Positions 1 through 64,000 of a stretch of DNA of 64,000 nt are shown here, piece after piece. This DNA is from a virus. The position numbers were made by a program, and so were the translations under genes. The notes under the pieces are model-generated. The model saw nothing but the letters and a program-made list of their open reading frames with translations. It was not told the DNA's origin and did not search any database. Numbering within the stretch: the stretch's first letter is position 1; every line of letters begins with the position of its first letter. The stretch lies in IMG/VR virus record IMGVR_UViG_3300023174_000151, positions 8,114-72,113 of that record. One strand, 5' to 3'.

Positions 1-53
1 AAAGTATCAATCAAATAATTAATCCTGCTCGTTCTTCTATTACAAAAGAAGAA

Positions 54-959
54 TTGTTTAATCAATTGTTTTCTCAAGCAAAACAAAAGTTTGCAATTGA
101 ACCTGGACCTATTGTTACAAGACAAAATAACGGTGACTTAACACAAGCTTTACATAAGTCTCAACAGTTTGCTCAACGTACATTGCAACAACACATTGAT
201 ACAGGAGCTTTAGAACTTGATCGTGTTCTTGGATCTATGGGAGTTCGTTCTAATCTATCTGGAACATTAAAGTATCCAACAATTAATTATGTATTAGAAC
301 CAGGTGTTCATTACAAACGCCAACATAAATTACCAGCAGACCAATCTCGTGCAACTGTTCAATCGCCTGGCATGATTCAAGAGTTTATAGGATTTAAAGA
401 TACGCCAATGATGGATTGGGATGTAGCTGGTCCTTATCATGCAGAACGCAATGCAACTATTAGACATTTAGGAGACGTAGAAGAACGCATTCAAAACTAT
501 TTAACACAAAGACCAGACGCAACAATTAAATTATATCAATCCCCAGGGGGGTATCGTGCCTTTGATTTAACAACAAGACAATCACCCATTCAATACAATT
601 CATCATTCGATTTATTAGATGTTGATCCAGACTATCGTATGATTTCACAACAGAAACCAGATGTTCTTAAATACGAAGGAACAATTCCTGTAAATGATAC
701 AGAGCGATTTAACGCTAGAATTAATCCTAAACTTAACCGTGTTGATTGGGTTGCTCAACCTATTGCATTAATCAAAGGAACACAATCTATTATTGATCCT
801 GAAAGCAGACGACGTGTAAGTGTATATCATGATGAACCTATTGAAAAAAATTTCTTAACAGGTCAAGCTCAAACAGCTGGCCTTGAAAAAGTAAAAGAAA
901 ATTTACCTACTGCATCACAATTTTTACAGCAACAAATTCGTTCTTATCTTGGTTTATAA
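54..959 (+). CDS. hypothetical protein
   Basis: 301-aa ORF with no recognised family; the TTG start is uncertain. Confidence 0.6.
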   Translation: MFNQLFSQAKQKFAIEPGPIVTRQNNGDLTQALHKSQQFAQRTLQQHIDTGALELDRVLGSMGVRSNLSGTLKYPTINYVLEPGVHYKRQHKLPADQSRATVQSPGMIQEFIGFKDTPMMDWDVAGPYHAERNATIRHLGDVEERIQNYLTQRPDATIKLYQSPGGYRAFDLTTRQSPIQYNSSFDLLDVDPDYRMISQQKPDVLKYEGTIPVNDTERFNARINPKLNRVDWVAQPIALIKGTQSIIDPESRRRVSVYHDEPIEKNFLTGQAQTAGLEKVKENLPTASQFLQQQIRSYLGL

Positions 960-1080
960 AATACAAAATGTAAGTTTAGTGATAAGAATATAATATTAAA
1001 TTGTTACATATTAATTATACTTGGCATTCAACATCCGTTGATGTAAGCCCAAGACATACGTTCACCTACTACACAACAAC

Positions 1081-1443
1081 ATGCAAATCCTTGCTGCCTT
1101 TAAACATCTCATTCCTGAATTCCATGCTTACTCCGATCAAGACAAGCGTTACAACCTTGGCGCTACCTGGACAGCACCTGATGGCCTACAAGACTTCCAC
1201 AATCTGGAGCTACGATACGTTCATAACTCTGAACGTCTTGCGCTCCAAGGGGATCCGCAGCCTGACGGTAGCTGGAGATACATTGAACCCAATGGTTCCG
1301 TGCATACCATCTCAGCTGAACGTGCAACTAAGTTTATGGATGACACCAATCGCCATGCCAATATCATGTGCGATATGTTAGATAAATTAAAAGAACATGG
1401 TCTAAGTTCTACTATTGTAACTACTAGCGCTACAGCAGCGTAA
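1081..1443 (+). CDS. hypothetical phage protein
   Basis: 120-aa ORF; ATG follows a CA-rich leader, with a TATACT -10-like box at about 1016-1021. Confidence 0.7.
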   Translation: MQILAAFKHLIPEFHAYSDQDKRYNLGATWTAPDGLQDFHNLELRYVHNSERLALQGDPQPDGSWRYIEPNGSVHTISAERATKFMDDTNRHANIMCDMLDKLKEHGLSSTIVTTSATAA

Positions 1444-1488
1444 CTTTCCTGTACACCTCATGCCCCTGCCTTAGCGGGGGCTTTACCT

Positions 1489-1881
1489 ATGACTGATACC
1501 ACCAGCCCTGAGTTCATTGATCTCAATCTTGTAGATCAAATTATGGAAGTTATTCCACCCTTAACCTGGCCCACAGTTCTTGATGGTGTAATCAACCAGA
1601 TCATTGATGCTATGCCTAGTGATGTTCTGTTAAGACTTACTGGAGATCCAATGGGTTTTGAAGAAGCCGAAAGAATTTTATTCTCATACTATGCAGAACC
1701 TGAGAGGGAGAAAAAAGATCTTATCCTTGATGCCTTTAGGTGTATAGGAGAAGAACAGCTTTGTTACTTTTTGGATTCATTAGATCTTGAAAAGTTAAAC
1801 AAACGTTTAGAACAACGTGCAGATACTGCGCCATGTTCTGTGGAAGAAACAAAAGAGTTCAATGACTTTTGGTTTGATTAG
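1489..1881 (+). CDS. hypothetical acidic protein
   Basis: 130-aa ORF in the same gene run. Confidence 0.7.
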   Translation: MTDTTSPEFIDLNLVDQIMEVIPPLTWPTVLDGVINQIIDAMPSDVLLRLTGDPMGFEEAERILFSYYAEPEREKKDLILDAFRCIGEEQLCYFLDSLDLEKLNKRLEQRADTAPCSVEETKEFNDFWFD

Positions 1882-1938
1882 TTTTGATGGACTTAGGATG
1901 TCCTTAAACTCAACTACATTCCATTACTACACAACACC

Positions 1939-2700
1939 ATGCAACTTCTTAAATTCAGCACAGGCAATGGCAAACTTTCTAATCGATTAATCTTTAATAT
2001 CCCAGCGGGGTACACGTGCCCACATGCTGGTGTATGTAAGACATTTGCTGACAAGACTACCGGTAAGATTACTGATCTACCACAGCTCACAGGTACAATT
2101 GCACCTGAGTTCAGATGCTTTGCTGCCATGGCAGAGACTAGACCTAATGTACGTGATGCACGTTGGTATAACTGGGATCTATTAAGAGAAGCTTTGTACT
2201 CAGGAGAGAATCAAGTCAATCAATTAAGTGCATTAATCAAATTGTCTTTGATTGTACAGACAGATATGAGTCTTATACGTATACATGAGAGTGGTGATTT
2301 TTGGACAGAGAAGTATATGGCAGCTTGGATTAAAGTTGCACAAGAAGATCCTGATACTACCTACTATGCCTACACTAAATCACTAGGTATGTGGCTTAGC
2401 TTGCGAGATAGTATACCTAATAACTTTATGTTGACCGCATCTGTGGGTGGCACACTTGACTACTTACTTCCTAAGTATCCGGATGTGTTTAAACGTATAG
2501 CTTATGTTGTATACACAGAAGAAGAGGCGGCTACACGTGGATTAGAGATAGACCATGACGATAGTCATTGTTTAGGAGATAAACCGTTTGCACTATTGGT
2601 GCATGGGTCCCAACGAGCAGGGTCTGACGCAAGTAAAGCACTTGCCAAACGAAAGAAGGATGGTGGTTTTGTTGGTTACAACAAGAAGAAAGTAGCATAA
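1939..2700 (+). CDS. gp88-like phage protein (Cys-rich, radical-SAM-like fold)
   Basis: N-terminal GNGKL, TCPHAGVC...CFA, RIHESGDF and YAYTKS motifs typical of gene product 88 proteins. Confidence 0.7.
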   Translation: MQLLKFSTGNGKLSNRLIFNIPAGYTCPHAGVCKTFADKTTGKITDLPQLTGTIAPEFRCFAAMAETRPNVRDARWYNWDLLREALYSGENQVNQLSALIKLSLIVQTDMSLIRIHESGDFWTEKYMAAWIKVAQEDPDTTYYAYTKSLGMWLSLRDSIPNNFMLTASVGGTLDYLLPKYPDVFKRIAYVVYTEEEAATRGLEIDHDDSHCLGDKPFALLVHGSQRAGSDASKALAKRKKDGGFVGYNKKKVA

Positions 2701-2703
2701 AGG

Positions 2704-2731
2704 TTGCGTTCTAACTAAAGGTGTGTACTAT
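2704..2731 (+). promoter_or_regulatory. sigma70-like promoter overlapped by an inverted repeat
   Basis: TTGCGT-N16-TACTAT upstream of the 2757 ORF and the polymerase; AAGGTGTG/CACACCTT repeat at about 2718-2746. Confidence 0.4.
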
Positions 2732-2756
2732 GCTGGTGCACACCTTCAACTAGTTT

Positions 2757-2990
2757 ATGTCCTACGTTATTGCAACCTGGAAAGACAACAAACCATATGC
2801 CATCCATTCCAATATGGAGGCTATGCAATTTGAACTAATACCACTAGACTCACAAGGCGCAATCAATAGAATGTATTCCAACCCACATCGGGCTGGTGCA
2901 CAACAAATCTTGACATGGATTAAAAGCAATGACACAAAACTTAACAGTGAAGACCTCAAAATTTGTGATGAGTCCCAGTTCCGCAAATGA
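2757..2990 (+). CDS. hypothetical protein
   Basis: 77-aa ORF directly upstream of the polymerase. Confidence 0.6.
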   Translation: MSYVIATWKDNKPYAIHSNMEAMQFELIPLDSQGAINRMYSNPHRAGAQQILTWIKSNDTKLNSEDLKICDESQFRK

Positions 2991-5574
2991 ATGTTGGCTT
3001 ATCTTTGATATAGAAACTGACGGATTTTATGATCAAGCTACTAAAACATTCTGCATTGTCATCTATGATGTCACGCGAGCAGAAACTTTTGCTTATGGGC
3101 CTGATCGCATTGATGATGCTATTGCTTATCTGGCAACCGCTGATGTTCTTATAGGACACAACATAATCTTTTATGATCTCCCTGTCCTCCAAAAGCTACA
3201 TTCATTTGTCGCCAAAGCACGCATCATTGATACGCTCATATGTACACGCATCATTTGGCCTAAAGAAAAACTCTATGACCTTGACATAGAACAGTATCCA
3301 AATGTACCAGCGAAGATAAGAGGTAATGCATCACTTAAAGCTTGGGGTTGGCGTCTTGCTGATAACAAGATTGACTTCAAAGACTTCTCTGAATACTCAG
3401 AGGAGATGCTTATGTACTGTAAACAAGATGTCCAAGTAACACTAAAGTTATATAAGCATATTGTGAAGGAGAAGTATCCTGAATCAGCGCTTAGACTTGA
3501 GCACGACTTCGCACTTGCAATTAATAAACAGATTAGAGCCGGTGTTCCATTTGATGTGGACGCCTGTCTTGATCTAGTAGATAACCTTAGAAAAAAGAAA
3601 GTAGAACTAGAAGAACAATTAAAACAAATTTTTCCACCTATTAAACATAAGACTTGGTTTACACCTAAGGTGAATAATACTGCCCGTGGTTATGTGAAAG
3701 ACGTACCATTTGAAAAAACAATAATAGAAGAATTCAACCCTGGTTCACGTAAGCAAATTGTTGAGCGACTCAAGAGTAAGTATGGGTGGGAACCAGAGAA
3801 GACAACAGAGAAAGGTAATCCAATTCTTGATGATGAAGTAATTGAAAAGTTACCATACTCAGAGGCTAAACCTTTAGCTGAATACATGTTAATTAAAAAA
3901 CGTTTAGGGCAAATAGAAGATGGTAACAACGCTTGGCTCAAGCTTGTTAATAACAACACTGGTCGTATGCACGGTGATGTTATTACTAACGGTTGTATTA
4001 CTGGTCGTGCAAGTCATCGTCATCCCAACATGGGTCAAGTCCCTGCTGGTTATTCACCTTATGGTAAAGAGTGTCGTGCGTTATTTCATGCGCCCCAAGG
4101 ATGGGACATGATTGGTATAGATGCCAAGGCTTTGGAGCTGCGTTGTCTTGCTGGTTACTTAGCTTATTGGGATCAAGGTGAATATGCCAAGCTTGTTATT
4201 AATCCTGAATCAGATATACATACCATTAACCAAAAGTTATTTGGTGTAGAAACCAGGGATATAGCTAAGCGTTTACTTTATGCTTGTGTTCCTACTGATA
4301 TAACAACAGTGCTTACAAAAGAAGGATGGAAAACATATGATGAATTAAAGGTTGGTCAATTAGTTTTAACTTACAACGAAGAAAAAGAAATAAAAGAATG
4401 GAAGCCTATTCTTGAAATCATACTTGAACATGAAGATGATGTTTGGCAAATGCAACATAATCATTCATTCAAAGTACAAGCTACCGCTGACCATCGGTGG
4501 TATGTAAAGAAACGTAAACGTAATAGAAATGTATCTTGCGGTTGGAGCACGGGTAAAAATTATATGGTGTCTAAAGTTGAAACAACAACAGAAATAAATA
4601 CTGAATCTAATATTATTGTTAATGCCCTATTAGTTGAACCTGAATCTTTGCCAATTGACATTGATTGGAAGTGGCAAAAATATGGTACAGATTGGACTAA
4701 AGTTATTTTAAAAATGAACCAAGCCCAACGTAAAGCTTGGCTATCTGGATTCATAATTGCTGATGGCTTTCAATCATGTAAACCAGATCAAAAAGAGAAA
4801 TGGCATTGGACACAAATACGTAATGAACATTATGAAGCAGCTTTAGTTGCTTCTTATCTGGAATTTCCAGGGGTAATACATGTTGCTAAGCCATCACTCA
4901 ATGCTAGTGGTACTACACAAATGCATGTGAGCATTGCAAATAAAGGTCATGTTACTGGACAAAAATTACAAAAGACTTATATAGGAAAGAAGAATGTATT
5001 TTGTATACGTACCGAAAATAAATCTTTTGTTATGCGCCAAGGGGATTGTATTACCATTACAGGAAATTGTTTATATGGTGCAGGTTCTTTGAAGATGGGA
5101 GGAATTATTAATCCGCATGAAAAAGATGAAACAGTTTTGCGTAATCTAGGAAAAACTGCAATGAATTTATTCCTTAAAGGTGTGCCTGCATTAGCTGAAC
5201 TTAAAACAAAGATTGAGAGTTACATTTTGACTCGTCAACATTTAATTGGTCTTGACAAACGTGTCTTGTATTGTCGTTCACCTTTTAAAGGTTTGAATGT
5301 GTTGTTACAATCAGCAGGTGCAATCCTAATGAAACAAGTTGTAATAACAATACATAAGAACATCGAAACAAACTTGTCCTTACCCCATGGTCAGGAGTGG
5401 GAACAAGTCTTGATGGTGCATGATGAAGTTCAATTGGTTTGCAACCCTAAATATACAGAACAGATTAGAGAACAAGCTATGCTTGCCTTCCCTCAAGCAC
5501 AGGAATTCTTTGAGTTCCTTTGTCTTATAGAAGGAGATTCTCGTGTAGGATCTGACTGGTCAGCGACACACTGA
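2929..5574 (+). CDS. polA: family A (T7 gp5-like) DNA polymerase with 3'-5' exonuclease, intein-containing
   Basis: ExoI FDIETDG, ExoII GHNIIFYD, ExoIII YCKQDV; TGRASH; motif A DAKALELR; motif B RDIAKRLLYA/CLYGAG split by an intein; motif C VHDE. The true start may be the ATG near 2968. Confidence 0.95.
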   Translation: MTQNLTVKTSKFVMSPSSANECWLIFDIETDGFYDQATKTFCIVIYDVTRAETFAYGPDRIDDAIAYLATADVLIGHNIIFYDLPVLQKLHSFVAKARIIDTLICTRIIWPKEKLYDLDIEQYPNVPAKIRGNASLKAWGWRLADNKIDFKDFSEYSEEMLMYCKQDVQVTLKLYKHIVKEKYPESALRLEHDFALAINKQIRAGVPFDVDACLDLVDNLRKKKVELEEQLKQIFPPIKHKTWFTPKVNNTARGYVKDVPFEKTIIEEFNPGSRKQIVERLKSKYGWEPEKTTEKGNPILDDEVIEKLPYSEAKPLAEYMLIKKRLGQIEDGNNAWLKLVNNNTGRMHGDVITNGCITGRASHRHPNMGQVPAGYSPYGKECRALFHAPQGWDMIGIDAKALELRCLAGYLAYWDQGEYAKLVINPESDIHTINQKLFGVETRDIAKRLLYACVPTDITTVLTKEGWKTYDELKVGQLVLTYNEEKEIKEWKPILEIILEHEDDVWQMQHNHSFKVQATADHRWYVKKRKRNRNVSCGWSTGKNYMVSKVETTTEINTESNIIVNALLVEPESLPIDIDWKWQKYGTDWTKVILKMNQAQRKAWLSGFIIADGFQSCKPDQKEKWHWTQIRNEHYEAALVASYLEFPGVIHVAKPSLNASGTTQMHVSIANKGHVTGQKLQKTYIGKKNVFCIRTENKSFVMRQGDCITITGNCLYGAGSLKMGGIINPHEKDETVLRNLGKTAMNLFLKGVPALAELKTKIESYILTRQHLIGLDKRVLYCRSPFKGLNVLLQSAGAILMKQVVITIHKNIETNLSLPHGQEWEQVLMVHDEVQLVCNPKYTEQIREQAMLAFPQAQEFFEFLCLIEGDSRVGSDWSATH
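4285..5067 (+). mobile_element. intein (261 aa) in polymerase motif B
   Basis: Starts CVPTDITTVLTKEGWK; block B TADHRW; one LAGLIDADG-like WLSGFIIADG; ends ITITGN before Cys+1. Removing it restores AKRLLYACLYGAG. Confidence 0.9.
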
Positions 5575-5579
5575 TTAAC

Positions 5580-5608
5580 CGTCCTCCGAGTATGACGTTA
5601 AACTGCTC
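5580..5608 (+). promoter_or_regulatory. candidate H-type pseudoknot leader, copy upstream of ssb
   Basis: CGTC/GACG stem 1, GAGTA/TGCTC stem 2, TTAAAC linker; related copies at 6654, 10057 and 1889. Confidence 0.55.
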
Positions 5609-5631
5609 TACCACCTAACCCCTGACATCAA

Positions 5632-6435
5632 ATGAATTATGTTGACGCATGCGCTGTACTGAACGAGACTCCTCGTGAGGTATTCACCAGTGCCACTTCA
5701 TCCAATCTGTGTGCGGAAGTTATCCTTCCACCTGCAGGAAACAAATCTCCAACTCACATCAAACTTCATGTTTACGGAAAAGCTTGCGACAAGTTTAAGG
5801 ACCTACCCAAGGGAACACGGATCTACATACATGGCTCGAAGCTACGGCATGATCTGGACACCCGTACGCACTCACTACATGGTGGAGTTATCGCTGCGGT
5901 TACTGAATCATTCCCGATCTTTAACGATGTCATCCTCACCGGAAGATGTGTAAAAGACATTGATGAAAAAGATCCGCGTTCATTTAGAACTACACCAGAA
6001 GGTTTGATGATTTGTAATCAAACACTTGCTGTTAACACAGGACGTAATCAGTCTGATCTGTTTAACTTCTCTGCTATTAACAGTGCACAAGATAAGTTAA
6101 ATCAAGCTGAACTACTTGCAAACTTCACACGTAAAGGAACAGGACTTACAATCCGTGGTCGTTTAGTAACCGATTCGTGGATTGATAAAGACACCAAAGA
6201 AAAACGTGCGTATGTAAAAATTCAATTAGTACAAATGACTCTTGCACCTAAGGTAACTTCTAGTTCAACAGAACCAGTGGCACCTAAGCCACAAACACAA
6301 GTAGCTAGCACAGGTCCGACCTTGTCAGATCCAGTGGAAACTGCTAGTCTTTGGGGCACAACCAGTGTTGGATTACCTGATCTACCTGGTGTGTATTCAG
6401 CTCCTACTTTCAACGAATCTGAACCTCCCTTCTGA
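5632..6435 (+). CDS. ssb: single-stranded DNA-binding protein with two OB-fold-like repeats
   Basis: NDVILTGR, KGTGLTIRGRLVTDSW and an acidic/aromatic tail (NESEPPF); the N-terminal half has a similar LPKGTRIYIHG segment. Confidence 0.8.
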   Translation: MNYVDACAVLNETPREVFTSATSSNLCAEVILPPAGNKSPTHIKLHVYGKACDKFKDLPKGTRIYIHGSKLRHDLDTRTHSLHGGVIAAVTESFPIFNDVILTGRCVKDIDEKDPRSFRTTPEGLMICNQTLAVNTGRNQSDLFNFSAINSAQDKLNQAELLANFTRKGTGLTIRGRLVTDSWIDKDTKEKRAYVKIQLVQMTLAPKVTSSSTEPVAPKPQTQVASTGPTLSDPVETASLWGTTSVGLPDLPGVYSAPTFNESEPPF

Positions 6436-6638
6436 TGACTACTACACACAACCAGTTCACTTTCTTATATGAAGATGGTGAAGACCGAATCTTGTACGAA
6501 TTTAAAGCAGTAACTACTGATGAAATTATGCATAGGTTTACAGACTTTTTAAAAGGTTGTGGACATTATGACGCTTCCATCTTAAATAGCATGGAAGAAA
6601 TGGTTGAAGAGTACCGAACACATGGATCTCCTATTTGA
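6435..6638 (+). CDS. hypothetical protein
   Basis: 67 aa; FTDFLKGCG motif common in small phage proteins; TGATG coupling to ssb. Confidence 0.65.
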   Translation: MTTTHNQFTFLYEDGEDRILYEFKAVTTDEIMHRFTDFLKGCGHYDASILNSMEEMVEEYRTHGSPI

Positions 6639-6653
6639 TTCTATTTAAGATTG

Positions 6654-6679
6654 ACGTCGAGCTGGACGTTAAACGTAGC
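6654..6679 (+). promoter_or_regulatory. candidate pseudoknot leader, copy 2
   Basis: ACGTC/GACGT and GCTG/TAGC with a TAAAC linker; ATG at 6702. Confidence 0.45.
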
Positions 6680-6701
6680 ATTCCTGTCCTCTGAATTTAC
6701 T

Positions 6702-7745
6702 ATGATTGCTCTCATGGCTACTAAGAAAACCACCTCAAGCGGGAGTGATAACTCCTCTTCTCTGGTATCTAAGAGGAGTCTTGACTCCTTTCGGATGTTC
6801 CAGTCCAAAGAATTTGTTTCTGGCTACCAGAATCTAGTTACCATTCAACCGTTAAACAAATCTAAAACACGTGGTTGGTTTGTTCGCAAGTCCGACTTGG
6901 ATACCTGTGGATGGACTGCTACTGAAGATCAGTTTGCAAATGGTTCTGTTATCTGGGACTATAAACAAACCTTTGGTATGGCACCAAATACTTCCATTGA
7001 AGAAGGGTTAAACTTCATTGAGCCTCGTCTGCAGATACTCTTGCGCTCTCCACTTATGGTGGAAGAGACTAGCGGTATGCGTCAGACAATTGGTACCTTT
7101 GAAGATCCAGAAGTAAAGCAGATGTTCGATAACGATCGTCTTGCTGCTGAACTGGAGAACAGCAAAGGTAACATGTACAAACGTAAGTACAGCGTACGTA
7201 CAAAATACCTTGTGTATGTCTTAACTCAAGACAACAGAAGGGCGCATAAGATTCCAATGGTCCTTACTCTTAAGGGCTTAAATGGAACTGATGTCAGCGA
7301 TAAAGTTAAGCTTTATGAAAAAGAAATGTCTAAATGCCTTAGCAAAGCATTAGACTCTGAAATCCCTTTGGCATTCAATGAAAAGTTCTATGCCACTACA
7401 GTGTTTACTCCCCTCTTGGCTAACGAGATGCGTGGTGCAAACAATGTAGAAATCTGTGCCATTGAAAGTTTTGAGATTCCTGATTACAGTTCGCAAGAAA
7501 TTGCAATCGAATCTTTAAGTAACATGTCGATTCCTGATGAAGATCGTGAATCTACATGGAAGATGCAAGGAATATTTGAAGACTACATCAACCAACATGC
7601 TCGTCAGGATGCCAAGAAACTTGGTGGTGCCTACGGTATTGCAGAAGGTGTAGAGATTCTACCTGTCTCACGTTCCGGTAACACAGTTGACGTAAAGGTT
7701 CTACCTGCACGCAATGAAATTACTGGTGAAGACGACAGCCTTTAA
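6702..7745 (+). CDS. conserved hypothetical protein, replication module
   Basis: Long ORF (track 6651-7745); ATG at 6702 preferred; acidic C-terminus. Confidence 0.7.
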   Translation: MIALMATKKTTSSGSDNSSSLVSKRSLDSFRMFQSKEFVSGYQNLVTIQPLNKSKTRGWFVRKSDLDTCGWTATEDQFANGSVIWDYKQTFGMAPNTSIEEGLNFIEPRLQILLRSPLMVEETSGMRQTIGTFEDPEVKQMFDNDRLAAELENSKGNMYKRKYSVRTKYLVYVLTQDNRRAHKIPMVLTLKGLNGTDVSDKVKLYEKEMSKCLSKALDSEIPLAFNEKFYATTVFTPLLANEMRGANNVEICAIESFEIPDYSSQEIAIESLSNMSIPDEDRESTWKMQGIFEDYINQHARQDAKKLGGAYGIAEGVEILPVSRSGNTVDVKVLPARNEITGEDDSL

Positions 7746-7758
7746 TTAAACCAAACTT

Positions 7759-7786
7759 AGGGTCAGCATTTATGCTGGCCCTTTTT
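7759..7786 (+). terminator. intrinsic terminator
   Basis: AGGGTCAGCA-TTTA-TGCTGGCCCT followed by TTTT. Confidence 0.65.
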
Positions 7787-7800
7787 CACATCTACTTACA

Positions 7801-8181
7801 ATGACCCAACAATTTTCTCAAGCACAACTCAATCACATGAAAGAACTAAGGGAATCAGGTAACAGTCAACGTACTGTTGCAACAATGTACAACTGCCATC
7901 GAAAGACTATCTACTATTGGGAGTCACGTGCTTTTGTACTAACTAACAATTCAATAATGTTCCAGACTCAAGGTCGTTATCGTTCTAACTCAAAGTACTT
8001 TGTTCAACAAGAAGAGCTTGACAGAATGAAAAAACTAAGGGAGCAAGGTATGACCCAGGAAGTGGTGGCTGGTTTGCTGGGACGTACAAGAGCTACAGTT
8101 CGTCATTGGGAACGTCGTTCATTCCTTTTGGATGATAAGCTTCCTGCATCAGATCCAGTGAATCCTTCACTAGTCCCTTGA
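7801..8181 (+). CDS. tandem helix-turn-helix DNA-binding protein
   Basis: Two repeats: MKELRESGNSQRTVA...TIYYWE and MKKLREQGMTQEVVA...TVRHWE. Confidence 0.8.
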   Translation: MTQQFSQAQLNHMKELRESGNSQRTVATMYNCHRKTIYYWESRAFVLTNNSIMFQTQGRYRSNSKYFVQQEELDRMKKLREQGMTQEVVAGLLGRTRATVRHWERRSFLLDDKLPASDPVNPSLVP

Positions 8182-8323
8182 TTACAACTTGCCTTGTTGT
8201 TGCAATCTTGGTAAGTAACACTGCCATTTCTCGTAACTCAGCGATAGATGAGCAGTCGTTAATTTGTCGAGTCATCTTCTCTTGCCAGAACATATCTTCT
8301 GGCGACAGTATAAATTGCAACAT
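8093..8323 (-). CDS. hypothetical protein
   Basis: 76-aa helical ORF overlapping the end of the HTH gene. Confidence 0.45.
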   Translation of the reverse strand: MLQFILSPEDMFWQEKMTRQINDCSSIAELREMAVLLTKIATTRQVVIKGLVKDSLDLMQEAYHPKGMNDVPNDEL

Positions 8324-8367
8324 TAGCCACTACTCAATTACTAATCCTCATTGTAACCTCTTGAACC

Positions 8368-9315
8368 ATGACTACTACAGCAACACATACTGAACTTAAT
8401 GCAGCACAAACAACCATCTACACGCGAACAAATATATTGCGTGCGTTTCCAGACTTCGATGACTCTGGCGTGGTTGGTATTTACCTGCGAGGTGACTCTT
8501 GTCTTGTTGTGTATCGCGATGGTACTGAACGGTTGTATCCAAAGGATGCAATTAAAACAACTTTCATTTCCTATACGCACAGACTCAAGGACTTCTTTTC
8601 ATACCTTGGACCTAATTACAGGGGGCCAAGTATCTGGCACGATAACTCTTACATCCTATTCAAAGGCTGGAACTACAGTCACACACTTGGACACTTAAAT
8701 GACAATGCAAAACTACAAGGCCAATGGGCAGATAAGTTCATTCGTCTTACTGATCCAACAAAACTTAAGGCGTTGCTTCAGTCAGAGCACACAGACCTTG
8801 GGCATTTGGTTGCACCGGACGGGTTGCGGCTTCCAGATCGGCTCCCTGATTTGGACTCTGAGTTGGAGACAGTGCAAGAAGAACGGCCCATGTTTGGCGA
8901 ACCTAACTGCTCATGTGGGTCCTTTCAACGTCAGCTCAACAACCTACCTTTGTTCCAACAAGAGATCGAAGGATTCAAACCACACTGCATCCACTTAACT
9001 TGGATTGCTAAATACAGAAGCCTACTATCCAAACGCACTGAGGCACGTGACGCATGTCCTGCTGGTGTCCCACACACTTGTGTTGCTTGGTGGTACCAGC
9101 CTCCTATGAATCATACCAGTGATGGTCGTTTCCTTTTACTACACACTAAGTCTGGGGTGCAAGCGCCCCTTAGCCATTGGCGTACTTACAAACCTAAAGA
9201 ATCATTTACTCAGCGTCATGCTTGGGATCTATTCTTTAGTATGCTTGATGCAGGCTACGTACCATTCCCTGGTACCTCACTACCTCAACTAAGGATGGCT
9301 TTTAAACATGACTAA
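8368..9315 (+). CDS. SWIM zinc-finger-containing protein
   Basis: CSCGSF...PHCIH (CxC-Xn-CxH). Confidence 0.65.
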   Translation: MTTTATHTELNAAQTTIYTRTNILRAFPDFDDSGVVGIYLRGDSCLVVYRDGTERLYPKDAIKTTFISYTHRLKDFFSYLGPNYRGPSIWHDNSYILFKGWNYSHTLGHLNDNAKLQGQWADKFIRLTDPTKLKALLQSEHTDLGHLVAPDGLRLPDRLPDLDSELETVQEERPMFGEPNCSCGSFQRQLNNLPLFQQEIEGFKPHCIHLTWIAKYRSLLSKRTEARDACPAGVPHTCVAWWYQPPMNHTSDGRFLLLHTKSGVQAPLSHWRTYKPKESFTQRHAWDLFFSMLDAGYVPFPGTSLPQLRMAFKHD

Positions 9316-9474
9316 TCCAAATGCATGGCTTACCAAACTAGCCAGCGCCATGTTTGGGATCTATTATTTAATATGCTTGATGCAGGCTATGTACCATTCC
9401 CTGGTACCTCACTACCTCAACTAAGGATGGCTTTTAAACATGACTAATCCAAATGCATGGCTTACCAAACTAGC
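9211..9474 (+). repeat. 132-bp tandem duplication
   Basis: 9211-9342 repeated at 9343-9474 with 5 substitutions, all in the first 50 nt. Confidence 0.95.
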
Positions 9475-9634
9475 CATTGATATTACAGAAGAAGACAATA
9501 GTCCCTGTCTAATGAAAATTGACTGGGACGAAACTGATCCAGAGCTTGACTACTGGAGTAACCTAAGCCAAGAGGGTAAAGAAACCCTTATCCACAATCT
9601 CCTCAACCCTGACGGTACTCACCATGACCATTGA
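9440..9634 (+). CDS. hypothetical protein
   Basis: 64-aa ORF starting in the second repeat copy. Confidence 0.6.
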   Translation: MTNPNAWLTKLAIDITEEDNSPCLMKIDWDETDPELDYWSNLSQEGKETLIHNLLNPDGTHHDH

Positions 9635-10028
9635 TGCATACGGACTTCCATTTGAACAATACGAAGATTTTTTTTCAAGCAATGCAGCCAATCTAATTGA
9701 AACGTATATTGCAACACATAAGTATTTTACAGAAGCAATAAAAGAAGTATATGGAGAAACTGCTACATATGTTCCAGTAGATTCTCCTGTCTTCTTGGAA
9801 CTATTCAATGGGCTTGTTTATGAGACGAATAATGAATGTCGTCGTTACCAAAAGAAAAACAATCCTGAAGCTATGAAAGACGTTAGGTTAAGTCCTGATT
9901 TATTTGGTAATGATGAACTTCTTGATCAAATAAAAAAAGTCAATCAAAAAATAGATGATCTGCTTGAAGTCTTTATTATTGCACCACCAAACCTACCTCC
10001 TAATATCACAGGAGACACGGAGGGGTGA
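9624..10028 (+). CDS. hypothetical protein
   Basis: 134-aa ORF. Confidence 0.65.
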   Translation: MTIDAYGLPFEQYEDFFSSNAANLIETYIATHKYFTEAIKEVYGETATYVPVDSPVFLELFNGLVYETNNECRRYQKKNNPEAMKDVRLSPDLFGNDELLDQIKKVNQKIDDLLEVFIIAPPNLPPNITGDTEG

Positions 10029-10056
10029 GTAGACTCCTGTTGTTCATGTGAGGAAC

Positions 10057-10083
10057 CGTCCTGGTGATGACGTGAAAAGCACC
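10057..10083 (+). promoter_or_regulatory. candidate pseudoknot leader, copy 3
   Basis: CGTC/GACG and GGTG/CACC with a TGAAAA linker; ATG at 10107. Confidence 0.5.
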
Positions 10084-10106
10084 GCCAAACCTACCTATTC
10101 AATTTA

Positions 10107-10220
10107 ATGTTTGAAACCATTCTTGCTTACATTCTTCCCTTTGCCAAAGACTTACTTTGGACAGCATGCGCAGCAATGCTGGCCTTAGTACTCGCCAAAA
10201 TCAAATCCCAATTCATCTGA
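10107..10220 (+). CDS. small membrane peptide (37 aa)
   Basis: Hand-translated MFETILAYILPFAKDLLWTACAAMLALVLAKIKSQFI; hydrophobic; not in the ORF track. Confidence 0.55.
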   Translation: MFETILAYILPFAKDLLWTACAAMLALVLAKIKSQFI

Positions 10221-10223
10221 ACC

Positions 10224-10937
10224 ATGGCTCAAATTACTAGCACCAAACTCAAAGAACTTTCTGTTATCAAACTCTATGAACACTATGCTGCCCTTGAGAA
10301 GTCTCTTCCTTTACTCACTTCTGAGTCCCAGGACTTGGCAAAAGCTGAACTGGAATCTTGTATTGACTTACGCTCAGAGAAAGTTGATCGTATCTATTAT
10401 GCAATGGCCGCGCATGAAGATGCGTTGGAACGTATCAAAAAAGAAGGTGACTTAGTTGCAACAGCTAAGCTTCACCACACATCACAACTTAAATCTCTTA
10501 AGGGTTTATTAAGTTATCTACGTCGGGTCCTGCCATTGGATACCAACAAGATCACTGGCCGCAACTATCAATTCACTCTCATTAAAAAAAAGGAGCTTAC
10601 TGTTGAAATCAACTCGGACCCGGAGCTTTGGAACATTGACGAAAAGTCAACCTATTGTATGGAAGAAGAAACAACCACAACTAAAAGAGTTGTGCTACGT
10701 TCATTCTCAGGAGAAGTTCTATCCGATAGAACAGAACCTAAAACAACCACTAAAGTCCTCCCTAATCTCGATGTCATACGCTGCGCCTATCAAAATGGAC
10801 AACAACTCCCGACCGGTGTCAAAGTTGTCCAAGACTATAGTGTCAGATCCAAACGAATCTTTAATGAATCAAGAATGGACTTGGTTGCATCCGAGTATCC
10901 AAGAGAGCTTTTACCTGAAGATTCCAGCGCCGACTAA
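10224..10937 (+). CDS. Siphovirus Gp157-like protein
   Basis: Coiled-coil with EKVDRI...LKSLKGLL and a C-terminal PNLDVIR...GQQLPTGV segment, the layout of Gp157/Gam-like proteins. Confidence 0.6.
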   Translation: MAQITSTKLKELSVIKLYEHYAALEKSLPLLTSESQDLAKAELESCIDLRSEKVDRIYYAMAAHEDALERIKKEGDLVATAKLHHTSQLKSLKGLLSYLRRVLPLDTNKITGRNYQFTLIKKKELTVEINSDPELWNIDEKSTYCMEEETTTTKRVVLRSFSGEVLSDRTEPKTTTKVLPNLDVIRCAYQNGQQLPTGVKVVQDYSVRSKRIFNESRMDLVASEYPRELLPEDSSAD

Positions 10938-11196
10938 TGTAGATGACGCTCGCATTAAAATGAGTTGTCATGACCATGCTCTTAAGGACTTTGATCTCCA
11001 GTTGGAGATGAATGACTTACAGGCTGACATGTTAAAAGATAATAATGAGGTTATACCATACCATGGAGATGAGCATGATGACTTGGAAGCAAAAAGATTA
11101 AAACTTCTTTTTGGTAAACGGTTTCATCAGAATGCTAGTAATGCCTATTGGTATTGGTTGCAAAAAGAAAAACCATGTAGTAATAAAGTAAATTGA
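10864..11196 (+). CDS. hypothetical protein
   Basis: 3' part of track ORF 10603-11196; the MNQEW start is more plausible. Confidence 0.55.
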   Translation: MNQEWTWLHPSIQESFYLKIPAPTNVDDARIKMSCHDHALKDFDLQLEMNDLQADMLKDNNEVIPYHGDEHDDLEAKRLKLLFGKRFHQNASNAYWYWLQKEKPCSNKVN

Positions 11197-11225
11197 ACTA
11201 CAATTAAAGAAAGATAAGGAGTCTC

Positions 11226-11489
11226 ATGGACGTAGATCCCACATTAGTTAATCTTATATCTGGGTTCACATCAGAGGGGACTCCTCTTTCTGCTACTATT
11301 GGTTCAAAGATTGAACATGCTGTCGTTATCTTGACGGCAGCAATGTTAGCTAATGAAAACTTAGCTGCTTCTATGGATGCAGCTGAGATGGCAGACGCAG
11401 CAATTAATTATTACCACGTCATTCAAGAACGTCTTGGTTACTACCAGCAGAACCAAAGTCAGTCATTAGAACGTCTACTAAATAGCTAA
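11226..11489 (+). CDS. hypothetical protein
   Basis: 87 aa; AAGGAG Shine-Dalgarno upstream. Confidence 0.7.
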   Translation: MDVDPTLVNLISGFTSEGTPLSATIGSKIEHAVVILTAAMLANENLAASMDAAEMADAAINYYHVIQERLGYYQQNQSQSLERLLNS

Positions 11490-11683
11490 TGGAAATTGCA
11501 GGTAAGTATTCAGCATTGGCATCTGAAGCTTTTAATTTAGGAGCAGGTAACCCACGTAAAGGATTTGTAGAAGGACAGAAGGGTCTTTCATTGGGAAGGT
11601 ATGCGGGTAACGCAGCTCTCATGGATGCACACCCACAGGTTGCTTTTGGTTCTCAAAGTTTAGGCTTTAGCCCAGCTCCTTAA
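11489..11683 (+). CDS. hypothetical Gly/Ala-rich protein
   Basis: TAATG coupling to the previous gene. Confidence 0.5.
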   Translation: MEIAGKYSALASEAFNLGAGNPRKGFVEGQKGLSLGRYAGNAALMDAHPQVAFGSQSLGFSPAP

Positions 11684-11723
11684 ACTTAATTTTTCTGCTA
11701 ACCTAGACTAACGTTTACTTCGA

Positions 11724-11918
11724 TTGATGGAACCCGATCCAAAGCTAAAGCTCACCGTGTCACTATCGGTGGATGTTGAACTCATTTATAAACCTTTTGC
11801 AGGTAAAACTCCTGACGAAGTCGTGGAGTATTTACAAGATGAACTTCATACTTTACTTTTTGAATTAGATGAAGTTATTGGCGTCGCATCCAATTGCACA
11901 TCCTTCCATGAACACTGA
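11724..11918 (+). CDS. hypothetical protein
   Basis: 64-aa ORF. Confidence 0.55.
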   Translation: MMEPDPKLKLTVSLSVDVELIYKPFAGKTPDEVVEYLQDELHTLLFELDEVIGVASNCTSFHEH

Positions 11919-12147
11919 TTACCTTTACGCCTGGGATGTTGTAGAACAACAGAAACGTGTGGACTTTATGGAGCGTATGTACCAGTGTTCTGGTAGAGCC
12001 GTTGCTGGACATCCCATGGAAGGACTATATACTGGGTTATGGCAAGACTTTTGTATCCGTGAAGCTGGCCCTGTCATGCGTGAACGGTACTTTGAAATGC
12101 TTGAAGCCATCCAACTTTACAATGACAACCTCCTCCAACCCGCTTAA
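11908..12147 (+). CDS. hypothetical protein
   Basis: MNTDYLY start within track ORF 11869-12147; contains GLYTGLWQ. Confidence 0.55.
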   Translation: MNTDYLYAWDVVEQQKRVDFMERMYQCSGRAVAGHPMEGLYTGLWQDFCIREAGPVMRERYFEMLEAIQLYNDNLLQPA

Positions 12148-12151
12148 CACA

Positions 12152-12535
12152 ATGAACAGCTCGTACACCCCTGAAGAATCTAAAGCTTGGTCTAATGGGT
12201 CTTCTAAAGAGTTAAAGGAACTCGTTAAATCCTTCAAGCAAAACATTGTAGCTGAATTAGATGAGCCCTTGGTGACTAAAGACTCTAGAGAAAAGCTACA
12301 TGATACTACTGCGAGTACAGCACAATCTATTGAACATGCTGAGTGTTTAAAAAAAACAAGAGAATACTTTGCAGATACTATCTGTGAAGCTATGGATGAA
12401 CTAACAGGAAAAGAAGTGTATCAAGCTTTCTATATAGCATGTAAAGCACTAAGAAATATTACCAAAAAAGAATACAATAATGCTAATGAATTGTTTGAAT
12501 GTTTAGATAACAAACCTGATGTCACTGTATTCTAA
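12152..12535 (+). CDS. hypothetical protein
   Basis: MNSSYTP start within track ORF 11957-12535. Confidence 0.55.
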   Translation: MNSSYTPEESKAWSNGSSKELKELVKSFKQNIVAELDEPLVTKDSREKLHDTTASTAQSIEHAECLKKTREYFADTICEAMDELTGKEVYQAFYIACKALRNITKKEYNNANELFECLDNKPDVTVF

Positions 12536-12774
12536 TGGGACGTACCAAAGAATCAGATTATCCTGTGTGGGTCTGCCAGAATTGTGGCGAAGCTTATGGT
12601 GACTGGTATAAGAAAGGTAACTATATAGGTCCACCTAACTTTCTTTCTACCTGTCATATGGGTACATGTGATGTCTGTGGTACAACAGAAACTATTGTTA
12701 CTGAGCCACGGGATTTTGGTCACCTTAGACCTACATGGAAAGAAGAGTATGCAAGAAGTATAGAGTCGCAGTAA
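12535..12774 (+). CDS. small zinc-finger protein
   Basis: CQNC and CDVC pairs. Confidence 0.65.
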   Translation: MGRTKESDYPVWVCQNCGEAYGDWYKKGNYIGPPNFLSTCHMGTCDVCGTTETIVTEPRDFGHLRPTWKEEYARSIESQ

Positions 12775-12786
12775 GTATGTTATTAC

Positions 12787-13122
12787 TTAGTCGGCGCCTA
12801 GACTAAACAATACAGTAGCTGCTGTACCGCCTGATTCAGATACAAAGACAGGTTGTACGTACTTAACTGGGTGGTTGGCAATATTGTAATGGGTCGTACC
12901 ATTAGCGGTAATAGTTTGGTTTGCAATTATCTTTGACCAATTTGTACCATCAATTGAACCGTTTAATGCGACGATAACGTTAGTGTTAATGCTTGCAACA
13001 GTAGTAAACAAGACATAGTTCCTTGTATTAATTCTGTCTCCTAATTGAACTGAAGTTGACACACCAGAAGCAGGTGCTGTTAATGTGTCGTATGTAACAA
13101 AGAAAGCTTCCGAAAAATTCAT
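12787..13122 (-). CDS. hypothetical beta-rich (possibly virion) protein
   Basis: 111 aa; GSIDGTNW motif; TAGAAT upstream. Confidence 0.6.
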   Translation of the reverse strand: MNFSEAFFVTYDTLTAPASGVSTSVQLGDRINTRNYVLFTTVASINTNVIVALNGSIDGTNWSKIIANQTITANGTTHYNIANHPVKYVQPVFVSESGGTAATVLFSLGAD

Positions 13123-13212
13123 AGCTATTGTTTTTTACTATTCTAAATTATGTATTCTATCAACGCCACTTAAGACACGTCACTGATAAAATAAAAGTAC
13201 TGAATAAAAACT

Positions 13213-13764
13213 ATGTACACCCCCGGTCCTCAAGATGTAGTACAGGTTCAAACCCCTCCTGTTCAAGAGGCACCTCAACCACAAGCTAAGATCAAAGCAC
13301 CTAGTAAATCTAAGGAAGGCGACGTAGGCGCCTTTATACAACAATGTATTTCTTTGTGTTCCTACTTAAATGAATTACGGACACAATCTCATTTGATACA
13401 TTTGAACTATGAAGGATCTAACTTCTTTGGTGTTCATGCTTTCTTGAAAGAACAATACGAAGCACATCAAGATCAATTTGATAAGTTAGGTGAGTTCATT
13501 AGGTCCATGGATTACTTAATGCCTATGTGTGCCAAAGGATTGGCTGATGCTGCCCCAGGGTTTAAGAATTGTGTTAGCTATAAAGGTAATGAAATGTTAA
13601 TTACGTACTATAAAAACCTAGAAGATTTTGCTATGCGTTGTAAAAAGGTAGAAGAACTTGCTGGTAAAGTACATGCCATTGATATTCAGAATTATATAGC
13701 AGAACTAGCAGGAGAAATCTTTAAGGCAGCATGGATGGTTAAGGCTACCTTGAGGAATGGTTAA
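13213..13764 (+). CDS. dps: Dps/ferritin-like DNA protection protein
   Basis: HLIHLNYEGSNFFGVHAFLKEQYE...FDKLGEFIRS ferroxidase signature; C-terminal KAAWM. Confidence 0.8.
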   Translation: MYTPGPQDVVQVQTPPVQEAPQPQAKIKAPSKSKEGDVGAFIQQCISLCSYLNELRTQSHLIHLNYEGSNFFGVHAFLKEQYEAHQDQFDKLGEFIRSMDYLMPMCAKGLADAAPGFKNCVSYKGNEMLITYYKNLEDFAMRCKKVEELAGKVHAIDIQNYIAELAGEIFKAAWMVKATLRNG

Positions 13765-14378
13765 TGCCTAATCTTTTTGAAAGTTTTTTAAATCAAGTTA
13801 ATCAAAAATATAAAGAGGCTGATAAAGCTACTGGTGGTTGGTTACCAGGGGGTGGTACTGCTTCTCCAGTAACTCGTAAAGCTCAAGAACTTACAAGATC
13901 AATCACGCCTGTAAACATTCGAGATAAAATTGCCATTCCTCTTTTAGATAAAGGTATTGAAAGCGGAATACTTCCTGCTGCTCCTGCAATGTTTGGACGG
14001 TATCTTAGTGGTACTAGTAATCCTTTAACGGTTTTACCAACTTCAATTAAACAAGATATTTCAAGACTTGTTTCCCAAAGTTCTGATTATCCTGAACTTG
14101 TCAATACACAAAAGTCAAATACTCTTTTACCTGTGAACTGGGGATACGTAGACCGTGGTCCATCAACGTTAACGCTTGGGTCTTTTACTGTAGATCCTCG
14201 TTTAAAAGAAGTTACTGATCGGTACAAATTCGATGATTTAGCAACAGATACACAAGAAGGAAATATTTATTCTGATGCACAAGAAGGCGGACTACCTGCT
14301 TCTTTCTTAATTAATTTTGCCTTGAATAAAGGGTTAATTACACCGCAAAGTGGTTACAACATTCAAGCAAAATATTAA
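13764..14378 (+). CDS. hypothetical protein
   Basis: 204 aa; TAATG coupling to dps. Confidence 0.65.
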   Translation: MPNLFESFLNQVNQKYKEADKATGGWLPGGGTASPVTRKAQELTRSITPVNIRDKIAIPLLDKGIESGILPAAPAMFGRYLSGTSNPLTVLPTSIKQDISRLVSQSSDYPELVNTQKSNTLLPVNWGYVDRGPSTLTLGSFTVDPRLKEVTDRYKFDDLATDTQEGNIYSDAQEGGLPASFLINFALNKGLITPQSGYNIQAKY

Positions 14379-14381
14379 TGT

Positions 14382-14608
14382 AAAGGGCGACCCCAGACTT
14401 TCGGGGCGAGGTACATTTAATGCAGTTGACCTAGCTGCACCCTTTATATTTTTGGGACCTCCTTCTAGGCTATGGGCCTAACGAGTATCCCGTATTGCGG
14501 GTCCCATCCCCGCTGGGTTCTTTAGCAAGATCAAAGAACGCACCCTCCCGTTTAGCCGGAAGTACACTGAACCCGATACTAATGCAGAGCAATGCAGAGC
14601 GGGTACTC
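14382..14608. ncRNA. candidate structured non-coding RNA
   Basis: GC-rich, ORF-free gap between convergent genes with many complementary segments (see findings). Confidence 0.45.
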
Positions 14609-14613
14609 AATTA

Positions 14614-15285
14614 TTATACAGTTTCATTTGGAGTTTTCCAAAAGTAATCGTCTTGTTCTCCAAGCCTGCCCCACTTAGGTGCGTGTTCTACATCAAAATA
14701 ACGTGTAGACACCTTGAAGTCTGGTGTCTTTAACTCATGGTTAGTTAAAGATGCGTCAACCATGCGACAGCGATTATTGGGATAAGCACCAATTTGACCA
14801 TTGTCCAGCTCCACGATGTTATGTGACTTGTGCTCGTCGGGGAATTCTGAGAAGTAGAAATCAGGTTCATTCCTATGCGGGTGGTAGTTGTCTACTGTAA
14901 ATATATACCTACCACTCATGACTCCTGCGCTACGTGTCAGGACTTCAAAACCCATGTTATAGATTAAATTCTTTTCTACAATTGTAATTCCGGTATCAAA
15001 ACCATTCCAAAACTGTAGGTCTGTTAGTGCCAGATCTGGTGTAGGTGGTTTGGGTTTGTCCGGATGGTCTGGATCCCAGGATAAGAATGCACTAATAGGT
15101 AGCTTGTCATACAAGGCACCATACTCGGTTAGGTATGTTTCAAAATAAAGGGCACGACCACTTAATGACTTACATGTTACCCAATAGCCAGGTGTGTACT
15201 CACCATAGCCATCACGTAGATCACGCAAGTACTCACGACGAACCCATACCTTGATAGGTGGGACGTTTGCAACAAGGGTTGTCAC
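14614..15285 (-). CDS. conserved hypothetical phage protein
   Basis: 223 aa; ANVPPIKVWVRREYL, YDKLPISAF and GQIGAYPNNR motifs. Confidence 0.75.
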   Translation of the reverse strand: MTTLVANVPPIKVWVRREYLRDLRDGYGEYTPGYWVTCKSLSGRALYFETYLTEYGALYDKLPISAFLSWDPDHPDKPKPPTPDLALTDLQFWNGFDTGITIVEKNLIYNMGFEVLTRSAGVMSGRYIFTVDNYHPHRNEPDFYFSEFPDEHKSHNIVELDNGQIGAYPNNRCRMVDASLTNHELKTPDFKVSTRYFDVEHAPKWGRLGEQDDYFWKTPNETV

Positions 15286-15320
15286 AGAAATCTCTGATGT
15301 TTTATATCAGAGATCCTACC

Positions 15321-15491
15321 TTACTTTTTCTTTTTAGGTGGTACTGCACCTTTCTTAGGCGGTACTGGTGCTCCCTTTTTGGGAGGTACGGCACCTTTCT
15401 TAGGTGGTACTGGTGCTCCCTTCTTACCTGCTTCTTCTTTTCCTACTGGCACTAAACCTTTACCAGGAACAAACTTTTTTTCTACGGCCAT
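15321..15491 (-). CDS. small Lys/Pro-rich repeat protein (56 aa)
   Basis: Hand-translated MAVEKKFVPGKGLVPVGKEEAG, then KKGA(P)VPP x4, then KKKK. Confidence 0.6.
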   Translation of the reverse strand: MAVEKKFVPGKGLVPVGKEEAGKKGAPVPPKKGAVPPKKGAPVPPKKGAVPPKKKK

Positions 15492-15523
15492 GATTAAGAG
15501 ATATCTCTTATGTAAGTATACTA

Positions 15524-15724
15524 CTATTTATTGTCTTTGTAACGTCTTGCTGCACGTCCTGCTCTCTTTGCTTTTTCAGTGTTAGCAACAAACTGTTTGC
15601 CTTGTTTACTACCAGCTCTTTTCTTTTGGTCTGTGTCTTCACGTTCTTCTGGTGACAGGGAAGCCCATGCCTTTTCTGGTAGGTAACGTTTGGTATAACC
15701 TTTTTGAATTGCTTTATCAGACAT
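15524..15724 (-). CDS. small basic protein
   Basis: RYLPEKAWASLS...KQFV; coupled to the upstream gene. Confidence 0.7.
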   Translation of the reverse strand: MSDKAIQKGYTKRYLPEKAWASLSPEEREDTDQKKRAGSKQGKQFVANTEKAKRAGRAARRYKDNK

Positions 15725-16008
15725 TACTTACTCTCCTTATATTTTTTAGCAGCAGCTTTAGCTTTGCTGCGTTTTTCATACTCATCTTTAGTGCCCCATT
15801 TTTCTTTACCCCACTTCTCTAAATCTTTTTGCTTCTCACCTTTTCCCCCTTGGTAGCCACCACCTTTCTCTTTGTATTCACTGGCAACCATTTGAGCTTT
15901 ACGTGCAGACCATTGGCCTGGTTTACCTCCACTGGAACCAGCCATGATACGATTTTTGATACGTTCACGTAATTCTGGTTTGGTATATTTGTTATCCTCT
16001 TGGGGCAT
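15724..16008 (-). CDS. small basic protein
   Basis: YTKPELRERIK...GQWSARKAQ...GGGY motif seen in small phage proteins. Confidence 0.7.
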   Translation of the reverse strand: MPQEDNKYTKPELRERIKNRIMAGSSGGKPGQWSARKAQMVASEYKEKGGGYQGGKGEKQKDLEKWGKEKWGTKDEYEKRSKAKAAAKKYKESK

Positions 16009-16162
16009 TACGTTCTTGTTTTTGTTCCTTTAATATTTTATCCCACTTACATGGACGCAAGAACTTATCCCAGTCTTTTCCTGGGTCTGGGATTTTTTCT
16101 TCTAGTTCTAGAAAGAACTTTTCAAATCTTTCCGATTCGGAAGGCAACTGTATCGTCATCTT
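15992..16162 (-). CDS. hypothetical protein
   Basis: Track ORF 15992-16189; the MTIQLP start is likely (start coordinate approximate). Confidence 0.4.
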   Translation of the reverse strand, partial: KMTIQLPSESERFEKFFLELEEKIPDPGKDWDKFLRPCKWDKILKEQKQERNAPRG

Positions 16163-16340
16163 TATCTTTGAGTTTTTGCATAATGTCATTCATCTGATCC
16201 AAGGTGTCGATTCGACAGATGAGTTCAGAGATGGCACTAACAATTATAGGATGTTCAGTGCGTGCAGCAAAAGCTAATGCCTCACGTAAATGAGAGACTG
16301 ATTCATCTAATGAACCTTTGACTTGACTGGAGAGTGCCAT
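16122..16340 (-). CDS. hypothetical protein
   Basis: 72 aa; LREALAFAARTE motif. Confidence 0.6.
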   Translation of the reverse strand: MALSSQVKGSLDESVSHLREALAFAARTEHPIIVSAISELICRIDTLDQMNDIMQKLKDKDDDTVAFRIGKI

Positions 16341-16371
16341 GGTTGAGATTTATGGTATTCCTAGTATAGTT

Positions 16372-16962
16372 CTAACACCAAATCCAGCCAACTTGATAGG
16401 AATCAAAGTACGGATCTACGCCAAGTGCTTCCATTAATTCATGTACTAGGCGTCCTTTTCCATGGCGTCTACTGTCGGCTGCCTTGATGTTGTCATCTAC
16501 GACAATTAAAGTACCTGGACCAAGAAGGTTGTAGCCTGCAAACAGTTCCTTTAGATGATGGGAGGCTGGAGCCCAATCGTTATTCCAGTCAGTAATGTTG
16601 TAGGAATCTAGGTATAGAAGGTCTATTGGACCAAAGAGGGTGTCTAGTGTTTCAACGGAATCACCTTCTATTACCTTGGCATGTTTGGTGTTCTCACGAG
16701 CCAAGGCGCAAGCCGCTGGGTCGTTGTCAATTGAAATTAATTTTCCAGTGCCACGGATGTCGATGTAGTTGTCAAAAAGAAGGGTGGAGCAACCATCGCC
16801 TGTGTAGTTGTTTTCTTCTCGGTAGGTACCGGTCTCTACGATGAGTGGTTCTTTGGAGGTATCTAAGTATTGAAAGATTTTTTCAAAGGTTAATTGCCTG
16901 GCACCAAGACGTGTTTTGATTGGATCGAAGTAGTCATTCCAAGTGGTTTGAGTTGATTTCAT
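16372..16962 (-). CDS. class I SAM-dependent methyltransferase
   Basis: IVETGT, ISIDND, GDSV, DLLYLDS and LIVVDD motifs. Confidence 0.8.
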   Translation of the reverse strand: MKSTQTTWNDYFDPIKTRLGARQLTFEKIFQYLDTSKEPLIVETGTYREENNYTGDGCSTLLFDNYIDIRGTGKLISIDNDPAACALARENTKHAKVIEGDSVETLDTLFGPIDLLYLDSYNITDWNNDWAPASHHLKELFAGYNLLGPGTLIVVDDNIKAADSRRHGKGRLVHELMEALGVDPYFDSYQVGWIWC

Positions 16963-17189
16963 GGCTAGAGTTCTATGCGTGTGTAAAGGATCTGTAAGGA
17001 TTGTAGCTCCTGTTCGTACGTATCTGCATCTGCTTTACTCACGTCTTGACATGCAAAGCCAAGTAGGCATTCGGATGTAGGGCGACCTTCATCAAGATCA
17101 AAATAGAAACGTGTCAAATCAATTGTCATGTAAGGTGAGCATCAATGTAAAAAATCTGTTACAGTTTTACTAATACATCTGCTCTTGCA

Positions 17190-18041
17190 ATGGCTGCTTT
17201 AAGCATAGTAGACGAGCTTACGGGTAAATACCAAGGGGATTCTGAGCTACTGGAGAAGTTAAACGAGAAGCCTGCACGAGTCACCATCAATGGTAAGAGA
17301 CATTATCACACTCCTTTTGTAACGGGACCGGCGCCATCGGTAACTACTATTTTAAGTGAGACTGCATCTGAGGCCAACAAACAAAAGTTGGAAATGTGGT
17401 CTAAGAATAATCCAGGCGTGAAGGAAGCTGCTGCTGAGAGGGGTACCAGTATTCACTATGGGATGGAACAATATTTGAAAGGGAATAAGACTCCGGATAT
17501 ACCCGAAGATTATTCTCCGTTCTGGGATGGTATGCCAAAAGTTCTTGATCAGTTTGAGGAGGTGTTATGGGCAGAGACTCCTATGTTGGAACACCATCAG
17601 TTCACACTTTCAAATGATGGTATTGGCAGGGTGTGGGGCCAGGATGAAGAGGGGCGTGCTTGGTGTGGTAGCCCAGATATCATTGGTGTAGCAAACGGAA
17701 AACTTACGTTGGCTGACTTAAAGACTAGTGTTAAGCCGTACTCACGGAACTGGCCAAAGAATGTAGAGAAGGGATCTCAGGAGTGGCGCGACTTGCTGGG
17801 AGGTAACCTCAAGTTTAAGAAAACGTTAAAGCAATTAGCAGCATATGACTTAGGTGTACAGCAAACGTTAGGCATGAAGGTACAGCAAGCAGCAATACTG
17901 GTATCTACACCAGAAAGAACTCAGGTCTTTAAGATTTCTCGTAACTTCTTGAATAAGATTCACGATGATTGGTATGCTGTAGTAAATGAGTACTACACGC
18001 AGCTTGGTAATTGTAATGTGTATGATCCAGATTTGATTTAG
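17190..18041 (+). CDS. PD-(D/E)XK exonuclease
   Basis: PSVTTIL, ERGTSIH, GSPD...ADLKTS and QLAAY. Confidence 0.85.
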   Translation: MAALSIVDELTGKYQGDSELLEKLNEKPARVTINGKRHYHTPFVTGPAPSVTTILSETASEANKQKLEMWSKNNPGVKEAAAERGTSIHYGMEQYLKGNKTPDIPEDYSPFWDGMPKVLDQFEEVLWAETPMLEHHQFTLSNDGIGRVWGQDEEGRAWCGSPDIIGVANGKLTLADLKTSVKPYSRNWPKNVEKGSQEWRDLLGGNLKFKKTLKQLAAYDLGVQQTLGMKVQQAAILVSTPERTQVFKISRNFLNKIHDDWYAVVNEYYTQLGNCNVYDPDLI

Positions 18042-18062
18042 ATTGGGTGGGTAGATGAGGTA

Positions 18063-18347
18063 ATGCCTGTGTTATTAAGTTTTGTAAAGGTAAATATAGA
18101 GGCGATTATCAAATGGTTAAAGAAAGTTTGGTTTGAGGCAAAGCTTAAGGCGCGACTAGATATGATTGAATTCGAGAATCAGATTGAGGCTGAACAAGAA
18201 CGTAAACAACAAGCTGAGCCTATCTATAGGGAGTACGCTCCTGATCCAGAAAAACAGACTGGTGAGTCCTTAAAGTTAGGTGGGGAGATGCGTCTGTCTG
18301 CACCATGGGTTGTTGAGGACTCTGGTGAGGAGCATAAGGGTTACTGA
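18063..18347 (+). CDS. hypothetical protein
   Basis: 94-aa ORF. Confidence 0.55.
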   Translation: MPVLLSFVKVNIEAIIKWLKKVWFEAKLKARLDMIEFENQIEAEQERKQQAEPIYREYAPDPEKQTGESLKLGGEMRLSAPWVVEDSGEEHKGY

Positions 18348-18417
18348 TCTATAGAATTCCACTGGTTTTCTTTGGGTATGCCAGCCGTAAGATTGTAAGA
18401 CACCGAAAAAAAGAGCC

Positions 18418-18609
18418 ATGAACACCCACGTGATTAGCGTGGGCGAGTGGTCACAATCTCTACTTAACCGCATGGATAGTGCGGTGGAAGGGGATGTGTT
18501 TTGCTTGCCAACACCCATGCACCTACATATGTATGAATTAATAAAAGAACAGTATTTCGACCAGAAGCAGTTTAAAGTGGAAGTCATTCAAACAAAGGCA
18601 GTAGCATGA
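18418..18609 (+). CDS. hypothetical protein
   Basis: 63 aa; ATGA overlap with the primase gene. Confidence 0.55.
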   Translation: MNTHVISVGEWSQSLLNRMDSAVEGDVFCLPTPMHLHMYELIKEQYFDQKQFKVEVIQTKAVA

Positions 18610-21269
18610 CCAGTACAAGTCAAAAGGCAGTAAGGCCAGGTGAGATTAAGATTAGTTTAATACCGATTGATTGGCCTCTTACTCCGTTAGGACCAAATAA
18701 AGATCCGTATACACATGGGTGGCAACTGAAACCCTTTACTATCACAGAGATTGAAGATGAACTTGCTTCGGGACAATGTAAGGCTATCGGATTGTTGGGC
18801 GGTCCTTTCTACAATCATCCTTATGGGTTGTGCTGGGTTGATGTTGATGGACCGAGCGTATTCGATCTCATTGAAAAAACAGCAGAGCTCCCATACGCTC
18901 AAGCATTGCCACCAACCCTGACTATATGTAGTGGAAAAGTAGGTCGTGAACGCCGTCTATACAAAGTAAGTCGTGATCATCAGAAGCACTTCATACGAAA
19001 TAAGTACACTTGGCACTCAGAAACCAACAAAGAAAAACTTGAAATCCTTTGGTCTAAACACCAAGGGGTGTTGATGGGTATGCATCCAGAGACTGAGGGT
19101 TATTTCACAAAAGACGGGTTGGGATTCGAGTGGGTACATAACTTGCCTGAGTTACCTGAATGGATCTTATCTGGAATCATTACTAAGAATGCAAGGCAAG
19201 GTAAGCCATCCGTCGAAACTTCTCGCGTCGTAGGCCCAGGGTTTGTTATTGAAGCTGAGATGGGTCTCGAACGAGATATCCAATTGGCAAAAGAGGCTAC
19301 ATGGGGTATGCCACCAGAGGCTGCCGATGACTATGACATCTGGTTAACGGTAGGTCAGACATTACATTCCTTAGACGAATCTTTGCTTGATGAATGGGAT
19401 GAATGGTCTAAACAGTCGCCTAAATATAAGGAAGGTGTATGTCACAGTCGTTGGCTTGGCTTTAATAAGCAGGGTGGACGTGGTGTCGGATCTCTTATTT
19501 TTATGGCAAAAGAACAAGGGTGGTCACCGTCTCAAGAACACCGCGCCATGAGCGTAGACGATTCAACCTTAGAACATATAGCAAAACAACTTGCGGAAAT
19601 GCAAAACACATTTGAGTATACACAGCAACAACAAGTGGAAGATCAACTGATAACAGTTGTTCCTATGTCAAGCAAAGAGGAAAAAAAGAAAAGGACTAGA
19701 CGCACAAAAGAAGGTGATGGTGATAAGCCACCTAGGAACAGGGCTGCCAATGAAATTGCCGATAACATAATGGCACTTTATGGTGAGCACCTTAAGTACA
19801 GCGAACAACATGGCTGCTTCTATCTATATGAATACCGTTCTAAAGGCGTGTGGTGTAGCCTGTCAGATAACGAAATGAAAGGCTCGGTAAAAGATAAGAT
19901 TGAATATGTGAAAGGTGAGCTGTTGCCTAATGGTTACAGTATGTCCATGATTACAGATGTTGTAGAACAACTACGCATCTCCCTTCTGGATGACGATTGG
20001 TATGAAGGTTCAGACTATTTGTTATTCACTAATGGCATCTTGGATGTACAAACGCGAGAACTGCTGCCTTTTAATTGGAAACTACATATGACACAACAGT
20101 TGCCATATGAATATGATCCAGGGGCAGATTGTGAACATATCATTAAGTGGTTGAAGGGTACACAAGCTAATGATTGGGGTCGCGTTCAAGTGTTAAGGGC
20201 TTGGCTTCGTGCTGTACTACTTAGTCACTCAGAGATACAGAAGTTTGTTGAAGTTGTAGGTCCAGGTAAATCAGGTAAATCGACGTATGCAAACTTGGCA
20301 CATGCACTGGTAGGACAAGACAATGCTATGACGTCTAGCCTGGAGCACATTGAGAAGAATAGGTTCGAGACAGCGAACTTATATAAGAAGAAGTTGGTAT
20401 TGTTTAATGATGTTGAACGATATGGCGGTTCGGTAGCCATGTTAAAAGGCTTGACTGGTGGTGACTTAATACGTAAGGAACGTAAGTTTCAATCTGGGTC
20501 CCAGAATCCGTTTAAGTTTTCTGGTCTCGTCATAATTACAGCTAACGAACCTATTCAGACAACAGACCCTACTTCTGGTTTGGCTCGTAGACGCCTGACG
20601 ATACCATTTGATAAACCATTTAAAGGTAGTTCGGCAGAGCAACGTATCCTTATTGATATGAACGATAAAGGTAAGCCGTACGGAGATTTTGCTTCTTTGC
20701 TTCCAGGGTTGGTTAACTGGTTACTTGATATGTCGGAAGTAGAGATGCGTGAATACCTTATGGAAACAACAACGAAAGTACCGTTTTTTGCTAAGCACAA
20801 TAAAGAACAGATCTTGAAATCAAATTCGTTATTGGATTGGATGGAACATTGTGTTGTTTTTGATGTAGGTGCTGTTTGTCAAATAGGACAAAAAAAACTT
20901 GCACCGCGAGAAACTAGTACAGTATATGTTAATGCTGGTTGGCAGTTATATCCAAACTATTGTGAGTTCTCTACTGGATCTGGTAACAATATAATGTCTC
21001 GTTCTAGGTTTGAAAATAATTTCTTGGATGCATGTAAGCACCAGTTGGGGTTAAATGTTTATAAATTTAAACAAGGTAATACTTGGTTGTTTGGTAATGT
21101 TGCTTGTCGTGCCGAGGCTTCTCAGAAACATTCAGACTATCCTTCTATTATTGAAGTGGGTTTGAATAAGGCTAAATGGTTAGAACATTATGGAGAAACA
21201 CTAATTAAGGAAACTGATGAGACAATAGAGATTGGTGAAGAACAAACGTGGGACATGGTAAGCATATGA
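18606..21269 (+). CDS. primase-helicase (Prim-Pol + PriCT-2 + D5-like SF3 helicase)
   Basis: Prim-Pol WVDVDG; PriCT-2 DYDIWLTVGQTLH...WDEWSKQSPKY; D5_N FTNGILD; Walker A GPGKSGKST; LKGLTGGD; ITAN. Confidence 0.9.
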   Translation: MTSTSQKAVRPGEIKISLIPIDWPLTPLGPNKDPYTHGWQLKPFTITEIEDELASGQCKAIGLLGGPFYNHPYGLCWVDVDGPSVFDLIEKTAELPYAQALPPTLTICSGKVGRERRLYKVSRDHQKHFIRNKYTWHSETNKEKLEILWSKHQGVLMGMHPETEGYFTKDGLGFEWVHNLPELPEWILSGIITKNARQGKPSVETSRVVGPGFVIEAEMGLERDIQLAKEATWGMPPEAADDYDIWLTVGQTLHSLDESLLDEWDEWSKQSPKYKEGVCHSRWLGFNKQGGRGVGSLIFMAKEQGWSPSQEHRAMSVDDSTLEHIAKQLAEMQNTFEYTQQQQVEDQLITVVPMSSKEEKKKRTRRTKEGDGDKPPRNRAANEIADNIMALYGEHLKYSEQHGCFYLYEYRSKGVWCSLSDNEMKGSVKDKIEYVKGELLPNGYSMSMITDVVEQLRISLLDDDWYEGSDYLLFTNGILDVQTRELLPFNWKLHMTQQLPYEYDPGADCEHIIKWLKGTQANDWGRVQVLRAWLRAVLLSHSEIQKFVEVVGPGKSGKSTYANLAHALVGQDNAMTSSLEHIEKNRFETANLYKKKLVLFNDVERYGGSVAMLKGLTGGDLIRKERKFQSGSQNPFKFSGLVIITANEPIQTTDPTSGLARRRLTIPFDKPFKGSSAEQRILIDMNDKGKPYGDFASLLPGLVNWLLDMSEVEMREYLMETTTKVPFFAKHNKEQILKSNSLLDWMEHCVVFDVGAVCQIGQKKLAPRETSTVYVNAGWQLYPNYCEFSTGSGNNIMSRSRFENNFLDACKHQLGLNVYKFKQGNTWLFGNVACRAEASQKHSDYPSIIEVGLNKAKWLEHYGETLIKETDETIEIGEEQTWDMVSI

Positions 21270-21598
21270 TTCTTGATCTGTACGGTTGCCCCCGTGAGAT
21301 TCTGGATGACTACGACTATTTGCAGGAGGTGATGGAGACAGCCATAAGCATGTCTGGCGCTACCTTATTGCGTATTTTTGGAGAGAAGTTTAGTCCGCAA
21401 GGCGTCACACTATTGGCATTACTTGCGGAATCTCATGCCTCTATTCATACGTGGCCGGAGCAAGGCTATGCTGCTGTTGATTTATATACTTGTAATCCAG
21501 AAGGTGTGACCCCACATAAGGCGGTGGAATACATAAAAGAAAAGTTGGGTGCAACAGACGTAAAAGAACAAGAGGTAGAGCGTCAAACTACTCTATAA
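21248..21598 (+). CDS. speD: S-adenosylmethionine decarboxylase proenzyme
   Basis: GKHMILDLYGC; FSPQGVT; LAESHASIHTWPE (E-S pyruvoyl cleavage site); DLYTC. Confidence 0.92.
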   Translation: MGHGKHMILDLYGCPREILDDYDYLQEVMETAISMSGATLLRIFGEKFSPQGVTLLALLAESHASIHTWPEQGYAAVDLYTCNPEGVTPHKAVEYIKEKLGATDVKEQEVERQTTL

Positions 21599-21628
21599 AT
21601 ACGATATATTACATACAGTTAAACACAT

Positions 21629-22927
21629 TTGAACATGAGTAAAAAGAAAACTAAGGTTCTTTGGTGCGCCGATCTGGTGGCAATGACCGGTTTTGCCAGG
21701 GTAAGTGGTGGAATATTACCGCGTCTACGCGATGATTTTGAGATTGTTTGCATGGCTTCTAATTGGTGGGGTGACCCATGTGATGAGCAAGTTCTGTATC
21801 GCATGTACCCAGCCTCCAACAGGCATCAGACGGCTCCTTTTGGCGAGCAACGGATTCGTGAGATTGTCGAAAAGGAACAACCTGACATCGTATTTAGTTT
21901 GAATGATCCATGGATTGTGAGTGAACAATATAAACAGATTCAGGATTTACATAAAGCTGGGAAGTTTAAGTTCGTTGGGTACCTCACTATGGACTCAATG
22001 AATTGGGTAGGTGGTATTGATCCACATATCAATGATTGGGATGCGTTGGTTGCATTTACAGAATTTGGTGCACACGAATTTGTGAAGGGCGGTGTGACAA
22101 AGCCTATTGCTGTTATTCCCCATGGGTTGGATACCAAGGATTTTTATCCTATGGATCAAGGGGAAGCAAGGAAAAGGTTGGGACTAAAGGAGGACATCTT
22201 TATTTGTTTGAATGGGAATCGCAATCAGTTTAGGAAGAGGCAGGATATTACGATCGCTGCGTTTGCCAAGTTTGCGGTAGGTAGACCTAATGCACAGTTG
22301 TATATGCACATGGGGTTAAAGGATCAGGGTTGGGATTTGATGTCGTTATTTGGTAGGGAGATGGTCAAGAATGGCTTAGATCCAAATGGAAGGATCATTA
22401 TGACAGCTAATAATCCTAATCCTCCTAACGTACCTGTGGACATGCTGCGGTCGATCTATAACTGTGCTGACGTTGGTGTTAATACGTGTAAAGGTGGGGG
22501 CTGGGAGCTTGTTAACTTCGAGCATGCGGCATGTCGTATAGCTCAAGTGGTACCGAACCATACGGCAACCAAGGAGATCTTTGAGGGTTACGGTAAGTTA
22601 ATTGAATGTAATCACATTGATGTTGATACGAACTACTGCCGTGAGATGCCGTGCCCTAGCACGGAACACCTGACTGAGATTCTGTGTGAACTGTATGAGT
22701 CACCAGTGCTGCTGGAGAAGACTGCACAGGATTGTTACAACCGTGTAACAGATGCACAGTTTAGTTGGGACACAATAGCGTCTCAGTTTGGCGGCATCTT
22801 TGAGGATGTAATGAATGGGGTAGGTCATGAGGTTGCACCAGAGGGGCAGCAGATCGTGAAGGAGGAGAAGAAGAAGAGAAAAAGTAGGAAGGAACGTGAA
22901 CGAAAAGAGGTGTGTAGCCTAAAGTAG
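21629..22927 (+). CDS. GT-B (GT4-like) glycosyltransferase
   Basis: TGFARV, IPHGLD, NRNQFRKR and GGWELVNFEHAAC. Confidence 0.85.
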   Translation: MNMSKKKTKVLWCADLVAMTGFARVSGGILPRLRDDFEIVCMASNWWGDPCDEQVLYRMYPASNRHQTAPFGEQRIREIVEKEQPDIVFSLNDPWIVSEQYKQIQDLHKAGKFKFVGYLTMDSMNWVGGIDPHINDWDALVAFTEFGAHEFVKGGVTKPIAVIPHGLDTKDFYPMDQGEARKRLGLKEDIFICLNGNRNQFRKRQDITIAAFAKFAVGRPNAQLYMHMGLKDQGWDLMSLFGREMVKNGLDPNGRIIMTANNPNPPNVPVDMLRSIYNCADVGVNTCKGGGWELVNFEHAACRIAQVVPNHTATKEIFEGYGKLIECNHIDVDTNYCREMPCPSTEHLTEILCELYESPVLLEKTAQDCYNRVTDAQFSWDTIASQFGGIFEDVMNGVGHEVAPEGQQIVKEEKKKRKSRKERERKEVCSLK

Positions 22928-22945
22928 GTAGTACATAAGTATTGA

Positions 22946-22972
22946 TTCCTCCCGCAAGGGGGGATTTTTTTT
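22946..22972 (+). terminator. intrinsic terminator
   Basis: TCCTCCC-GCAA-GGGGGA followed by a T run. Confidence 0.7.
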
Positions 22973-22987
22973 GGCCTGAAACTTGTT

Positions 22988-23188
22988 GAAAACTCCAAAC
23001 TATAGGTATAGCACGATTTTCATTAGATTCATGGAGTTTCCGACATTTCTGCATCAAAATGTCGTTCGCTATACCGATTCTCATGAGACTCACCTAAATG
23101 CGTATACAAACCGACATTTCTGCATCGAATTGTCGGAAACCCTATAGAACTAATAAAAACATGGCTATACCTATAGTTTGGAGTTTTC
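22988..23188. repeat. 201-bp element bounded by perfect 25-bp inverted repeats; candidate replication origin
   Basis: GAAAACTCCAAACTATAGGTATAGC at 22988-23012 and its reverse complement at 23164-23188; internal 16-bp direct repeats. Confidence 0.8.
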
Positions 23189-23234
23189 CCAGCTCTAAGC
23201 AACGCTATACTTATTTTGTACCTACGCTTCTCCC

Positions 23235-23570
23235 ATGGGACGCAACTACAAACCAATGCCTCCTCTTTGGAGAATCCAAGAGTTAGTTGAGTTAACTGAT
23301 GATCATCCCAGTGGCCTTTACTACCCCCGTAAAAAGAAGTTCGTCACACACAAGCACAAACACTCTGGCCACTATCTAGTGTCACTTGACGCCGACGTAT
23401 ACCTTGCGCACAGGGTCGTCTACTACCTACGTACAGGCCGAAGCCCTGATCTTTGTTCCATCACCCATCATTCCTATAACAAAGACAAGGACAACCGTCA
23501 GGAGCTCTGTAGCACCGCACCTAAACGCACAACAAAAAAACCTAATCCTCCTTGGATGCAAGACGTCTAA
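23235..23570 (+). CDS. HNH-endonuclease-like protein, possibly degenerate
   Basis: YLAHRVVYYL and ITHH...DNRQEL resemble an HNH_3 domain. Confidence 0.55.
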   Translation: MGRNYKPMPPLWRIQELVELTDDHPSGLYYPRKKKFVTHKHKHSGHYLVSLDADVYLAHRVVYYLRTGRSPDLCSITHHSYNKDKDNRQELCSTAPKRTTKKPNPPWMQDV

Positions 23571-24241
23571 TGACAAACGTTCTCAAGAAGGTGTTGAAGA
23601 CTAACTTTCGTTATGTCCCAGGTATCGACAGCCTCGACGAAGGGCAGCTTGACGAATATGGGTACTACAAAGGTTATCCTTGTCCACACCACCACCACAT
23701 CAGGGACAAACAAAATCACTGGTGTTACCACTGTGTCGTAAAGATCCTGTCCAACACCTGTGGCTTCAATACGAACTTTCTTCATCCGTACTACAACCAC
23801 AAGTACGAACAACTGTGGAAAAACATTGAGGTGGGTGATCTTGATGAGTGTTGGGAAATAGATTTACCTGGGAGCAGAAGTCCTAAACGCATTGGCTTTC
23901 CTTCTTATCGCTCACGATTCACTGGACGTGCGATAGAAAATGTCACACCACACAAGGTGATCTACCAGTGTGCTTGGGGTGATATAGGTGCAATGACAGT
24001 GTCTAGGGCTTGTGGTAACCCCTGGTGCGCCAACCCATTACATCTGGTCTCAAGCTGGAATATTGGCTTACCACCTTCCTCTATAACACCGTTTATACGT
24101 ACGTTTGAACCTACGCATGTAATGGCACTCATCAAAGCAAAGAAAGAAGGGCGAGAACAAGAGTTAATTCAGCGGTACCACAAGCAAGTAATACGTAATC
24201 CCTTATGTGCAAAAGACGCACCTTACTACGATGAAGGTTGA
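23552..24241 (+). CDS. His-Me finger (zinc-binding loop) endonuclease-like protein
   Basis: DECW, PHKVIY and ACGNPWCANPLHL; N-terminal CPHHH...CYHC. Confidence 0.6.
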   Translation: MDARRLMTNVLKKVLKTNFRYVPGIDSLDEGQLDEYGYYKGYPCPHHHHIRDKQNHWCYHCVVKILSNTCGFNTNFLHPYYNHKYEQLWKNIEVGDLDECWEIDLPGSRSPKRIGFPSYRSRFTGRAIENVTPHKVIYQCAWGDIGAMTVSRACGNPWCANPLHLVSSWNIGLPPSSITPFIRTFEPTHVMALIKAKKEGREQELIQRYHKQVIRNPLCAKDAPYYDEG

Positions 24242-24283
24242 GTTTTCAGAATTAGAATATACAAACGGAACATTGATAAAATA

Positions 24284-25408
24284 ATGGCACGCACTTCTGC
24301 TGTAGCTCAAGATCGTCGTAGTTTAAACAATCCATTAAACCTTGGCACCTTTTCTTCTACTTCTTTACGTTATCTAAAAGGTTCTTTAGGTCCCAAGAAT
24401 AAAATTGTTGGTTATGCTGACACCAATCAACTTTCTAACGGTGGTTTTGGTGGAGGCGCTTATACTAATTGGTTTTCAATTACAATTACTGATCCCGCTT
24501 GGATTATTATTGCTAAAGGTAATCCTCGACCACAGTACATTCAAACATCAACATATGATCTAAATAAAAATCCAATTCAGGGAGAAGCAATTTTTGACGC
24601 TGATTCAGTTACTGACGGTTTAAAAACAAACGGAGAAGTTTATATTCCATATCTGGACACTATGATGAGTGCTCAGTCAGATTTATACAACACATTTGCA
24701 AGGTCACGTTTAGATCGTGGTGATGAACGTTATTATCCATTGGAAGTAGGAAGTTATTTAATATGTATTTCAACAACACGTAATGAACCTCTTGATTATG
24801 AGGTAGGTGTTGTTATTGAATTTCCAGTAACAGAATTATTTGTTGGCTTAGAAGATACTGATGAATCTGGTTTATTCTTACAAGAAACTGCAATTGACTT
24901 TACACGGACTATTACCGTCTCATCAACTATTACTGTTGATACAATAATAACTTCTAACTTTGACCGGCCTAATGCTTTTACTGAGAATATCTGTACAATC
25001 AATGCTGGTATAACTGTTGAAGTTGGTTTGTTTCAAAGTAATCCAGATATAACTTTTACACCTTCTGCTACTGTTCTTATTTCTTCACCTGTAATTATTA
25101 ATACACTAATATCTTCAAACGCTTTTTCTGTAACTACATGTACTATAAATTTTGGTGTAACAGTTACCATATCATCAACTTCTATTTGGTTTATTTCTTT
25201 ATTCTCTGGTTCTACTTGGCTTATTGATGTGCCAATACCTTCTTCTCAAGACGATGACTTTAAAATTATCATAGACCCAGGGGGAGAATCTTCTTTTGCT
25301 GGTTTCCATGACCATTCTTTAACTGAGTGGAAAAATGCGTGGGAAAGCCAACATCAAAGCACAGATGTTTTTCCTGAACTCTTTGCTTCTTTAACAAACA
25401 GACTATGA
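24284..25408 (+). CDS. hypothetical, probably structural, protein
   Basis: 374 aa; beta-rich, with an internal duplicated segment (NAFTENICTINAGITV / NAFSVTTCTINFGVTV). Confidence 0.65.
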   Translation: MARTSAVAQDRRSLNNPLNLGTFSSTSLRYLKGSLGPKNKIVGYADTNQLSNGGFGGGAYTNWFSITITDPAWIIIAKGNPRPQYIQTSTYDLNKNPIQGEAIFDADSVTDGLKTNGEVYIPYLDTMMSAQSDLYNTFARSRLDRGDERYYPLEVGSYLICISTTRNEPLDYEVGVVIEFPVTELFVGLEDTDESGLFLQETAIDFTRTITVSSTITVDTIITSNFDRPNAFTENICTINAGITVEVGLFQSNPDITFTPSATVLISSPVIINTLISSNAFSVTTCTINFGVTVTISSTSIWFISLFSGSTWLIDVPIPSSQDDDFKIIIDPGGESSFAGFHDHSLTEWKNAWESQHQSTDVFPELFASLTNRL

Positions 25409-25827
25409 TTTCAAGAAAAAAGAAAACAAAAACAGTTGTACTACCAGGTGGTCTCTTACTTAAGATGCGTTTGCTCCCTTGGATACGTACAGAGAAAGGT
25501 TGTGTATGGCTCGCAAGCTTAGCTATTGGTCGTTCCAAACGACAGATAAATGATTGGATGGATCGTAGAAAGAAAAAATCAGTAGCTAAATTAGATAAAA
25601 GTTTAAACGGCACTTTTGGTCCTAAAACACAAGCAATTGCAATACGTCAAGTACGTCAGTGGGTAGATGAATTACCAAAGGGGGAATCAATCGCCTTACG
25701 TTGTGAGTCAACTGTTTCTGATAAACAGTTTCGTGTGTGGAAGAAATGGTTTACAAAACATGAAGATATAAGGTGGGAAATATCAGAAGAACACAAATCT
25801 TTTTTCTTTTACAAATCAATACTGTAA
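25405..25827 (+). CDS. hypothetical basic protein
   Basis: 140 aa; ATGA overlap. Confidence 0.6.
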   Translation: MISRKKKTKTVVLPGGLLLKMRLLPWIRTEKGCVWLASLAIGRSKRQINDWMDRRKKKSVAKLDKSLNGTFGPKTQAIAIRQVRQWVDELPKGESIALRCESTVSDKQFRVWKKWFTKHEDIRWEISEEHKSFFFYKSIL

Positions 25828-25851
25828 AATAAAAGTAATCAAGTAAGTTTC

Positions 25852-26013
25852 ATGAATTTTTCCAAGTACCTCGAAGTAGCTCTTGCTATCCATGCAGCAG
25901 CTAGTGTTATTACAGCTTTGACTCCAACACCAAAAGATGACGGTCTTGTTCGTCAGTTCTATAAGGTAATTGAAATCTTAGCTTTAGTTGTAGGTAAAGC
26001 TAAACAACGTTGA
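25852..26013 (+). CDS. small holin-like membrane protein (53 aa)
   Basis: Hand-translated MNFSKYLEVALAIHAAASVITALTPTPKDDGLVRQFYKVIEILALVVGKAKQR; convergent with the endolysin. Confidence 0.55.
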   Translation: MNFSKYLEVALAIHAAASVITALTPTPKDDGLVRQFYKVIEILALVVGKAKQR

Positions 26014-26015
26014 GT

Positions 26016-27107
26016 TCAGGTGAGAACACACCAACCGGAACCTGGCCCTTCGACTAGCCATCTAGGGTTAAAATTTTTGTAGCTATATTTGCGTTTAGCA
26101 CCATTAGTACTTACATATTCACCAGACAATAAATCTATTTCGCCCCAGGGATCGTTGACAATATAACCAGTATCGTCGTAACCAATAATACAAAGCCAAT
26201 GCCCACCTCCTCGTGGTGAATTTACAGGACCATGGTGGAGAAAACCGACAGGAACAGGTTTGTTATTGTTGATTTGCTTCTTAATTAACTCGACTGTACC
26301 TTTAACACTAAAGCGTGCTTCTACGCCATACTTAAACAAAGCTTTAATTTGCGCTGTGCTATCCGTGCTATCACCATAAGTAAACACAGTTTTAATGTAG
26401 TCATCATCACCTGTTATTGCTTTGGGTTTCAGATATTTCAACATCATGGCACAACTAGAACTAAAGCATGTTCTACCTGCGTCTCTGTAGTTATCCCTTT
26501 GACTCATGTAAAAAACAGGTAGGGGATTTACTTTTGGTACGTCACCCCCTGGTGCCTCAAGCTTTTGATCCATTATCTGAATCACTTTCGTGGGGTATCC
26601 AGGATCTGTTGCATAGCCTTGTTCTTTAAGTTGTTCTGCTGCTGCATTACGATTTGGTGCGTTGTTAACACCTTTGTATCCTTCGTAATCTTTGTACCAT
26701 CGGTCAACGAGATAGGAAACACAAGTACGTAGGTCAGGAAAATCAAGGAACCCATCAGTAATTGTGATCCAGTTGCCGTTAATAAATTCCTGCGTAGATT
26801 GATTAGTTCCTGATCCTTTAAGTCCAAAGTAGTTGTTCTTACCCGAGACATGTTTTCCCCAGTTTGATTCCAATGCCCATTGTGCTGCTACTAATTCTGG
26901 ATATTTGGCACCAGAAACTTTAGCTGCTGCTGTAATACCATCCCAATCATTGGTATAAGTGTCTTGAGCAGAAGCATTCGTACGGTACTTAACAAAGAAT
27001 TCTTTTAGTTTATCAGCTGGAATGTTAGTTTCCAGCCAATTAAACGCATCTGTTTGTTCTTTAAGTCCTTTATAGAACCTAGCTGCATCGGTAAGTTTGT
27101 CTGCCAT
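26016..27107 (-). CDS. endolysin: GH73 glucosaminidase + C39-like cysteine peptidase
   Basis: AAQWALES, NNYFGLK and GYATDP; SQRDN...CFSSSCAM, GHWLCIIGYD and VNDPWG. Confidence 0.85.
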   Translation of the reverse strand: MADKLTDAARFYKGLKEQTDAFNWLETNIPADKLKEFFVKYRTNASAQDTYTNDWDGITAAAKVSGAKYPELVAAQWALESNWGKHVSGKNNYFGLKGSGTNQSTQEFINGNWITITDGFLDFPDLRTCVSYLVDRWYKDYEGYKGVNNAPNRNAAAEQLKEQGYATDPGYPTKVIQIMDQKLEAPGGDVPKVNPLPVFYMSQRDNYRDAGRTCFSSSCAMMLKYLKPKAITGDDDYIKTVFTYGDSTDSTAQIKALFKYGVEARFSVKGTVELIKKQINNNKPVPVGFLHHGPVNSPRGGGHWLCIIGYDDTGYIVNDPWGEIDLLSGEYVSTNGAKRKYSYKNFNPRWLVEGPGSGWCVLT

Positions 27108-27114
27108 GATTTAA

Positions 27115-27294
27115 TCAATCAACAACATCAACTTCGTTTGTCTCAACAGGGTCTGCTTCTGGAGCAAACTCAAGAGTTTCTACTAGTTGACCAATGAGAT
27201 TAACAGCAAAACCAATTAGATTGTGATCACCAGTAGCACGAGCCGAACCAAAGGAATTAATGGCACTAACCAACTCAGATTTTTTGCAAGCCAT
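27115..27294 (-). CDS. hypothetical protein (59 aa)
   Basis: Hand-translated MACKKSELVSAINSFGSARATGDHNLI... Confidence 0.5.
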   Translation of the reverse strand: MACKKSELVSAINSFGSARATGDHNLIGFAVNLIGQLVETLEFAPEADPVETNEVDVVD

Positions 27295-27327
27295 GATGTG
27301 TAGATAACTGTTTAAAATATAGCAGAA

Positions 27328-27657
27328 TTAATTGTTCCAGGGGATACCCTGTGCATTTGTTGGATGTAGTTTCTGTTCGATCTGAGCAGCTAATGCTGTG
27401 GCAATATCAGAAACCTGTTCTTCTCCCAGGGCATCCTGCACCCAACCTACGACAGTTTCTTTGGTTAAATTTTCGTAAGGAATAAAATTCTCTGGATCTT
27501 CAGCAACAGTAAAACCAATGCTGCCGTAGCAGCCAGCACTCTCACCTTGATCTTGTAAATTTACTGTCCAGTGTGCGGTATATACAGCACCATCTCTTAG
27601 ATGACGTTCGAGTTGAGCAATATTCCATTCAGGTGTAGCAGGAGTAACGTCAGTCAT
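27328..27657 (-). CDS. tail-fibre-associated small protein
   Basis: WNIAQLER...VYTAHW...FIPYENLTKETVVGWV...GIPW; this type of protein usually sits next to tail-fibre genes. Confidence 0.6.
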   Translation of the reverse strand: MTDVTPATPEWNIAQLERHLRDGAVYTAHWTVNLQDQGESAGCYGSIGFTVAEDPENFIPYENLTKETVVGWVQDALGEEQVSDIATALAAQIEQKLHPTNAQGIPWNN

Positions 27658-27688
27658 AAAACTCTTTTTTCTTATTATAGGTCAGTTT

Positions 27689-28543
27689 TTACAATTCTGG
27701 CATTTCGTATTCTTTTGTGCTGTTGCAATAGTGTTTAAAGATGATCTCACTTGTGTTCCCTGCCCATGATGCTACCTGTGGTACAGGAATACCAGCTTCT
27801 ATCCAGCAACTGATCGCAGTGTGGCGACAATCGTAGGGACGGTATAGGTGAGAAATTACTCTTGTGTCATGTAAAGGCTTTAGTTTTTTACGGAAGTAAC
27901 TTTGAAAAGCTACTCGATCCCAAGGAAAAATAAAATCATTTTCCTTTGGTACTTTTTCAAGAAGCTCTTGGCACTTGTTGTTGAGTGGGACCCAGCGTTT
28001 CTTGTTGGTTTTAGTACTGTTCTTTAAACCGTGTGTAAGGGTGTAGTTCTGATGTACAAGAATCTTATTTTCTTTAATATCATCCCAGCGTAAAGCCCGC
28101 ACTTCTCCTGTACGCATTGCTGTTTGAAGCATGAATTCTGTGTACCAAGACCAATTAACATTCCTATATGTACGCTTTGCCGCTAATGCGGCTAACACTA
28201 TACCTATTTCATTTCTAGGAATAACAATAATCTCTTCATCTTTCTGTGGCGGCTTAGGCATTTTAAAGCTAGCCAAAGGATTCTTGTCCATATGTCCTAC
28301 ATCTTCTTGTGCTGCCCATTTGTACATTGTTTTTGCGTACATCGCTACACGCCTGGAAGCAAGCACAGGCTTTTCTCCCAGTATCCAGATCATGACCTTT
28401 CGTGCTTCGCTGATGTCTTGTACTGGACAACGGGATAACCATTTTGTGGTTTGCCTGTAATCAGATGTAAGGCTAGTGGGACACAGCGAAATTGAACGTT
28501 CTTCCAGGAAGGCGTTCCATAATTCTTTGAGTTCTAGTGCCAT
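27689..28543 (-). CDS. tyrosine recombinase/integrase (284 aa)
   Basis: TAMRTGE (Arg I), KT, RPYDCRHT (HxxR variant), WAGN and KHY (catalytic Tyr). Confidence 0.9.
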   Translation of the reverse strand: MALELKELWNAFLEERSISLCPTSLTSDYRQTTKWLSRCPVQDISEARKVMIWILGEKPVLASRRVAMYAKTMYKWAAQEDVGHMDKNPLASFKMPKPPQKDEEIIVIPRNEIGIVLAALAAKRTYRNVNWSWYTEFMLQTAMRTGEVRALRWDDIKENKILVHQNYTLTHGLKNSTKTNKKRWVPLNNKCQELLEKVPKENDFIFPWDRVAFQSYFRKKLKPLHDTRVISHLYRPYDCRHTAISCWIEAGIPVPQVASWAGNTSEIIFKHYCNSTKEYEMPEL

Positions 28544-28566
28544 GGGATTGAGTGGTGTAAAGGGTT

Positions 28567-28595
28567 ACACTACGCTGTTACGCACTACTGGTCAA
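28567..28595 (-). promoter_or_regulatory. putative recombinase promoter containing two GTAGTG half-sites
   Basis: Minus strand TTGACC-N17-TAGTGT; GTAGTG occurs twice. Confidence 0.45.
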
Positions 28596-28614
28596 TCCCT
28601 GTCTTTGCTACCAT

Positions 28615-28643
28615 AAAAAAAGGACGGCTGTTACCCCGTCCTT
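28615..28643 (-). terminator. intrinsic terminator (minus strand)
   Basis: AAGGACGG-N8-CCGTCCTT followed by a T run. Confidence 0.55.
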
Positions 28644-28651
28644 ACCTTCTC

Positions 28652-29401
28652 ATGGATAGCCTAACACCCTCTGACTCATTTGTTGTTCGTGTATGGAACG
28701 ACACTCCGATCTCTCGACGCACCAGCGATAGTTACGTTAACGCCACGGCAATGTGCCGAGCCAACGGCAAACGGTGGACCAAATACCGCGAGTCGGACCG
28801 GGCTAACGAGTATTTGGAAGCCCTTTCGACCGAAGCCCGAATTTCGGTCCACGCTTTGATCGAGTCCCGCGCCGGAGGTATTGATGGGGGCGAAACCTGG
28901 ATTCACCCCCAGGTTGCTATTGACTTGGCTCGCTGGATTAATGCACCATTCGCAGTGTGGATGGATGGTTGGTTTCTTGAACAATTTGAAAATACACAAA
29001 AACAAAAAGCTGAACCACAACCTGCAATTTCTGGCGCAAACATACTTAACTTGTTAAAAGAATCTGTAGATTTTATTAAAGAGTTAGGGTGCCTTGAAGA
29101 TAGGGATTGTATTTTGTTTTCAGATTTAGCTAGAAATAACGCAATGCGTGTTAACTCAGACTTTCTTCTTCCCCCTGGGGACGAGGAAATAACCATAAGT
29201 GATGCTTATCTAGAGTTATTCCAAAAGAATTTACCACGCAATCAAATGAGTAATGTTGGTAAATTTGTTGCTCAAAAATACCGTGTTGAGTTTAAACAAG
29301 AGCCGCCAACACGTATTCAATATGTAGATGGCGCTCCAAGGAGAGTTAAAAGCTATCAAAAAAACTGGTTGACTTCAGTGCTTACATTACTTAAAGATTA
29401 G
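28652..29401 (+). CDS. KilA-N domain protein (antirepressor-like)
   Basis: YVNATAMCRANGK and GGETWIHPQVAIDLARW. Confidence 0.85.
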   Translation: MDSLTPSDSFVVRVWNDTPISRRTSDSYVNATAMCRANGKRWTKYRESDRANEYLEALSTEARISVHALIESRAGGIDGGETWIHPQVAIDLARWINAPFAVWMDGWFLEQFENTQKQKAEPQPAISGANILNLLKESVDFIKELGCLEDRDCILFSDLARNNAMRVNSDFLLPPGDEEITISDAYLELFQKNLPRNQMSNVGKFVAQKYRVEFKQEPPTRIQYVDGAPRRVKSYQKNWLTSVLTLLKD

Positions 29402-29670
29402 TTGTTTCAACCTGCTCGTCAATCTCCTTAGCGTCAGGGGGAATTGTATTTAGAACATATTGAGAAATAACGCGGTAACAGCCCAATGCTTCTTCCGTGT
29501 CCATTCCACCATTTACTAGATCAACAGCAGCTTGCAGGACGTCGTTTTGTTGTGGTGTCATTTGATGTTCCCGTTCGGGTAGAAAGTCGGATATCTTCCG
29601 ATTATGTGGCCAAAACTTACCGTTCGGTAATAATAAAATTAAGTCTAGTGTTGTTTAGTCAGGATGTAGG

Positions 29671-30006
29671 TTAGGTAAAAAACGTAAACCAAGTTCTTAT
29701 GGCATCACCTGTAGCTGTACCTGGTGATGTACGTACTGCTTTTAATAATTGTTTAGGGTTAGTAAACAGTTGTGAGCCTGTGTCCTGGTACAACGTAAAC
29801 CACACACCCTCGGTATTGTGTGTACCAGGGGGGACATTTGCGAATACGCGAAAGCTACCACCGTCAAATGTACGACTTACTCCAGCAGCAGGTGGTACCA
29901 CACCACAAGCTTTAAGTACGGATGCCTTGAGTACCGACTCAGGAATAACAGCTAGTTGGCGCCAGGAGGGTTGAGTTCCTGTAACTGAAGTGTCGTCAAT
30001 AGACAT
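29671..30006 (-). CDS. hypothetical protein
   Basis: 111-aa ORF. Confidence 0.5.
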   Translation of the reverse strand: MSIDDTSVTGTQPSWRQLAVIPESVLKASVLKACGVVPPAAGVSRTFDGGSFRVFANVPPGTHNTEGVWFTLYQDTGSQLFTNPKQLLKAVRTSPGTATGDAIRTWFTFFT

Positions 30007-30166
30007 TGCTTGCCCTAACTAGACTTTTCATAGAATAGCCTTTTGTTAAAATCGTGAAAAAGCAAGTCTAGCAAACAAAAAATGTACCTACCAGACCTAC
30101 GGTGTGCAAAAACATTATGTTCAGTAAGTTGAACACTACGTCAGTTACTGTCCGCGTTGGTGAACA

Positions 30167-30183
30167 GTAGTGGCGTTGACTAC
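30167..30183 (-). other. putative recombination core site C
   Basis: GTAGT-CAACGCC-ACTAC, perfect inverted arms with a 7-bp spacer; overlaps the TAG of ORF 30180-30356. Confidence 0.6.
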
Positions 30184-30356
30184 TCAACTACAGGCAGAGG
30201 TTCACCAAGTGACTCCAGCCAGCAAATTTGGCACCAATAGCCTTCGTGACTTGGAATAGTGCTCACAATTGTGTGGCTGTGAATCCCGTGCTTTGGGCAA
30301 TCAATCTTTGGTGCTTGGTAGCCGACTGCTAACCTGGGGTAATCTTGTTGGGTCAT
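30180..30356 (-). CDS. small zinc-finger protein (58 aa), putative cassette gene
   Basis: Hand-translated MTQQDYPRLAVGYQAPKIDCPKHGIHSHTIVSTIPSHEGYWCQICWLESLGEPLPVVE (CxxH...CxxC). Confidence 0.6.
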   Translation of the reverse strand: MTQQDYPRLAVGYQAPKIDCPKHGIHSHTIVSTIPSHEGYWCQICWLESLGEPLPVVE

Positions 30357-30375
30357 GGTGGTATGGCGAGGGTCA

Positions 30376-30392
30376 GAAGAGAAGGTGACTAC
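30376..30392 (-). other. putative recombination core site B
   Basis: GTAGT-CACCTTC-TCTTC; overlaps the TAG of ORF 30389-30616. Confidence 0.5.
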
Positions 30393-30616
30393 TTACCTAC
30401 TTCAATGGCATCCGTGAGTGGTGTCAAGTCTTCTGTTGTCCAGAAGGGTTTGGCAACCATTAGCTCTAGGTGCTCTACATTACGCTTGATTGTGTCGAGT
30501 TCATTGGAGGTACGGCTGGGCTTGGCGATCAGCTTGTTGATGAGACGTACGCTGTCAAGGGCAGCGGAATAGTGTTGAGCAATTTGCTCAGCAGTCGGGG
30601 CTTCCAGGATTGACAT
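30389..30616 (-). CDS. small protein downstream of the tail fibre, possible fibre accessory
   Basis: 75 aa; follows the tail-fibre stop directly. Confidence 0.65.
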   Translation of the reverse strand: MSILEAPTAEQIAQHYSAALDSVRLINKLIAKPSRTSNELDTIKRNVEHLELMVAKPFWTTEDLTPLTDAIEVGK

Positions 30617-30638
30617 TTGGCTCTTTGGGGAATGAAAG

Positions 30639-33476
30639 TTAAGCGCCCTTGAGGGCAGCTAGTTCTAATTGTAACTCTTTAACTATAATAGTTAATTCTT
30701 GTACGGCATTTACCAGCACAGGAATCATGTTTGACTGAGCAAAGGTATATTGATTAGGATCGTTAGTGTCAACAAGATTAGTGTAAGAGGCATCAAAAGT
30801 TTCAATAGTTTCTAAGACTTCTTGAGCTATAAAACCTGCGGCTTGTTTACCTTGATCAGCATCAGTGTGACGTAGATTCCATTCAAATTTACGGGGTTTT
30901 AGTGCAGCAATAAAATCCAAGCCAAGCGTTAAGTCTTGAATGTTAGCTTTATCACGGGCATCTGAAACAAAAGCCCAAGCCGATGCTACACCTTGGAAAC
31001 GCGCCACAACACTACCGTTGTATATGCTAACTTCATTGTTAACAGTTGCTGACGACCCAACAGATTGATAACCAATGAATATATTGTTGCTGCCAGTGGT
31101 GTTTGCGTTGGTGCCAATGCCATGTCCGGCACTGTATCCATTAGCAGTGTTGTAGTTACCAGTGGTGTTGGAGTAAAGGGCACTTAGTCCATTAGCAGTG
31201 TTGTATTCACCAGTGGTGTTGGAGTAAAGGGCACTGTATCCATTAGCAGTGTTCTGGGTACCAGTGGTGTTGGAGTAAAGGGCACTGTATCCATTAGCAG
31301 TGTTGTAGTTACCAGTGGTGTTGGAGTAAAGGGCACTGTATCCATTAGCAGTGTTGTAGTTACCAGTGGTGTTGGAGTAAAGGGCACTGTATCCATTAGC
31401 AGTGTTCTGGGTACCAGTGGTGTTGGAGTAAAGGGCACTTAGTCCATTAGCAGTGTTGTATTCACCAGTGGTGTTGGAGTAAAGGGCACTGTATCCATTA
31501 GCAGTGTTCTGGGTACCAGTGGTGTTGGATTTAAGGGCACTGTATCCATTAGCAGTGTTGTAGTTACCAGTGGTGTTGGAGTAAAGGGCATTTAGTCCAA
31601 CCGCTGTATTAGAACTTATTGCCCCTGCACCACGCCCTACGGTTATTCCATAAACTAGCGCATCGCTATTCACTTGCAGGAGGTTGGCGCCAGACGCACT
31701 AGACGTGCCAACTAACAGTCTCCCGGAGCTGTCGATGCGGGCGCGTTCGGTGGTAGCTGAATAATTGCTTGCGCCACCGGTAGCAAAAATAAGATTATTA
31801 CGAGAAAAGAAGCCTAAATCACCATCGCCTGCGTTTACGGCGCCAAGACCGCACAATGTATCGTCACTGGTAGTTCTGCTAAATCGAATACCAGCACCTT
31901 CGCCTGTAAAGTTATCAAGCGTTAATTGCCCAATGCGTGTGTTTATGTTTGTACCATCAGACACAAGTAGTCTTGCGTCAGGCCCAGTAGAGCCAATCCC
32001 TACTTGGCCTGAGGAATTTATGTACATCCGATATGTAGCTGCAGTATTGTCCCATATACCAAAGGCTCCACTAGCATTTACACCGAGCGAGTATTTATTT
32101 GCGCCTGTTCCAGTGTTATCAATAGAGATACATGGAAGATTTCCTGTGAGCTGAAGTTGTTGGCCAAATCCTGCTGTATTAGTAGGCGAACTAGTCCCCA
32201 GACCTAATCGGCCTGAAGAATCCAGGCGCATCCGCTCGACTGCCGATGCGTTATTACTTGCAGTGGTGCAAAATTGGATGTTGCCGTTACCTATTTCGGC
32301 TTCAAGATTGATAAAGCAAGTGGCTGCTCCGGTGTTGACAATCGAGCCATCAACGGGATTGCGGTTTGCCGCTATTTGAGTAGTGTAACCACTGGCACCA
32401 AGAAATGCAGCGCTAGTAGCAGAGTTAATCCTGACTGTTTGTGCAGAGCTTCCGCCAAGGTGTAAGGCTGTACTCGGTGTTGTTCCAATACCAATTCTCC
32501 CACTCGCATCAACAAACAACCGCCCAGTGCCATTAGTTGAGATGGCTAGTTGGTTTGCACCAGGGGAAAATATACCTGTGTCTGGGTCTGAAAGTATGGC
32601 TAGTGACGGGAGTGCGGCTGTACCACTAGCAATAATGCCAGATGTAAAGGTTGCTGTAGTACCTGTTAATGAAGTGAATGTTCCCGTAGGAGCAATAACA
32701 GTTGCACCAGAAACTTGTGTAGTAAAGACTCCTGATGTGAAGGTAGCAGTCGTACCTGTAGTTGTAGTACCTGTTAGGGAAGTAAATGTACCTGTTGTGG
32801 CAATAGCAGTTACACCGGAAACTTGTGTAGTGAAGACGCCAGATACAAAATTAGCAGTCGTACCTGTAGTTGTAGTACCTGTTAATGAAGTGAATGTTCC
32901 CGTAGGAGCAATGACAGTTGCACCGGAAACTTGTGTAGTAAATACACCTGATGCAAAGTTAGCACTAGTACCTGTAATTGTAGTACCTGTTAGGGAAGTA
33001 AATGTGCCTGTTGTGGCAATAACTGTTGTACCAGAAACTTGTGTAGTGAATACACCAGATGCAAAATTAGCAGTCGTACCTGTAGTTGTAGTACCTGTTA
33101 GGGAAGTAAATGTTCCTGTAGGAGCAATAACAGTTGCACCGGAAACTTGTGTAGTGAATACACCAGATGCAAAATTAGCAGTCGTACCTGTAGTTGTAGT
33201 ACCCGTTAGTGAAGTAAATGTTCCTGTTGTGGCAATAACAGTTGCACCGGAAACTTGTGTAGTGAAGACGCCAGATACAAAGTTAGCAGTTGTACCAGTA
33301 ACAGTTACGCCTGAGATTGTTGTACCGCCTCTAATTACATCTCCAGAAATTGTTCCAGTTGCGGTTATGTTTCCTGTGAAGGTAGGATTTTGAACTAAAC
33401 CAGAAAGTGAAATACTTTTATCTACGCCATTATCGGTAAACGTAACTGTGTCAACTTTGATAATTCCGTAAGGCAT
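30639..33476 (-). CDS. tail fibre / receptor-binding protein with C-terminal S74 intramolecular chaperone
   Basis: Thr/Gly-rich 36-aa repeats; ERMRLDSSGRLGLGTSSP-type modules; 17-aa NTANG repeats; SDARDKANIQDL...GFIAQE; terminal coiled coil. Confidence 0.88.
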   Translation of the reverse strand: MPYGIIKVDTVTFTDNGVDKSISLSGLVQNPTFTGNITATGTISGDVIRGGTTISGVTVTGTTANFVSGVFTTQVSGATVIATTGTFTSLTGTTTTGTTANFASGVFTTQVSGATVIAPTGTFTSLTGTTTTGTTANFASGVFTTQVSGTTVIATTGTFTSLTGTTITGTSANFASGVFTTQVSGATVIAPTGTFTSLTGTTTTGTTANFVSGVFTTQVSGVTAIATTGTFTSLTGTTTTGTTATFTSGVFTTQVSGATVIAPTGTFTSLTGTTATFTSGIIASGTAALPSLAILSDPDTGIFSPGANQLAISTNGTGRLFVDASGRIGIGTTPSTALHLGGSSAQTVRINSATSAAFLGASGYTTQIAANRNPVDGSIVNTGAATCFINLEAEIGNGNIQFCTTASNNASAVERMRLDSSGRLGLGTSSPTNTAGFGQQLQLTGNLPCISIDNTGTGANKYSLGVNASGAFGIWDNTAATYRMYINSSGQVGIGSTGPDARLLVSDGTNINTRIGQLTLDNFTGEGAGIRFSRTTSDDTLCGLGAVNAGDGDLGFFSRNNLIFATGGASNYSATTERARIDSSGRLLVGTSSASGANLLQVNSDALVYGITVGRGAGAISSNTAVGLNALYSNTTGNYNTANGYSALKSNTTGTQNTANGYSALYSNTTGEYNTANGLSALYSNTTGTQNTANGYSALYSNTTGNYNTANGYSALYSNTTGNYNTANGYSALYSNTTGTQNTANGYSALYSNTTGEYNTANGLSALYSNTTGNYNTANGYSAGHGIGTNANTTGSNNIFIGYQSVGSSATVNNEVSIYNGSVVARFQGVASAWAFVSDARDKANIQDLTLGLDFIAALKPRKFEWNLRHTDADQGKQAAGFIAQEVLETIETFDASYTNLVDTNDPNQYTFAQSNMIPVLVNAVQELTIIVKELQLELAALKGA
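31128..31610 (-). repeat. 51-bp coding tandem repeat, about 9.5 copies
   Basis: NTANG(Y/L)SALYSNTTG(NY/TQ/EY) units, nearly identical in DNA. Confidence 0.92.
32533..32549 (-). other. putative recombination core site A, inside the tail-fibre ORF
   Basis: CTAGC-CATCTCA-ACTAA encoding L310-AISTN, just downstream of the N-terminal repeat region. Confidence 0.5.
32650..33300 (-). repeat. 108-bp (36-aa) coding repeats, about 6 copies
   Basis: ANF(V/A)SGVFTTQVSGATVIA(T/P)TGTFTSLTGTTTTGTT. Confidence 0.9.
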
Positions 33477-33515
33477 TTTGTGTTCCTTGTTTTTTCTTTA
33501 TTTTAACCGAAAAAA

Positions 33516-34058
33516 CTAAACAAGGATGATTAAAGGGCCTTTGAAATTTAAAACTGCAAATTGTCCGTAAAATTGTTTTGCAGCTAAATCATAAGCTTTA
33601 GCTGCATCTTCTTCTTTATGAAATCTTCCAAGTTCTTTTGGTTTACCGTTAATTACAATTCTTGCACGCCACTTGTTTCTAGGCTTATGCCAGTAAACAC
33701 CTTTATACTTGCTTGTTTTTTTCTCTTTTATTGCAGGAGTTAATTGTCGGTTATGACAATTTGATGCAGAAGTTGCAAGGCGTAAATTCCCAATATTATT
33801 ATTTTGTTTATTTTGATCGATATGATCTATTTGTAACTCTGCAGGATCTTCGTCAAAATAAAGAGCCCAAACAAATCGGTGGCACGCCCAAGATTCTTTT
33901 TTGTACTTAACATACCAGTATTGTCCATTTCTTATACCACCTGCGGGCATCCCAACGTTTTTGCCTTTCTTCCATAAGAGTCCAGATGGGCTATCTTGAG
34001 AGATTTTAAAAGCAAGGGATAGTTCTTTGAGCAGCGGTAAAGGCTTTGACTTGACCAA
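33516..34058 (-). CDS. HNH-AP2 homing endonuclease
   Basis: CHRFVW and IDHIDQNKQNNNIGNLR (HNH); SKYKGV...WRARI...LGRF...AAKAYD (AP2). Start probably the TTG at 34058, after a TATACT box. Confidence 0.88.
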   Translation of the reverse strand: MVKSKPLPLLKELSLAFKISQDSPSGLLWKKGKNVGMPAGGIRNGQYWYVKYKKESWACHRFVWALYFDEDPAELQIDHIDQNKQNNNIGNLRLATSASNCHNRQLTPAIKEKKTSKYKGVYWHKPRNKWRARIVINGKPKELGRFHKEEDAAKAYDLAAKQFYGQFAVLNFKGPLIILV

Positions 34059-34096
34059 GTTGTTTTGGACGGGCTTTATAGTATAAACCAAAACCG

Positions 34097-35878
34097 CTAT
34101 AAAATAATCAAAGGGCCACGGATAACAAATCCACTGGTACTGCCCGAGACAACGCCAGAACAAATTAAAGCAGGAGAAGCACCTGATACTGTTGTTATAT
34201 GAAGAGTGCTTCCTGTCAGAGTAGTAAATAAACCTGTATTACCTGTTATTGTTGTGCCTGAAACCTGTGTAGTAAATACACCGGATACAAAATTAGCAGT
34301 TGTACCAGTAGTTGTGGTACCTGTTAAGGAAACAAATGTTCCAGTGGTTGCAGCAACTGTTGTACCTGTAAATGTCTGTCCACTAACTGTTCCTGTAACA
34401 CTGATACCTGAGCTAAAAAACCCTGAACCAAGCGTAGAGGTATTACCTGAAAAAACTAAACCTCCTGAATAACTTTGGTTAACTGCATTGATGGTCGTAA
34501 AATTACCAGTTGCTGCAGCAAACGTAGTACCTGTGAGATTAACAAAATCTCCTGATGTGCCTTGAATTAAGTTACCTGTAATTGTTGCGCCAGAAGCACT
34601 GGTTGTAAATACAGCAACTTGTCCAGTTACAGACGTAAAGGAACCTGTGTCTCCTGTGACGAGTGTTCCAGATACACGTGTTGTAAATGTTCCGGTAGCT
34701 CCTGTAACAGATGAAAATGCTGCTACGTCACCAGTAACAATGGCACCTGAAACTTTAGTTGTGAAATTACCAGATACACCATTAACTACTGAAAATAAAC
34801 CAGATGTTCCAGTAATAGTTACGCCTGAAATATTACTTGTAAATACTCCAGAAACACCTGAAACAAAAGTAGCTGCAACTGTATTCCCTGTTACAAGTAA
34901 ACCTGATACACGATTTGTAAATGTACCTGATACACCTGTTAATTGTGTAATGTTTCCTGTGTCTCCAATAATGGATGCCCCTGATAAGAATTGTGTAAAT
35001 ACACCTGAAACACCTGTAACATTACCAAATGAACTATTGTTTCCCGTAATCGTTGCACCAGATAACCTGGTTGTAAATACACCAGACACTCCAGTGATAT
35101 TACTCACTAAGGTTGTATCACCTGTAATCGTTGCTCCTGAAAGCTGACTAGTAAAAACACCTGAAACACCAGTAACTGTACTGAATTTAGCTGTAGTTCC
35201 GGTTACCGTAGTGCCAGATAATGTTCCTGTGACTTGTACGCCGGAAGCAAATTGGGCAAGTCCAGTAACTGTTAGGCCACTTGCTACGGAGAGATTTCCG
35301 GTTACGGCTAAAATAGGTATATTTAAAGTTTGGAAAGTTCCTGTTGTAGCTTCTACTGTTGTTCCTGTAATTGTTGTTCCACTTAAATTAATAAATGTTC
35401 CCGAGGTTGCAAGTATCTGCCCACCAGTTATTGTGGTTCCTGATAAATTTTGAAATCTTCCACTTGTAAATAAACTAGATGTTCCTGTGGTTGTTGTGGT
35501 TGTGGCTGTAACTGCATTGACAAAAGTACCTTGTAAATATGTACCTGTTACTGTTGTTCCGCTTATAACGCCGCTAACAGTAGCGTTATTTTGTACTAGG
35601 AGACCACTAACGGTTGTTAAACCGGAAGCTGTAATTGTGGAAAAGGTACTAGTACCGCTTACAGAAAGATTTCCAGTAACTGTAATATTTCCACTAAAAG
35701 TAGCACCACTAGTAGAAGGATAATAAGTGTCAAGATAATCTTTGAATTGTATAAATGTAATTTTTTTATTACGTAACGTTGGATCCACTTCAAAAACGTG
35801 GACAAGCGTTAGCAAGTCTTCTTCGTCAATTTGGTTTCCGTCAATAGATGGAAACTCACTTATTCTACGGTTTGCCAC
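34097..35878 (-). CDS. tail fibre/tail-associated repeat protein
   Basis: 593 aa; MANRRISEFP N-terminus; about 26-aa GVSGVFT..SGATITG repeats. Confidence 0.75.
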   Translation of the reverse strand: MANRRISEFPSIDGNQIDEEDLLTLVHVFEVDPTLRNKKITFIQFKDYLDTYYPSTSGATFSGNITVTGNLSVSGTSTFSTITASGLTTVSGLLVQNNATVSGVISGTTVTGTYLQGTFVNAVTATTTTTTGTSSLFTSGRFQNLSGTTITGGQILATSGTFINLSGTTITGTTVEATTGTFQTLNIPILAVTGNLSVASGLTVTGLAQFASGVQVTGTLSGTTVTGTTAKFSTVTGVSGVFTSQLSGATITGDTTLVSNITGVSGVFTTRLSGATITGNNSSFGNVTGVSGVFTQFLSGASIIGDTGNITQLTGVSGTFTNRVSGLLVTGNTVAATFVSGVSGVFTSNISGVTITGTSGLFSVVNGVSGNFTTKVSGAIVTGDVAAFSSVTGATGTFTTRVSGTLVTGDTGSFTSVTGQVAVFTTSASGATITGNLIQGTSGDFVNLTGTTFAAATGNFTTINAVNQSYSGGLVFSGNTSTLGSGFFSSGISVTGTVSGQTFTGTTVAATTGTFVSLTGTTTTGTTANFVSGVFTTQVSGTTITGNTGLFTTLTGSTLHITTVSGASPALICSGVVSGSTSGFVIRGPLIIL

Positions 35879-35923
35879 CTACTTCTCAATATATGTGCGT
35901 ACTTTAATTATAAAGCGTTTTCC

Positions 35924-36235
35924 TTACTTTACTCTAATTTCTATGCGAGGTAAAACATTTGTGCCATAGTTCCAAATCTGTTGTATTCCTGTTACAATTC
36001 CACAAGCTACAGCAAATAACAAAAGTAATTCTGCAACAGTCCAGTTGCGACGCACATAAACAATCCTTGGGCCTTGTTGTGTTTGCACTGTTTGTTGTTG
36101 AATTCCTTGTTGAATTCCCTGTTGTATTGCCATTTCCATGGCACGAGCTTTCATTTCTGCAAGTTGTGCAGGGGAGATTGACCCCTCTGGCATCTGTGGA
36201 ATTGAAGGTTGGCTAGGCGGAATCTGGTCTTCCAT
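35924..36235 (-). CDS. membrane protein
   Basis: One hydrophobic segment, VAELLLLFAVACGIVTGI. Confidence 0.6.
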   Translation of the reverse strand: MEDQIPPSQPSIPQMPEGSISPAQLAEMKARAMEMAIQQGIQQGIQQQTVQTQQGPRIVYVRRNWTVAELLLLFAVACGIVTGIQQIWNYGTNVLPRIEIRVK

Positions 36236-36288
36236 AATGGTTGTTTTATCTTTAAAAACGTTAGCATGTTCTCGACTTATTTGTCGTT

Positions 36289-36723
36289 ATGTACACCGGA
36301 ATTCCTAAAGGGCTACAGGATATTGTTGCTGAACTCAAAAGCATCAAGCACATACTGGCCTCAATGTGGCACAGTCGCTACCAAGAGGGCGAAACGGATC
36401 AGTTAAATCCAGAAGCCTATACTGACGAGTACATTTCTACTGAAGAGTGTGGCAGGCGTCTAGGTATATCAGATCAGACGGTAAGAAATTGGATTTCTAT
36501 CGGTAAGAACAACCCAAGTAAGGGCTGGGTAGAGGGCCTTCATTACGTCAACGCATCTCCTAATCCTGGTAAAAAAGCACTTCTTCGTATCCCCTGGAAC
36601 ACTTTAGTTCGTTCTTTTGCTAAAAATAAGAAAATAGATCAGGCAGATTTACGTGACAATCTTCCTTCCATGTATTGCACAACCACAGCTGAAAAGGTTA
36701 TGGAAAATGGCACACCGCTTTAA
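36289..36723 (+). CDS. helix-turn-helix (excisionase/MerR-like) DNA-binding protein
   Basis: YISTEECGRRLGISDQTVRNWI. Confidence 0.7.
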   Translation: MYTGIPKGLQDIVAELKSIKHILASMWHSRYQEGETDQLNPEAYTDEYISTEECGRRLGISDQTVRNWISIGKNNPSKGWVEGLHYVNASPNPGKKALLRIPWNTLVRSFAKNKKIDQADLRDNLPSMYCTTTAEKVMENGTPL

Positions 36724-37165
36724 AAATGTAGATATTGCAGCGGTCACTCTTGACAATGTCAATGAGGTGCTTCCAGAATCCCTTTTTTTACAGTTGGAAT
36801 TTTTTCTTCCGCCTGAAGGTTCTTTTGATGATGGTTGCTTACAAAGATACCTGACAATCTTAAAACAATATGAAGAAGAGGATGAGAATTCTCACATGAC
36901 GTTAGCGAATCGTTTACGTCTTGCGTTCCAGGAACCTACGCCAGCTACAATATGCGGTAAATTCCCACAAGCAGAACTTCCCTTGAAAAGGCGGTTGCGT
37001 TGTGTAGCGGAGTATTTGATTCGTTCAGGTGAATTAGATAAGGTTAAAGATGAAAATGGAAAGCTTGTAAAAAAGCGTGGCATCTTAGGTAAAATGGTAG
37101 TGCTGTACAGACCTACTGGTAAGCTGCTAGAGTCTTTAGTACGTCAAGGGTTAATAGAAAAATGA
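36707..37165 (+). CDS. hypothetical protein
   Basis: MAHRFK start within track ORF 36653-37165. Confidence 0.6.
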   Translation: MAHRFKNVDIAAVTLDNVNEVLPESLFLQLEFFLPPEGSFDDGCLQRYLTILKQYEEEDENSHMTLANRLRLAFQEPTPATICGKFPQAELPLKRRLRCVAEYLIRSGELDKVKDENGKLVKKRGILGKMVVLYRPTGKLLESLVRQGLIEK

Positions 37166-37548
37166 ACCGCAGAGAAAACTTAATTGCTTCTGTTATCGGT
37201 CCAGAGTTGGACGAAACAAAAGCTAAGATGCTCGACGCAACACTTAAGTTGATTCTTGGTGATATGGGAGAACAGTACTGTAAACATTGGGAGCTTTCTG
37301 GTCCAGGTGTAATGGTCTTTCAACCAGAACATAAAGATCGCACAATGTTCTATTGGTTACTTTCTGAAATACATAAGGCACAAGAGAAATCTGAAAGAGA
37401 AAACAACGGAGATCTAGCAGAAACATTTAGACGTATTCTTGAGTCTGCACAGAAAATTAATCCAGTAGAGAATGCTGGTTATGTAATCAATGACAATGAG
37501 GGCATTCGCTATTTCCAAATAGACTATAACAAAACAGCTGAGTCTTAA
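37162..37548 (+). CDS. hypothetical protein
   Basis: 128 aa; coupled to neighbours. Confidence 0.65.
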   Translation: MNRRENLIASVIGPELDETKAKMLDATLKLILGDMGEQYCKHWELSGPGVMVFQPEHKDRTMFYWLLSEIHKAQEKSERENNGDLAETFRRILESAQKINPVENAGYVINDNEGIRYFQIDYNKTAES

Positions 37549-38135
37549 TGGGAATACAGAATATACATAGTCACACCGAAGATCGGGAATTCATTACCAA
37601 CCAAGATCTTGTTACCGCAGCACATGGTTTACTTGGAGGTATTGACCTTGATCCAGCAAGTTCTGAGTTTGCAAACACTCATGTATGTGCAGATGAAATC
37701 TACACACCATCCGATGATGGTTTAAATTGCCAACCTTGGTACGGCAAGGTGTATCTCTTCCCTCCAGCAGGAGCCTATTTTTGGGACAAGAAACGTCAAC
37801 GTTGGAAAATGACTAGAGCATCTTCTCCATCGTTAATGTCATCTCATGCTGTTTGGTTCAATCGTCTTTATAAGGAGTGGTTGGCAGGAGAAGTTACAGA
37901 AGGTTTGTTCTTTACTAACGTTCCAGACATGATTAGGTATGATCCAAGGATCTTTAAGTTCCCTTTGTGTATCTTGAAGACACCGCCAACACTTCTAAAA
38001 AGAACCAGTGAGGGTCTCACTAAACACAAGACGTGTACTTCGTTGATCGTTTACATGCCGCCAAAGAATGACACAGCAGACTTTATAGAAAAATTCATTA
38101 GTATTTATGAAGAGAAGGGGCACATCCTGAGTTGA
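37548..38135 (+). CDS. DNA N6-adenine methyltransferase-like protein
   Basis: IDLDPASS and DDGL..PWYGKVYLFPPA (motif IV variant of NPPY). Confidence 0.6.
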   Translation: MGIQNIHSHTEDREFITNQDLVTAAHGLLGGIDLDPASSEFANTHVCADEIYTPSDDGLNCQPWYGKVYLFPPAGAYFWDKKRQRWKMTRASSPSLMSSHAVWFNRLYKEWLAGEVTEGLFFTNVPDMIRYDPRIFKFPLCILKTPPTLLKRTSEGLTKHKTCTSLIVYMPPKNDTADFIEKFISIYEEKGHILS

Positions 38136-38168
38136 TCCTGTAAGCTAGTCCAGGACCTACCAACGAGT

Positions 38169-38756
38169 ATGAGCATTTTAGCTGACTGGGAAATCAAAAA
38201 ACTTGCGGAAGAAGAGCAGATGATCGAACCTTTTGCTGACCATCTTGTCAGCAAAGAACATAAACGCAAAATTCTCAGCTACGGCCTTGGTTCCTATGGT
38301 TATGATATTCGGTTATCACCTGAACAGTGTTTAATTTTTGGTAATGTTCAATCAGGTGATTGTGATCCAAAAAACTTTGATCCTGAAATTCTTAGACCCA
38401 CTGAACTACTTAAAGATAAGCGCGGTGACTATTTCTTATTGCCACCTTATGGTTATTGCTTGGGTGTAGCTATGGAACGATTAAAGCTACCACGTGATAT
38501 TACCGTTGTAGCTGTCGGTAAGTCAACATATGCACGTTCAGGGATAATGGTAAATATAACTCCTGCAGAAGCGATGTGGGAAGGCTATTTAACATTGGAG
38601 ATTAATAATTGCACTCCTTTATTTAATCGTATTTATGCTAATGAAGGTATTACGCAATTACTTTTTTATCGTGGTAATCCTTGTGAAGTAAGTTATCAAG
38701 ATAGGAAAGGTAAGTACCAAGATCAACCGCCAGAGGTTGTGTTTTCTCATGTTTAA
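38169..38756 (+). CDS. dcd: dCTP deaminase
   Basis: SYGLGSYGYDIRL, GKSTYARSG, WEGYLTLE, ANEGITQ and YQDRKGKYQDQ. Confidence 0.92.
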   Translation: MSILADWEIKKLAEEEQMIEPFADHLVSKEHKRKILSYGLGSYGYDIRLSPEQCLIFGNVQSGDCDPKNFDPEILRPTELLKDKRGDYFLLPPYGYCLGVAMERLKLPRDITVVAVGKSTYARSGIMVNITPAEAMWEGYLTLEINNCTPLFNRIYANEGITQLLFYRGNPCEVSYQDRKGKYQDQPPEVVFSHV

Positions 38757-39187
38757 TAACTATAAGATCTACCTGAGAAGGACTTAGGTTTGTCAGCATA
38801 GTTACTGCCACCACCACCATAACTATCTCCCATACTCGGCAGCTCAACTCCTTCAATCGAAGCAGCACCTCTAGGAGTTCTTCCACGAATTGCTGGTTCT
38901 GCAATGGCAGTACGTTTTTTGTATTCACCAGCAGTCTTTGCTGCTTGCATGAATTTTGAAAGACGTGCTTGTGCGTCTTGCTGCGAGTTATCAATTGGTT
39001 TATAACCTGTTCTTCCTGGGGTATATGCAAAGTCTCGCGCAATGTCTGAAAATATATCTCGCTCTTCTGGATCTAAACGACGTAGATCAACATCCCTAGC
39101 TTGTTCTGGTCGTAAGTCGGTTACTTCAACACCTGAGGATCCAGGGTCCTTTAGTGGATCGTAAGTGGGATCATAAAAACTTGCCAT
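38753..39187 (-). CDS. hypothetical protein
   Basis: MASFYDP start within track ORF 38753-39223. Confidence 0.55.
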   Translation of the reverse strand: MASFYDPTYDPLKDPGSSGVEVTDLRPEQARDVDLRRLDPEERDIFSDIARDFAYTPGRTGYKPIDNSQQDAQARLSKFMQAAKTAGEYKKRTAIAEPAIRGRTPRGAASIEGVELPSMGDSYGGGGSNYADKPKSFSGRSYSY

Positions 39188-39228
39188 AGTAATATTGTAA
39201 GAGGAGATAATCAAGCTTTTCAAATATT

Positions 39229-39573
39229 ATGCATAACAATGCAGCTGGTTTTTTAGACGGATTTATGGATGAGGTGATGTGTCGTTGTATTGGCGAAGAT
39301 GACTTTGGTCAACCACTAGCCAATCAGAATAACGATGTTCCCTTACAAGACATGTATAATCGTGGCTTGGTAGCACCAATGCGAGGTCTTGAACGTAATC
39401 CTTTACACATTGAAGGAATGAAGCGGCCTGGTGTATCGGGACTCATTCCTTCCATGGAAGAAGGTGTAGCACTGGGTGCATCACCTAAGCCACATACCTT
39501 GGTACTAGAGTTACCTGAGGCTGATGATGAAATGAAAATACAATCTGCTAAACGTCGTGGCTTAATGCGTTAA
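39229..39573 (+). CDS. hypothetical protein
   Basis: 114-aa ORF. Confidence 0.55.
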   Translation: MHNNAAGFLDGFMDEVMCRCIGEDDFGQPLANQNNDVPLQDMYNRGLVAPMRGLERNPLHIEGMKRPGVSGLIPSMEEGVALGASPKPHTLVLELPEADDEMKIQSAKRRGLMR

Positions 39574-39600
39574 GCTGGCATTTGAATTACCCTCTGGTTT

Positions 39601-39828
39601 GTGAATTCAGATCTTGTTGACCATCCTCCGCACTACACGGCGAGTGATAGGGTTGAGTGCATCGAAGCACATGAGGCACAACTAAGTACAGACGAATTTC
39701 GTGGCTACTTACGTGGCTGCTGTATCAAATATCTTTGGCGCTGTATGCTCAAAGGTAAACCTTTAGAAGATCTTAAGAAATGTCAGTGGTACCTTAGTAG
39801 GTTGATTGACACCTTTCAGAACGGCTGA
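39601..39828 (+). CDS. DUF3310-like phage protein
   Basis: VDHPPHY...ECIEA...IKYLWR...EDLKKCQWYL. Confidence 0.8.
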   Translation: MNSDLVDHPPHYTASDRVECIEAHEAQLSTDEFRGYLRGCCIKYLWRCMLKGKPLEDLKKCQWYLSRLIDTFQNG

Positions 39829-40124
39829 AGCAAGTAATCGTCTTCATCATCGTCGTCATCGTCATCAGATATACAAGCTGCCGCGAGCTCCGCCAGGTCA
39901 ACATCAGTTGGTTGGCCCCAGGTGATCTCGATATTTTCGCCTGCCATAATATCTTTGACTGCTGTCCACTCCATCATCCGAGTGTAGTAAAGGTTTAAAA
40001 GAGCAGCCTGAAGCTCATCCCAAGTCATTTCTGCGCTTTGGAGTTCAGCTTTCTTCATTGCAAACTGAAGCTCCAAAGGGAGGTCAAACTCCCGATGCTC
40101 ACACGGTTCGACTGAGTGCTCCAT
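39816..40124 (-). CDS. hypothetical protein with acidic tail
   Basis: 102 aa; poly-Asp C-terminus. Confidence 0.6.
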   Translation of the reverse strand: MEHSVEPCEHREFDLPLELQFAMKKAELQSAEMTWDELQAALLNLYYTRMMEWTAVKDIMAGENIEITWGQPTDVDLAELAAACISDDDDDDDEDDYLLQPF

Positions 40125-40153
40125 TTTCTCTGCGTGTCTTATGTAATTCTATT

Positions 40154-40819
40154 CTAAGGGTAAGAGTCAAACACACTGCTTAAGACACTGTCCGTAGCAC
40201 CAAGCCATGGGTCATCTGATACTCTAAATCTGTTTGCAAACTCCGATAAAACGTACGGATTAAGTTGTTCTTCCAGATGACGGATGGCTTCTACTTGATG
40301 TGGTGCAGCACTGTAGACTCTAAATGCTGTTAACAAGATGTCTGGAGACGAACGGAAGGGTGTGTTGAGCTGTAGTAGGAATAGATCAACTTCTTCTCTC
40401 CTGCGGTCCAGGAGACCACCAATGACCTTGTAGTCGGCATCGAAGATCCAGTGACCAATGTCCTCAATGGCACCATGAAAATCATCAGCCTCTAAGCAGT
40501 CAATAATTCCGCTGTACAGAAAAGAATCCCAGCCAACCGAATGAATAAAGGAGACTAACGCTTGGCGCATACAACCGTCTAGATTCAGGCTTAACTTGTC
40601 TAGACGTCCTTCAATAATCCCAAGTTCGTGAAATAAATATTCTAATGCTTTTTCTTGACTGCAATACTGACCTTTTTTGACGGGAGCACCGTCTGGATAA
40701 AATTGAGTTCCATATCCGATAGTGTATGGTTCTTTGCCAGTGTGTTGATCGGGATAGGCTTTTTCACTAAAGCCTTCATATTTACGGATCAAATTAACAG
40801 CGCAAGATAGATCCGACAT
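40154..40819 (-). CDS. GH24 (T4-type) lysozyme
   Basis: IRKYEGF..KAYPD...TIGYG and GLLDRRREE. Confidence 0.85.
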   Translation of the reverse strand: MSDLSCAVNLIRKYEGFSEKAYPDQHTGKEPYTIGYGTQFYPDGAPVKKGQYCSQEKALEYLFHELGIIEGRLDKLSLNLDGCMRQALVSFIHSVGWDSFLYSGIIDCLEADDFHGAIEDIGHWIFDADYKVIGGLLDRRREEVDLFLLQLNTPFRSSPDILLTAFRVYSAAPHQVEAIRHLEEQLNPYVLSEFANRFRVSDDPWLGATDSVLSSVFDSYP

Positions 40820-40892
40820 AAAAACAATAATTATTACTTCTAATATACACAGAAATTTTTTATTTTGACTTTATGTTTTTGTTTTATGCTAG

Positions 40893-41192
40893 CTACCATT
40901 TAACCTTGTGACTCCAATATCTAGCACTCATCTTGTCAGGATTAGGATCTTGAGCATTATGTCTAGCGTAATAAGATTTCTTTCGTGCTTTATCCTTTTC
41001 TGTTGTTGGGTTTTTACCAGCGCCTTCTACGCCTTGTTGACCAAAGCGGATAATACGTTCTTCTCCTTTATCACAAGCTTTAACTACATGACTTTTGGTT
41101 GGATGACCAGGAGTCTTACGGGGCTTATTACAAGCCATTTTATCTTTCGCTAGCTTGGCTGCACTTGCCGCTTTTTGGTGTTTTTCAGTCAT
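40893..41192 (-). CDS. small basic conserved phage protein
   Basis: KIIRFGQQG-type motif (ERIIRFGQQG), SYYARH and SARYWS. Confidence 0.7.
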   Translation of the reverse strand: MTEKHQKAASAAKLAKDKMACNKPRKTPGHPTKSHVVKACDKGEERIIRFGQQGVEGAGKNPTTEKDKARKKSYYARHNAQDPNPDKMSARYWSHKVKW

Positions 41193-41197
41193 GTTAG

Positions 41198-43732
41198 TTA
41201 TTTAAAGTTCTTGGTAAATTCTCCTAGGATATCTGATCCTGATTTGGATTTGTAATCATCATCTTCATCCTCATCATCATCTAATCCTAATCGAAAAAAT
41301 TGTGCAGGCGTTTTTACTTTACTATCGGTTTTTTTCTTATCGTCTTCTTGTTCTTCTGGGAACATACCTTGAATTGTATCAAAGTTTTCAAAAGGATCAT
41401 CACTTAGCGTTAGTCCGGTTGTTTCAAACTTTGATCCTGTTAAAGCTTTAGTTAAATATTCTTGTTCAGAACGATCACTGTCAGGGAAAAACTTTTCGTA
41501 AAATTCATCTTCTGTTCCTTTGTATCCAGCTTTTTGAAATGTGGTATACAGTGCAGTATCTGATTTGGGTACACCTGTCTTGTAATCTTCTGGACGTTCA
41601 ATGTAAGTTATACCAAGTTCTTCTTGTGTTGGACGTTTACGTTTTTCGTTTAAGTACTTAATGTTTTCTCGTATTGTTTGAGCAGAGCCTGTGCGTAATG
41701 CTTCTTTAATTTCTTCTTTAAGTTCCTCTACTGTTCCTTTAAAGTCTTCTAGTCCATTTGCTTTAAGTACTTTGTCCCAAGCTTCTTTATTTGATGGGTC
41801 TATACCTTCAAGCATGTTATCTGCAAATTCTTCTGGTGTAGTAAAAATACCAAAAACAGATCCTAAATCTTTAGCTTCTTTACTTAAGGCGGGAAGAATA
41901 TTTTTATAGATTTCATCTTGGATTTTACTGGCGTTAACAATATCGTCAGCACCATCATACCCTTGACCTTGTCCTTTTACTTGGAAGTGTATACGTGCAA
42001 AGGCATCTTTATCGTTAACGTCAATACCAAAACGATAAGCTTGTTGAGCCCAGTACTCATCTCCTTTTTTGGCAGCTTCCCAGTCTTGTGTTACTGTGTC
42101 CATTTGTTTTTTATAGTCTTCTTCTCTGGCTTTATCTCCAGTGGGATTGAAATAAAATTCAGAATTAAAATCACGTGCTGCTGTGTTTTGAATTTTATCT
42201 AAATAGTCTTTTATTCTTCTGTCCGCAACAACTTTTACAGCATTAACAATATCCTGTGTTTGGAAGGGGTTTTGTTCTTCTTGTCTAACATCAATGTATT
42301 CACTAAATTCATCCATTGAACGAGACGTATTAAATCTTGGAGTCAAATAACCATCAACAAATTTTTTAGCAAAGGCACCATCAATTTTTAATTGTTCCTC
42401 ACTATCTTCTGTTTTATAACCTAATTCAATATCTTTTTGATAACGTTCTTTAAGTGTTGTATCAAACCATTTCTGCCAGTTATATACTACGTTGTTTCGT
42501 ACACCTGTAATGTTCTCTAGTTTTTTTTCTAAGTCTTCTTCTGTTTCTTTTGTATTACCTGTTTGAGATAGGATTCCACCAACACCACTATCTCCTAGTA
42601 TTGAGTCACTTAATTGTTTGTTTATATCCATAATTTCACTAAAGCCGCCAAGCCCTTTAAATAAACTAAGCGTTTGCTCCTGTCCTTTAGCTTTCTTCAT
42701 TTCAGCAATTGTTTGCTTTAAAACGTCTTGAGCTAAAGCACCAAACTTTTTTGTTTCTGTTAATGCTGTTGCACCAACGGCTTGGTTAAATGCGTCTTCT
42801 AATTCAGTGATTCCACTTTTGGTGCCTACTACACCCTTAAGTATCTCTTTATCTTCTGGTCGTTCTGAAAGACGGAATAACGTTAGAAACTCATCTTGTT
42901 TATCAATGGAAAGATATTTTTCTTTGGCTTGTTTTGCCCAATAGGGATCACCTTTTTTTGCTTTATCCCATGCAGCTGCTATTGCACTCCCCTCTCCCAT
43001 TAAACGAGAAGCTTGTGTACCTGTATTTAACCCTAACTGCTGATCACGAATAGCTTGAATCTCAGCGTCTGTTTTTTTAGCTTCAGTATATTTTTTAGTT
43101 TCTTCTGCTATTTCCGCTGCATTAGCACGGCGTTTTGCAGCTTTACCGTAGTTGGTGTAATGATTAGCATAGAATCCATTTTCTCCGTAACGTTCAACAA
43201 CATCTACGTCATCGTTTTTTACATAACTATCCCATGTATTTTTTACGTCTGGATACTTTTCTTTGTAATACTTTGGATCGAAATCACCATAGGGGGGTTT
43301 TGATGAGAGTGCTGGATCCCATTTATCAAGTTTTTCATTTACATAAAATTGTCTGTAACTTGTTTTTAATTCTTCAAGTGTTTTTTTGTCAATGTCTAAT
43401 TTTTCAATTCCTTCTCTTTGGGAAAGATAGCCTCCTTTTTGTGCTGTACTAGCAGTAGCAATAACTTTGTCATAGGCAGTATTTTTCTTAGTGTTTAATG
43501 TATTTAATTCGTTGTCATCAACTTCAACTAGTTCATCTATCACTTTTGTTGTTGGAGGTGGATAATGTCCTTGTCCTTGTTTATAGTATTTACCATCAGC
43601 ACCAAATCCAGCGTTAGTTGTCCAAGGGCTGGCAGATGTTACTTCTTTTTGATTAGGTACTAATTTTTTATTATCTGTTTTTTCTGGTACTTTAATCCAT
43701 TTTTTCTCTAATGCATTATAGGTAAGGGCCAT
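41198..43732 (-). CDS. large hypothetical, probably virion, protein
   Basis: 844 aa; charged and helical; internal repeat AKKGD.YWA.QA; FDPKYY..KYPDV motif. Confidence 0.7.
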   Translation of the reverse strand: MALTYNALEKKWIKVPEKTDNKKLVPNQKEVTSASPWTTNAGFGADGKYYKQGQGHYPPPTTKVIDELVEVDDNELNTLNTKKNTAYDKVIATASTAQKGGYLSQREGIEKLDIDKKTLEELKTSYRQFYVNEKLDKWDPALSSKPPYGDFDPKYYKEKYPDVKNTWDSYVKNDDVDVVERYGENGFYANHYTNYGKAAKRRANAAEIAEETKKYTEAKKTDAEIQAIRDQQLGLNTGTQASRLMGEGSAIAAAWDKAKKGDPYWAKQAKEKYLSIDKQDEFLTLFRLSERPEDKEILKGVVGTKSGITELEDAFNQAVGATALTETKKFGALAQDVLKQTIAEMKKAKGQEQTLSLFKGLGGFSEIMDINKQLSDSILGDSGVGGILSQTGNTKETEEDLEKKLENITGVRNNVVYNWQKWFDTTLKERYQKDIELGYKTEDSEEQLKIDGAFAKKFVDGYLTPRFNTSRSMDEFSEYIDVRQEEQNPFQTQDIVNAVKVVADRRIKDYLDKIQNTAARDFNSEFYFNPTGDKAREEDYKKQMDTVTQDWEAAKKGDEYWAQQAYRFGIDVNDKDAFARIHFQVKGQGQGYDGADDIVNASKIQDEIYKNILPALSKEAKDLGSVFGIFTTPEEFADNMLEGIDPSNKEAWDKVLKANGLEDFKGTVEELKEEIKEALRTGSAQTIRENIKYLNEKRKRPTQEELGITYIERPEDYKTGVPKSDTALYTTFQKAGYKGTEDEFYEKFFPDSDRSEQEYLTKALTGSKFETTGLTLSDDPFENFDTIQGMFPEEQEDDKKKTDSKVKTPAQFFRLGLDDDEDEDDDYKSKSGSDILGEFTKNFK

Positions 43733-43747
43733 TGTAATAAACTTTTG

Positions 43748-44125
43748 TTAACCTGCAACTAGCTCAGGTATAAGACTAGTAATATTATAAGCAAAAATAT
43801 CAATACTTCCTTGGTCCATCCAAGATTTAATACGTGTTAATTTTTGTTCACAAAAATATGTTTGCTGAATATACCATTCTTCCATCTTATCGCTGCCCTT
43901 GTGATTATTGCAACGTTGGCACGCAGGAAGCAGGTTATTACGGTTGTTAGAACCAGAACGAAACCTTGGTATTATGTGATCTAAAGACGTAGCTTCCCTG
44001 CCACAATAACCACATTTGTAGTCCCAGGATTCGTAGATAGATTGTCGATAACGTCGCTTAGCTAATTTAGGAGTTAATTCAAGGAGAAGGGAAAGGGGAT
44101 CCTGCTCACAATTGAACATACTCAA
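43748..44125 (-). CDS. HNH endonuclease
   Basis: CGYCG...SLDHIIPR...NLLPACQRCNNHK. Confidence 0.88.
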   Translation of the reverse strand: MSMFNCEQDPLSLLLELTPKLAKRRYRQSIYESWDYKCGYCGREATSLDHIIPRFRSGSNNRNNLLPACQRCNNHKGSDKMEEWYIQQTYFCEQKLTRIKSWMDQGSIDIFAYNITSLIPELVAG

Positions 44126-44209
44126 TTTGCTGTTATCTTATTTTAATTTCTCTAAACGCGGGGGAAAGAGTATAGATACAGAAGCTTTCTTGAAGACAGC
44201 AACAAGTAT

Positions 44210-45769
44210 TCAAGGCGTATATGCTATACCGTCTTTGTCATACATAGTAAAGTTGGCAATAAGAATACGGTCTGTTGTAATGTTAAATAGTTTTTGTAAC
44301 ATTGGATATATCATTGGTGACTGGGAATTGTAAGGTGGCACGTCCATCATTGCCAGTGATCTTCTGGTTGCATAGTATGATCTTGCTGCTTGTTGTTCTT
44401 TTTCTGTTTTAGCAACTAGCTTTTGTTCCCAGTTGACCATACTTTCTGGTCCCACTGGAAAATCAGATGGTTCAGGGGGGAACACACGATCTTTAAATCT
44501 AAGTGCATAGATGTGTTTGCAATAACGTAACTCATCCAGAAGAGGTGTCCAGTTATCTGTAATAGATGTGATTACATCTTGTGGAATGGAGTTTGCGTCT
44601 GTACTTGTGATACTTACAGAGTAGTCTTTGTAGTCAGGTAAACCTTCTGCGGAGGAGCCTGGGAGAGCCACGTCAGGTGTGCTACGGGTGTACAGGAAAC
44701 CAAACTCACGATAGACTCCAGGGTTGTCTCTGGTGGCTCCTGCTTCGGTTATAGAGCTATCTGAGACTGTGTAATCAAGTCCGAAAGTATCTGGCGCATA
44801 TACCTCAATGTTTCTGTCTACAGATGCTGTAGTCATTGCACTGTTATCTAAGGTGCCATCACGTTTTGTTAATTCAAAACGACCTGGTTTAATCGATGAT
44901 ATATTGTTGCGCGGCATTGCTTGCTTGTTGTTGCTGGAAGTAAGGAAGGAGTAATCCCGATGTGTAAAGTCCTGGCAAGTACAACAGTATCGTGCTCCTG
45001 TTACAAGGTATCTACCTACTGTAAATCCTTGTGGGGATGGACTTATGTACACAGCATCCGGTGTTACGTACACAGAACCAGCCTTCTTGAACGTAAGTAT
45101 TCCCGTAAAAGGATCTATATTTGTAGCAACGGCCTGAACATAACCATAACGTTTTTGTGTTGCTGGATCAAACGTTTCTTTTGTAATGATGTTTCCACCA
45201 ACAGTAATAACACGATCTTCAAAAATCTCTGTTGTCGCTGGACGTAAACCATTAGGCTGTCCTGTGACAGGAATGTAGAAGGGCGCGGGAAGTGGGTTGC
45301 CTGAGCTCCAGGTTCCAGCGAGAGTTACATACCAATTCGTTGCGTCTTCTGTGACGCTACTGATATAAAGTCTGTTGGTACTAACGGGATCAATAAAATC
45401 ATCACATCGTAATGATCCAGCGTATCGCCATACCGCCCAGTGCATTCCAAGTTCTTTATTTGTAGTTGGAAAACCTACAAAAGCACCTGAGATTACAGGC
45501 GTTGGATTACCACTTGTTGTAGTAGCCGGTATCTCGTAGGAGAATTCATATCTGTAATCAGTGTTATGTGTAGATGCGGTCGCAAGTTCATAGCCTTTCC
45601 TCCAACGTGTCCAAGCAGATTCTCTATTTATTGTGTAAATAGAGTCTGGAATTGAACCACGGGAAAATTCCGTAGTTATTGGTTTCACACCCGCTGGTGG
45701 AATTATGGGTGCGGTTGATAAGCCACCAAAGGAACTTGAGCCAAAAGAGTTTCCACTCTTCTTTGCCAT
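44210..45769 (-). CDS. hypothetical virion-module protein with split SWIM-like motif
   Basis: 519 aa; YCCTCQDF ... YCKHIYAL. Confidence 0.65.
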   Translation of the reverse strand: MAKKSGNSFGSSSFGGLSTAPIIPPAGVKPITTEFSRGSIPDSIYTINRESAWTRWRKGYELATASTHNTDYRYEFSYEIPATTTSGNPTPVISGAFVGFPTTNKELGMHWAVWRYAGSLRCDDFIDPVSTNRLYISSVTEDATNWYVTLAGTWSSGNPLPAPFYIPVTGQPNGLRPATTEIFEDRVITVGGNIITKETFDPATQKRYGYVQAVATNIDPFTGILTFKKAGSVYVTPDAVYISPSPQGFTVGRYLVTGARYCCTCQDFTHRDYSFLTSSNNKQAMPRNNISSIKPGRFELTKRDGTLDNSAMTTASVDRNIEVYAPDTFGLDYTVSDSSITEAGATRDNPGVYREFGFLYTRSTPDVALPGSSAEGLPDYKDYSVSITSTDANSIPQDVITSITDNWTPLLDELRYCKHIYALRFKDRVFPPEPSDFPVGPESMVNWEQKLVAKTEKEQQAARSYYATRRSLAMMDVPPYNSQSPMIYPMLQKLFNITTDRILIANFTMYDKDGIAYTP

Positions 45770-45771
45770 GA

Positions 45772-46554
45772 CTAGAAGAAGCCGCCTTCCGCTATAACGT
45801 GAGCACCTGGAATATAACCACTTGAGTTTGGACCATCTGGGAATACACCTACGTAAATTCTGTCGCCACGTTCCAAATAAATTCCTTTGTTACGTAAAGG
45901 TGCGGTCGAACCTAAACCAGTGGTATTACCTGCTTGCACAACAGGTGTCGCAAGTTGAGGCATCACATCAGAACAATCAACTACACCACTATCAGCCGGA
46001 ACTGTCTTAGCAAACAACAATCTGTAATCACCAGAACCAGGGATTGGTATTGTTGTGCCACGGGTGTGATAAAACGCAAAGGTAACTGCAGGTTTGTATC
46101 CGTAGTTAACGCCGTTGTACAAGAAACCTGTAGTTGTACCGCCAGAGTACAAGAGGGAGGTATTAACACCTGTCAATGTTGATGTTCCTGTATAGGTGTA
46201 ATAACCAACGCCGCTAGCAGGAGCTGTACCTATACCTGTAACTGCTGTGATCTGAATTATCTGACCACTCACAAAGGAAACAACTTGACCAGAACTTGCA
46301 ATTCCCGTGTAAGTGTAGTCTGGAGCACGATAGAAATCATTACGCACAATCGTAATGGAATCAACAACACCACCATTGTTGGTGTCTTCGCTAAGAGCTG
46401 CGTCCATGTCCACCAAGATTGATGGCCCTTGTCCGCCTTGTACAAAGAGTGTGTTGGAGGATGCACTACCTACAGTCTGTGTAGTTACACGGACGGAATC
46501 AAATAATGGTCTATCAACCAACAAGGGTTGTTTATTTGTGGCTGTAGAAGACAA
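45772..46554 (-). CDS. putative structural protein
   Basis: 260 aa; beta-rich; in the structural gene run. Confidence 0.65.
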   Translation of the reverse strand: MSSTATNKQPLLVDRPLFDSVRVTTQTVGSASSNTLFVQGGQGPSILVDMDAALSEDTNNGGVVDSITIVRNDFYRAPDYTYTGIASSGQVVSFVSGQIIQITAVTGIGTAPASGVGYYTYTGTSTLTGVNTSLLYSGGTTTGFLYNGVNYGYKPAVTFAFYHTRGTTIPIPGSGDYRLLFAKTVPADSGVVDCSDVMPQLATPVVQAGNTTGLGSTAPLRNKGIYLERGDRIYVGVFPDGPNSSGYIPGAHVIAEGGFF

Positions 46555-46584
46555 TGTACTTACCGCTTTTTATTAATTATAGCG

Positions 46585-46881
46585 TTATGTTCCAAGGTTA
46601 GACAGGGCTTGGAACTCTTGAAATTTCTGAGGAAGACGCATTTTACTTGTAAATAAAGACTCTGGATTATTTTGTAAATTTAAAAACCGTTCAAAAGAAC
46701 TCCCTGGTTTTGCCAAGGAGTCTTGTATGCTACCTGTAGTAGGGATATCGGCAAACTTAAATTTCTTCTTTGTTAAATAATCAACAATAGATTGTGGATC
46801 TTCGCGGTATTCTGATAGGCCACTGTTATACACTTCCCCTGGGAGGTAGGAGCTATCTACGTAGTCAGAAAATCTAGCCAT
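46585..46881 (-). CDS. hypothetical protein
   Basis: 98 aa; TGATG coupling. Confidence 0.6.
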   Translation of the reverse strand: MARFSDYVDSSYLPGEVYNSGLSEYREDPQSIVDYLTKKKFKFADIPTTGSIQDSLAKPGSSFERFLNLQNNPESLFTSKMRLPQKFQEFQALSNLGT

Positions 46882-47552
46882 CAGTACAACGCAAAAGGAT
46901 TAGGTGGTATCGCTGGACTAGTTGTAGAAAGCACTCCAGGGAGTACGGATTGCATTACCATCTCTACTAATGTTTTCGCCTTATTATTCTTTTCTTCTAA
47001 CTCTGGCTTTACTGCGCCACCGATGACTGATGCCAAAATATCTTCTACGCTTTTATTTGTAGAAGTAGGTGGTGCAGCAAATGAAGATGTAGCTGTTTGT
47101 TGAGGCTTATCCAGAAAACTTAATTTATCATACAAAGTACGTGCGGCTTGCATGCGCTCATTTGTTTTTGGAACACCAGCACGCTCAAAATCAGTTAAGA
47201 AACGACGTGACGCTTCTTCTGGAGAAACAGCTTTACGTAAAGAAGCAGCAGCCGCTTTCTCGGGACCACTTAACTCATGTAATAAAAAGTCCGCTTGTAT
47301 GCCTGTATTACCTGGATCTGCTTTTCGTCCTTTAGCAAAATTAACAAGAGCAGTTTGACGGTCACCTGTCCATTGACCTAAACCGTAACCACCAACACCC
47401 CTGGGACCACCAACTGCTCCTCCTTCGTTTATACGAGGATTAAAGTCAGACTCAAGTTGAAAATTACCTAAGACGCCAGCAATCTGTGCGCGGGTGTAGC
47501 CCGCACCTTTCAAACGTTCAGCAACAAGAGTAGCGTTTGGATTTAAAGGCAT
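46881..47552 (-). CDS. phage tail lysozyme-like (Phage_lysozyme2) protein
   Basis: AQIAGVLGNFQLES, GLGQWTGDR, QADFLLHEL and FER; ATG at 47552. Confidence 0.8.
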   Translation of the reverse strand: MPLNPNATLVAERLKGAGYTRAQIAGVLGNFQLESDFNPRINEGGAVGGPRGVGGYGLGQWTGDRQTALVNFAKGRKADPGNTGIQADFLLHELSGPEKAAAASLRKAVSPEEASRRFLTDFERAGVPKTNERMQAARTLYDKLSFLDKPQQTATSSFAAPPTSTNKSVEDILASVIGGAVKPELEEKNNKAKTLVEMVMQSVLPGVLSTTSPAIPPNPFALY

Positions 47553-47556
47553 AACA

Positions 47557-47676
47557 TTAACTTTCTCTAACCCAATTTGATTCGGCCTTGAGACCTGGTG
47601 CAAATACGGCTTGAACAGACGTAATCAAACTAACGGTAGCTGCAAGGCGTCTAACAAAATTAGGACAAAGAGTCAT
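47557..47676 (-). CDS. small signal-peptide-like ORF (39 aa)
   Basis: Hand-translated MTLCPNFVRRLAATVSLITSVQAVFAPGLKAESNWVRES. Confidence 0.4.
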   Translation of the reverse strand: MTLCPNFVRRLAATVSLITSVQAVFAPGLKAESNWVRES

Positions 47677-47771
47677 CAGTTTAAAGCAACAACACTGGTC
47701 TCCGTGAATCAAAGATTCTTATCCAGTTGGGTTCTTGGACTTACATGTTGTGCAATGCCAATTATATAAAG

Positions 47772-48704
47772 TTAATTATATTGTTGTATTTGTTTCATTA
47801 ACTCTTCGTCAAATACCGCATTTTTAAACAAATCTGCAAGGTCTTGAGCTTGTACTTGTGCTCCAGTATTTACTTGTTGTGCTGTAGTTGCATTAAGTCC
47901 TGGCACAGATGTGATGGGTGATTGCAGCTGATAACCAACAGTAGGATTTTGGGGTTCGCCATAATCACGGTAATCATATTCTGTGCCAGCTTTACCGTAG
48001 GCGCTAAGTTCCTGTGGTGCTGCACCAGGGTTTATGGTATTTTGAATTACATCATATCCAGCTTGGCCAGGCTTTACTTTACTAGCTAAACCACCTGGAC
48101 CACCATACTTTTTAGCCCAGATTTGCATGCCAATATCTTCTGCTGTCTTAACGCTTTCAGGTGTAGCACCTTGAGCTGCAGCAATTTTACGTGCGTTTTC
48201 GTAACGCTGAAGTTCAGGATCTTGTGCTGTTAATTGCGCAGTACGAGACACTTCCTGTTGGTAGCTACGCTCTCCTGGTGGTACATAAGCATCAGCAAGA
48301 GGAGTTTGTGTACTAGTTCTTGGTAAAAGGTTACCAAATTGACCGCCTACTTTACCAGCTTCTCGCGTATAAACTAAATCTTTTCCACGTTGAGCAGGGA
48401 AAAAACGTTGTCCTCCAACATTGATTTCACCTAATGCAGCAGCATCCGGTGTATACCCTCCTTTCCCAAGCAAAACTTCTCTGCCATCTAAACGTGCAGC
48501 ACCTAAATTAGGAAGTTTTGTTTCGCTAGTTCCAAGATTTAAGAAGGCTCCTATTCTTGCAAGAGGATTAGCCGGTTCTGCCCCACGGATAACACCACCT
48601 TGTCTTAATCGATTAAGAACAGCTTGTTGCTCTCTAGCTCTTTGTACCTGACCTGGATCAGGAGCACTCTTTCTTTGTCCACCTTGATAAGCCATTAGCG
48701 CCAA
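47772..48704 (-). CDS. hypothetical, possibly internal virion, protein
   Basis: 310 aa; Gly/Ala/Gln-rich. Confidence 0.65.
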   Translation of the reverse strand: MALMAYQGGQRKSAPDPGQVQRAREQQAVLNRLRQGGVIRGAEPANPLARIGAFLNLGTSETKLPNLGAARLDGREVLLGKGGYTPDAAALGEINVGGQRFFPAQRGKDLVYTREAGKVGGQFGNLLPRTSTQTPLADAYVPPGERSYQQEVSRTAQLTAQDPELQRYENARKIAAAQGATPESVKTAEDIGMQIWAKKYGGPGGLASKVKPGQAGYDVIQNTINPGAAPQELSAYGKAGTEYDYRDYGEPQNPTVGYQLQSPITSVPGLNATTAQQVNTGAQVQAQDLADLFKNAVFDEELMKQIQQYN

Positions 48705-49156
48705 ACCTCATGAAGATAAATACGTGAGCCTACTGCCGTATCAGCAGGTCCCGGTAAAGCTTGAATAAACTCAGCACCAGAGCGTTCGTAACGGTATCTG
48801 GCTTGAAAAGGATCTTTGTAGTTTGGAACGTAAAGAATACCAGCTAAACGATTAGTTTCGTAAAGGTAAACTTCATCCCAAACCTTCAAGGCTTCCTTGG
48901 TATTACTAGAGCGGATCGTGCGATCCACATCACCTGCAATACTTTCTAAACGTGTGGAAGGAGAAGAGGCAACTTCTGTTTTCTTTTCAGCCGTATCACA
49001 ACGACCTATTTGAATAGCAATTTTGTCGTAGAAGTAAGAATCAGGAACAGTGTTCAAAGATTCTTCTAAACGAGCATAATCTCCCGCTGGAACAGAAACC
49101 ACATAGTAGCCCAGATGGTATCTAACTCTGCTTTTGTCGAAGTCAGAGAGTTGCAC
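48695..49156 (-). CDS. putative head-tail adaptor/structural protein
   Basis: 153 aa; DKSRVRYHLG N-terminus; lies downstream of the capsid genes. Confidence 0.5.
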   Translation of the reverse strand: MQLSDFDKSRVRYHLGYYVVSVPAGDYARLEESLNTVPDSYFYDKIAIQIGRCDTAEKKTEVASSPSTRLESIAGDVDRTIRSSNTKEALKVWDEVYLYETNRLAGILYVPNYKDPFQARYRYERSGAEFIQALPGPADTAVGSRIYLHEVWR

Positions 49157-49195
49157 TTCTATTCCTCCTTATCTATTTATTATAAAAGCATGTAA

Positions 49196-49924
49196 TCAAC
49201 TAAATACATTGTTAAGGAAATCACCTGTTGCTGCAGACTTACCTTGTATAAACGGATTACTTGTTGAGTAGGATGACAGGAAAGATTGTGGGTTAAGTGC
49301 TTGACTCAAAACATTACCTAATAACTGTTCTTTCAACTGTTGTTCAAATGTCTTTGGTGCTTCCTTTGGTTTATCTGTAGATCCTACACCATACAAGAAA
49401 GCTTTAAGTATATCTTCTGTTCGTGCGTCAGTGGATGTTGTTGTTTGTGCAGGTGTAGTTACAGCCGGTGTAGTTGATGCAATTGTACTGCTCCCCGCTG
49501 GTTTTGTATGTAAGAACTGAATATCATAAGGTTGTCCTTTTGGATCTGTAGTTGATAAAGTACCATAACCTTTATTTGGTGTAAAGGTACCATAACCTTT
49601 ATAAGCTAATTGCGTCCCAGCGCCAATGCCTAAATCAATTCCCTCATGGTACGTTGATGCTCCTGCGGTAGGTGCAGAACGTGGTCCAAAACGTGATGTG
49701 ATTGGATTGTTCCAGCTCCACTGACCATCTTTGCCTTGTTGTACGATAGGCTTCCCTGCAGCTTGTATATTTTGAAGTAAAGATCTTATTGTCTCTGGGT
49801 TAATTTTTTTACCTTTATCTTTTCCAAATTGTGGAATTACACGTACATCAAGATGTGGTCCAGTAGTCGCAAAGACATCTTCTCCGGGACTAGCAATTTT
49901 TCCTATCGGTATTAAACCTGCCAT
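49196..49924 (-). CDS. M23/LytM-like peptidase domain protein, circularly permuted
   Basis: TTGPHLD precedes ITSRFGPR...YHEGIDLG. Confidence 0.65.
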   Translation of the reverse strand: MAGLIPIGKIASPGEDVFATTGPHLDVRVIPQFGKDKGKKINPETIRSLLQNIQAAGKPIVQQGKDGQWSWNNPITSRFGPRSAPTAGASTYHEGIDLGIGAGTQLAYKGYGTFTPNKGYGTLSTTDPKGQPYDIQFLHTKPAGSSTIASTTPAVTTPAQTTTSTDARTEDILKAFLYGVGSTDKPKEAPKTFEQQLKEQLLGNVLSQALNPQSFLSSYSTSNPFIQGKSAATGDFLNNVFS

Positions 49925-49954
49925 TTGTATTTTATTTTTCTTTTATTCTAAAAG

Positions 49955-49979
49955 CAAAAACCCCCAGTTTCCCAGGGGT
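49955..49979 (-). terminator. intrinsic terminator
   Basis: CCCCTGG-GAAA-CTGGGGG followed by TTTTT on the minus strand. Confidence 0.65.
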
Positions 49980-49995
49980 AAATAGGAGATGAGTA

Positions 49996-50406
49996 TTAAA
50001 CACGTATTAAATCAGCAGCAAAAACGTTTTCCCAATCAATTCGTTTAATCTGTCTCAGTTGTTCGAGATTGTTGAATCTTTCACCTGATAAGGACATTTG
50101 AAGATCTTTGATCTCACGAGCGGTCTTAAGACCAATGCCCTTGATATGATCTGCGAGCATCTGAGCAGTTGCTGAATTTACATTCAAGCGATGATCAGGA
50201 GGGAAAGTACGTGGCTCTTCTTTTGCTGCTTTATCTTTTACCTGAAGAGTCTTTACCTTTTTAGTGGCATCTTCATCAGGAGATATTTCAGTTTTATAAG
50301 CTGTAAATAAACGTCCGTCTTGGTCTTCGACCATAAACCAATCGCCGTTATCCCACTCGCTTATAACTTTGAGGCGTGCGCCTGTCTTTTTGTGCTGATA
50401 GAGCAT
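49996..50406 (-). CDS. helix-hairpin-helix (ComEA-like) DNA-binding protein
   Basis: LNVNSATAQML..IKGIGLKTAREI...FNNLEQLRQIKRI. Confidence 0.75.
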   Translation of the reverse strand: MLYQHKKTGARLKVISEWDNGDWFMVEDQDGRLFTAYKTEISPDEDATKKVKTLQVKDKAAKEEPRTFPPDHRLNVNSATAQMLADHIKGIGLKTAREIKDLQMSLSGERFNNLEQLRQIKRIDWENVFAADLIRV

Positions 50407-50444
50407 AAGGACCAGAAGAGTGTTCTGGTCCTAGTTTACCCTAA

Positions 50445-51248
50445 TTAGCTAACAGTGCGACCAATTAAGTAGCTATCGATATCTTCGTAGCCAGGAGCTT
50501 CATCAGGTTGGATGTAGCATATTTCAACTACAAAGTAACCTGTACGACCAGCAAGTGAATCACCACTGGAGATGTAGAAACCACCAGAAGTAGCTGTACT
50601 GTTAGCTGTCTCTTTTGCAAACACCTTCATGGTGGTGGATGCAGTAGCAGCGTAGTTTACATTACCGGCTGTTACACCAGCAGCACCAGAGGCGATAAGG
50701 AAAGGGTTAGTACCAAAACCTTGAACACCTGCAGCAAACAAGATTTCACCAGCTTGGCTACCTGAAACTGTAGAGGTTAGGTTTGCTTGAATAACGCCTT
50801 CACCAATGCCAGATGCAGCGGTTGGTGAGCCAGCATTACTGCGACCGAATGATAATACGTTACCTGTTGCGGCATAGATGCCGGAAGCAACGCGACCATC
50901 ACCCCAACCAGAAGCTACGGAAACCGCAGTGCGGTACACGTAAGCAGGTAGGGTAGATGAACCAGAGATCACCATACCAGTAATATTGGTACGTGTGTCG
51001 TCATTCTGATAAGGAGAAGGAACGATCACATCAGCAGCAGATACTGCACCAGCACCAGATGTTGCAGTTACAGCGACATAACCACGTTGTTGAAAATAAC
51101 GATAACCGGGGAGCGACAATACGGAAGTAGGGCCACCTTTAGTTGCATCATTAGAGCCGTTGTCGTTGGTATCAATGTTTTTGTACCAACCGTTCAGGGG
51201 TTCTATCCAGTTGCCTGGGTAGATTTTCTTAGCGGACAAATAAGTCAT
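50445..51248 (-). CDS. structural protein, capsid-associated candidate
   Basis: 267 aa; Gly/Ala/Ser/Thr-rich; directly after the capsid gene. Confidence 0.6.
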   Translation of the reverse strand: MTYLSAKKIYPGNWIEPLNGWYKNIDTNDNGSNDATKGGPTSVLSLPGYRYFQQRGYVAVTATSGAGAVSAADVIVPSPYQNDDTRTNITGMVISGSSTLPAYVYRTAVSVASGWGDGRVASGIYAATGNVLSFGRSNAGSPTAASGIGEGVIQANLTSTVSGSQAGEILFAAGVQGFGTNPFLIASGAAGVTAGNVNYAATASTTMKVFAKETANSTATSGGFYISSGDSLAGRTGYFVVEICYIQPDEAPGYEDIDSYLIGRTVS

Positions 51249-51285
51249 TTATTTTTTCCTTTGGGGATTATTACAGTGATTATGT

Positions 51286-52452
51286 TTAAACAGTGCCGTC
51301 ATCGGAGACGTAGCTGAATGCGGTAGTAACGAAGTCCTTGTTCAAGGCTTCAAAACCAGCATACAGTTGCCAAATCAAGATGATGAAACGACTGAAGTCA
51401 TCGTTGTTGTTGATGAGAACTTGAGCGTTAGGACCACCGATACCTACGCCAATTGCTTGAGGACCAAAGAAATAACCTTGGGCAACTTCTTGGGAAGCGT
51501 AAGTACCACCTGTACCAGCAAAGGAGGTAGTAACGTTCTTGGTTGGGAAGTTCGTTGATTCGTAGAACTTCACACCTTCAAACTGAACACCAGTTGGCAT
51601 TACAGGTTCACCAGCCAAGAAGTAAGCTTGACCAGCTTGAGGACCCATGAAGAAGCTGGCGTTGTTAGGCATCATGGGGTTAGCCATGTACATGCCTTGA
51701 CCGGGGTTACCGGCATAACGTGCAATCTCACGGAAGTCAGGATCACGACGCAAGTGCATCATGAATGTAGGATCGCATACACAACGATACAAGCCATCAG
51801 CAAAGCTTGGTACGTTGCGCTTACGTAGATCCTTAACAACAGTCAGTAGGTCAGTACGTACTGAGAACTGTTGCTGATCGGCGGTATACTCAGTTGCAGT
51901 ATAGGTAATGCGATTAGAAGAATCTTTTGTCTTACCGCTAGGGAAGTAGTAACCACCTTGGGTTCCAGAAGCTTGACCGTTAGCTTCAGTTTTAGCTAGT
52001 TCGTCAAGGAAGACGCGATCGCGCCAACGACGATAGTCATCTAGCAGTGTGAGGCTACCGATAGATTGATGGAACATATTCAAGTTACCTGTGTCCAGCA
52101 ACATGCGCTGAGCGGTAACTAGAGTCTCACGAGCAATCTTAAAGGTTGAAGGTTGGGTAGGATCACCAGGGTCCGCAGGACCGGTGTACTCCTTAAGCAC
52201 CACAAGGACTTTCTCCTTGGTGATGTTACGGCTATTAGCGGTACCAATGGTTTGGTCGGCAATACGCTCGCGGCTATCCTTAGTGCCAGGGGTTCCCCAG
52301 AACTTGTAGCGGTCGAGTTGTACAGTTTGACCAGGTTGACGTGTGAAGTCGTGGACGACCACGGGCTCAACAGCCATTTCCGCAATATAAGCAGGGTGGG
52401 GACGGTAAAGTTCCGCACCTAGAATCTTCGGAAAATCGTTATCAATGAACAC
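51286..52452 (-). CDS. major capsid protein
   Basis: 388 aa; follows portal and scaffold; strongly biased codons; PGQTVQLDRY and DDFSRFIILIW resemble N4-gp56-type capsids. Confidence 0.75.
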   Translation of the reverse strand: MFIDNDFPKILGAELYRPHPAYIAEMAVEPVVVHDFTRQPGQTVQLDRYKFWGTPGTKDSRERIADQTIGTANSRNITKEKVLVVLKEYTGPADPGDPTQPSTFKIARETLVTAQRMLLDTGNLNMFHQSIGSLTLLDDYRRWRDRVFLDELAKTEANGQASGTQGGYYFPSGKTKDSSNRITYTATEYTADQQQFSVRTDLLTVVKDLRKRNVPSFADGLYRCVCDPTFMMHLRRDPDFREIARYAGNPGQGMYMANPMMPNNASFFMGPQAGQAYFLAGEPVMPTGVQFEGVKFYESTNFPTKNVTTSFAGTGGTYASQEVAQGYFFGPQAIGVGIGGPNAQVLINNNDDFSRFIILIWQLYAGFEALNKDFVTTAFSYVSDDGTV

Positions 52453-52569
52453 TTTGTTTTATCCTCCAGTTCTCGGGGAATGTTTTTACAGGGTGAAAGA
52501 TTCAGACATTATATGTCTTATCTAACATGATTTTAACAGCTTGTAATTTATTCATTACAAGCTGATGTA

Positions 52570-53565
52570 TTACTCCATTACAAACAGTTTGTTTGCAACA
52601 GTTTGAGGTTGTGCTTGATTCAAAATGCGCCAAGCATTTTGTGGATCACGTGTCATTGTGTCGTTAAATTCACCCCAGAAATTACCAGGGGCTTGAGGAG
52701 CAGCAGCAGCAGGAGGTGCAGGGAACTGACCTACTTGTGTATAACCAGCAGGCTGAGTGGGATAACCACGAGTAGCTAGTTGCTGTTCATTTTCGTACAC
52801 AGGATAAGGACCTTCAGGACCGAAGAACTTAAGTGTGTAGTCGCTGAGTACATCAGGGTTAGTCAGAATCTCGTTATAAGCGAGGTTCTCCTGGTGCTCA
52901 TTAACGGCAAAGTTGGCGTAACCGGTAATGCAGTTAGTTGCGCGGTTTCCCCATGCGACGGCGCTGTCCACCATTGCTTCCAGGTTTAGCGCGTAGTTGT
53001 TCAGGACTGCTGGCGCTTCCATCCCGAACGCGTCCAGAACCTGACGAGTCTCGTTGCTCAGATTGTAGTAATCTGCTATCGCCGTATTTACTTCCTGGTG
53101 AGCCTGAGCCCCCGAGGATCCCGTCAAGTAGGTTGGGGAATAGTTGGGCGAGTAAACCTGGTTGGCTTGCCAGGTCTGCGGAGCCGATTGTTGCGTAGCT
53201 TGGCTGTACGGAATTCCGTAATTGGCCGGGGTATACTGAGGTGCCGCTTGAGAGGGTTGACCCTGGAACGGGGATTGGACTGGTGCGCTCAGTAGCCCCA
53301 CTACCTTGTTGAACGCCGACTCCCATGGGTTGCCCTGAGGTGCCGCCGGTTGGGATTGGGGGGCGTATTGAGTAGGGCTTGATAGGTAACTGGGGTTCGC
53401 CTGAGGTACCGCTTGGGGGTAGCTCGTACCCACTTGATAAGCCTGAGGTGCTGCCTGGTAGCTGACCGGAGCTGCTTGTGGTGCTGCCACCACGTAGTTG
53501 CTCGGAGCGACGGCTGCTGGTACTTGGCTCATCTGTGGGATCGATTGGACGGTAGCGTCCTGCAT
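52570..53565 (-). CDS. capsid scaffolding-like protein
   Basis: 331 aa; Pro/Gln/Ala-rich; between portal and capsid genes. Confidence 0.6.
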   Translation of the reverse strand: MQDATVQSIPQMSQVPAAVAPSNYVVAAPQAAPVSYQAAPQAYQVGTSYPQAVPQANPSYLSSPTQYAPQSQPAAPQGNPWESAFNKVVGLLSAPVQSPFQGQPSQAAPQYTPANYGIPYSQATQQSAPQTWQANQVYSPNYSPTYLTGSSGAQAHQEVNTAIADYYNLSNETRQVLDAFGMEAPAVLNNYALNLEAMVDSAVAWGNRATNCITGYANFAVNEHQENLAYNEILTNPDVLSDYTLKFFGPEGPYPVYENEQQLATRGYPTQPAGYTQVGQFPAPPAAAAPQAPGNFWGEFNDTMTRDPQNAWRILNQAQPQTVANKLFVME

Positions 53566-55312
53566 AACTCATCTCCTTTTGTAATGCTTCTAATGTACGA
53601 TACAGATATGGAGTTAGATCCAATCTTGGATCCGCAGCCATCGGTAAGTCCGGTGATTGCGGGTGAGGAGTCTGCATCATACCCCCCACCAGGCGAGAGA
53701 ATTGAGAGTATGCACTCTGTAATTCATTCACCATCCTGAACGGGAACCCAGATAACATCTCGGCCCGCTCCTCTTCCGTTTTTGAGGGGAAGAGGTATTT
53801 CAGTGCTTCAATGCTATCAACACCTAATTCCTGTAGGTTCCTAACAACAATTGAGTTGTTAAGAATATCTTGTGTTGAGTCTTCATAAACAGGACCCAGC
53901 CAACGCCATTGGAGCGTCACATCTCCATCTGGAATTAGTCCTAATACACCAGGTGGTATTTGTTGGGTCTTAAGACAAGCCATCATTATCTTTTTGACTT
54001 GGGCCTCAAACATACCCATAGCTTCGTTATATGCTGCTGTATCTTCATCAGTAGCTTGCTCGGGAAGTTCCAAGGGTCTTTCGATTCCTGCAGCCGCTGC
54101 TAATGTGTTACGGAATAAAGTTTCTTCTTGGAATAAGATAAGTTCTAGACAACGACATATTCCATATGTGTAAATAGCAGTTGCCTTCTTCTTTGCAGTG
54201 GCAGATACTCTACCAAATAACGATTTATATTCTGTTGCAGTTACACCTGCAGATATAGATAGTTCGTCTACACCACCAAGAGATGTACGTATCTCTTCTC
54301 GATATTGACGTGCAAAAGAATTTTGATCTCCTGTGATTGCATCTGGAACAATGTAACCAACACGATCGTTAGGTTCAAGGTTTGCAATGATGCGTGGTAC
54401 GCGAAGCTGACCATCGATACCGCGATAGATAGGATCAGATTTAAACTGAGATCTACTTAAGGGTCCTGCACCACCAAAGCCTGAGTTTGCTGCAATAGAA
54501 GGACGTTGCACAGTAGCGGTGTCACTACTCGATTCCATTAGGTCCGTTTTAGGACGAGAAGAAAGTAGAGTTGGGCTACCAAAGAAAGTAACATTCTTCC
54601 GCATGGTGCGCACCAAGTCATCATGCGTGCATATATGGTTGGCTAAGGCGTCAAATTCACCAACACCTTCCATTGAAAAACCTTTGGTATTGTTAAAGAT
54701 TTCAACACAAGGAATAAAGCCAAGCGTATTTTTAAGTGTGGTGGTACGCCCAGAGTTCATTTGATAGTTAGTATCAAATGAAAGTTCTGCCTCCGAGTGT
54801 GTCTCTTCTATTGTCTTACGTTTAATTGAAAGACGAATATAACGTTTAACTCCGCCTTGTCCCATGGAAGCAGGACCTGTTACATCAGAAGATACAATGT
54901 CTTGTTGAAAGCCAAAACCTTGACGTATCTTGTAGCTATAGATAATTACAACTTCGTCTAACTCACCGTCAATGTTGTAGAAACTCCTATACTCATTACG
55001 TCTAAAGAAATAAAGGCGATAATTGTTTTCTGTAGGACGTATGTAAAAAAGACCTTGTCCATCACATAGGAAGTAGTCCCAGATGGAATCTAGGCGTGTG
55101 TCTATTTGATTGAATTTAATTACACGGTCGATAAAGTCTTTGCGTTGATTACCAAAGTTATCTTGAGCTGGAAAGAATTCAACACCCTGGCGGATGCCAA
55201 ACAACTTCATCTGTGCTAAGTGGGACGCGACAATGCCGGTATCAACGGAAGCTCCTCCATCCTTCTCGATGTAGGAATCAACAATCTCTTTAAGCCGGGC
55301 TTTAGCGTCCAT
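52934..55312 (-). CDS. portal protein with long low-complexity C-terminal extension
   Basis: Position between terminase and scaffold/capsid; NTLGFIPCVEIFN motif typical of SPP1-like portals. Confidence 0.7.
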   Translation of the reverse strand: MDAKARLKEIVDSYIEKDGGASVDTGIVASHLAQMKLFGIRQGVEFFPAQDNFGNQRKDFIDRVIKFNQIDTRLDSIWDYFLCDGQGLFYIRPTENNYRLYFFRRNEYRSFYNIDGELDEVVIIYSYKIRQGFGFQQDIVSSDVTGPASMGQGGVKRYIRLSIKRKTIEETHSEAELSFDTNYQMNSGRTTTLKNTLGFIPCVEIFNNTKGFSMEGVGEFDALANHICTHDDLVRTMRKNVTFFGSPTLLSSRPKTDLMESSSDTATVQRPSIAANSGFGGAGPLSRSQFKSDPIYRGIDGQLRVPRIIANLEPNDRVGYIVPDAITGDQNSFARQYREEIRTSLGGVDELSISAGVTATEYKSLFGRVSATAKKKATAIYTYGICRCLELILFQEETLFRNTLAAAAGIERPLELPEQATDEDTAAYNEAMGMFEAQVKKIMMACLKTQQIPPGVLGLIPDGDVTLQWRWLGPVYEDSTQDILNNSIVVRNLQELGVDSIEALKYLFPSKTEEERAEMLSGFPFRMVNELQSAYSQFSRLVGGMMQTPHPQSPDLPMAADPRLDLTPYLYRTLEALQKEMSYAGRYRPIDPTDEPSTSSRRSEQLRGGSTTSSSGQLPGSTSGLSSGYELPPSGTSGEPQLPIKPYSIRPPIPTGGTSGQPMGVGVQQGSGATERTSPIPVPGSTLSSGTSVYPGQLRNSVQPSYATIGSADLASQPGLLAQLFPNLLDGILGGSGSPGSKYGDSRLLQSEQRDSSGSGRVRDGSASSPEQLRAKPGSNGGQRRRMGKPRN

Positions 55313-55343
55313 TAATTATTACCTTTGTTAAATGCTAGCAGAT

Positions 55344-55766
55344 TCAAGAGACGTATTTATTAATAAATCCGTTTGGTAAAGAAGATTGATTTTCGCGAAG
55401 CTGCGCTAAGATCTGTTCCATACCATCAGAATTTTCAGTAAAACCAGCAAAATTACCTGGCTGACCTGGATTCATTTGTGCTGTTGCACCGGCAAGGTTA
55501 CTAGAACCAAAAGGTGATCCGGCTAAAGGAAGTTGTGGACCACCGCTAGGAGTAATCCCACGGCGTTTCATTTCGTCAAGTAACTGTTGATTATTTGGAG
55601 TGCTCTGTAGAAGACGTCGTATCTGTTCTTCTGAACGGCCACCTAAAGCACCTGGACCTTTATTCACATCAAAACTAGGGTTACCAGCAAGGAAGCTATT
55701 AGCTGTACCACCTATATTTCCAACCGCTCCAGGTACGTTGCGTTCTCCGCCATAATAACCAGCCAT
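55344..55766 (-). CDS. hypothetical Gly-rich protein
   Basis: 140-aa ORF. Confidence 0.6.
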   Translation of the reverse strand: MAGYYGGERNVPGAVGNIGGTANSFLAGNPSFDVNKGPGALGGRSEEQIRRLLQSTPNNQQLLDEMKRRGITPSGGPQLPLAGSPFGSSNLAGATAQMNPGQPGNFAGFTENSDGMEQILAQLRENQSSLPNGFINKYVS

Positions 55767-55792
55767 AATCTAACTACTTACTTTTGTGTATT

Positions 55793-55975
55793 CTACTCTT
55801 CTATAACCTCATAACCGCTTGAGTCATTTACTTTGCTTAGAACGATGCCGTTACTACGTACATCCCAACTAAGCACATCATCCTCCTTCCAACCCAACTC
55901 GTCGATTACTTCCTCTGGAAGCGTGATGAAACAATCACCGTTTTCATCTTCTTGGACTTCAAGTACGTAGCTCAT
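55793..55975 (-). CDS. AbrB/MazE-like swapped-hairpin protein
   Basis: FITLPEEVIDELGWKEDDVLSW. Confidence 0.65.
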   Translation of the reverse strand: MSYVLEVQEDENGDCFITLPEEVIDELGWKEDDVLSWDVRSNGIVLSKVNDSSGYEVIEE

Positions 55976-56265
55976 TTTGCTAAAAGCTTTTCAATTAGCT
56001 TATCAAGCTTATTGTTAATCTGTCTAAAATTACTATGCATTTCTGTAATCTCGTGTAAGAAATCAACCTTTAATACGTAATCCATTGGTAAACGCTTTAC
56101 TTCATCTTCTAGATTGTCGATCCTACGTCTCTGTGTGTTGATGTGTTCCACGCCTTGTTGGATCCTCTCCGTTTGACGGGACAACAGTTTATTAGCCACC
56201 CAGGAACCACCTGTGATCGCTGAAATGACCGCAGTCAAAAAGATGGCAGCGTATTCCGGACCCAA
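55972..56265 (-). CDS. membrane-anchored coiled-coil protein
   Basis: N-terminal hydrophobic helix followed by a coiled coil; LPMDYVLKVDF. Confidence 0.6.
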   Translation of the reverse strand: MGPEYAAIFLTAVISAITGGSWVANKLLSRQTERIQQGVEHINTQRRRIDNLEDEVKRLPMDYVLKVDFLHEITEMHSNFRQINNKLDKLIEKLLAK

Positions 56266-56296
56266 GGTGTTAGATTTCTTTCCTTTAGTTTACAAT

Positions 56297-56325
56297 AAAA
56301 AACCCGACCGTGTTAGCAGTCGGGT
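56297..56325 (-). terminator. terminator after psbA
   Basis: ACCCGAC-N10-GTCGGGT followed by a T run. Confidence 0.7.
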
Positions 56326-56344
56326 CGATAATTTTATTTTAAAT

Positions 56345-57424
56345 TTAGCTTAAGGCCGGAGCCTTTAGTGCCACGAGAACAGACTCAGTTGTTGCAAGGT
56401 CAAGAGGAAAGTTATGTGCATTACGCTCATGCATAACCTCGAAGCCTAGGCCAGCTCTGTTGAGAATATCAGCCCAAGTAGGCACCACGTGATTCTGACT
56501 ATCAACAATAGATTGGTTGAAGTTAAAACCATTTAAGTTAAATGCCATGGTTGATACACCAAGTGCAGCAAACCATATACCAATCACAGGCCAAGCGGCA
56601 AGAAAGAAATGAAGACTACGACTATTGTTAAAGCTGGCATACTGGAAAATAAGTCTTCCAAAATAGCCGTGTGCTGCAACGATGTTGTAGGTCTCTTCTT
56701 CTTGACCAAACTTGTAGCCATAGTTTTGAGATACGTTTTCAGTCGTCTCGCGTACCAATGAGGATGTGACGAGAGAACCGTGCATAGCACTAAATAACGA
56801 TCCACCAAAAACACCAGCTACACCCAACATGTGAAAAGGGTGCATAAGGATGTTGTGTTCGGCCTGAAACACAAACATGTAGTTGAAGGTTCCCGATATA
56901 CCCAGGGGCATTGCATCAGAAAACGAACCTTGACCAAAGGGATACACAAGGAACACTGCAGTTGCTGCAGCTACTGGTGCGGAGTACGCGACACAAATCC
57001 AGGGGCGCATCCCTAATCTATAACTAAGTTCCCACTCTCGTCCCATGTAAGCAAAGATGCCAATGAGGAAGTGGAAGATGATGAGCTGAAAGGGACCCCC
57101 GTTGTAGAGCCACTCGTCAAGCGAAGAAGCTTCCCAAATTGGGTAGAAATGTAAGCCGATTGCATTGCTGCTTGGCACAACGGCTCCGCTGATGATGTTG
57201 TTTCCGTATAAGAGGGATCCAGCAACAGGTTCACGAATGCCATCGATGTCAACGGGTGGAGCAGCAATAAAAGCGATGATAAAACAAATGGTGGCGGCCA
57301 GTAGGCAAGGGATCATAAGTACACTAAACCAACCGACATAAAGACGATTTTCGGTGCCTGTAACCCACTCACAAAACTGATCCCACCCAGCCACGCCAGA
57401 ACGTGGGGCAAGAGTAGAAACCAT
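56345..57424 (-). CDS. psbA: photosystem II D1 protein (359 aa)
   Basis: [39 protein letters not shown] and [13 protein letters not shown]; ATG at 57424. Confidence 0.98.
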
Positions 57425-57533
57425 GAGGACGTTAAGAAACATGTAGATATGTAAGGAATTCCTCACATTTTTATTCTATACGTTAAGATCTATTGCTGTA
57501 ACTAGTCTTTGTAATTTTATAAAATCTTTAGAA

Positions 57534-60197
57534 TTAAAAATCTAGGTGTAATTGACCTTTCCGTGCTAGACCGTTTACTAACCACACAAGGGCATCCGCG
57601 CAATCATCATGACTACTTACGCCGAAGTTCGTGAGTTCCTCGAAGAGATTTGTGAAGTTCCTAAACCGATTAAAAATTATTTTTCTATCTTCAAACATGC
57701 CCATAATGCCGCGAAACCTTGCAAGCTTGTCTGCACGGAAACCTTTGACGGGATGCCACAAAATATTGTAGAGACCTTCTTGATTTAAACAAACTCTTTT
57801 GAAGTCTGCTTCCAGGGATGCCTGGTACTGTACAGCTTCAGACCATATGTCAACTGTTGCAAAAGTCGGGAAGTAATTATTGTTTTCATCTTTACCAAGA
57901 ATAGACCAATCGTTAAGAAGTTCTTTAAGTACGTCAAGTTTTTCTAGATTTCCCATGACTCGTATTCGTCTGTAATCAATAATATGAATCTGATCGCCGA
58001 TACGTCCACCTAGTACCATAACGGTGTAATCATTCTTTTCTTTGACGCCAGCAGATAGGTCAACACCAACGCCAAGAGTATCAAACTCCGTTGCAATTTC
58101 TGCTTTAACTATTAGTTCTGGTGCCAAGGAAAGTTCGTTTTGTCTAACGATTTGATTCATGTATTGAAAAGAGAAGGCAATAGGTGCCTGTCGTTTCTTT
58201 TCCTTTAGGTATTCCAAAGACCACATTGCAGGCCAGTAGGATTCTTCTTCTCCTGTTATGCGATTGTTCTTAATTGCAGGAAGAACAATCTGCATCCAAT
58301 TATTTTGTTCATTAAAAGTTGTCGCATGAATGTCATCATGTCGGAAGCGTGTACCAAGACATATTGCTCGTGCGCCTTCAAACATAGTAGGTGCAATCAC
58401 AGCATTCCAGTTCTCTTGCATTTGTTTTCTAATGTCTGGATTTGAGATATCTGCCGAACTTTTTATGGCGTCATCTATCATTACTAAATGAGATCGCTTG
58501 GAGGTAACTGAACCCTTAAGTCCTGCAGCACAGAGTGTAAACTGTTCATCACCAGTTGTATCAATACCCGCAAAGCGATGATCTATTGACCAGTATTCAT
58601 TACTAGTTACGTTCTTCATTAGACGTACAGTAGGAAAAACTTCTTGGTATCGTTTACTTTCAATGATGCGTTTGATGGTAGCACTTTTGGATCGTGCAAT
58701 ATCAACTGTGTATGACAAGTAAAGAATCTGTAGAGGACGTTTAGCTTTAGTGTGAATACCAATAGCCCATGCCGTAAGCAAACCCAAGACTGTGCTTTTG
58801 GCCGAATTTTTACTGACGATATAATCTTTTGTTAAGAATGTATGACACTCATCCTGAACCTCTATGCAACGTACCTTTTCTTCAAACGAAGGTTTAATAT
58901 CTACAATGCCACGGCAAGGAAGGTATTTAGTACAAGGAGCATACCTCAGTGCTTTACGCTCCAGGGAGAACGGTCTAATCTCAGGGTGTAATTTTATTCC
59001 TACTTTGTAAGACGGTGTTGTTGTACGGGTTTTTACTCCGTTGGGCAAGGTATAAGAATTAAACTGTGCAATACGTCTAGTTGCAATACCTCCTAATGAT
59101 TGAACTAGTTCAATAATGTTGTCTACAAGTTGCTGAGATGTAGTACAAAAAGAAACAGAACCAGAACTAGATACCGTACCGTCCGTATCGAGTAAACCTT
59201 GTAGCAACGCCTCACGATCAGCAACAGAAGAAAATAAGTATTCTTTTGGAATAAATTTTGATACTGATGTTTTTCCGTACAAGCCAAGTTTTTTAAGATT
59301 TCTTTTTACAGGATTTGGTGTCCCACAGAAAAGACTGCCTTTAACATGCGAAATACGATAATCGTACTTAGAAGATTTCTTGAACGTGTAGTCTTTAGGT
59401 AAAAGTTGAGCGCAACGTTCAATCAATTCTGGATCAGCGCTAGTTATTGTTAGGTTTCCACTGCTTAAGGAGCCATCTCCAATTAAAACACCGAGTAAAT
59501 ACGGATCAATTAAAAGTTCTTTTTCTGGATATTGTACTGGTTCCGTCACGGGAATATAGTAACGAGCATAGCCCTTGCTGTCCAACCAAGGTTTTTCTTC
59601 CGGTGAACAGGTTGCAGTAATACGTTGACTTGGAGAACTAACTTTACCGTTTCCTTTCATTCCAATTGTTTTTTGTGTACGAATTTCATTAAGAGACATA
59701 ACACGCCATTCACCTTTGGCGTCAGAACCTACACGCCGCACCTTCCATAGATGTTGATCGTCACAACGTACGGATGAACCATCTGTATAGGATATTTCCC
59801 AAGTTGGAGACGATGCGTAATCGGATATATCAATTACTTCTGTAATTTGTCCCTTCTCAGAAAAAACTAAATCACCTAATTGTAAATCGCCAATGGGCAC
59901 CCATCCGTTAGGAGTTGCTACTGGCATTGAAACAGCAAGTGGTCCCCTTGGTGCCAATAGATCGACGTTTGGTCCAGCAATATGCAGAAGGCAACTACTG
60001 TCTTCTTCTGTTATGAAATGCTTATGCCATTCCAGGTGATGTTCAGCGGGAGGCTTGTCAGCTACGTATTCACAAAAGAAACCAAAGTCTTCTTGCGCAA
60101 ACTTAAGAGCATCTACATTCTTGGGTATACGTATTTGTTGGTTCCGCGCAGCGGCTTTTGCATTACGTCGATAAGCAAGGTGTGTATAGCTAGGCAC
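57534..60197 (-). CDS. terL: terminase large subunit, intein-containing
   Basis: Walker A APRG/SAKST split by an intein; Walker B VMIDD; GTRF; nuclease GVDLS and HDDCADAL. Confidence 0.92.
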   Translation of the reverse strand: MPSYTHLAYRRNAKAAARNQQIRIPKNVDALKFAQEDFGFFCEYVADKPPAEHHLEWHKHFITEEDSSCLLHIAGPNVDLLAPRGPLAVSMPVATPNGWVPIGDLQLGDLVFSEKGQITEVIDISDYASSPTWEISYTDGSSVRCDDQHLWKVRRVGSDAKGEWRVMSLNEIRTQKTIGMKGNGKVSSPSQRITATCSPEEKPWLDSKGYARYYIPVTEPVQYPEKELLIDPYLLGVLIGDGSLSSGNLTITSADPELIERCAQLLPKDYTFKKSSKYDYRISHVKGSLFCGTPNPVKRNLKKLGLYGKTSVSKFIPKEYLFSSVADREALLQGLLDTDGTVSSSGSVSFCTTSQQLVDNIIELVQSLGGIATRRIAQFNSYTLPNGVKTRTTTPSYKVGIKLHPEIRPFSLERKALRYAPCTKYLPCRGIVDIKPSFEEKVRCIEVQDECHTFLTKDYIVSKNSAKSTVLGLLTAWAIGIHTKAKRPLQILYLSYTVDIARSKSATIKRIIESKRYQEVFPTVRLMKNVTSNEYWSIDHRFAGIDTTGDEQFTLCAAGLKGSVTSKRSHLVMIDDAIKSSADISNPDIRKQMQENWNAVIAPTMFEGARAICLGTRFRHDDIHATTFNEQNNWMQIVLPAIKNNRITGEEESYWPAMWSLEYLKEKKRQAPIAFSFQYMNQIVRQNELSLAPELIVKAEIATEFDTLGVGVDLSAGVKEKNDYTVMVLGGRIGDQIHIIDYRRIRVMGNLEKLDVLKELLNDWSILGKDENNNYFPTFATVDIWSEAVQYQASLEADFKRVCLNQEGLYNILWHPVKGFRADKLARFRGIMGMFEDRKIIFNRFRNFTNLFEELTNFGVSSHDDCADALVWLVNGLARKGQLHLDF
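58806..59942 (-). mobile_element. class 3-like intein (379 aa) with LAGLIDADG endonuclease
   Basis: Starts PLAVSMPVATPNGW; block B CDDQHLW; LLGVLIGDG and LLQGLLDTDG; block F VRCIEV; ends IVSKN before Ser+1. Confidence 0.88.
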
Positions 60198-60227
60198 AAG
60201 AATGTTCCAACGTTATGGAATCCTACT

Positions 60228-60389
60228 CTATTTTTTAGCTTTACTGTTTTTTTGATCTTTGTATTTTCTTGCTTTATCTAGAGCAGCCTTACGCTTTTCT
60301 TTGTCATTCATCTCCGTGCCATCTTCTTTCTTAGCATCTTTCTTCTTGAGATACTCAAGAAACTGAGGTGGCATTTTACCTTTAGGCAT
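60228..60389 (-). CDS. small basic protein (53 aa)
   Basis: Hand-translated MPKGKMPPQFLEYLKKKDAKKEDG... Confidence 0.55.
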   Translation of the reverse strand: MPKGKMPPQFLEYLKKKDAKKEDGTEMNDKEKRKAALDKARKYKDQKNSKAKK

Positions 60390-60428
60390 ATAACTGTAAA
60401 CTTTTAATTTAAAATCAGTCTAACAGAA

Positions 60429-61052
60429 TCATTCCTCAAGTTGCATTCTGGACCATACGCTCATTGTTGCTTCTTCCAAGGGGATCTCAATGGGATCATC
60501 TTTGAAGATAAACATTAATTCACGTATAGCCCTGTCAGCACCTGCCATCAATAAACCTTTTCTATCTTTAATACTCGTAAACTTTTCTACTTGGTCAATA
60601 TGACCACGAATTTCTTTTTGCATAGAAGCAATGCGAGCTACTCCCGCATCACGTTTTACAACACCATTCTCTACATCTTCTCGTAATTTACGTACGTCCT
60701 CTTGCATCTCGTCAATTTCATACAAGAGTTTCTTTCGGTGATCTGGTTTATCGTAATGTTGTTTGACCCATAGTTCGCACGCAGTTACGGTTCCTTTATA
60801 ACCAAGGAATCGTGAATAAAGATAGGCTTCTATTACAGAGTAATTTTCTTTGGCGAATGCACAGAATGATTCTTGGGTAGACGCATCTAAATTATCTACC
60901 CACCCATCGAATAACTCAATATCGATAAGCTCGTTGGGCCTGGCCGTAATCGCGTTCTTCGTCCTTTTCTTTAAAGCGCTGTGACTGCTCTGCTGAGGTA
61001 CGTTGTTCTTCGGCACCTTTACCGATAGTTTCTCGTTCCTGTCCACCAGCAT
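60429..61052 (-). CDS. hypothetical protein, terminase small subunit candidate
   Basis: Helical ORF upstream of terL; start uncertain. Confidence 0.5.
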   Translation of the reverse strand: MLVDRNEKLSVKVPKNNVPQQSSHSALKKRTKNAITARPNELIDIELFDGWVDNLDASTQESFCAFAKENYSVIEAYLYSRFLGYKGTVTACELWVKQHYDKPDHRKKLLYEIDEMQEDVRKLREDVENGVVKRDAGVARIASMQKEIRGHIDQVEKFTSIKDRKGLLMAGADRAIRELMFIFKDDPIEIPLEEATMSVWSRMQLEE

Positions 61053-61164
61053 CCTCCATCTTTTTCTTAGAAAAGTCGTAAGCCACGCCAGCCGCCTGAC
61101 GATATTTGTCTAAATCAAACCAATCATCAGCATCAGTTTGTCCTGCTGGAACGCTACTGGTCAT
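60916..61164 (-). CDS. hypothetical protein
   Basis: 82-aa ORF. Confidence 0.55.
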   Translation of the reverse strand: MTSSVPAGQTDADDWFDLDKYRQAAGVAYDFSKKKMEDAGGQERETIGKGAEEQRTSAEQSQRFKEKDEERDYGQAQRAYRY

Positions 61165-61186
61165 GGCTTACAGCACCTATAGGAAA

Positions 61187-61354
61187 TTAGAAGTTGCTCA
61201 TCATACCAGCAAGGCCCTGGCTAAAGATGTCGCGACGTCCTTCAACGGACTTCTGACGTTGTTGACGACCTTTAGATGCTTCAAGGCGATTTAAAAGTTG
61301 TTCAAAACGATCGATATCAAAACTGGAGTCAGTAGTATTGTCAGGAGGAATCAT
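61187..61354 (-). CDS. small protein (55 aa), paralog of 61456-61743
   Basis: Hand-translated MIPPDNTTDSSFDIDRFEQLLNRLEASKGRQQRQKSVEGRRDIFSQGLAGMMSNF. Confidence 0.65.
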   Translation of the reverse strand: MIPPDNTTDSSFDIDRFEQLLNRLEASKGRQQRQKSVEGRRDIFSQGLAGMMSNF

Positions 61355-61455
61355 GATTTTAAACCTTTTGTACTACATAATTATAACAAATATATATCTA
61401 ATTAAAGTTGAAACTTTCTACAAGTCCTTTGTGGATATCTTTCGTTAATCAAATT

Positions 61456-61743
61456 TTAAAAATTGCTCATCATACCAGCAAGGCCCTGGCTAAAGATGTC
61501 GCGACGTCCTTCAACGGACTTCTGACGTTGTTGACGACCCTTAGATGCTTCCAAGCGATTTAAAAGACCTTCAAAACGATTAATATCAAAACTAGAGTCT
61601 TTGTCTGATCCAGAAATAGAGGCGTCTCGACCTTCGCGTTGGCCGAACTCTTCATAATGCCGTTTACCTGCGTCAGCATCTTGGCCAAAAGCGGCCTTTA
61701 AATCTGGATACCTATTTATATAGGCAAGATAGTCATTAGCCAT
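61456..61743 (-). CDS. small protein with YPDL...HY...GR module
   Basis: 95 aa; C-terminal 46 aa nearly identical to 61187-61354. Confidence 0.7.
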   Translation of the reverse strand: MANDYLAYINRYPDLKAAFGQDADAGKRHYEEFGQREGRDASISGSDKDSSFDINRFEGLLNRLEASKGRQQRQKSVEGRRDIFSQGLAGMMSNF

Positions 61744-61791
61744 AATTTAAAACTTTTTGCACTACATTATTATAGCAAGGGATATGTACTC

Positions 61792-62685
61792 TCAACTAAA
61801 AGCAAGACCCATAAGTTTATATAGATCTGTTCCCTGCTCAATCTTAGCTATATCCTTAGCACCTTGATTTTTTAACTTCTGTGTTTCTTTATCAATATCC
61901 CCTTGGAGATTAGTTAGACCAGCACTGTACAGATACTTACGTGTGTCTCTGATATTTTGTGTTTGCTCTTCAAGTTCAGCAGGTGTACCAGTGAAGATAT
62001 CCTTGAAGTTTGGAATTGCAACACCAGCTTTACCTAAGGTTCCTTCAGCGTAAGTAGGAAGAAGTGACTTATCAAACTTAAAGCTTCTTGTACCTATTCT
62101 CTTACCTGCTGCATCCCTCTCTTCTTTACCATACATCGTATCGTAATAGTTACCAAGATAGCTTGTTTGGAACTTATCTTGATATTCCGAGCCTTTGGCA
62201 AGGGACTCCTTTAAGTCTTGAACACTGCTGTAATAACCTTGATTAAAACGTTGTAAGGCAGCCGTCTTCTCTGGCTCCGTAGCTTCACGTCCTAAGAGTT
62301 CTTGATAGGCCGCAGAGATGCCTGTAGAGCGACGTCCGGGTAATAATTCCTTAGTATAAACATCTGTTAACTTATTAACATCTTCTTCTGGATTTATTTC
62401 GTATTTACCAGCATAATCACGTAGTTGCCTAGAAGCATCATCATACGTAATTAAACCTTGTCGCAACTGTGATTCTATACCTGAACGTAAACCACCAAAG
62501 CCTGCAGTACCTGATGCTTTACGTGCATCTTCCTTAGCCTTAGCGTCTGCTCTTTCTTGATCAGCTCGCGCTTGTGCCCGTGCTTCTTGTTGTTGACTAT
62601 AGTTTAAGAAATCTCTAAACGTATTATCAGGCGGTGGCGGCATGTATACAGGTGCCGGTGCGCTTTTTCCTCCTCCTCCTCCCAT
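61792..62685 (-). CDS. hypothetical virion protein
   Basis: 297 aa; MGGGGGKS N-terminus. Confidence 0.65.
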   Translation of the reverse strand: MGGGGGKSAPAPVYMPPPPDNTFRDFLNYSQQQEARAQARADQERADAKAKEDARKASGTAGFGGLRSGIESQLRQGLITYDDASRQLRDYAGKYEINPEEDVNKLTDVYTKELLPGRRSTGISAAYQELLGREATEPEKTAALQRFNQGYYSSVQDLKESLAKGSEYQDKFQTSYLGNYYDTMYGKEERDAAGKRIGTRSFKFDKSLLPTYAEGTLGKAGVAIPNFKDIFTGTPAELEEQTQNIRDTRKYLYSAGLTNLQGDIDKETQKLKNQGAKDIAKIEQGTDLYKLMGLAFS

Positions 62686-62696
62686 GATTTATCTCC

Positions 62697-63182
62697 TTAT
62701 GTAAAAAGTGTGGAAGTATCTATTGGTGCCATTCTACCAAACATACCTATCATTTGTCCTTGTTTCTCTGCAAGAGTTCTTTTAAGAGCCTCACGATTAG
62801 CTTCTTGACGTAATCCACGTGCGGCAGATGAGCCCTCTATTCCCATTCTTGCTCTTAAATCATCTCGTTCATTAGCAGCAGAAAGAGGATCTAATATATT
62901 ACGTTGAAACAAAGAAGCTTTTTGTTGTCTTCCAAAATCAAGGTCAGCTCCTGTACCAGCGCTAAAGACCTTATCCCACATTCCAAAGCCAAGCCTACCT
63001 TTTTCAGCTTCCCTTGCTTCTAATAGACCTGCATTATGTGCAGCAAACTGTCCTTGTGCGATTTGACGTGCAGTATTATCAGATCTACGAGCAGCCTCTT
63101 CGGCTTTGTTAGCGCCGAACATACTGGCGCCACCGCTAAAAAGACCTGTAATTAAAGGAGCAGCTAAAGGTGCTAGTAACAT
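62697..63182 (-). CDS. putative DNA-ejection/pilot-like protein
   Basis: Hydrophobic Gly/Ala N-terminus followed by a coiled coil. Confidence 0.5.
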   Translation of the reverse strand: MLLAPLAAPLITGLFSGGASMFGANKAEEAARRSDNTARQIAQGQFAAHNAGLLEAREAEKGRLGFGMWDKVFSAGTGADLDFGRQQKASLFQRNILDPLSAANERDDLRARMGIEGSSAARGLRQEANREALKRTLAEKQGQMIGMFGRMAPIDTSTLFT

Positions 63183-63223
63183 ATTATCCTCCTTGCCATT
63201 TAATTATATTGCACATATCTATT

Positions 63224-63760
63224 CTAACTAAAATACCTTTGTTGAGAAAGAGGAACCTGCGAAACAAAACTACCTTTACCAAAAGGAGAATTTGCCATAG
63301 CCGCATTTCCTGCATCTGTTACTGACTTAGCTCCAAGGACAGTTAACATTGCTCGATTAGCAGCATTTGCAGATATCTGTTCGGGAAGTTTAGATAAAGT
63401 ATCTAGTCCTTTATATAACATGTTGTAAGGTGCCGCTGCAGCTTGTTGTCTATTTTGAAATTCTAATGTATCTTCAAGAGCTTGTTTCCGTGCTTCTGGA
63501 CTTCTTGTTTCACGAATAAAATTTAATAATTCAGTAACATTACTTTGGCTCTTGTTTTCTAATTCGTTTTGAGCTATTAATTTTCGTGTTTCAGGGTCAG
63601 CATTTTTATAGAAATCACTATTTATAAACGCATATTTTCCAGCTTTATCTATGGGTTGTTTTCCGTAAAAAGTTGCTCCTGTATCTATCCCATCAAAATT
63701 CACACCTGACCCATATCTAGGTGTGTTGGAAGAGCCAAGGTTAAAGCCTGAAAAAGACAT
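63224..63760 (-). CDS. hypothetical protein
   Basis: 178-aa ORF. Confidence 0.6.
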   Translation of the reverse strand: MSFSGFNLGSSNTPRYGSGVNFDGIDTGATFYGKQPIDKAGKYAFINSDFYKNADPETRKLIAQNELENKSQSNVTELLNFIRETRSPEARKQALEDTLEFQNRQQAAAAPYNMLYKGLDTLSKLPEQISANAANRAMLTVLGAKSVTDAGNAAMANSPFGKGSFVSQVPLSQQRYFS

Positions 63761-63765
63761 TTTCT

Positions 63766-64000
63766 TTAACGATACTGGAACGCGGAATTAGCGTAAGGAT
63801 TAGTAGTCGTCATTATTTGTCGCGTAAGTGCGCCAGTTTCTGACTGTGCTCCTCCTGCAAGTTCAGCCATATATCTTTGCTGATTAAGACCACCAGTAAG
63901 TTGTGCAGTCTGTTGATTCAACTGCATCTGACGATTACGTTGTTGATCAAGATTTTGATTCAACATTGGATTTAATGCTTGCGCAGCTTCAACACGACCC
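63766..64000 (-). CDS. Gln-rich protein, 5'-truncated by the window edge
   Basis: Reading frame is open to the end of the window. Confidence 0.55.
   Translation of the reverse strand, partial: GRVEAAQALNPMLNQNLDQQRNRQMQLNQQTAQLTGGLNQQRYMAELAGGAQSETGALTRQIMTTTNPYANSAFQYR

Follow-up and report, generated by a model that had tools for sequence, protein, structure and literature searches.

Integrons combine the integrase IntI, an attI site and arrays of attC cassettes, in which the attC sites are long and folded. In Mu Gin and P1 Cin, the R64 shufflon with Rci, and the haloarchaeal virus phiCh1 with Int1, inversion takes place between inverted sites and brings up alternative 3' segments within one genome. 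In T4-type phages, according to excerpts of two reports, the promoter-early stem-loops (PeSL) are short conserved intergenic motifs that cluster in hyperplastic regions made up of small non-essential genes (PMC2839356, PMC4122927). The junctions of insertions, deletions and replacements between close relatives were described at these motifs, exchange between nearby copies was proposed to move genes, and the PeSL itself is a sigma-70 promoter with a terminator stem-loop which recombines by homology (PMC2839356, PMC4122927). Excerpts of work on Cluster K mycobacteriophages describe SAS and extended SAS motifs, which are repeated in one orientation at many gene junctions; some of them have imperfect inverted repeats flanking a variable spacer, the motifs are conserved with gene families, and the SAS lies just upstream of start codons genome-wide (PMC3203893).

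The window, the whole stretch of DNA that was analysed, is 64 kb long and comes from a 72,113-bp cyanophage genome in which psbA is present. The features of its fibre-integrase region are given below, with identities to two close relatives, here called L002 and L082.

33516..34163, minus strand: HNH-AP2 homing-endonuclease-like gene, adjoining the fibre gene upstream (Pfam HNH_3 and AP2; PHROG 99)
30639..33476, minus strand: tail-fibre gene, 945 aa (Pfam Peptidase_S74, 2.8e-10; PHROG tail fibre/spike families)
32533-32549, minus strand: site A, CTAGCCATCTCAACTAA, in-frame fibre coding sequence of QLAISTNG
30389..30616, minus strand: 75-aa gene, an ORF with no family match
30376-30392, minus strand: site B, GTAGTCACCTTCTCTTC; extended element AGTAGT-CACCTTC-TCTTCT at 30375..30393
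30180..30356, minus strand: 58-aa gene, an ORF with a Cys/His pattern, putative zinc finger
30167-30183, minus strand: site C, GTAGTCAACGCCACTAC; extended element AGTAGT-CAACGCC-ACTACT at 30166..30184
30062..30100, minus strand: terminator-like stem-loop (16 pairs, then a T run) closing the fibre / 75-aa / 58-aa transcription unit
29671..30006, minus strand: 111-aa gene, backbone common to close relatives (amino acid identity 93% to L002, 98% to L082)
29391..29561, minus strand: 56-aa gene, backbone by comparison with relatives
28652..29401, plus strand: KilA-N domain gene on the opposite strand, optional single-gene insertion (Pfam KilA-N, 2.4e-18)
28620..28643, minus strand: terminator-like stem-loop directly upstream of the integrase promoter region
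27689..28543, minus strand: compact two-domain tyrosine recombinase (integrase), 284 aa, optional single-gene cassette (Pfam PF00589, 2e-14; PHROG 1, 3.7e-39)
27328..27657, minus strand: DUF7936 gene, backbone (Pfam, 1.6e-32)

By comparing related loci, the integrase, KilA-N and HNH genes were found to be optional single-gene insertions in the same array. The KilA-N gene is missing from L002, and a contig of the X6 run joins 28577 directly to 29409; the 3' end of the 56-aa gene is partly duplicated across this insertion, with L002 positions 7947-7968 aligning to both window flanks. The integrase is precisely missing from L082 and from a contig of the X6 run, and integrase-bearing and integrase-less forms co-occur in one metagenome. 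HNH-AP2 homologues were present within the arrays of eight related loci. In most loci the integrase is followed by the DUF7936 gene; in five integrase-less ones, L082 among them, this gene comes straight after the array.

The original prediction described sites A, B and C as three co-oriented members of one family of recombinase core sites. Their coordinates and shared minus-strand orientation are exact, as are the spacings of 2157 bp (unit 1, the fibre tip with the 75-aa gene) and 209 bp (unit 2, the 58-aa gene), and the distance of 1.6 kb from site C to the integrase start was measured at 1624 bp. The TAG stop of the 75-aa ORF lies in site B and that of the 58-aa ORF in site C. The frame does run from site B to the ATG of the 58-aa gene, which starts 19 nt past the end of extended site B. 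Site A begins at codon 310 of the fibre ORF, 35 codons past the last 108-bp N-terminal repeat, and GC3 rises there from 0.188 (codons 1-309) to 0.383 (codons 310-945). The inverted 5-bp arms hold for site C, where they are perfect (5/5, and over 6 bp in the extended site), whereas sites A and B reach only 3/5 each. The predicted pattern cannot be tested on the sites used to build it. For its invariant positions alone there were 3 matches against 0.96 expected, and at least 3 were reached in 5 of 100 shuffles. GTAGTCA occurred 13 times against 8.9 expected. A position matrix was then built only from other phages (100 distinct contexts). In a scan of the whole genome (about 144,000 positions), site C ranked first with 21.5 bits and site B second with 20.9 bits, followed by a next-best match of 16.1 bits; site A, with 11.5 bits, ranked ninth, within the noise tail. 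This independent test is decisive that B and C are not chance matches, but it leaves A doubtful, so a family of three is not established.

Sites B and C belong to a widespread 19-nt gene-end motif with the consensus AGTAGT-C-N5-C-ACTAcT, which agrees with the predicted layout of short inverted arms flanking a 7-nt spacer. Dozens of related phage contigs from metagenomes, as well as Synechococcus phage S-LBS1, carry the element at gene ends between the tail-fibre and the integrase/DUF7936 genes, and its TAG usually serves as the stop of the preceding gene. The arrays that carry it form a hypervariable operon of small accessory genes, running from the tail fibre to the integrase, DUF7936 and endolysin genes, in a large family of phages of freshwater picocyanobacteria, which comprises the siphovirus S-LBS1 and phages of about 58-90 kb such as the present one. 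Five 10-mer variants of the element were counted 71 times on the strand of the query gene and 8 times on the other (63 distinct contexts), and the site B 10-mer AGTCACCTTC alone occurs 35 times on the query-gene strand. Matrix hits of at least 16 bits were 53 forward and 0 reverse in 72 loci with an integrase at least 73% identical, and 24 against 1 by strand in the 15 loci that carry the 58-aa gene, a count that is partly circular for loci used in matrix training; no such hit was found in 44 loci of other lineages (271 kb). TAG is present in 77 of the 93 distinct contexts, and 55 end an open frame at least 40 codons long, while the TAG share among stops genome-wide is 10/65. An ATG follows within 10-39 nt in 48 contexts; in the other 45 there is no start codon within 39 nt, so translational coupling is not the whole story. 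The spacers are position-specific and their order is conserved, and the spacer class of site C recurs in seven other loci, including L082. The element joins genes combinatorially on either side: a single upstream gene end is followed, across it, by no fewer than 7 different downstream sequences, and one downstream gene is preceded by 5 different upstream ends. In the complete genome G005, a second array consists of three tandem paralogues with the linker after each of the first two.

The sequence of site A has its own explanation: it encodes a conserved fibre peptide, QLAISTNG, and resembles the element only weakly. Six 36-aa repeats (108 bp; 32655-33300) form an N-terminal array in the fibre, which also has nine 17-aa repeats at 31128-31590 and, at aa 838-891, a C-terminal intramolecular chaperone domain. 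Site A lies within a nucleotide-conserved island of roughly 100 nt around 32480-32590, and at the peptide level this island was found in 25 distinct fibre sequences. Nucleotide similarity spans the site in 7 loci, from 32654/32565 to 32482/32504, and pieces of the island share 85-90% nucleotide identity with fibre genes from three marine phages, S-CBP3, S-CBP4 and S-RIP1. Fibre homologues had been expected to diverge at one fixed point, site A; instead, the mosaic breakpoints (32500, 32504, 32526, 32530, 32541, 32562 and 32565) scatter over about 70 nt around it. The view of units 1 and 2 as separable and compositionally foreign modules was confirmed, with a GC3 of 0.38-0.55 (0.553 for the 75-aa gene and 0.492 for the 58-aa gene) compared to 0.19-0.33 for the backbone. 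Neither small gene matched a family in Pfam, PHROG or NCBIfam. Of the 44 loci with a homologue of the 75-aa gene, 42 have it immediately behind a fibre whose C-terminal repeats are the same, the 2 exceptions having at most 1 kb of upstream sequence. The gene is co-inherited with this fibre-tip type; no junction element was seen beside it in 31 flanks from other lineages. The 58-aa gene has homologues in 15 loci. Its closest copy, in L082, is 97% identical in nucleotides, limited to 30359-30169, and is without site B upstream and without the arms of site C.

We hypothesize, leaning only slightly towards this reading, that a lineage-specific cistron-junction element marks exchange points in the manner of the T4 PeSL, and that the integrase is cargo. 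The element may be a cistron-junction signal, composed of a stop, a short G-poor linker and the next start, that would be kept for expression. It could serve as a crossover point because it is the only sequence common to otherwise unrelated neighbours, and the fibre island of about 100 nt that holds site A may have the same role. Exchange would occur between co-infecting phages by homologous or short-homology recombination, possibly stimulated by HNH homing endonucleases within the arrays, and the integrase would be carried by the array rather than drive it.

Several observations count against this explanation. The dyad consensus around a 7-nt spacer is built like a tyrosine-recombinase core or a site for a dimeric protein, and a translation linker needs no dyad symmetry. 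An identity of 11-19 nt is short for ordinary homologous recombination, and to the left of the element 27 of 28 pairs diverge within -1 to -4, the tight clustering that a fixed crossover would produce. Furthermore, the integrase is 79-84% identical in amino acids across relatives, compared to 46-55% for DUF7936 and 39-66% for the lysin, which hints at a special role, and in most integrase-bearing loci an element lies 60-100 nt upstream of the integrase start (flanks read by eye, uncounted).

The enzyme could instead be an ordinary lysogeny integrase with a host attB as its target, or work at one nearby site as a Cre-like enzyme for cyclisation or dimer resolution, with the elements unrelated; we take this possibility seriously but tend to doubt it. 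It agrees with the PHROG 1 integrase match, with the terminator-bounded unit of the gene, where a promoter-like hexamer pair was read by eye (below promoter-search criteria), and with its optional presence in the population, as expected of an accessory lifestyle gene. Lysogeny was also proposed for S-LBS1, with a different 14-nt repeat as attachment sites, in excerpts of that report, although mitomycin C gave no evidence of integration there (PMC6157547). Moreover, no tRNA or tRNA-like piece was found near the integrase, and 185,579 species genomes yielded 1 relative, on a 5.9-kb MAG contig, by a method that detects only close relatives. In the best 120 of 1340 protein clusters, contigs reached at most 82.8 kb, which is phage-sized.

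The reading of the original prediction, in which the elements are core sites used by the integrase to excise, insert or exchange both fibre tips and small cargo genes, appears unlikely. The enzyme would work in cis, or in trans during co-infection, and the position-specific spacers would be heterospecific sites that prevent self-deletion. The prediction of a compact tyrosine recombinase was right: there are two domains and no arm-binding domain, R144, Y237-x-x-R240, N263 and Y272, which include the catalytic Arg, Arg and Tyr, do not vary across 22 sequences, and the fold is similar to Tn1549 Int, the lambda Int core and XerA. In addition to the inverted arms of the consensus and the conserved spacer order, with a weak in-frame copy in the fibre ahead of the array, no spacer is repeated within a local array (0/21 loci). 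The arms do not covary (3.94 pairs of 6 observed against 3.955; 628 of 1000 shuffles reach the observed value), as expected of a site in DNA and not of an RNA stem. The integrase and HNH cassettes both start directly after an element spacer, elements also occur near integrase homologues of 63-65% identity, in convergent orientation, and the fibre-element-integrase layout recurs in S-LBS1. On the other hand, the complete genomes of two relatives, G005 and G007, gave no match to the integrase or PF00589 (the control was found in 14/14 genomes) and yet retain intact, equally high-scoring elements. The integrase insertion has an element at one side only, and in this genome at neither edge. Divergence to the right is spread over +10 to +26, the left edge of the 58-aa module is 17 nt beyond site B and not inside it, and G005 has two direct copies of one 19-mer element at a distance of 18.9 kb. 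Five different spacers occur in the elements next to integrases that are 80% identical, the 6-bp arms are short for a recombinase, and site A is accounted for by the conserved peptide. Among the 13 listed contig joints there was no A/B, B/C or A/C junction, though contigs cannot show rare forms. With elements kept in genomes that lack a recombinase, an optional integrase, unfixed breakpoints and no such joints, the claim that the recombinase acts on these sites was not upheld.

It is still less probable that the HNH-AP2 enzymes recognise or insert at the elements, where their double-strand breaks would drive gene conversion of the neighbours. HNH-AP2 genes adjoin the fibre or lie within the array in the window and at least 8 loci, the HNH cassette begins right behind a CCTACTC spacer when two related loci are compared, and elements abutting the HNH gene have degenerate left arms in three loci; however, this is a small hand-read sample, many element-bearing arrays have no HNH gene nearby, and the many spacers would demand many specificities. 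A chance resemblance of sites A, B and C without shared meaning is hardly credible, as the mild enrichment of the invariant pattern and of GTAGTCA and the ninth rank of A leave it possible for A, while for B and C it is refuted by their matrix ranks and by the heavy strand and place bias of the family.

Compared to the described systems, the locus resembles Gin/Cin, Rci and Int1 in that a site-specific recombinase adjoins a receptor-binding gene with a variable C-terminal part, but all the sites here are direct and there is no alternative fibre segment; no meaningful inverted repeats were found, 15 pairs of 14-23 nt being at the estimated chance level. With integrons it shares small co-oriented genes each followed by an imperfect palindrome, a tyrosine recombinase at one end and a variable content. 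However, the sites are 19 nt rather than long folded attC, the recombinase is co-directional, downstream, optional and without a match to the integron-integrase family, and the arrays persist without it; the locus does not show the features that define an integron, and the integron-like mechanism originally proposed is not supported. S-LBS1 (MG271909) carries an integrase 77.8% identical across all 284 residues, the order fibre, element, integrase, DUF7936 and the conserved fibre island, which, in an unrelated siphovirus, supports the predicted association of the integrase with this locus; it differs in being a 34.6-kb siphovirus of 60% G+C without accessory genes between fibre and integrase. 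The SAS motifs are alike in their repetition at gene junctions, single orientation, conservation with gene families and, for some, imperfect inverted repeats around a variable spacer, whereas the element is tied to the stop codon of the gene upstream and occurs in accessory arrays only. Unlike the PeSL, the element is 19 nt including a stop codon, with dyad arms flanking a variable 7-nt spacer, and neither a promoter nor a stable stem was found in it; like the PeSL, it is a short motif at the junctions of small genes with gene exchange.

The window spans bases 8114-72113 of one 72,113-bp virus record. Its PHROG and Pfam matches include DNA polymerase, primase, large terminase, major head protein, psbA, endolysin and tail fibre, and it has weak nucleotide matches to Synechococcus phages; judged by this gene content, it is a cyanophage genome. 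The window holds no tRNA and has no match to Rfam families. The large terminase (57534-60197, 887 aa) and the DNA polymerase (2929-5574, 881 aa) are both long, and their PHROG matches are split by an endonuclease- or primase-like part in mid-protein, as if by an insert (intein or endonuclease). The fibre-integrase block is arranged as follows.

Features of the fibre-integrase block, in block order
33516-34163, minus strand, HNH-AP2 endonuclease gene
30639-33476, minus strand, tail fibre of 945 aa whose C-terminal part holds a Peptidase_S74 chaperone domain
Directly after the tail fibre, minus strand, 75-aa gene, then 58-aa gene
30062-30100, terminator-like hairpin after the 58-aa gene
After this hairpin, 111-aa and 56-aa genes
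After the 56-aa gene, opposite strand to the block, KilA-N gene
28620-28643, terminator-like hairpin between the KilA-N gene and the tyrosine recombinase
27689-28543, minus strand, tyrosine recombinase, 284 aa
After the tyrosine recombinase, DUF7936 gene, then endolysin gene

Homing-endonuclease-like genes of the HNH-AP2 type turn up repeatedly, next to the fibre or within the array, at positions that vary by phage (window 33516-34163; homologous metagenomic loci L002 6036-6518 and L042 6500-6979; also L034, L010, L048, L006, L087 and L091). A promoter-like sequence (TAAACT/TATAAT box) 5' of DUF7936, at 27674-27703, is kept in most loci, with or without the integrase.

The original prediction placed three 17-bp recombinase core sites on the minus strand, A (32533-32549), B (30376-30392) and C (30167-30183), and its coordinates and sequences are all correct. 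Site A does lie at codon 310 of the fibre, 35 codons past the last of six 108-bp repeats, GC3 rises there from 0.188 to 0.383, and the TAG stops of the 75-aa and 58-aa genes are supplied by B and C. The inverted 5-bp arms are perfect in C, but only three of five positions agree in A and in B. The full degenerate pattern proposed for the sites is circular, having been built on the same three, and was left out of the evidence; its invariant positions give three matches against 0.96 expected, and at least three were reached in 5 of 100 shuffles.

A motif related to B and C recurs at the stop codon of whichever gene precedes the integrase, as seen in the 130 nt upstream of the integrase in about 70 loci. 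Its five 10-mer variants (AGTC plus ACCTTC, AACGCC, CACGTC, TTTGAC or CCCTTC) number 71 on the query-gene strand of the loci against 8 on the opposite strand and stand in 63 distinct contexts; of three more copies on the minus strand of this genome, two are sites B and C. The weighted consensus of 100 distinct contexts is the 19-nt element AGTAGT-C-N5-C-ACTAcT, with 6-bp inverted arms and a 7-nt spacer with C at both ends, so the arm-spacer-arm layout first described for the three sites holds for the element as a whole. A position matrix with no window sequence among its training contexts ranks site C first (21.5 bits) and site B second (20.9 bits) over both strands of the whole genome; the third-best position reaches 16.1 bits. 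Elements of at least 16 bits number 53 forward and none reverse in the 72 loci with integrases at least 73% identical, and 24 forward against one reverse in 15 loci with the 58-aa gene, strand counts that are partly circular where loci had served for training. Five elements, on the convergent strand, were found in nine loci with 63-65% integrases, and none in 271 kb from 44 loci of other lineages with 75-aa gene homologues. Of 93 distinct element contexts, 77 carry TAG, 55 end an open frame that is 40 codons or longer, and in 48 an ATG stands 10-39 nt away; TAG ends only 10 of the 65 long ORFs of this genome. Because of the matrix ranks, the strand bias and the gene-end position, B and C are real members of the family, each matching the matrix at a gene end on the coding strand. 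The claim of three co-oriented sites of one family therefore stands for B and C but not for A, which scores 11.5 bits (rank 9) inside a gene. No promoter-like or terminator-like site was found at B or C. Literature searches on related phages and on recombinase-linked tail fibres yielded no description of the element, and as far as these searches go the family has not been described before.

The recurring order of the loci is fibre, a variable 0.1-2.5 kb, integrase and DUF7936. No spacer is repeated within any of the 21 loci holding at least two elements, and spacer order is kept, with CCTACTC after the fibre, CATTACC after the 58-aa gene, then CGCTTCC, CACCTTC, and CCACGTC or the integrase promoter; below the standard threshold, a fibre-internal sequence comes first (AGTAGC-CATCTCG-ACTAAT in most fibres). 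A single upstream gene end meets at least seven different downstream sequences, and a single downstream gene follows five different upstream ends. Where two copies of the same 10-mer share the downstream flank only, divergence sets in at -1 to -4 (27 of 28 pairs), and where they share the upstream flank only it sets in at +10 to +26 (13 pairs). Compared with L052, L042 has an HNH cassette flanked by an element on only one side. The fibre region is not the sole home of elements. The complete 74-kb related genome G005 has a second array 19 kb off (L142, G005:C1:29500-35500; ORFs 2469-3589, reverse strand), with three paralogues in tandem (MTQEHP...PPPELI family), of which the first and the second have a stop-anchored linker behind them, and one 19-mer of it is identical to a fibre-array copy. 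On sequence grounds, the element fits best as a lineage-specific cistron-junction element of accessory-gene operons, which would be its putative function. It would be the only sequence shared between otherwise unrelated neighbours and would thus mark points of past module exchange, and the integrase, KilA-N and HNH genes would be cargo of the array.

The nearest relative, L002, has flanks about 92% identical to the window in nucleotide sequence and is homologous up to 32541 and again from 30007; between the equivalents of these positions it carries another fibre tip, an HNH gene and other small genes, and the KilA-N gene is absent from it. A second locus, L082, is part of a complete record of 76.9 kb that has terminal repeats. 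Its fibre differs from that of the window, it shares the 58-aa gene (97% over 30359-30169) and, from 30138 onward, a backbone that is 92% identical, and the integrase gene is precisely missing, from promoter to stop codon. Contigs of the metagenome run X6 include both an integrase-less joint (27679 to 28562) and integrase-bearing sequence, as well as a KilA-less joint (28577 to 29409). Runs X5 and X6 contain the N-terminal part of the fibre as well as the 58-aa gene (30359-30177), and no contig of either run covers the fibre tip and the 75-aa gene; the uncovered stretch 30414-31620 was counted only jointly with contigs ending at 30359/30177. In 42 of 44 loci, the homologue of the 75-aa gene directly follows a fibre whose C-terminal repeats are the same. 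GC3 is 0.383 in the fibre tip, 0.553 in the 75-aa gene and 0.492 in the 58-aa gene, higher than in backbone genes (0.29-0.33). Because of this presence and absence among relatives and because of GC3, the two units proposed as cassettes (fibre tip plus 75-aa gene, and 58-aa gene) are real modules, with edges that coincide only roughly with A, B and C. On its left, the 58-aa module starts at ATG-3, 17 nt past site B, and on its right, the block replaced in L002 reaches 160 nt past site C. The KilA-N gene, on the opposite strand, is an 831-bp insertion (28577-29409) relative to L002 and an X6 contig; some 22 nt from the 3' end of the 56-aa gene can be aligned with either flank of the insertion.

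The element does not travel as part of the 75-aa gene, being found in none of 31 flanks and giving no matrix hit in 44 loci. Neither is site C a conserved flank of the 58-aa gene, since 13 homologue loci have a longer linker reaching the next start codon; the closest copy of the gene, in L082, has a TAA stop and arms unlike site C. Upstream, the flank of the 58-aa gene homologues is a conserved hairpin and not site B, and separate promoter/hairpin modules lie 5' of the homologues in other loci. This hairpin, GGGCAG...CTGCCC, stands about 50-95 nt 5' of the homologues in most relatives (L082-L091), and a promoter-like stretch can be read just before it in L006 and L082. The window is without the hairpin module, and the leader of its 58-aa gene resembles a deletion between short repeats.

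Around site A, the peptide ...SPGA[DN]Q[LV]AISTNGTGRLFV... is shared by 25 distinct fibre sequences, among them that of S-LBS1, a Synechococcus siphovirus, and an island of roughly 100 nt is 85-90% identical in nucleotide sequence, over short pieces, to marine podovirus fibres. Similarity is unbroken across site A in seven loci, and breakpoints or loose ends of the fibres are spread over the island (32500, 32504, 32526, 32530, 32541, 32562 and 32565). Read from these alignments, the scatter is the pattern of recombination within a conserved island and not of one fixed crossover. In its common version, the island agrees with the element consensus at 16 of 21 positions in a by-eye reading, a likeness due to peptide constraint and shared fibre ancestry, and synonymous sites vary.

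Identity to the S-LBS1 integrase, taken over the whole length of the recombinase, is 77.8%; the next phage match is 27.5%. In S-LBS1 the gene lies directly 3' of the annotated tail fibre gene and 5' of a DUF7936 homologue; no integration of that phage was found after mitomycin C, according to its authors (PMC6157547). A scan of IMG/VR gave 80 loci with integrases 63-99% identical, and a protein search gave 1340 integrase clusters, the best 120 of which are all about 80% identical or more and include no contig >83 kb. Across loci L002-L081 identity is 79-84% for the integrase, 46-55% for DUF7936 and 39-66% for the lysin; conservation of the integrase above its neighbours suggests horizontal spread or unusually strong constraint. 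PF00589 matches the recombinase at 2e-14. Arg144, Arg240 and Tyr272, positions assigned by reading, are invariant in 22 sequences, and the two His positions of the catalytic set are Tyr237 and Asn263, invariant in the same 22 (motif Tyr237-x-x-Arg240). Judged by these residues, the protein has the intact predicted catalytic set of a tyrosine recombinase. It has a core-binding and a catalytic domain and no arm-binding domain. A structure model of moderate confidence (mean pLDDT 76.5, pTM 0.56) gave fold matches to Tn1549 Int, lambda Int core, XerA, Cre and others, which would leave it with no clear nearest relative; a PDB sequence search with the recombinase gave no match, and NCBIfam XerD/XerC matches are weak (25.7 bits against a cut-off of 329.6). 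A temperate-phage integrase would share its attP with a host site and leave prophage copies in host genomes; no tRNA or Rfam match lies near the integrase here, and a scan of 185,579 species genomes for it found a single 5.9-kb MAG contig.

In integrase-bearing loci the integrase cassette starts with a TTGACA box directly behind the element spacer and runs to its own stop codon, and for this reason has an element on one side only. A hairpin follows the cassette, and in the integrase-less locus L090 the same hairpin stands just after an intact element. The gene is a precise presence/absence polymorphism, an 882-bp stretch (27680-28561) standing against a 19-nt filler (L082 5935-6067), and the integrase-less joint 27679 to 28562 occurs in X6, a metagenome that also holds the integrase-bearing form. 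The complete relatives G005 and G007 gave no match to the integrase or to PF00589 (in the control, the family was detected in 14 of 14 reference genomes), yet both keep high-scoring elements. Exchange driven by the integrase at the elements is favoured by the site architecture, by spacers that do not repeat within a locus, by the tight left boundary of divergence and by the unusual conservation of the enzyme; set beside the genomes that keep elements without a recombinase, it appears unlikely. The search for A/B, B/C and A/C junctions that the cassette model called for gave none among 13 listed joints (contigs of X2, X4, X5 and X6 against 27600-33600; contigs drop rare forms). A more specific form is quite improbable. 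The elements would be heterospecific core sites, with common arms, position-specific 7-nt spacers and a translated copy in the fibre, at which a compact and unusually conserved recombinase might swap tips and cargo between phages, in cis or in trans during co-infection, without deletion. If so, this would be natural recombinase-mediated cassette exchange, and the first virus-borne integron-like system, aimed at host range. An RNA hairpin as the main reading was rejected for lack of covariation, poor folding and lack of an Rfam family match. A conserved RNA stem is unlikely, given that the arms do not covary (3.94 of 6 positions pair against 3.955 with right arms randomly dealt, and as many or more pair in 628 of 1000 shuffles), that the fold of site C (-4.7 kcal/mol, z -0.43) is no stabler than those of shuffled sequences and that site B gave no fold.

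The stop-codon-anchored element offers a handle on the trade of receptor-binding tips and accessory genes and a simple marker for finding such arrays. The integrase and the fibre-proximal array of the loci examined are abundant in freshwater metagenomes (1340 integrase clusters; 20 runs from 10 studies hold parts of the stretch). Should the element prove to be an expression signal, phages largely without Shine-Dalgarno sites would have in it a new kind of cistron junction; should the recombinase act on it, it would be a new class of viral gene-cassette system.

An integron has an IntI-family integrase beside the primary site attI at the array head, needed for cassette traffic, and each of its cassettes has an attC site, a long and imperfect palindrome able to fold. 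The integron-like system originally proposed has none of these. No integron-integrase model is among the NCBIfam matches to the recombinase, and in the fold search with the predicted structure the integron integrase 2a3v ranks only 25th, behind Tn1549 Int, XerA and lambda Int. Unlike attC, the site here is 19 nt long with arms that do not covary, and in contrast to attI and its integrase, the integrase here stands at the array tail, co-directional, and arrays are kept in G005 and G007 without it. In invertible fibre switches (Gin/Cin, shufflon, phiCh1 Int1), inverted sites flank alternative C-terminal segments, whereas here A, B, C and all family members are in direct orientation. Such a switch was rejected for lack of suitable inverted repeats: the 10.3 kb searched holds 15 inverted pairs of 14-23 nt (the chance estimate is about 13 exact 11-mers) and no pair flanking a second fibre segment. 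One 21-nt inverted pair (28553-28573 / 32380-32400, 81% complementary) links the integrase leader and the fibre gene, at the estimated chance level.

The closest likeness is to elements that other phages carry between genes. In T4-type phages, the PeSL are conserved intergenic motifs at junctions of insertion, deletion and replacement between close relatives, and mini-circles would form by exchange between neighbouring copies (PMC2839356, PMC4122927). Like PeSL, the element stands at junctions of insertions, deletions and replacements among close relatives; unlike them, it has no composite promoter and terminator stem-loop at B and C. It also resembles the SAS/ESAS repeats of Cluster K mycobacteriophages (PMC3203893). 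Compared with both, the element here is distinguished by its anchoring on the stop codon and its dyad-arm layout.
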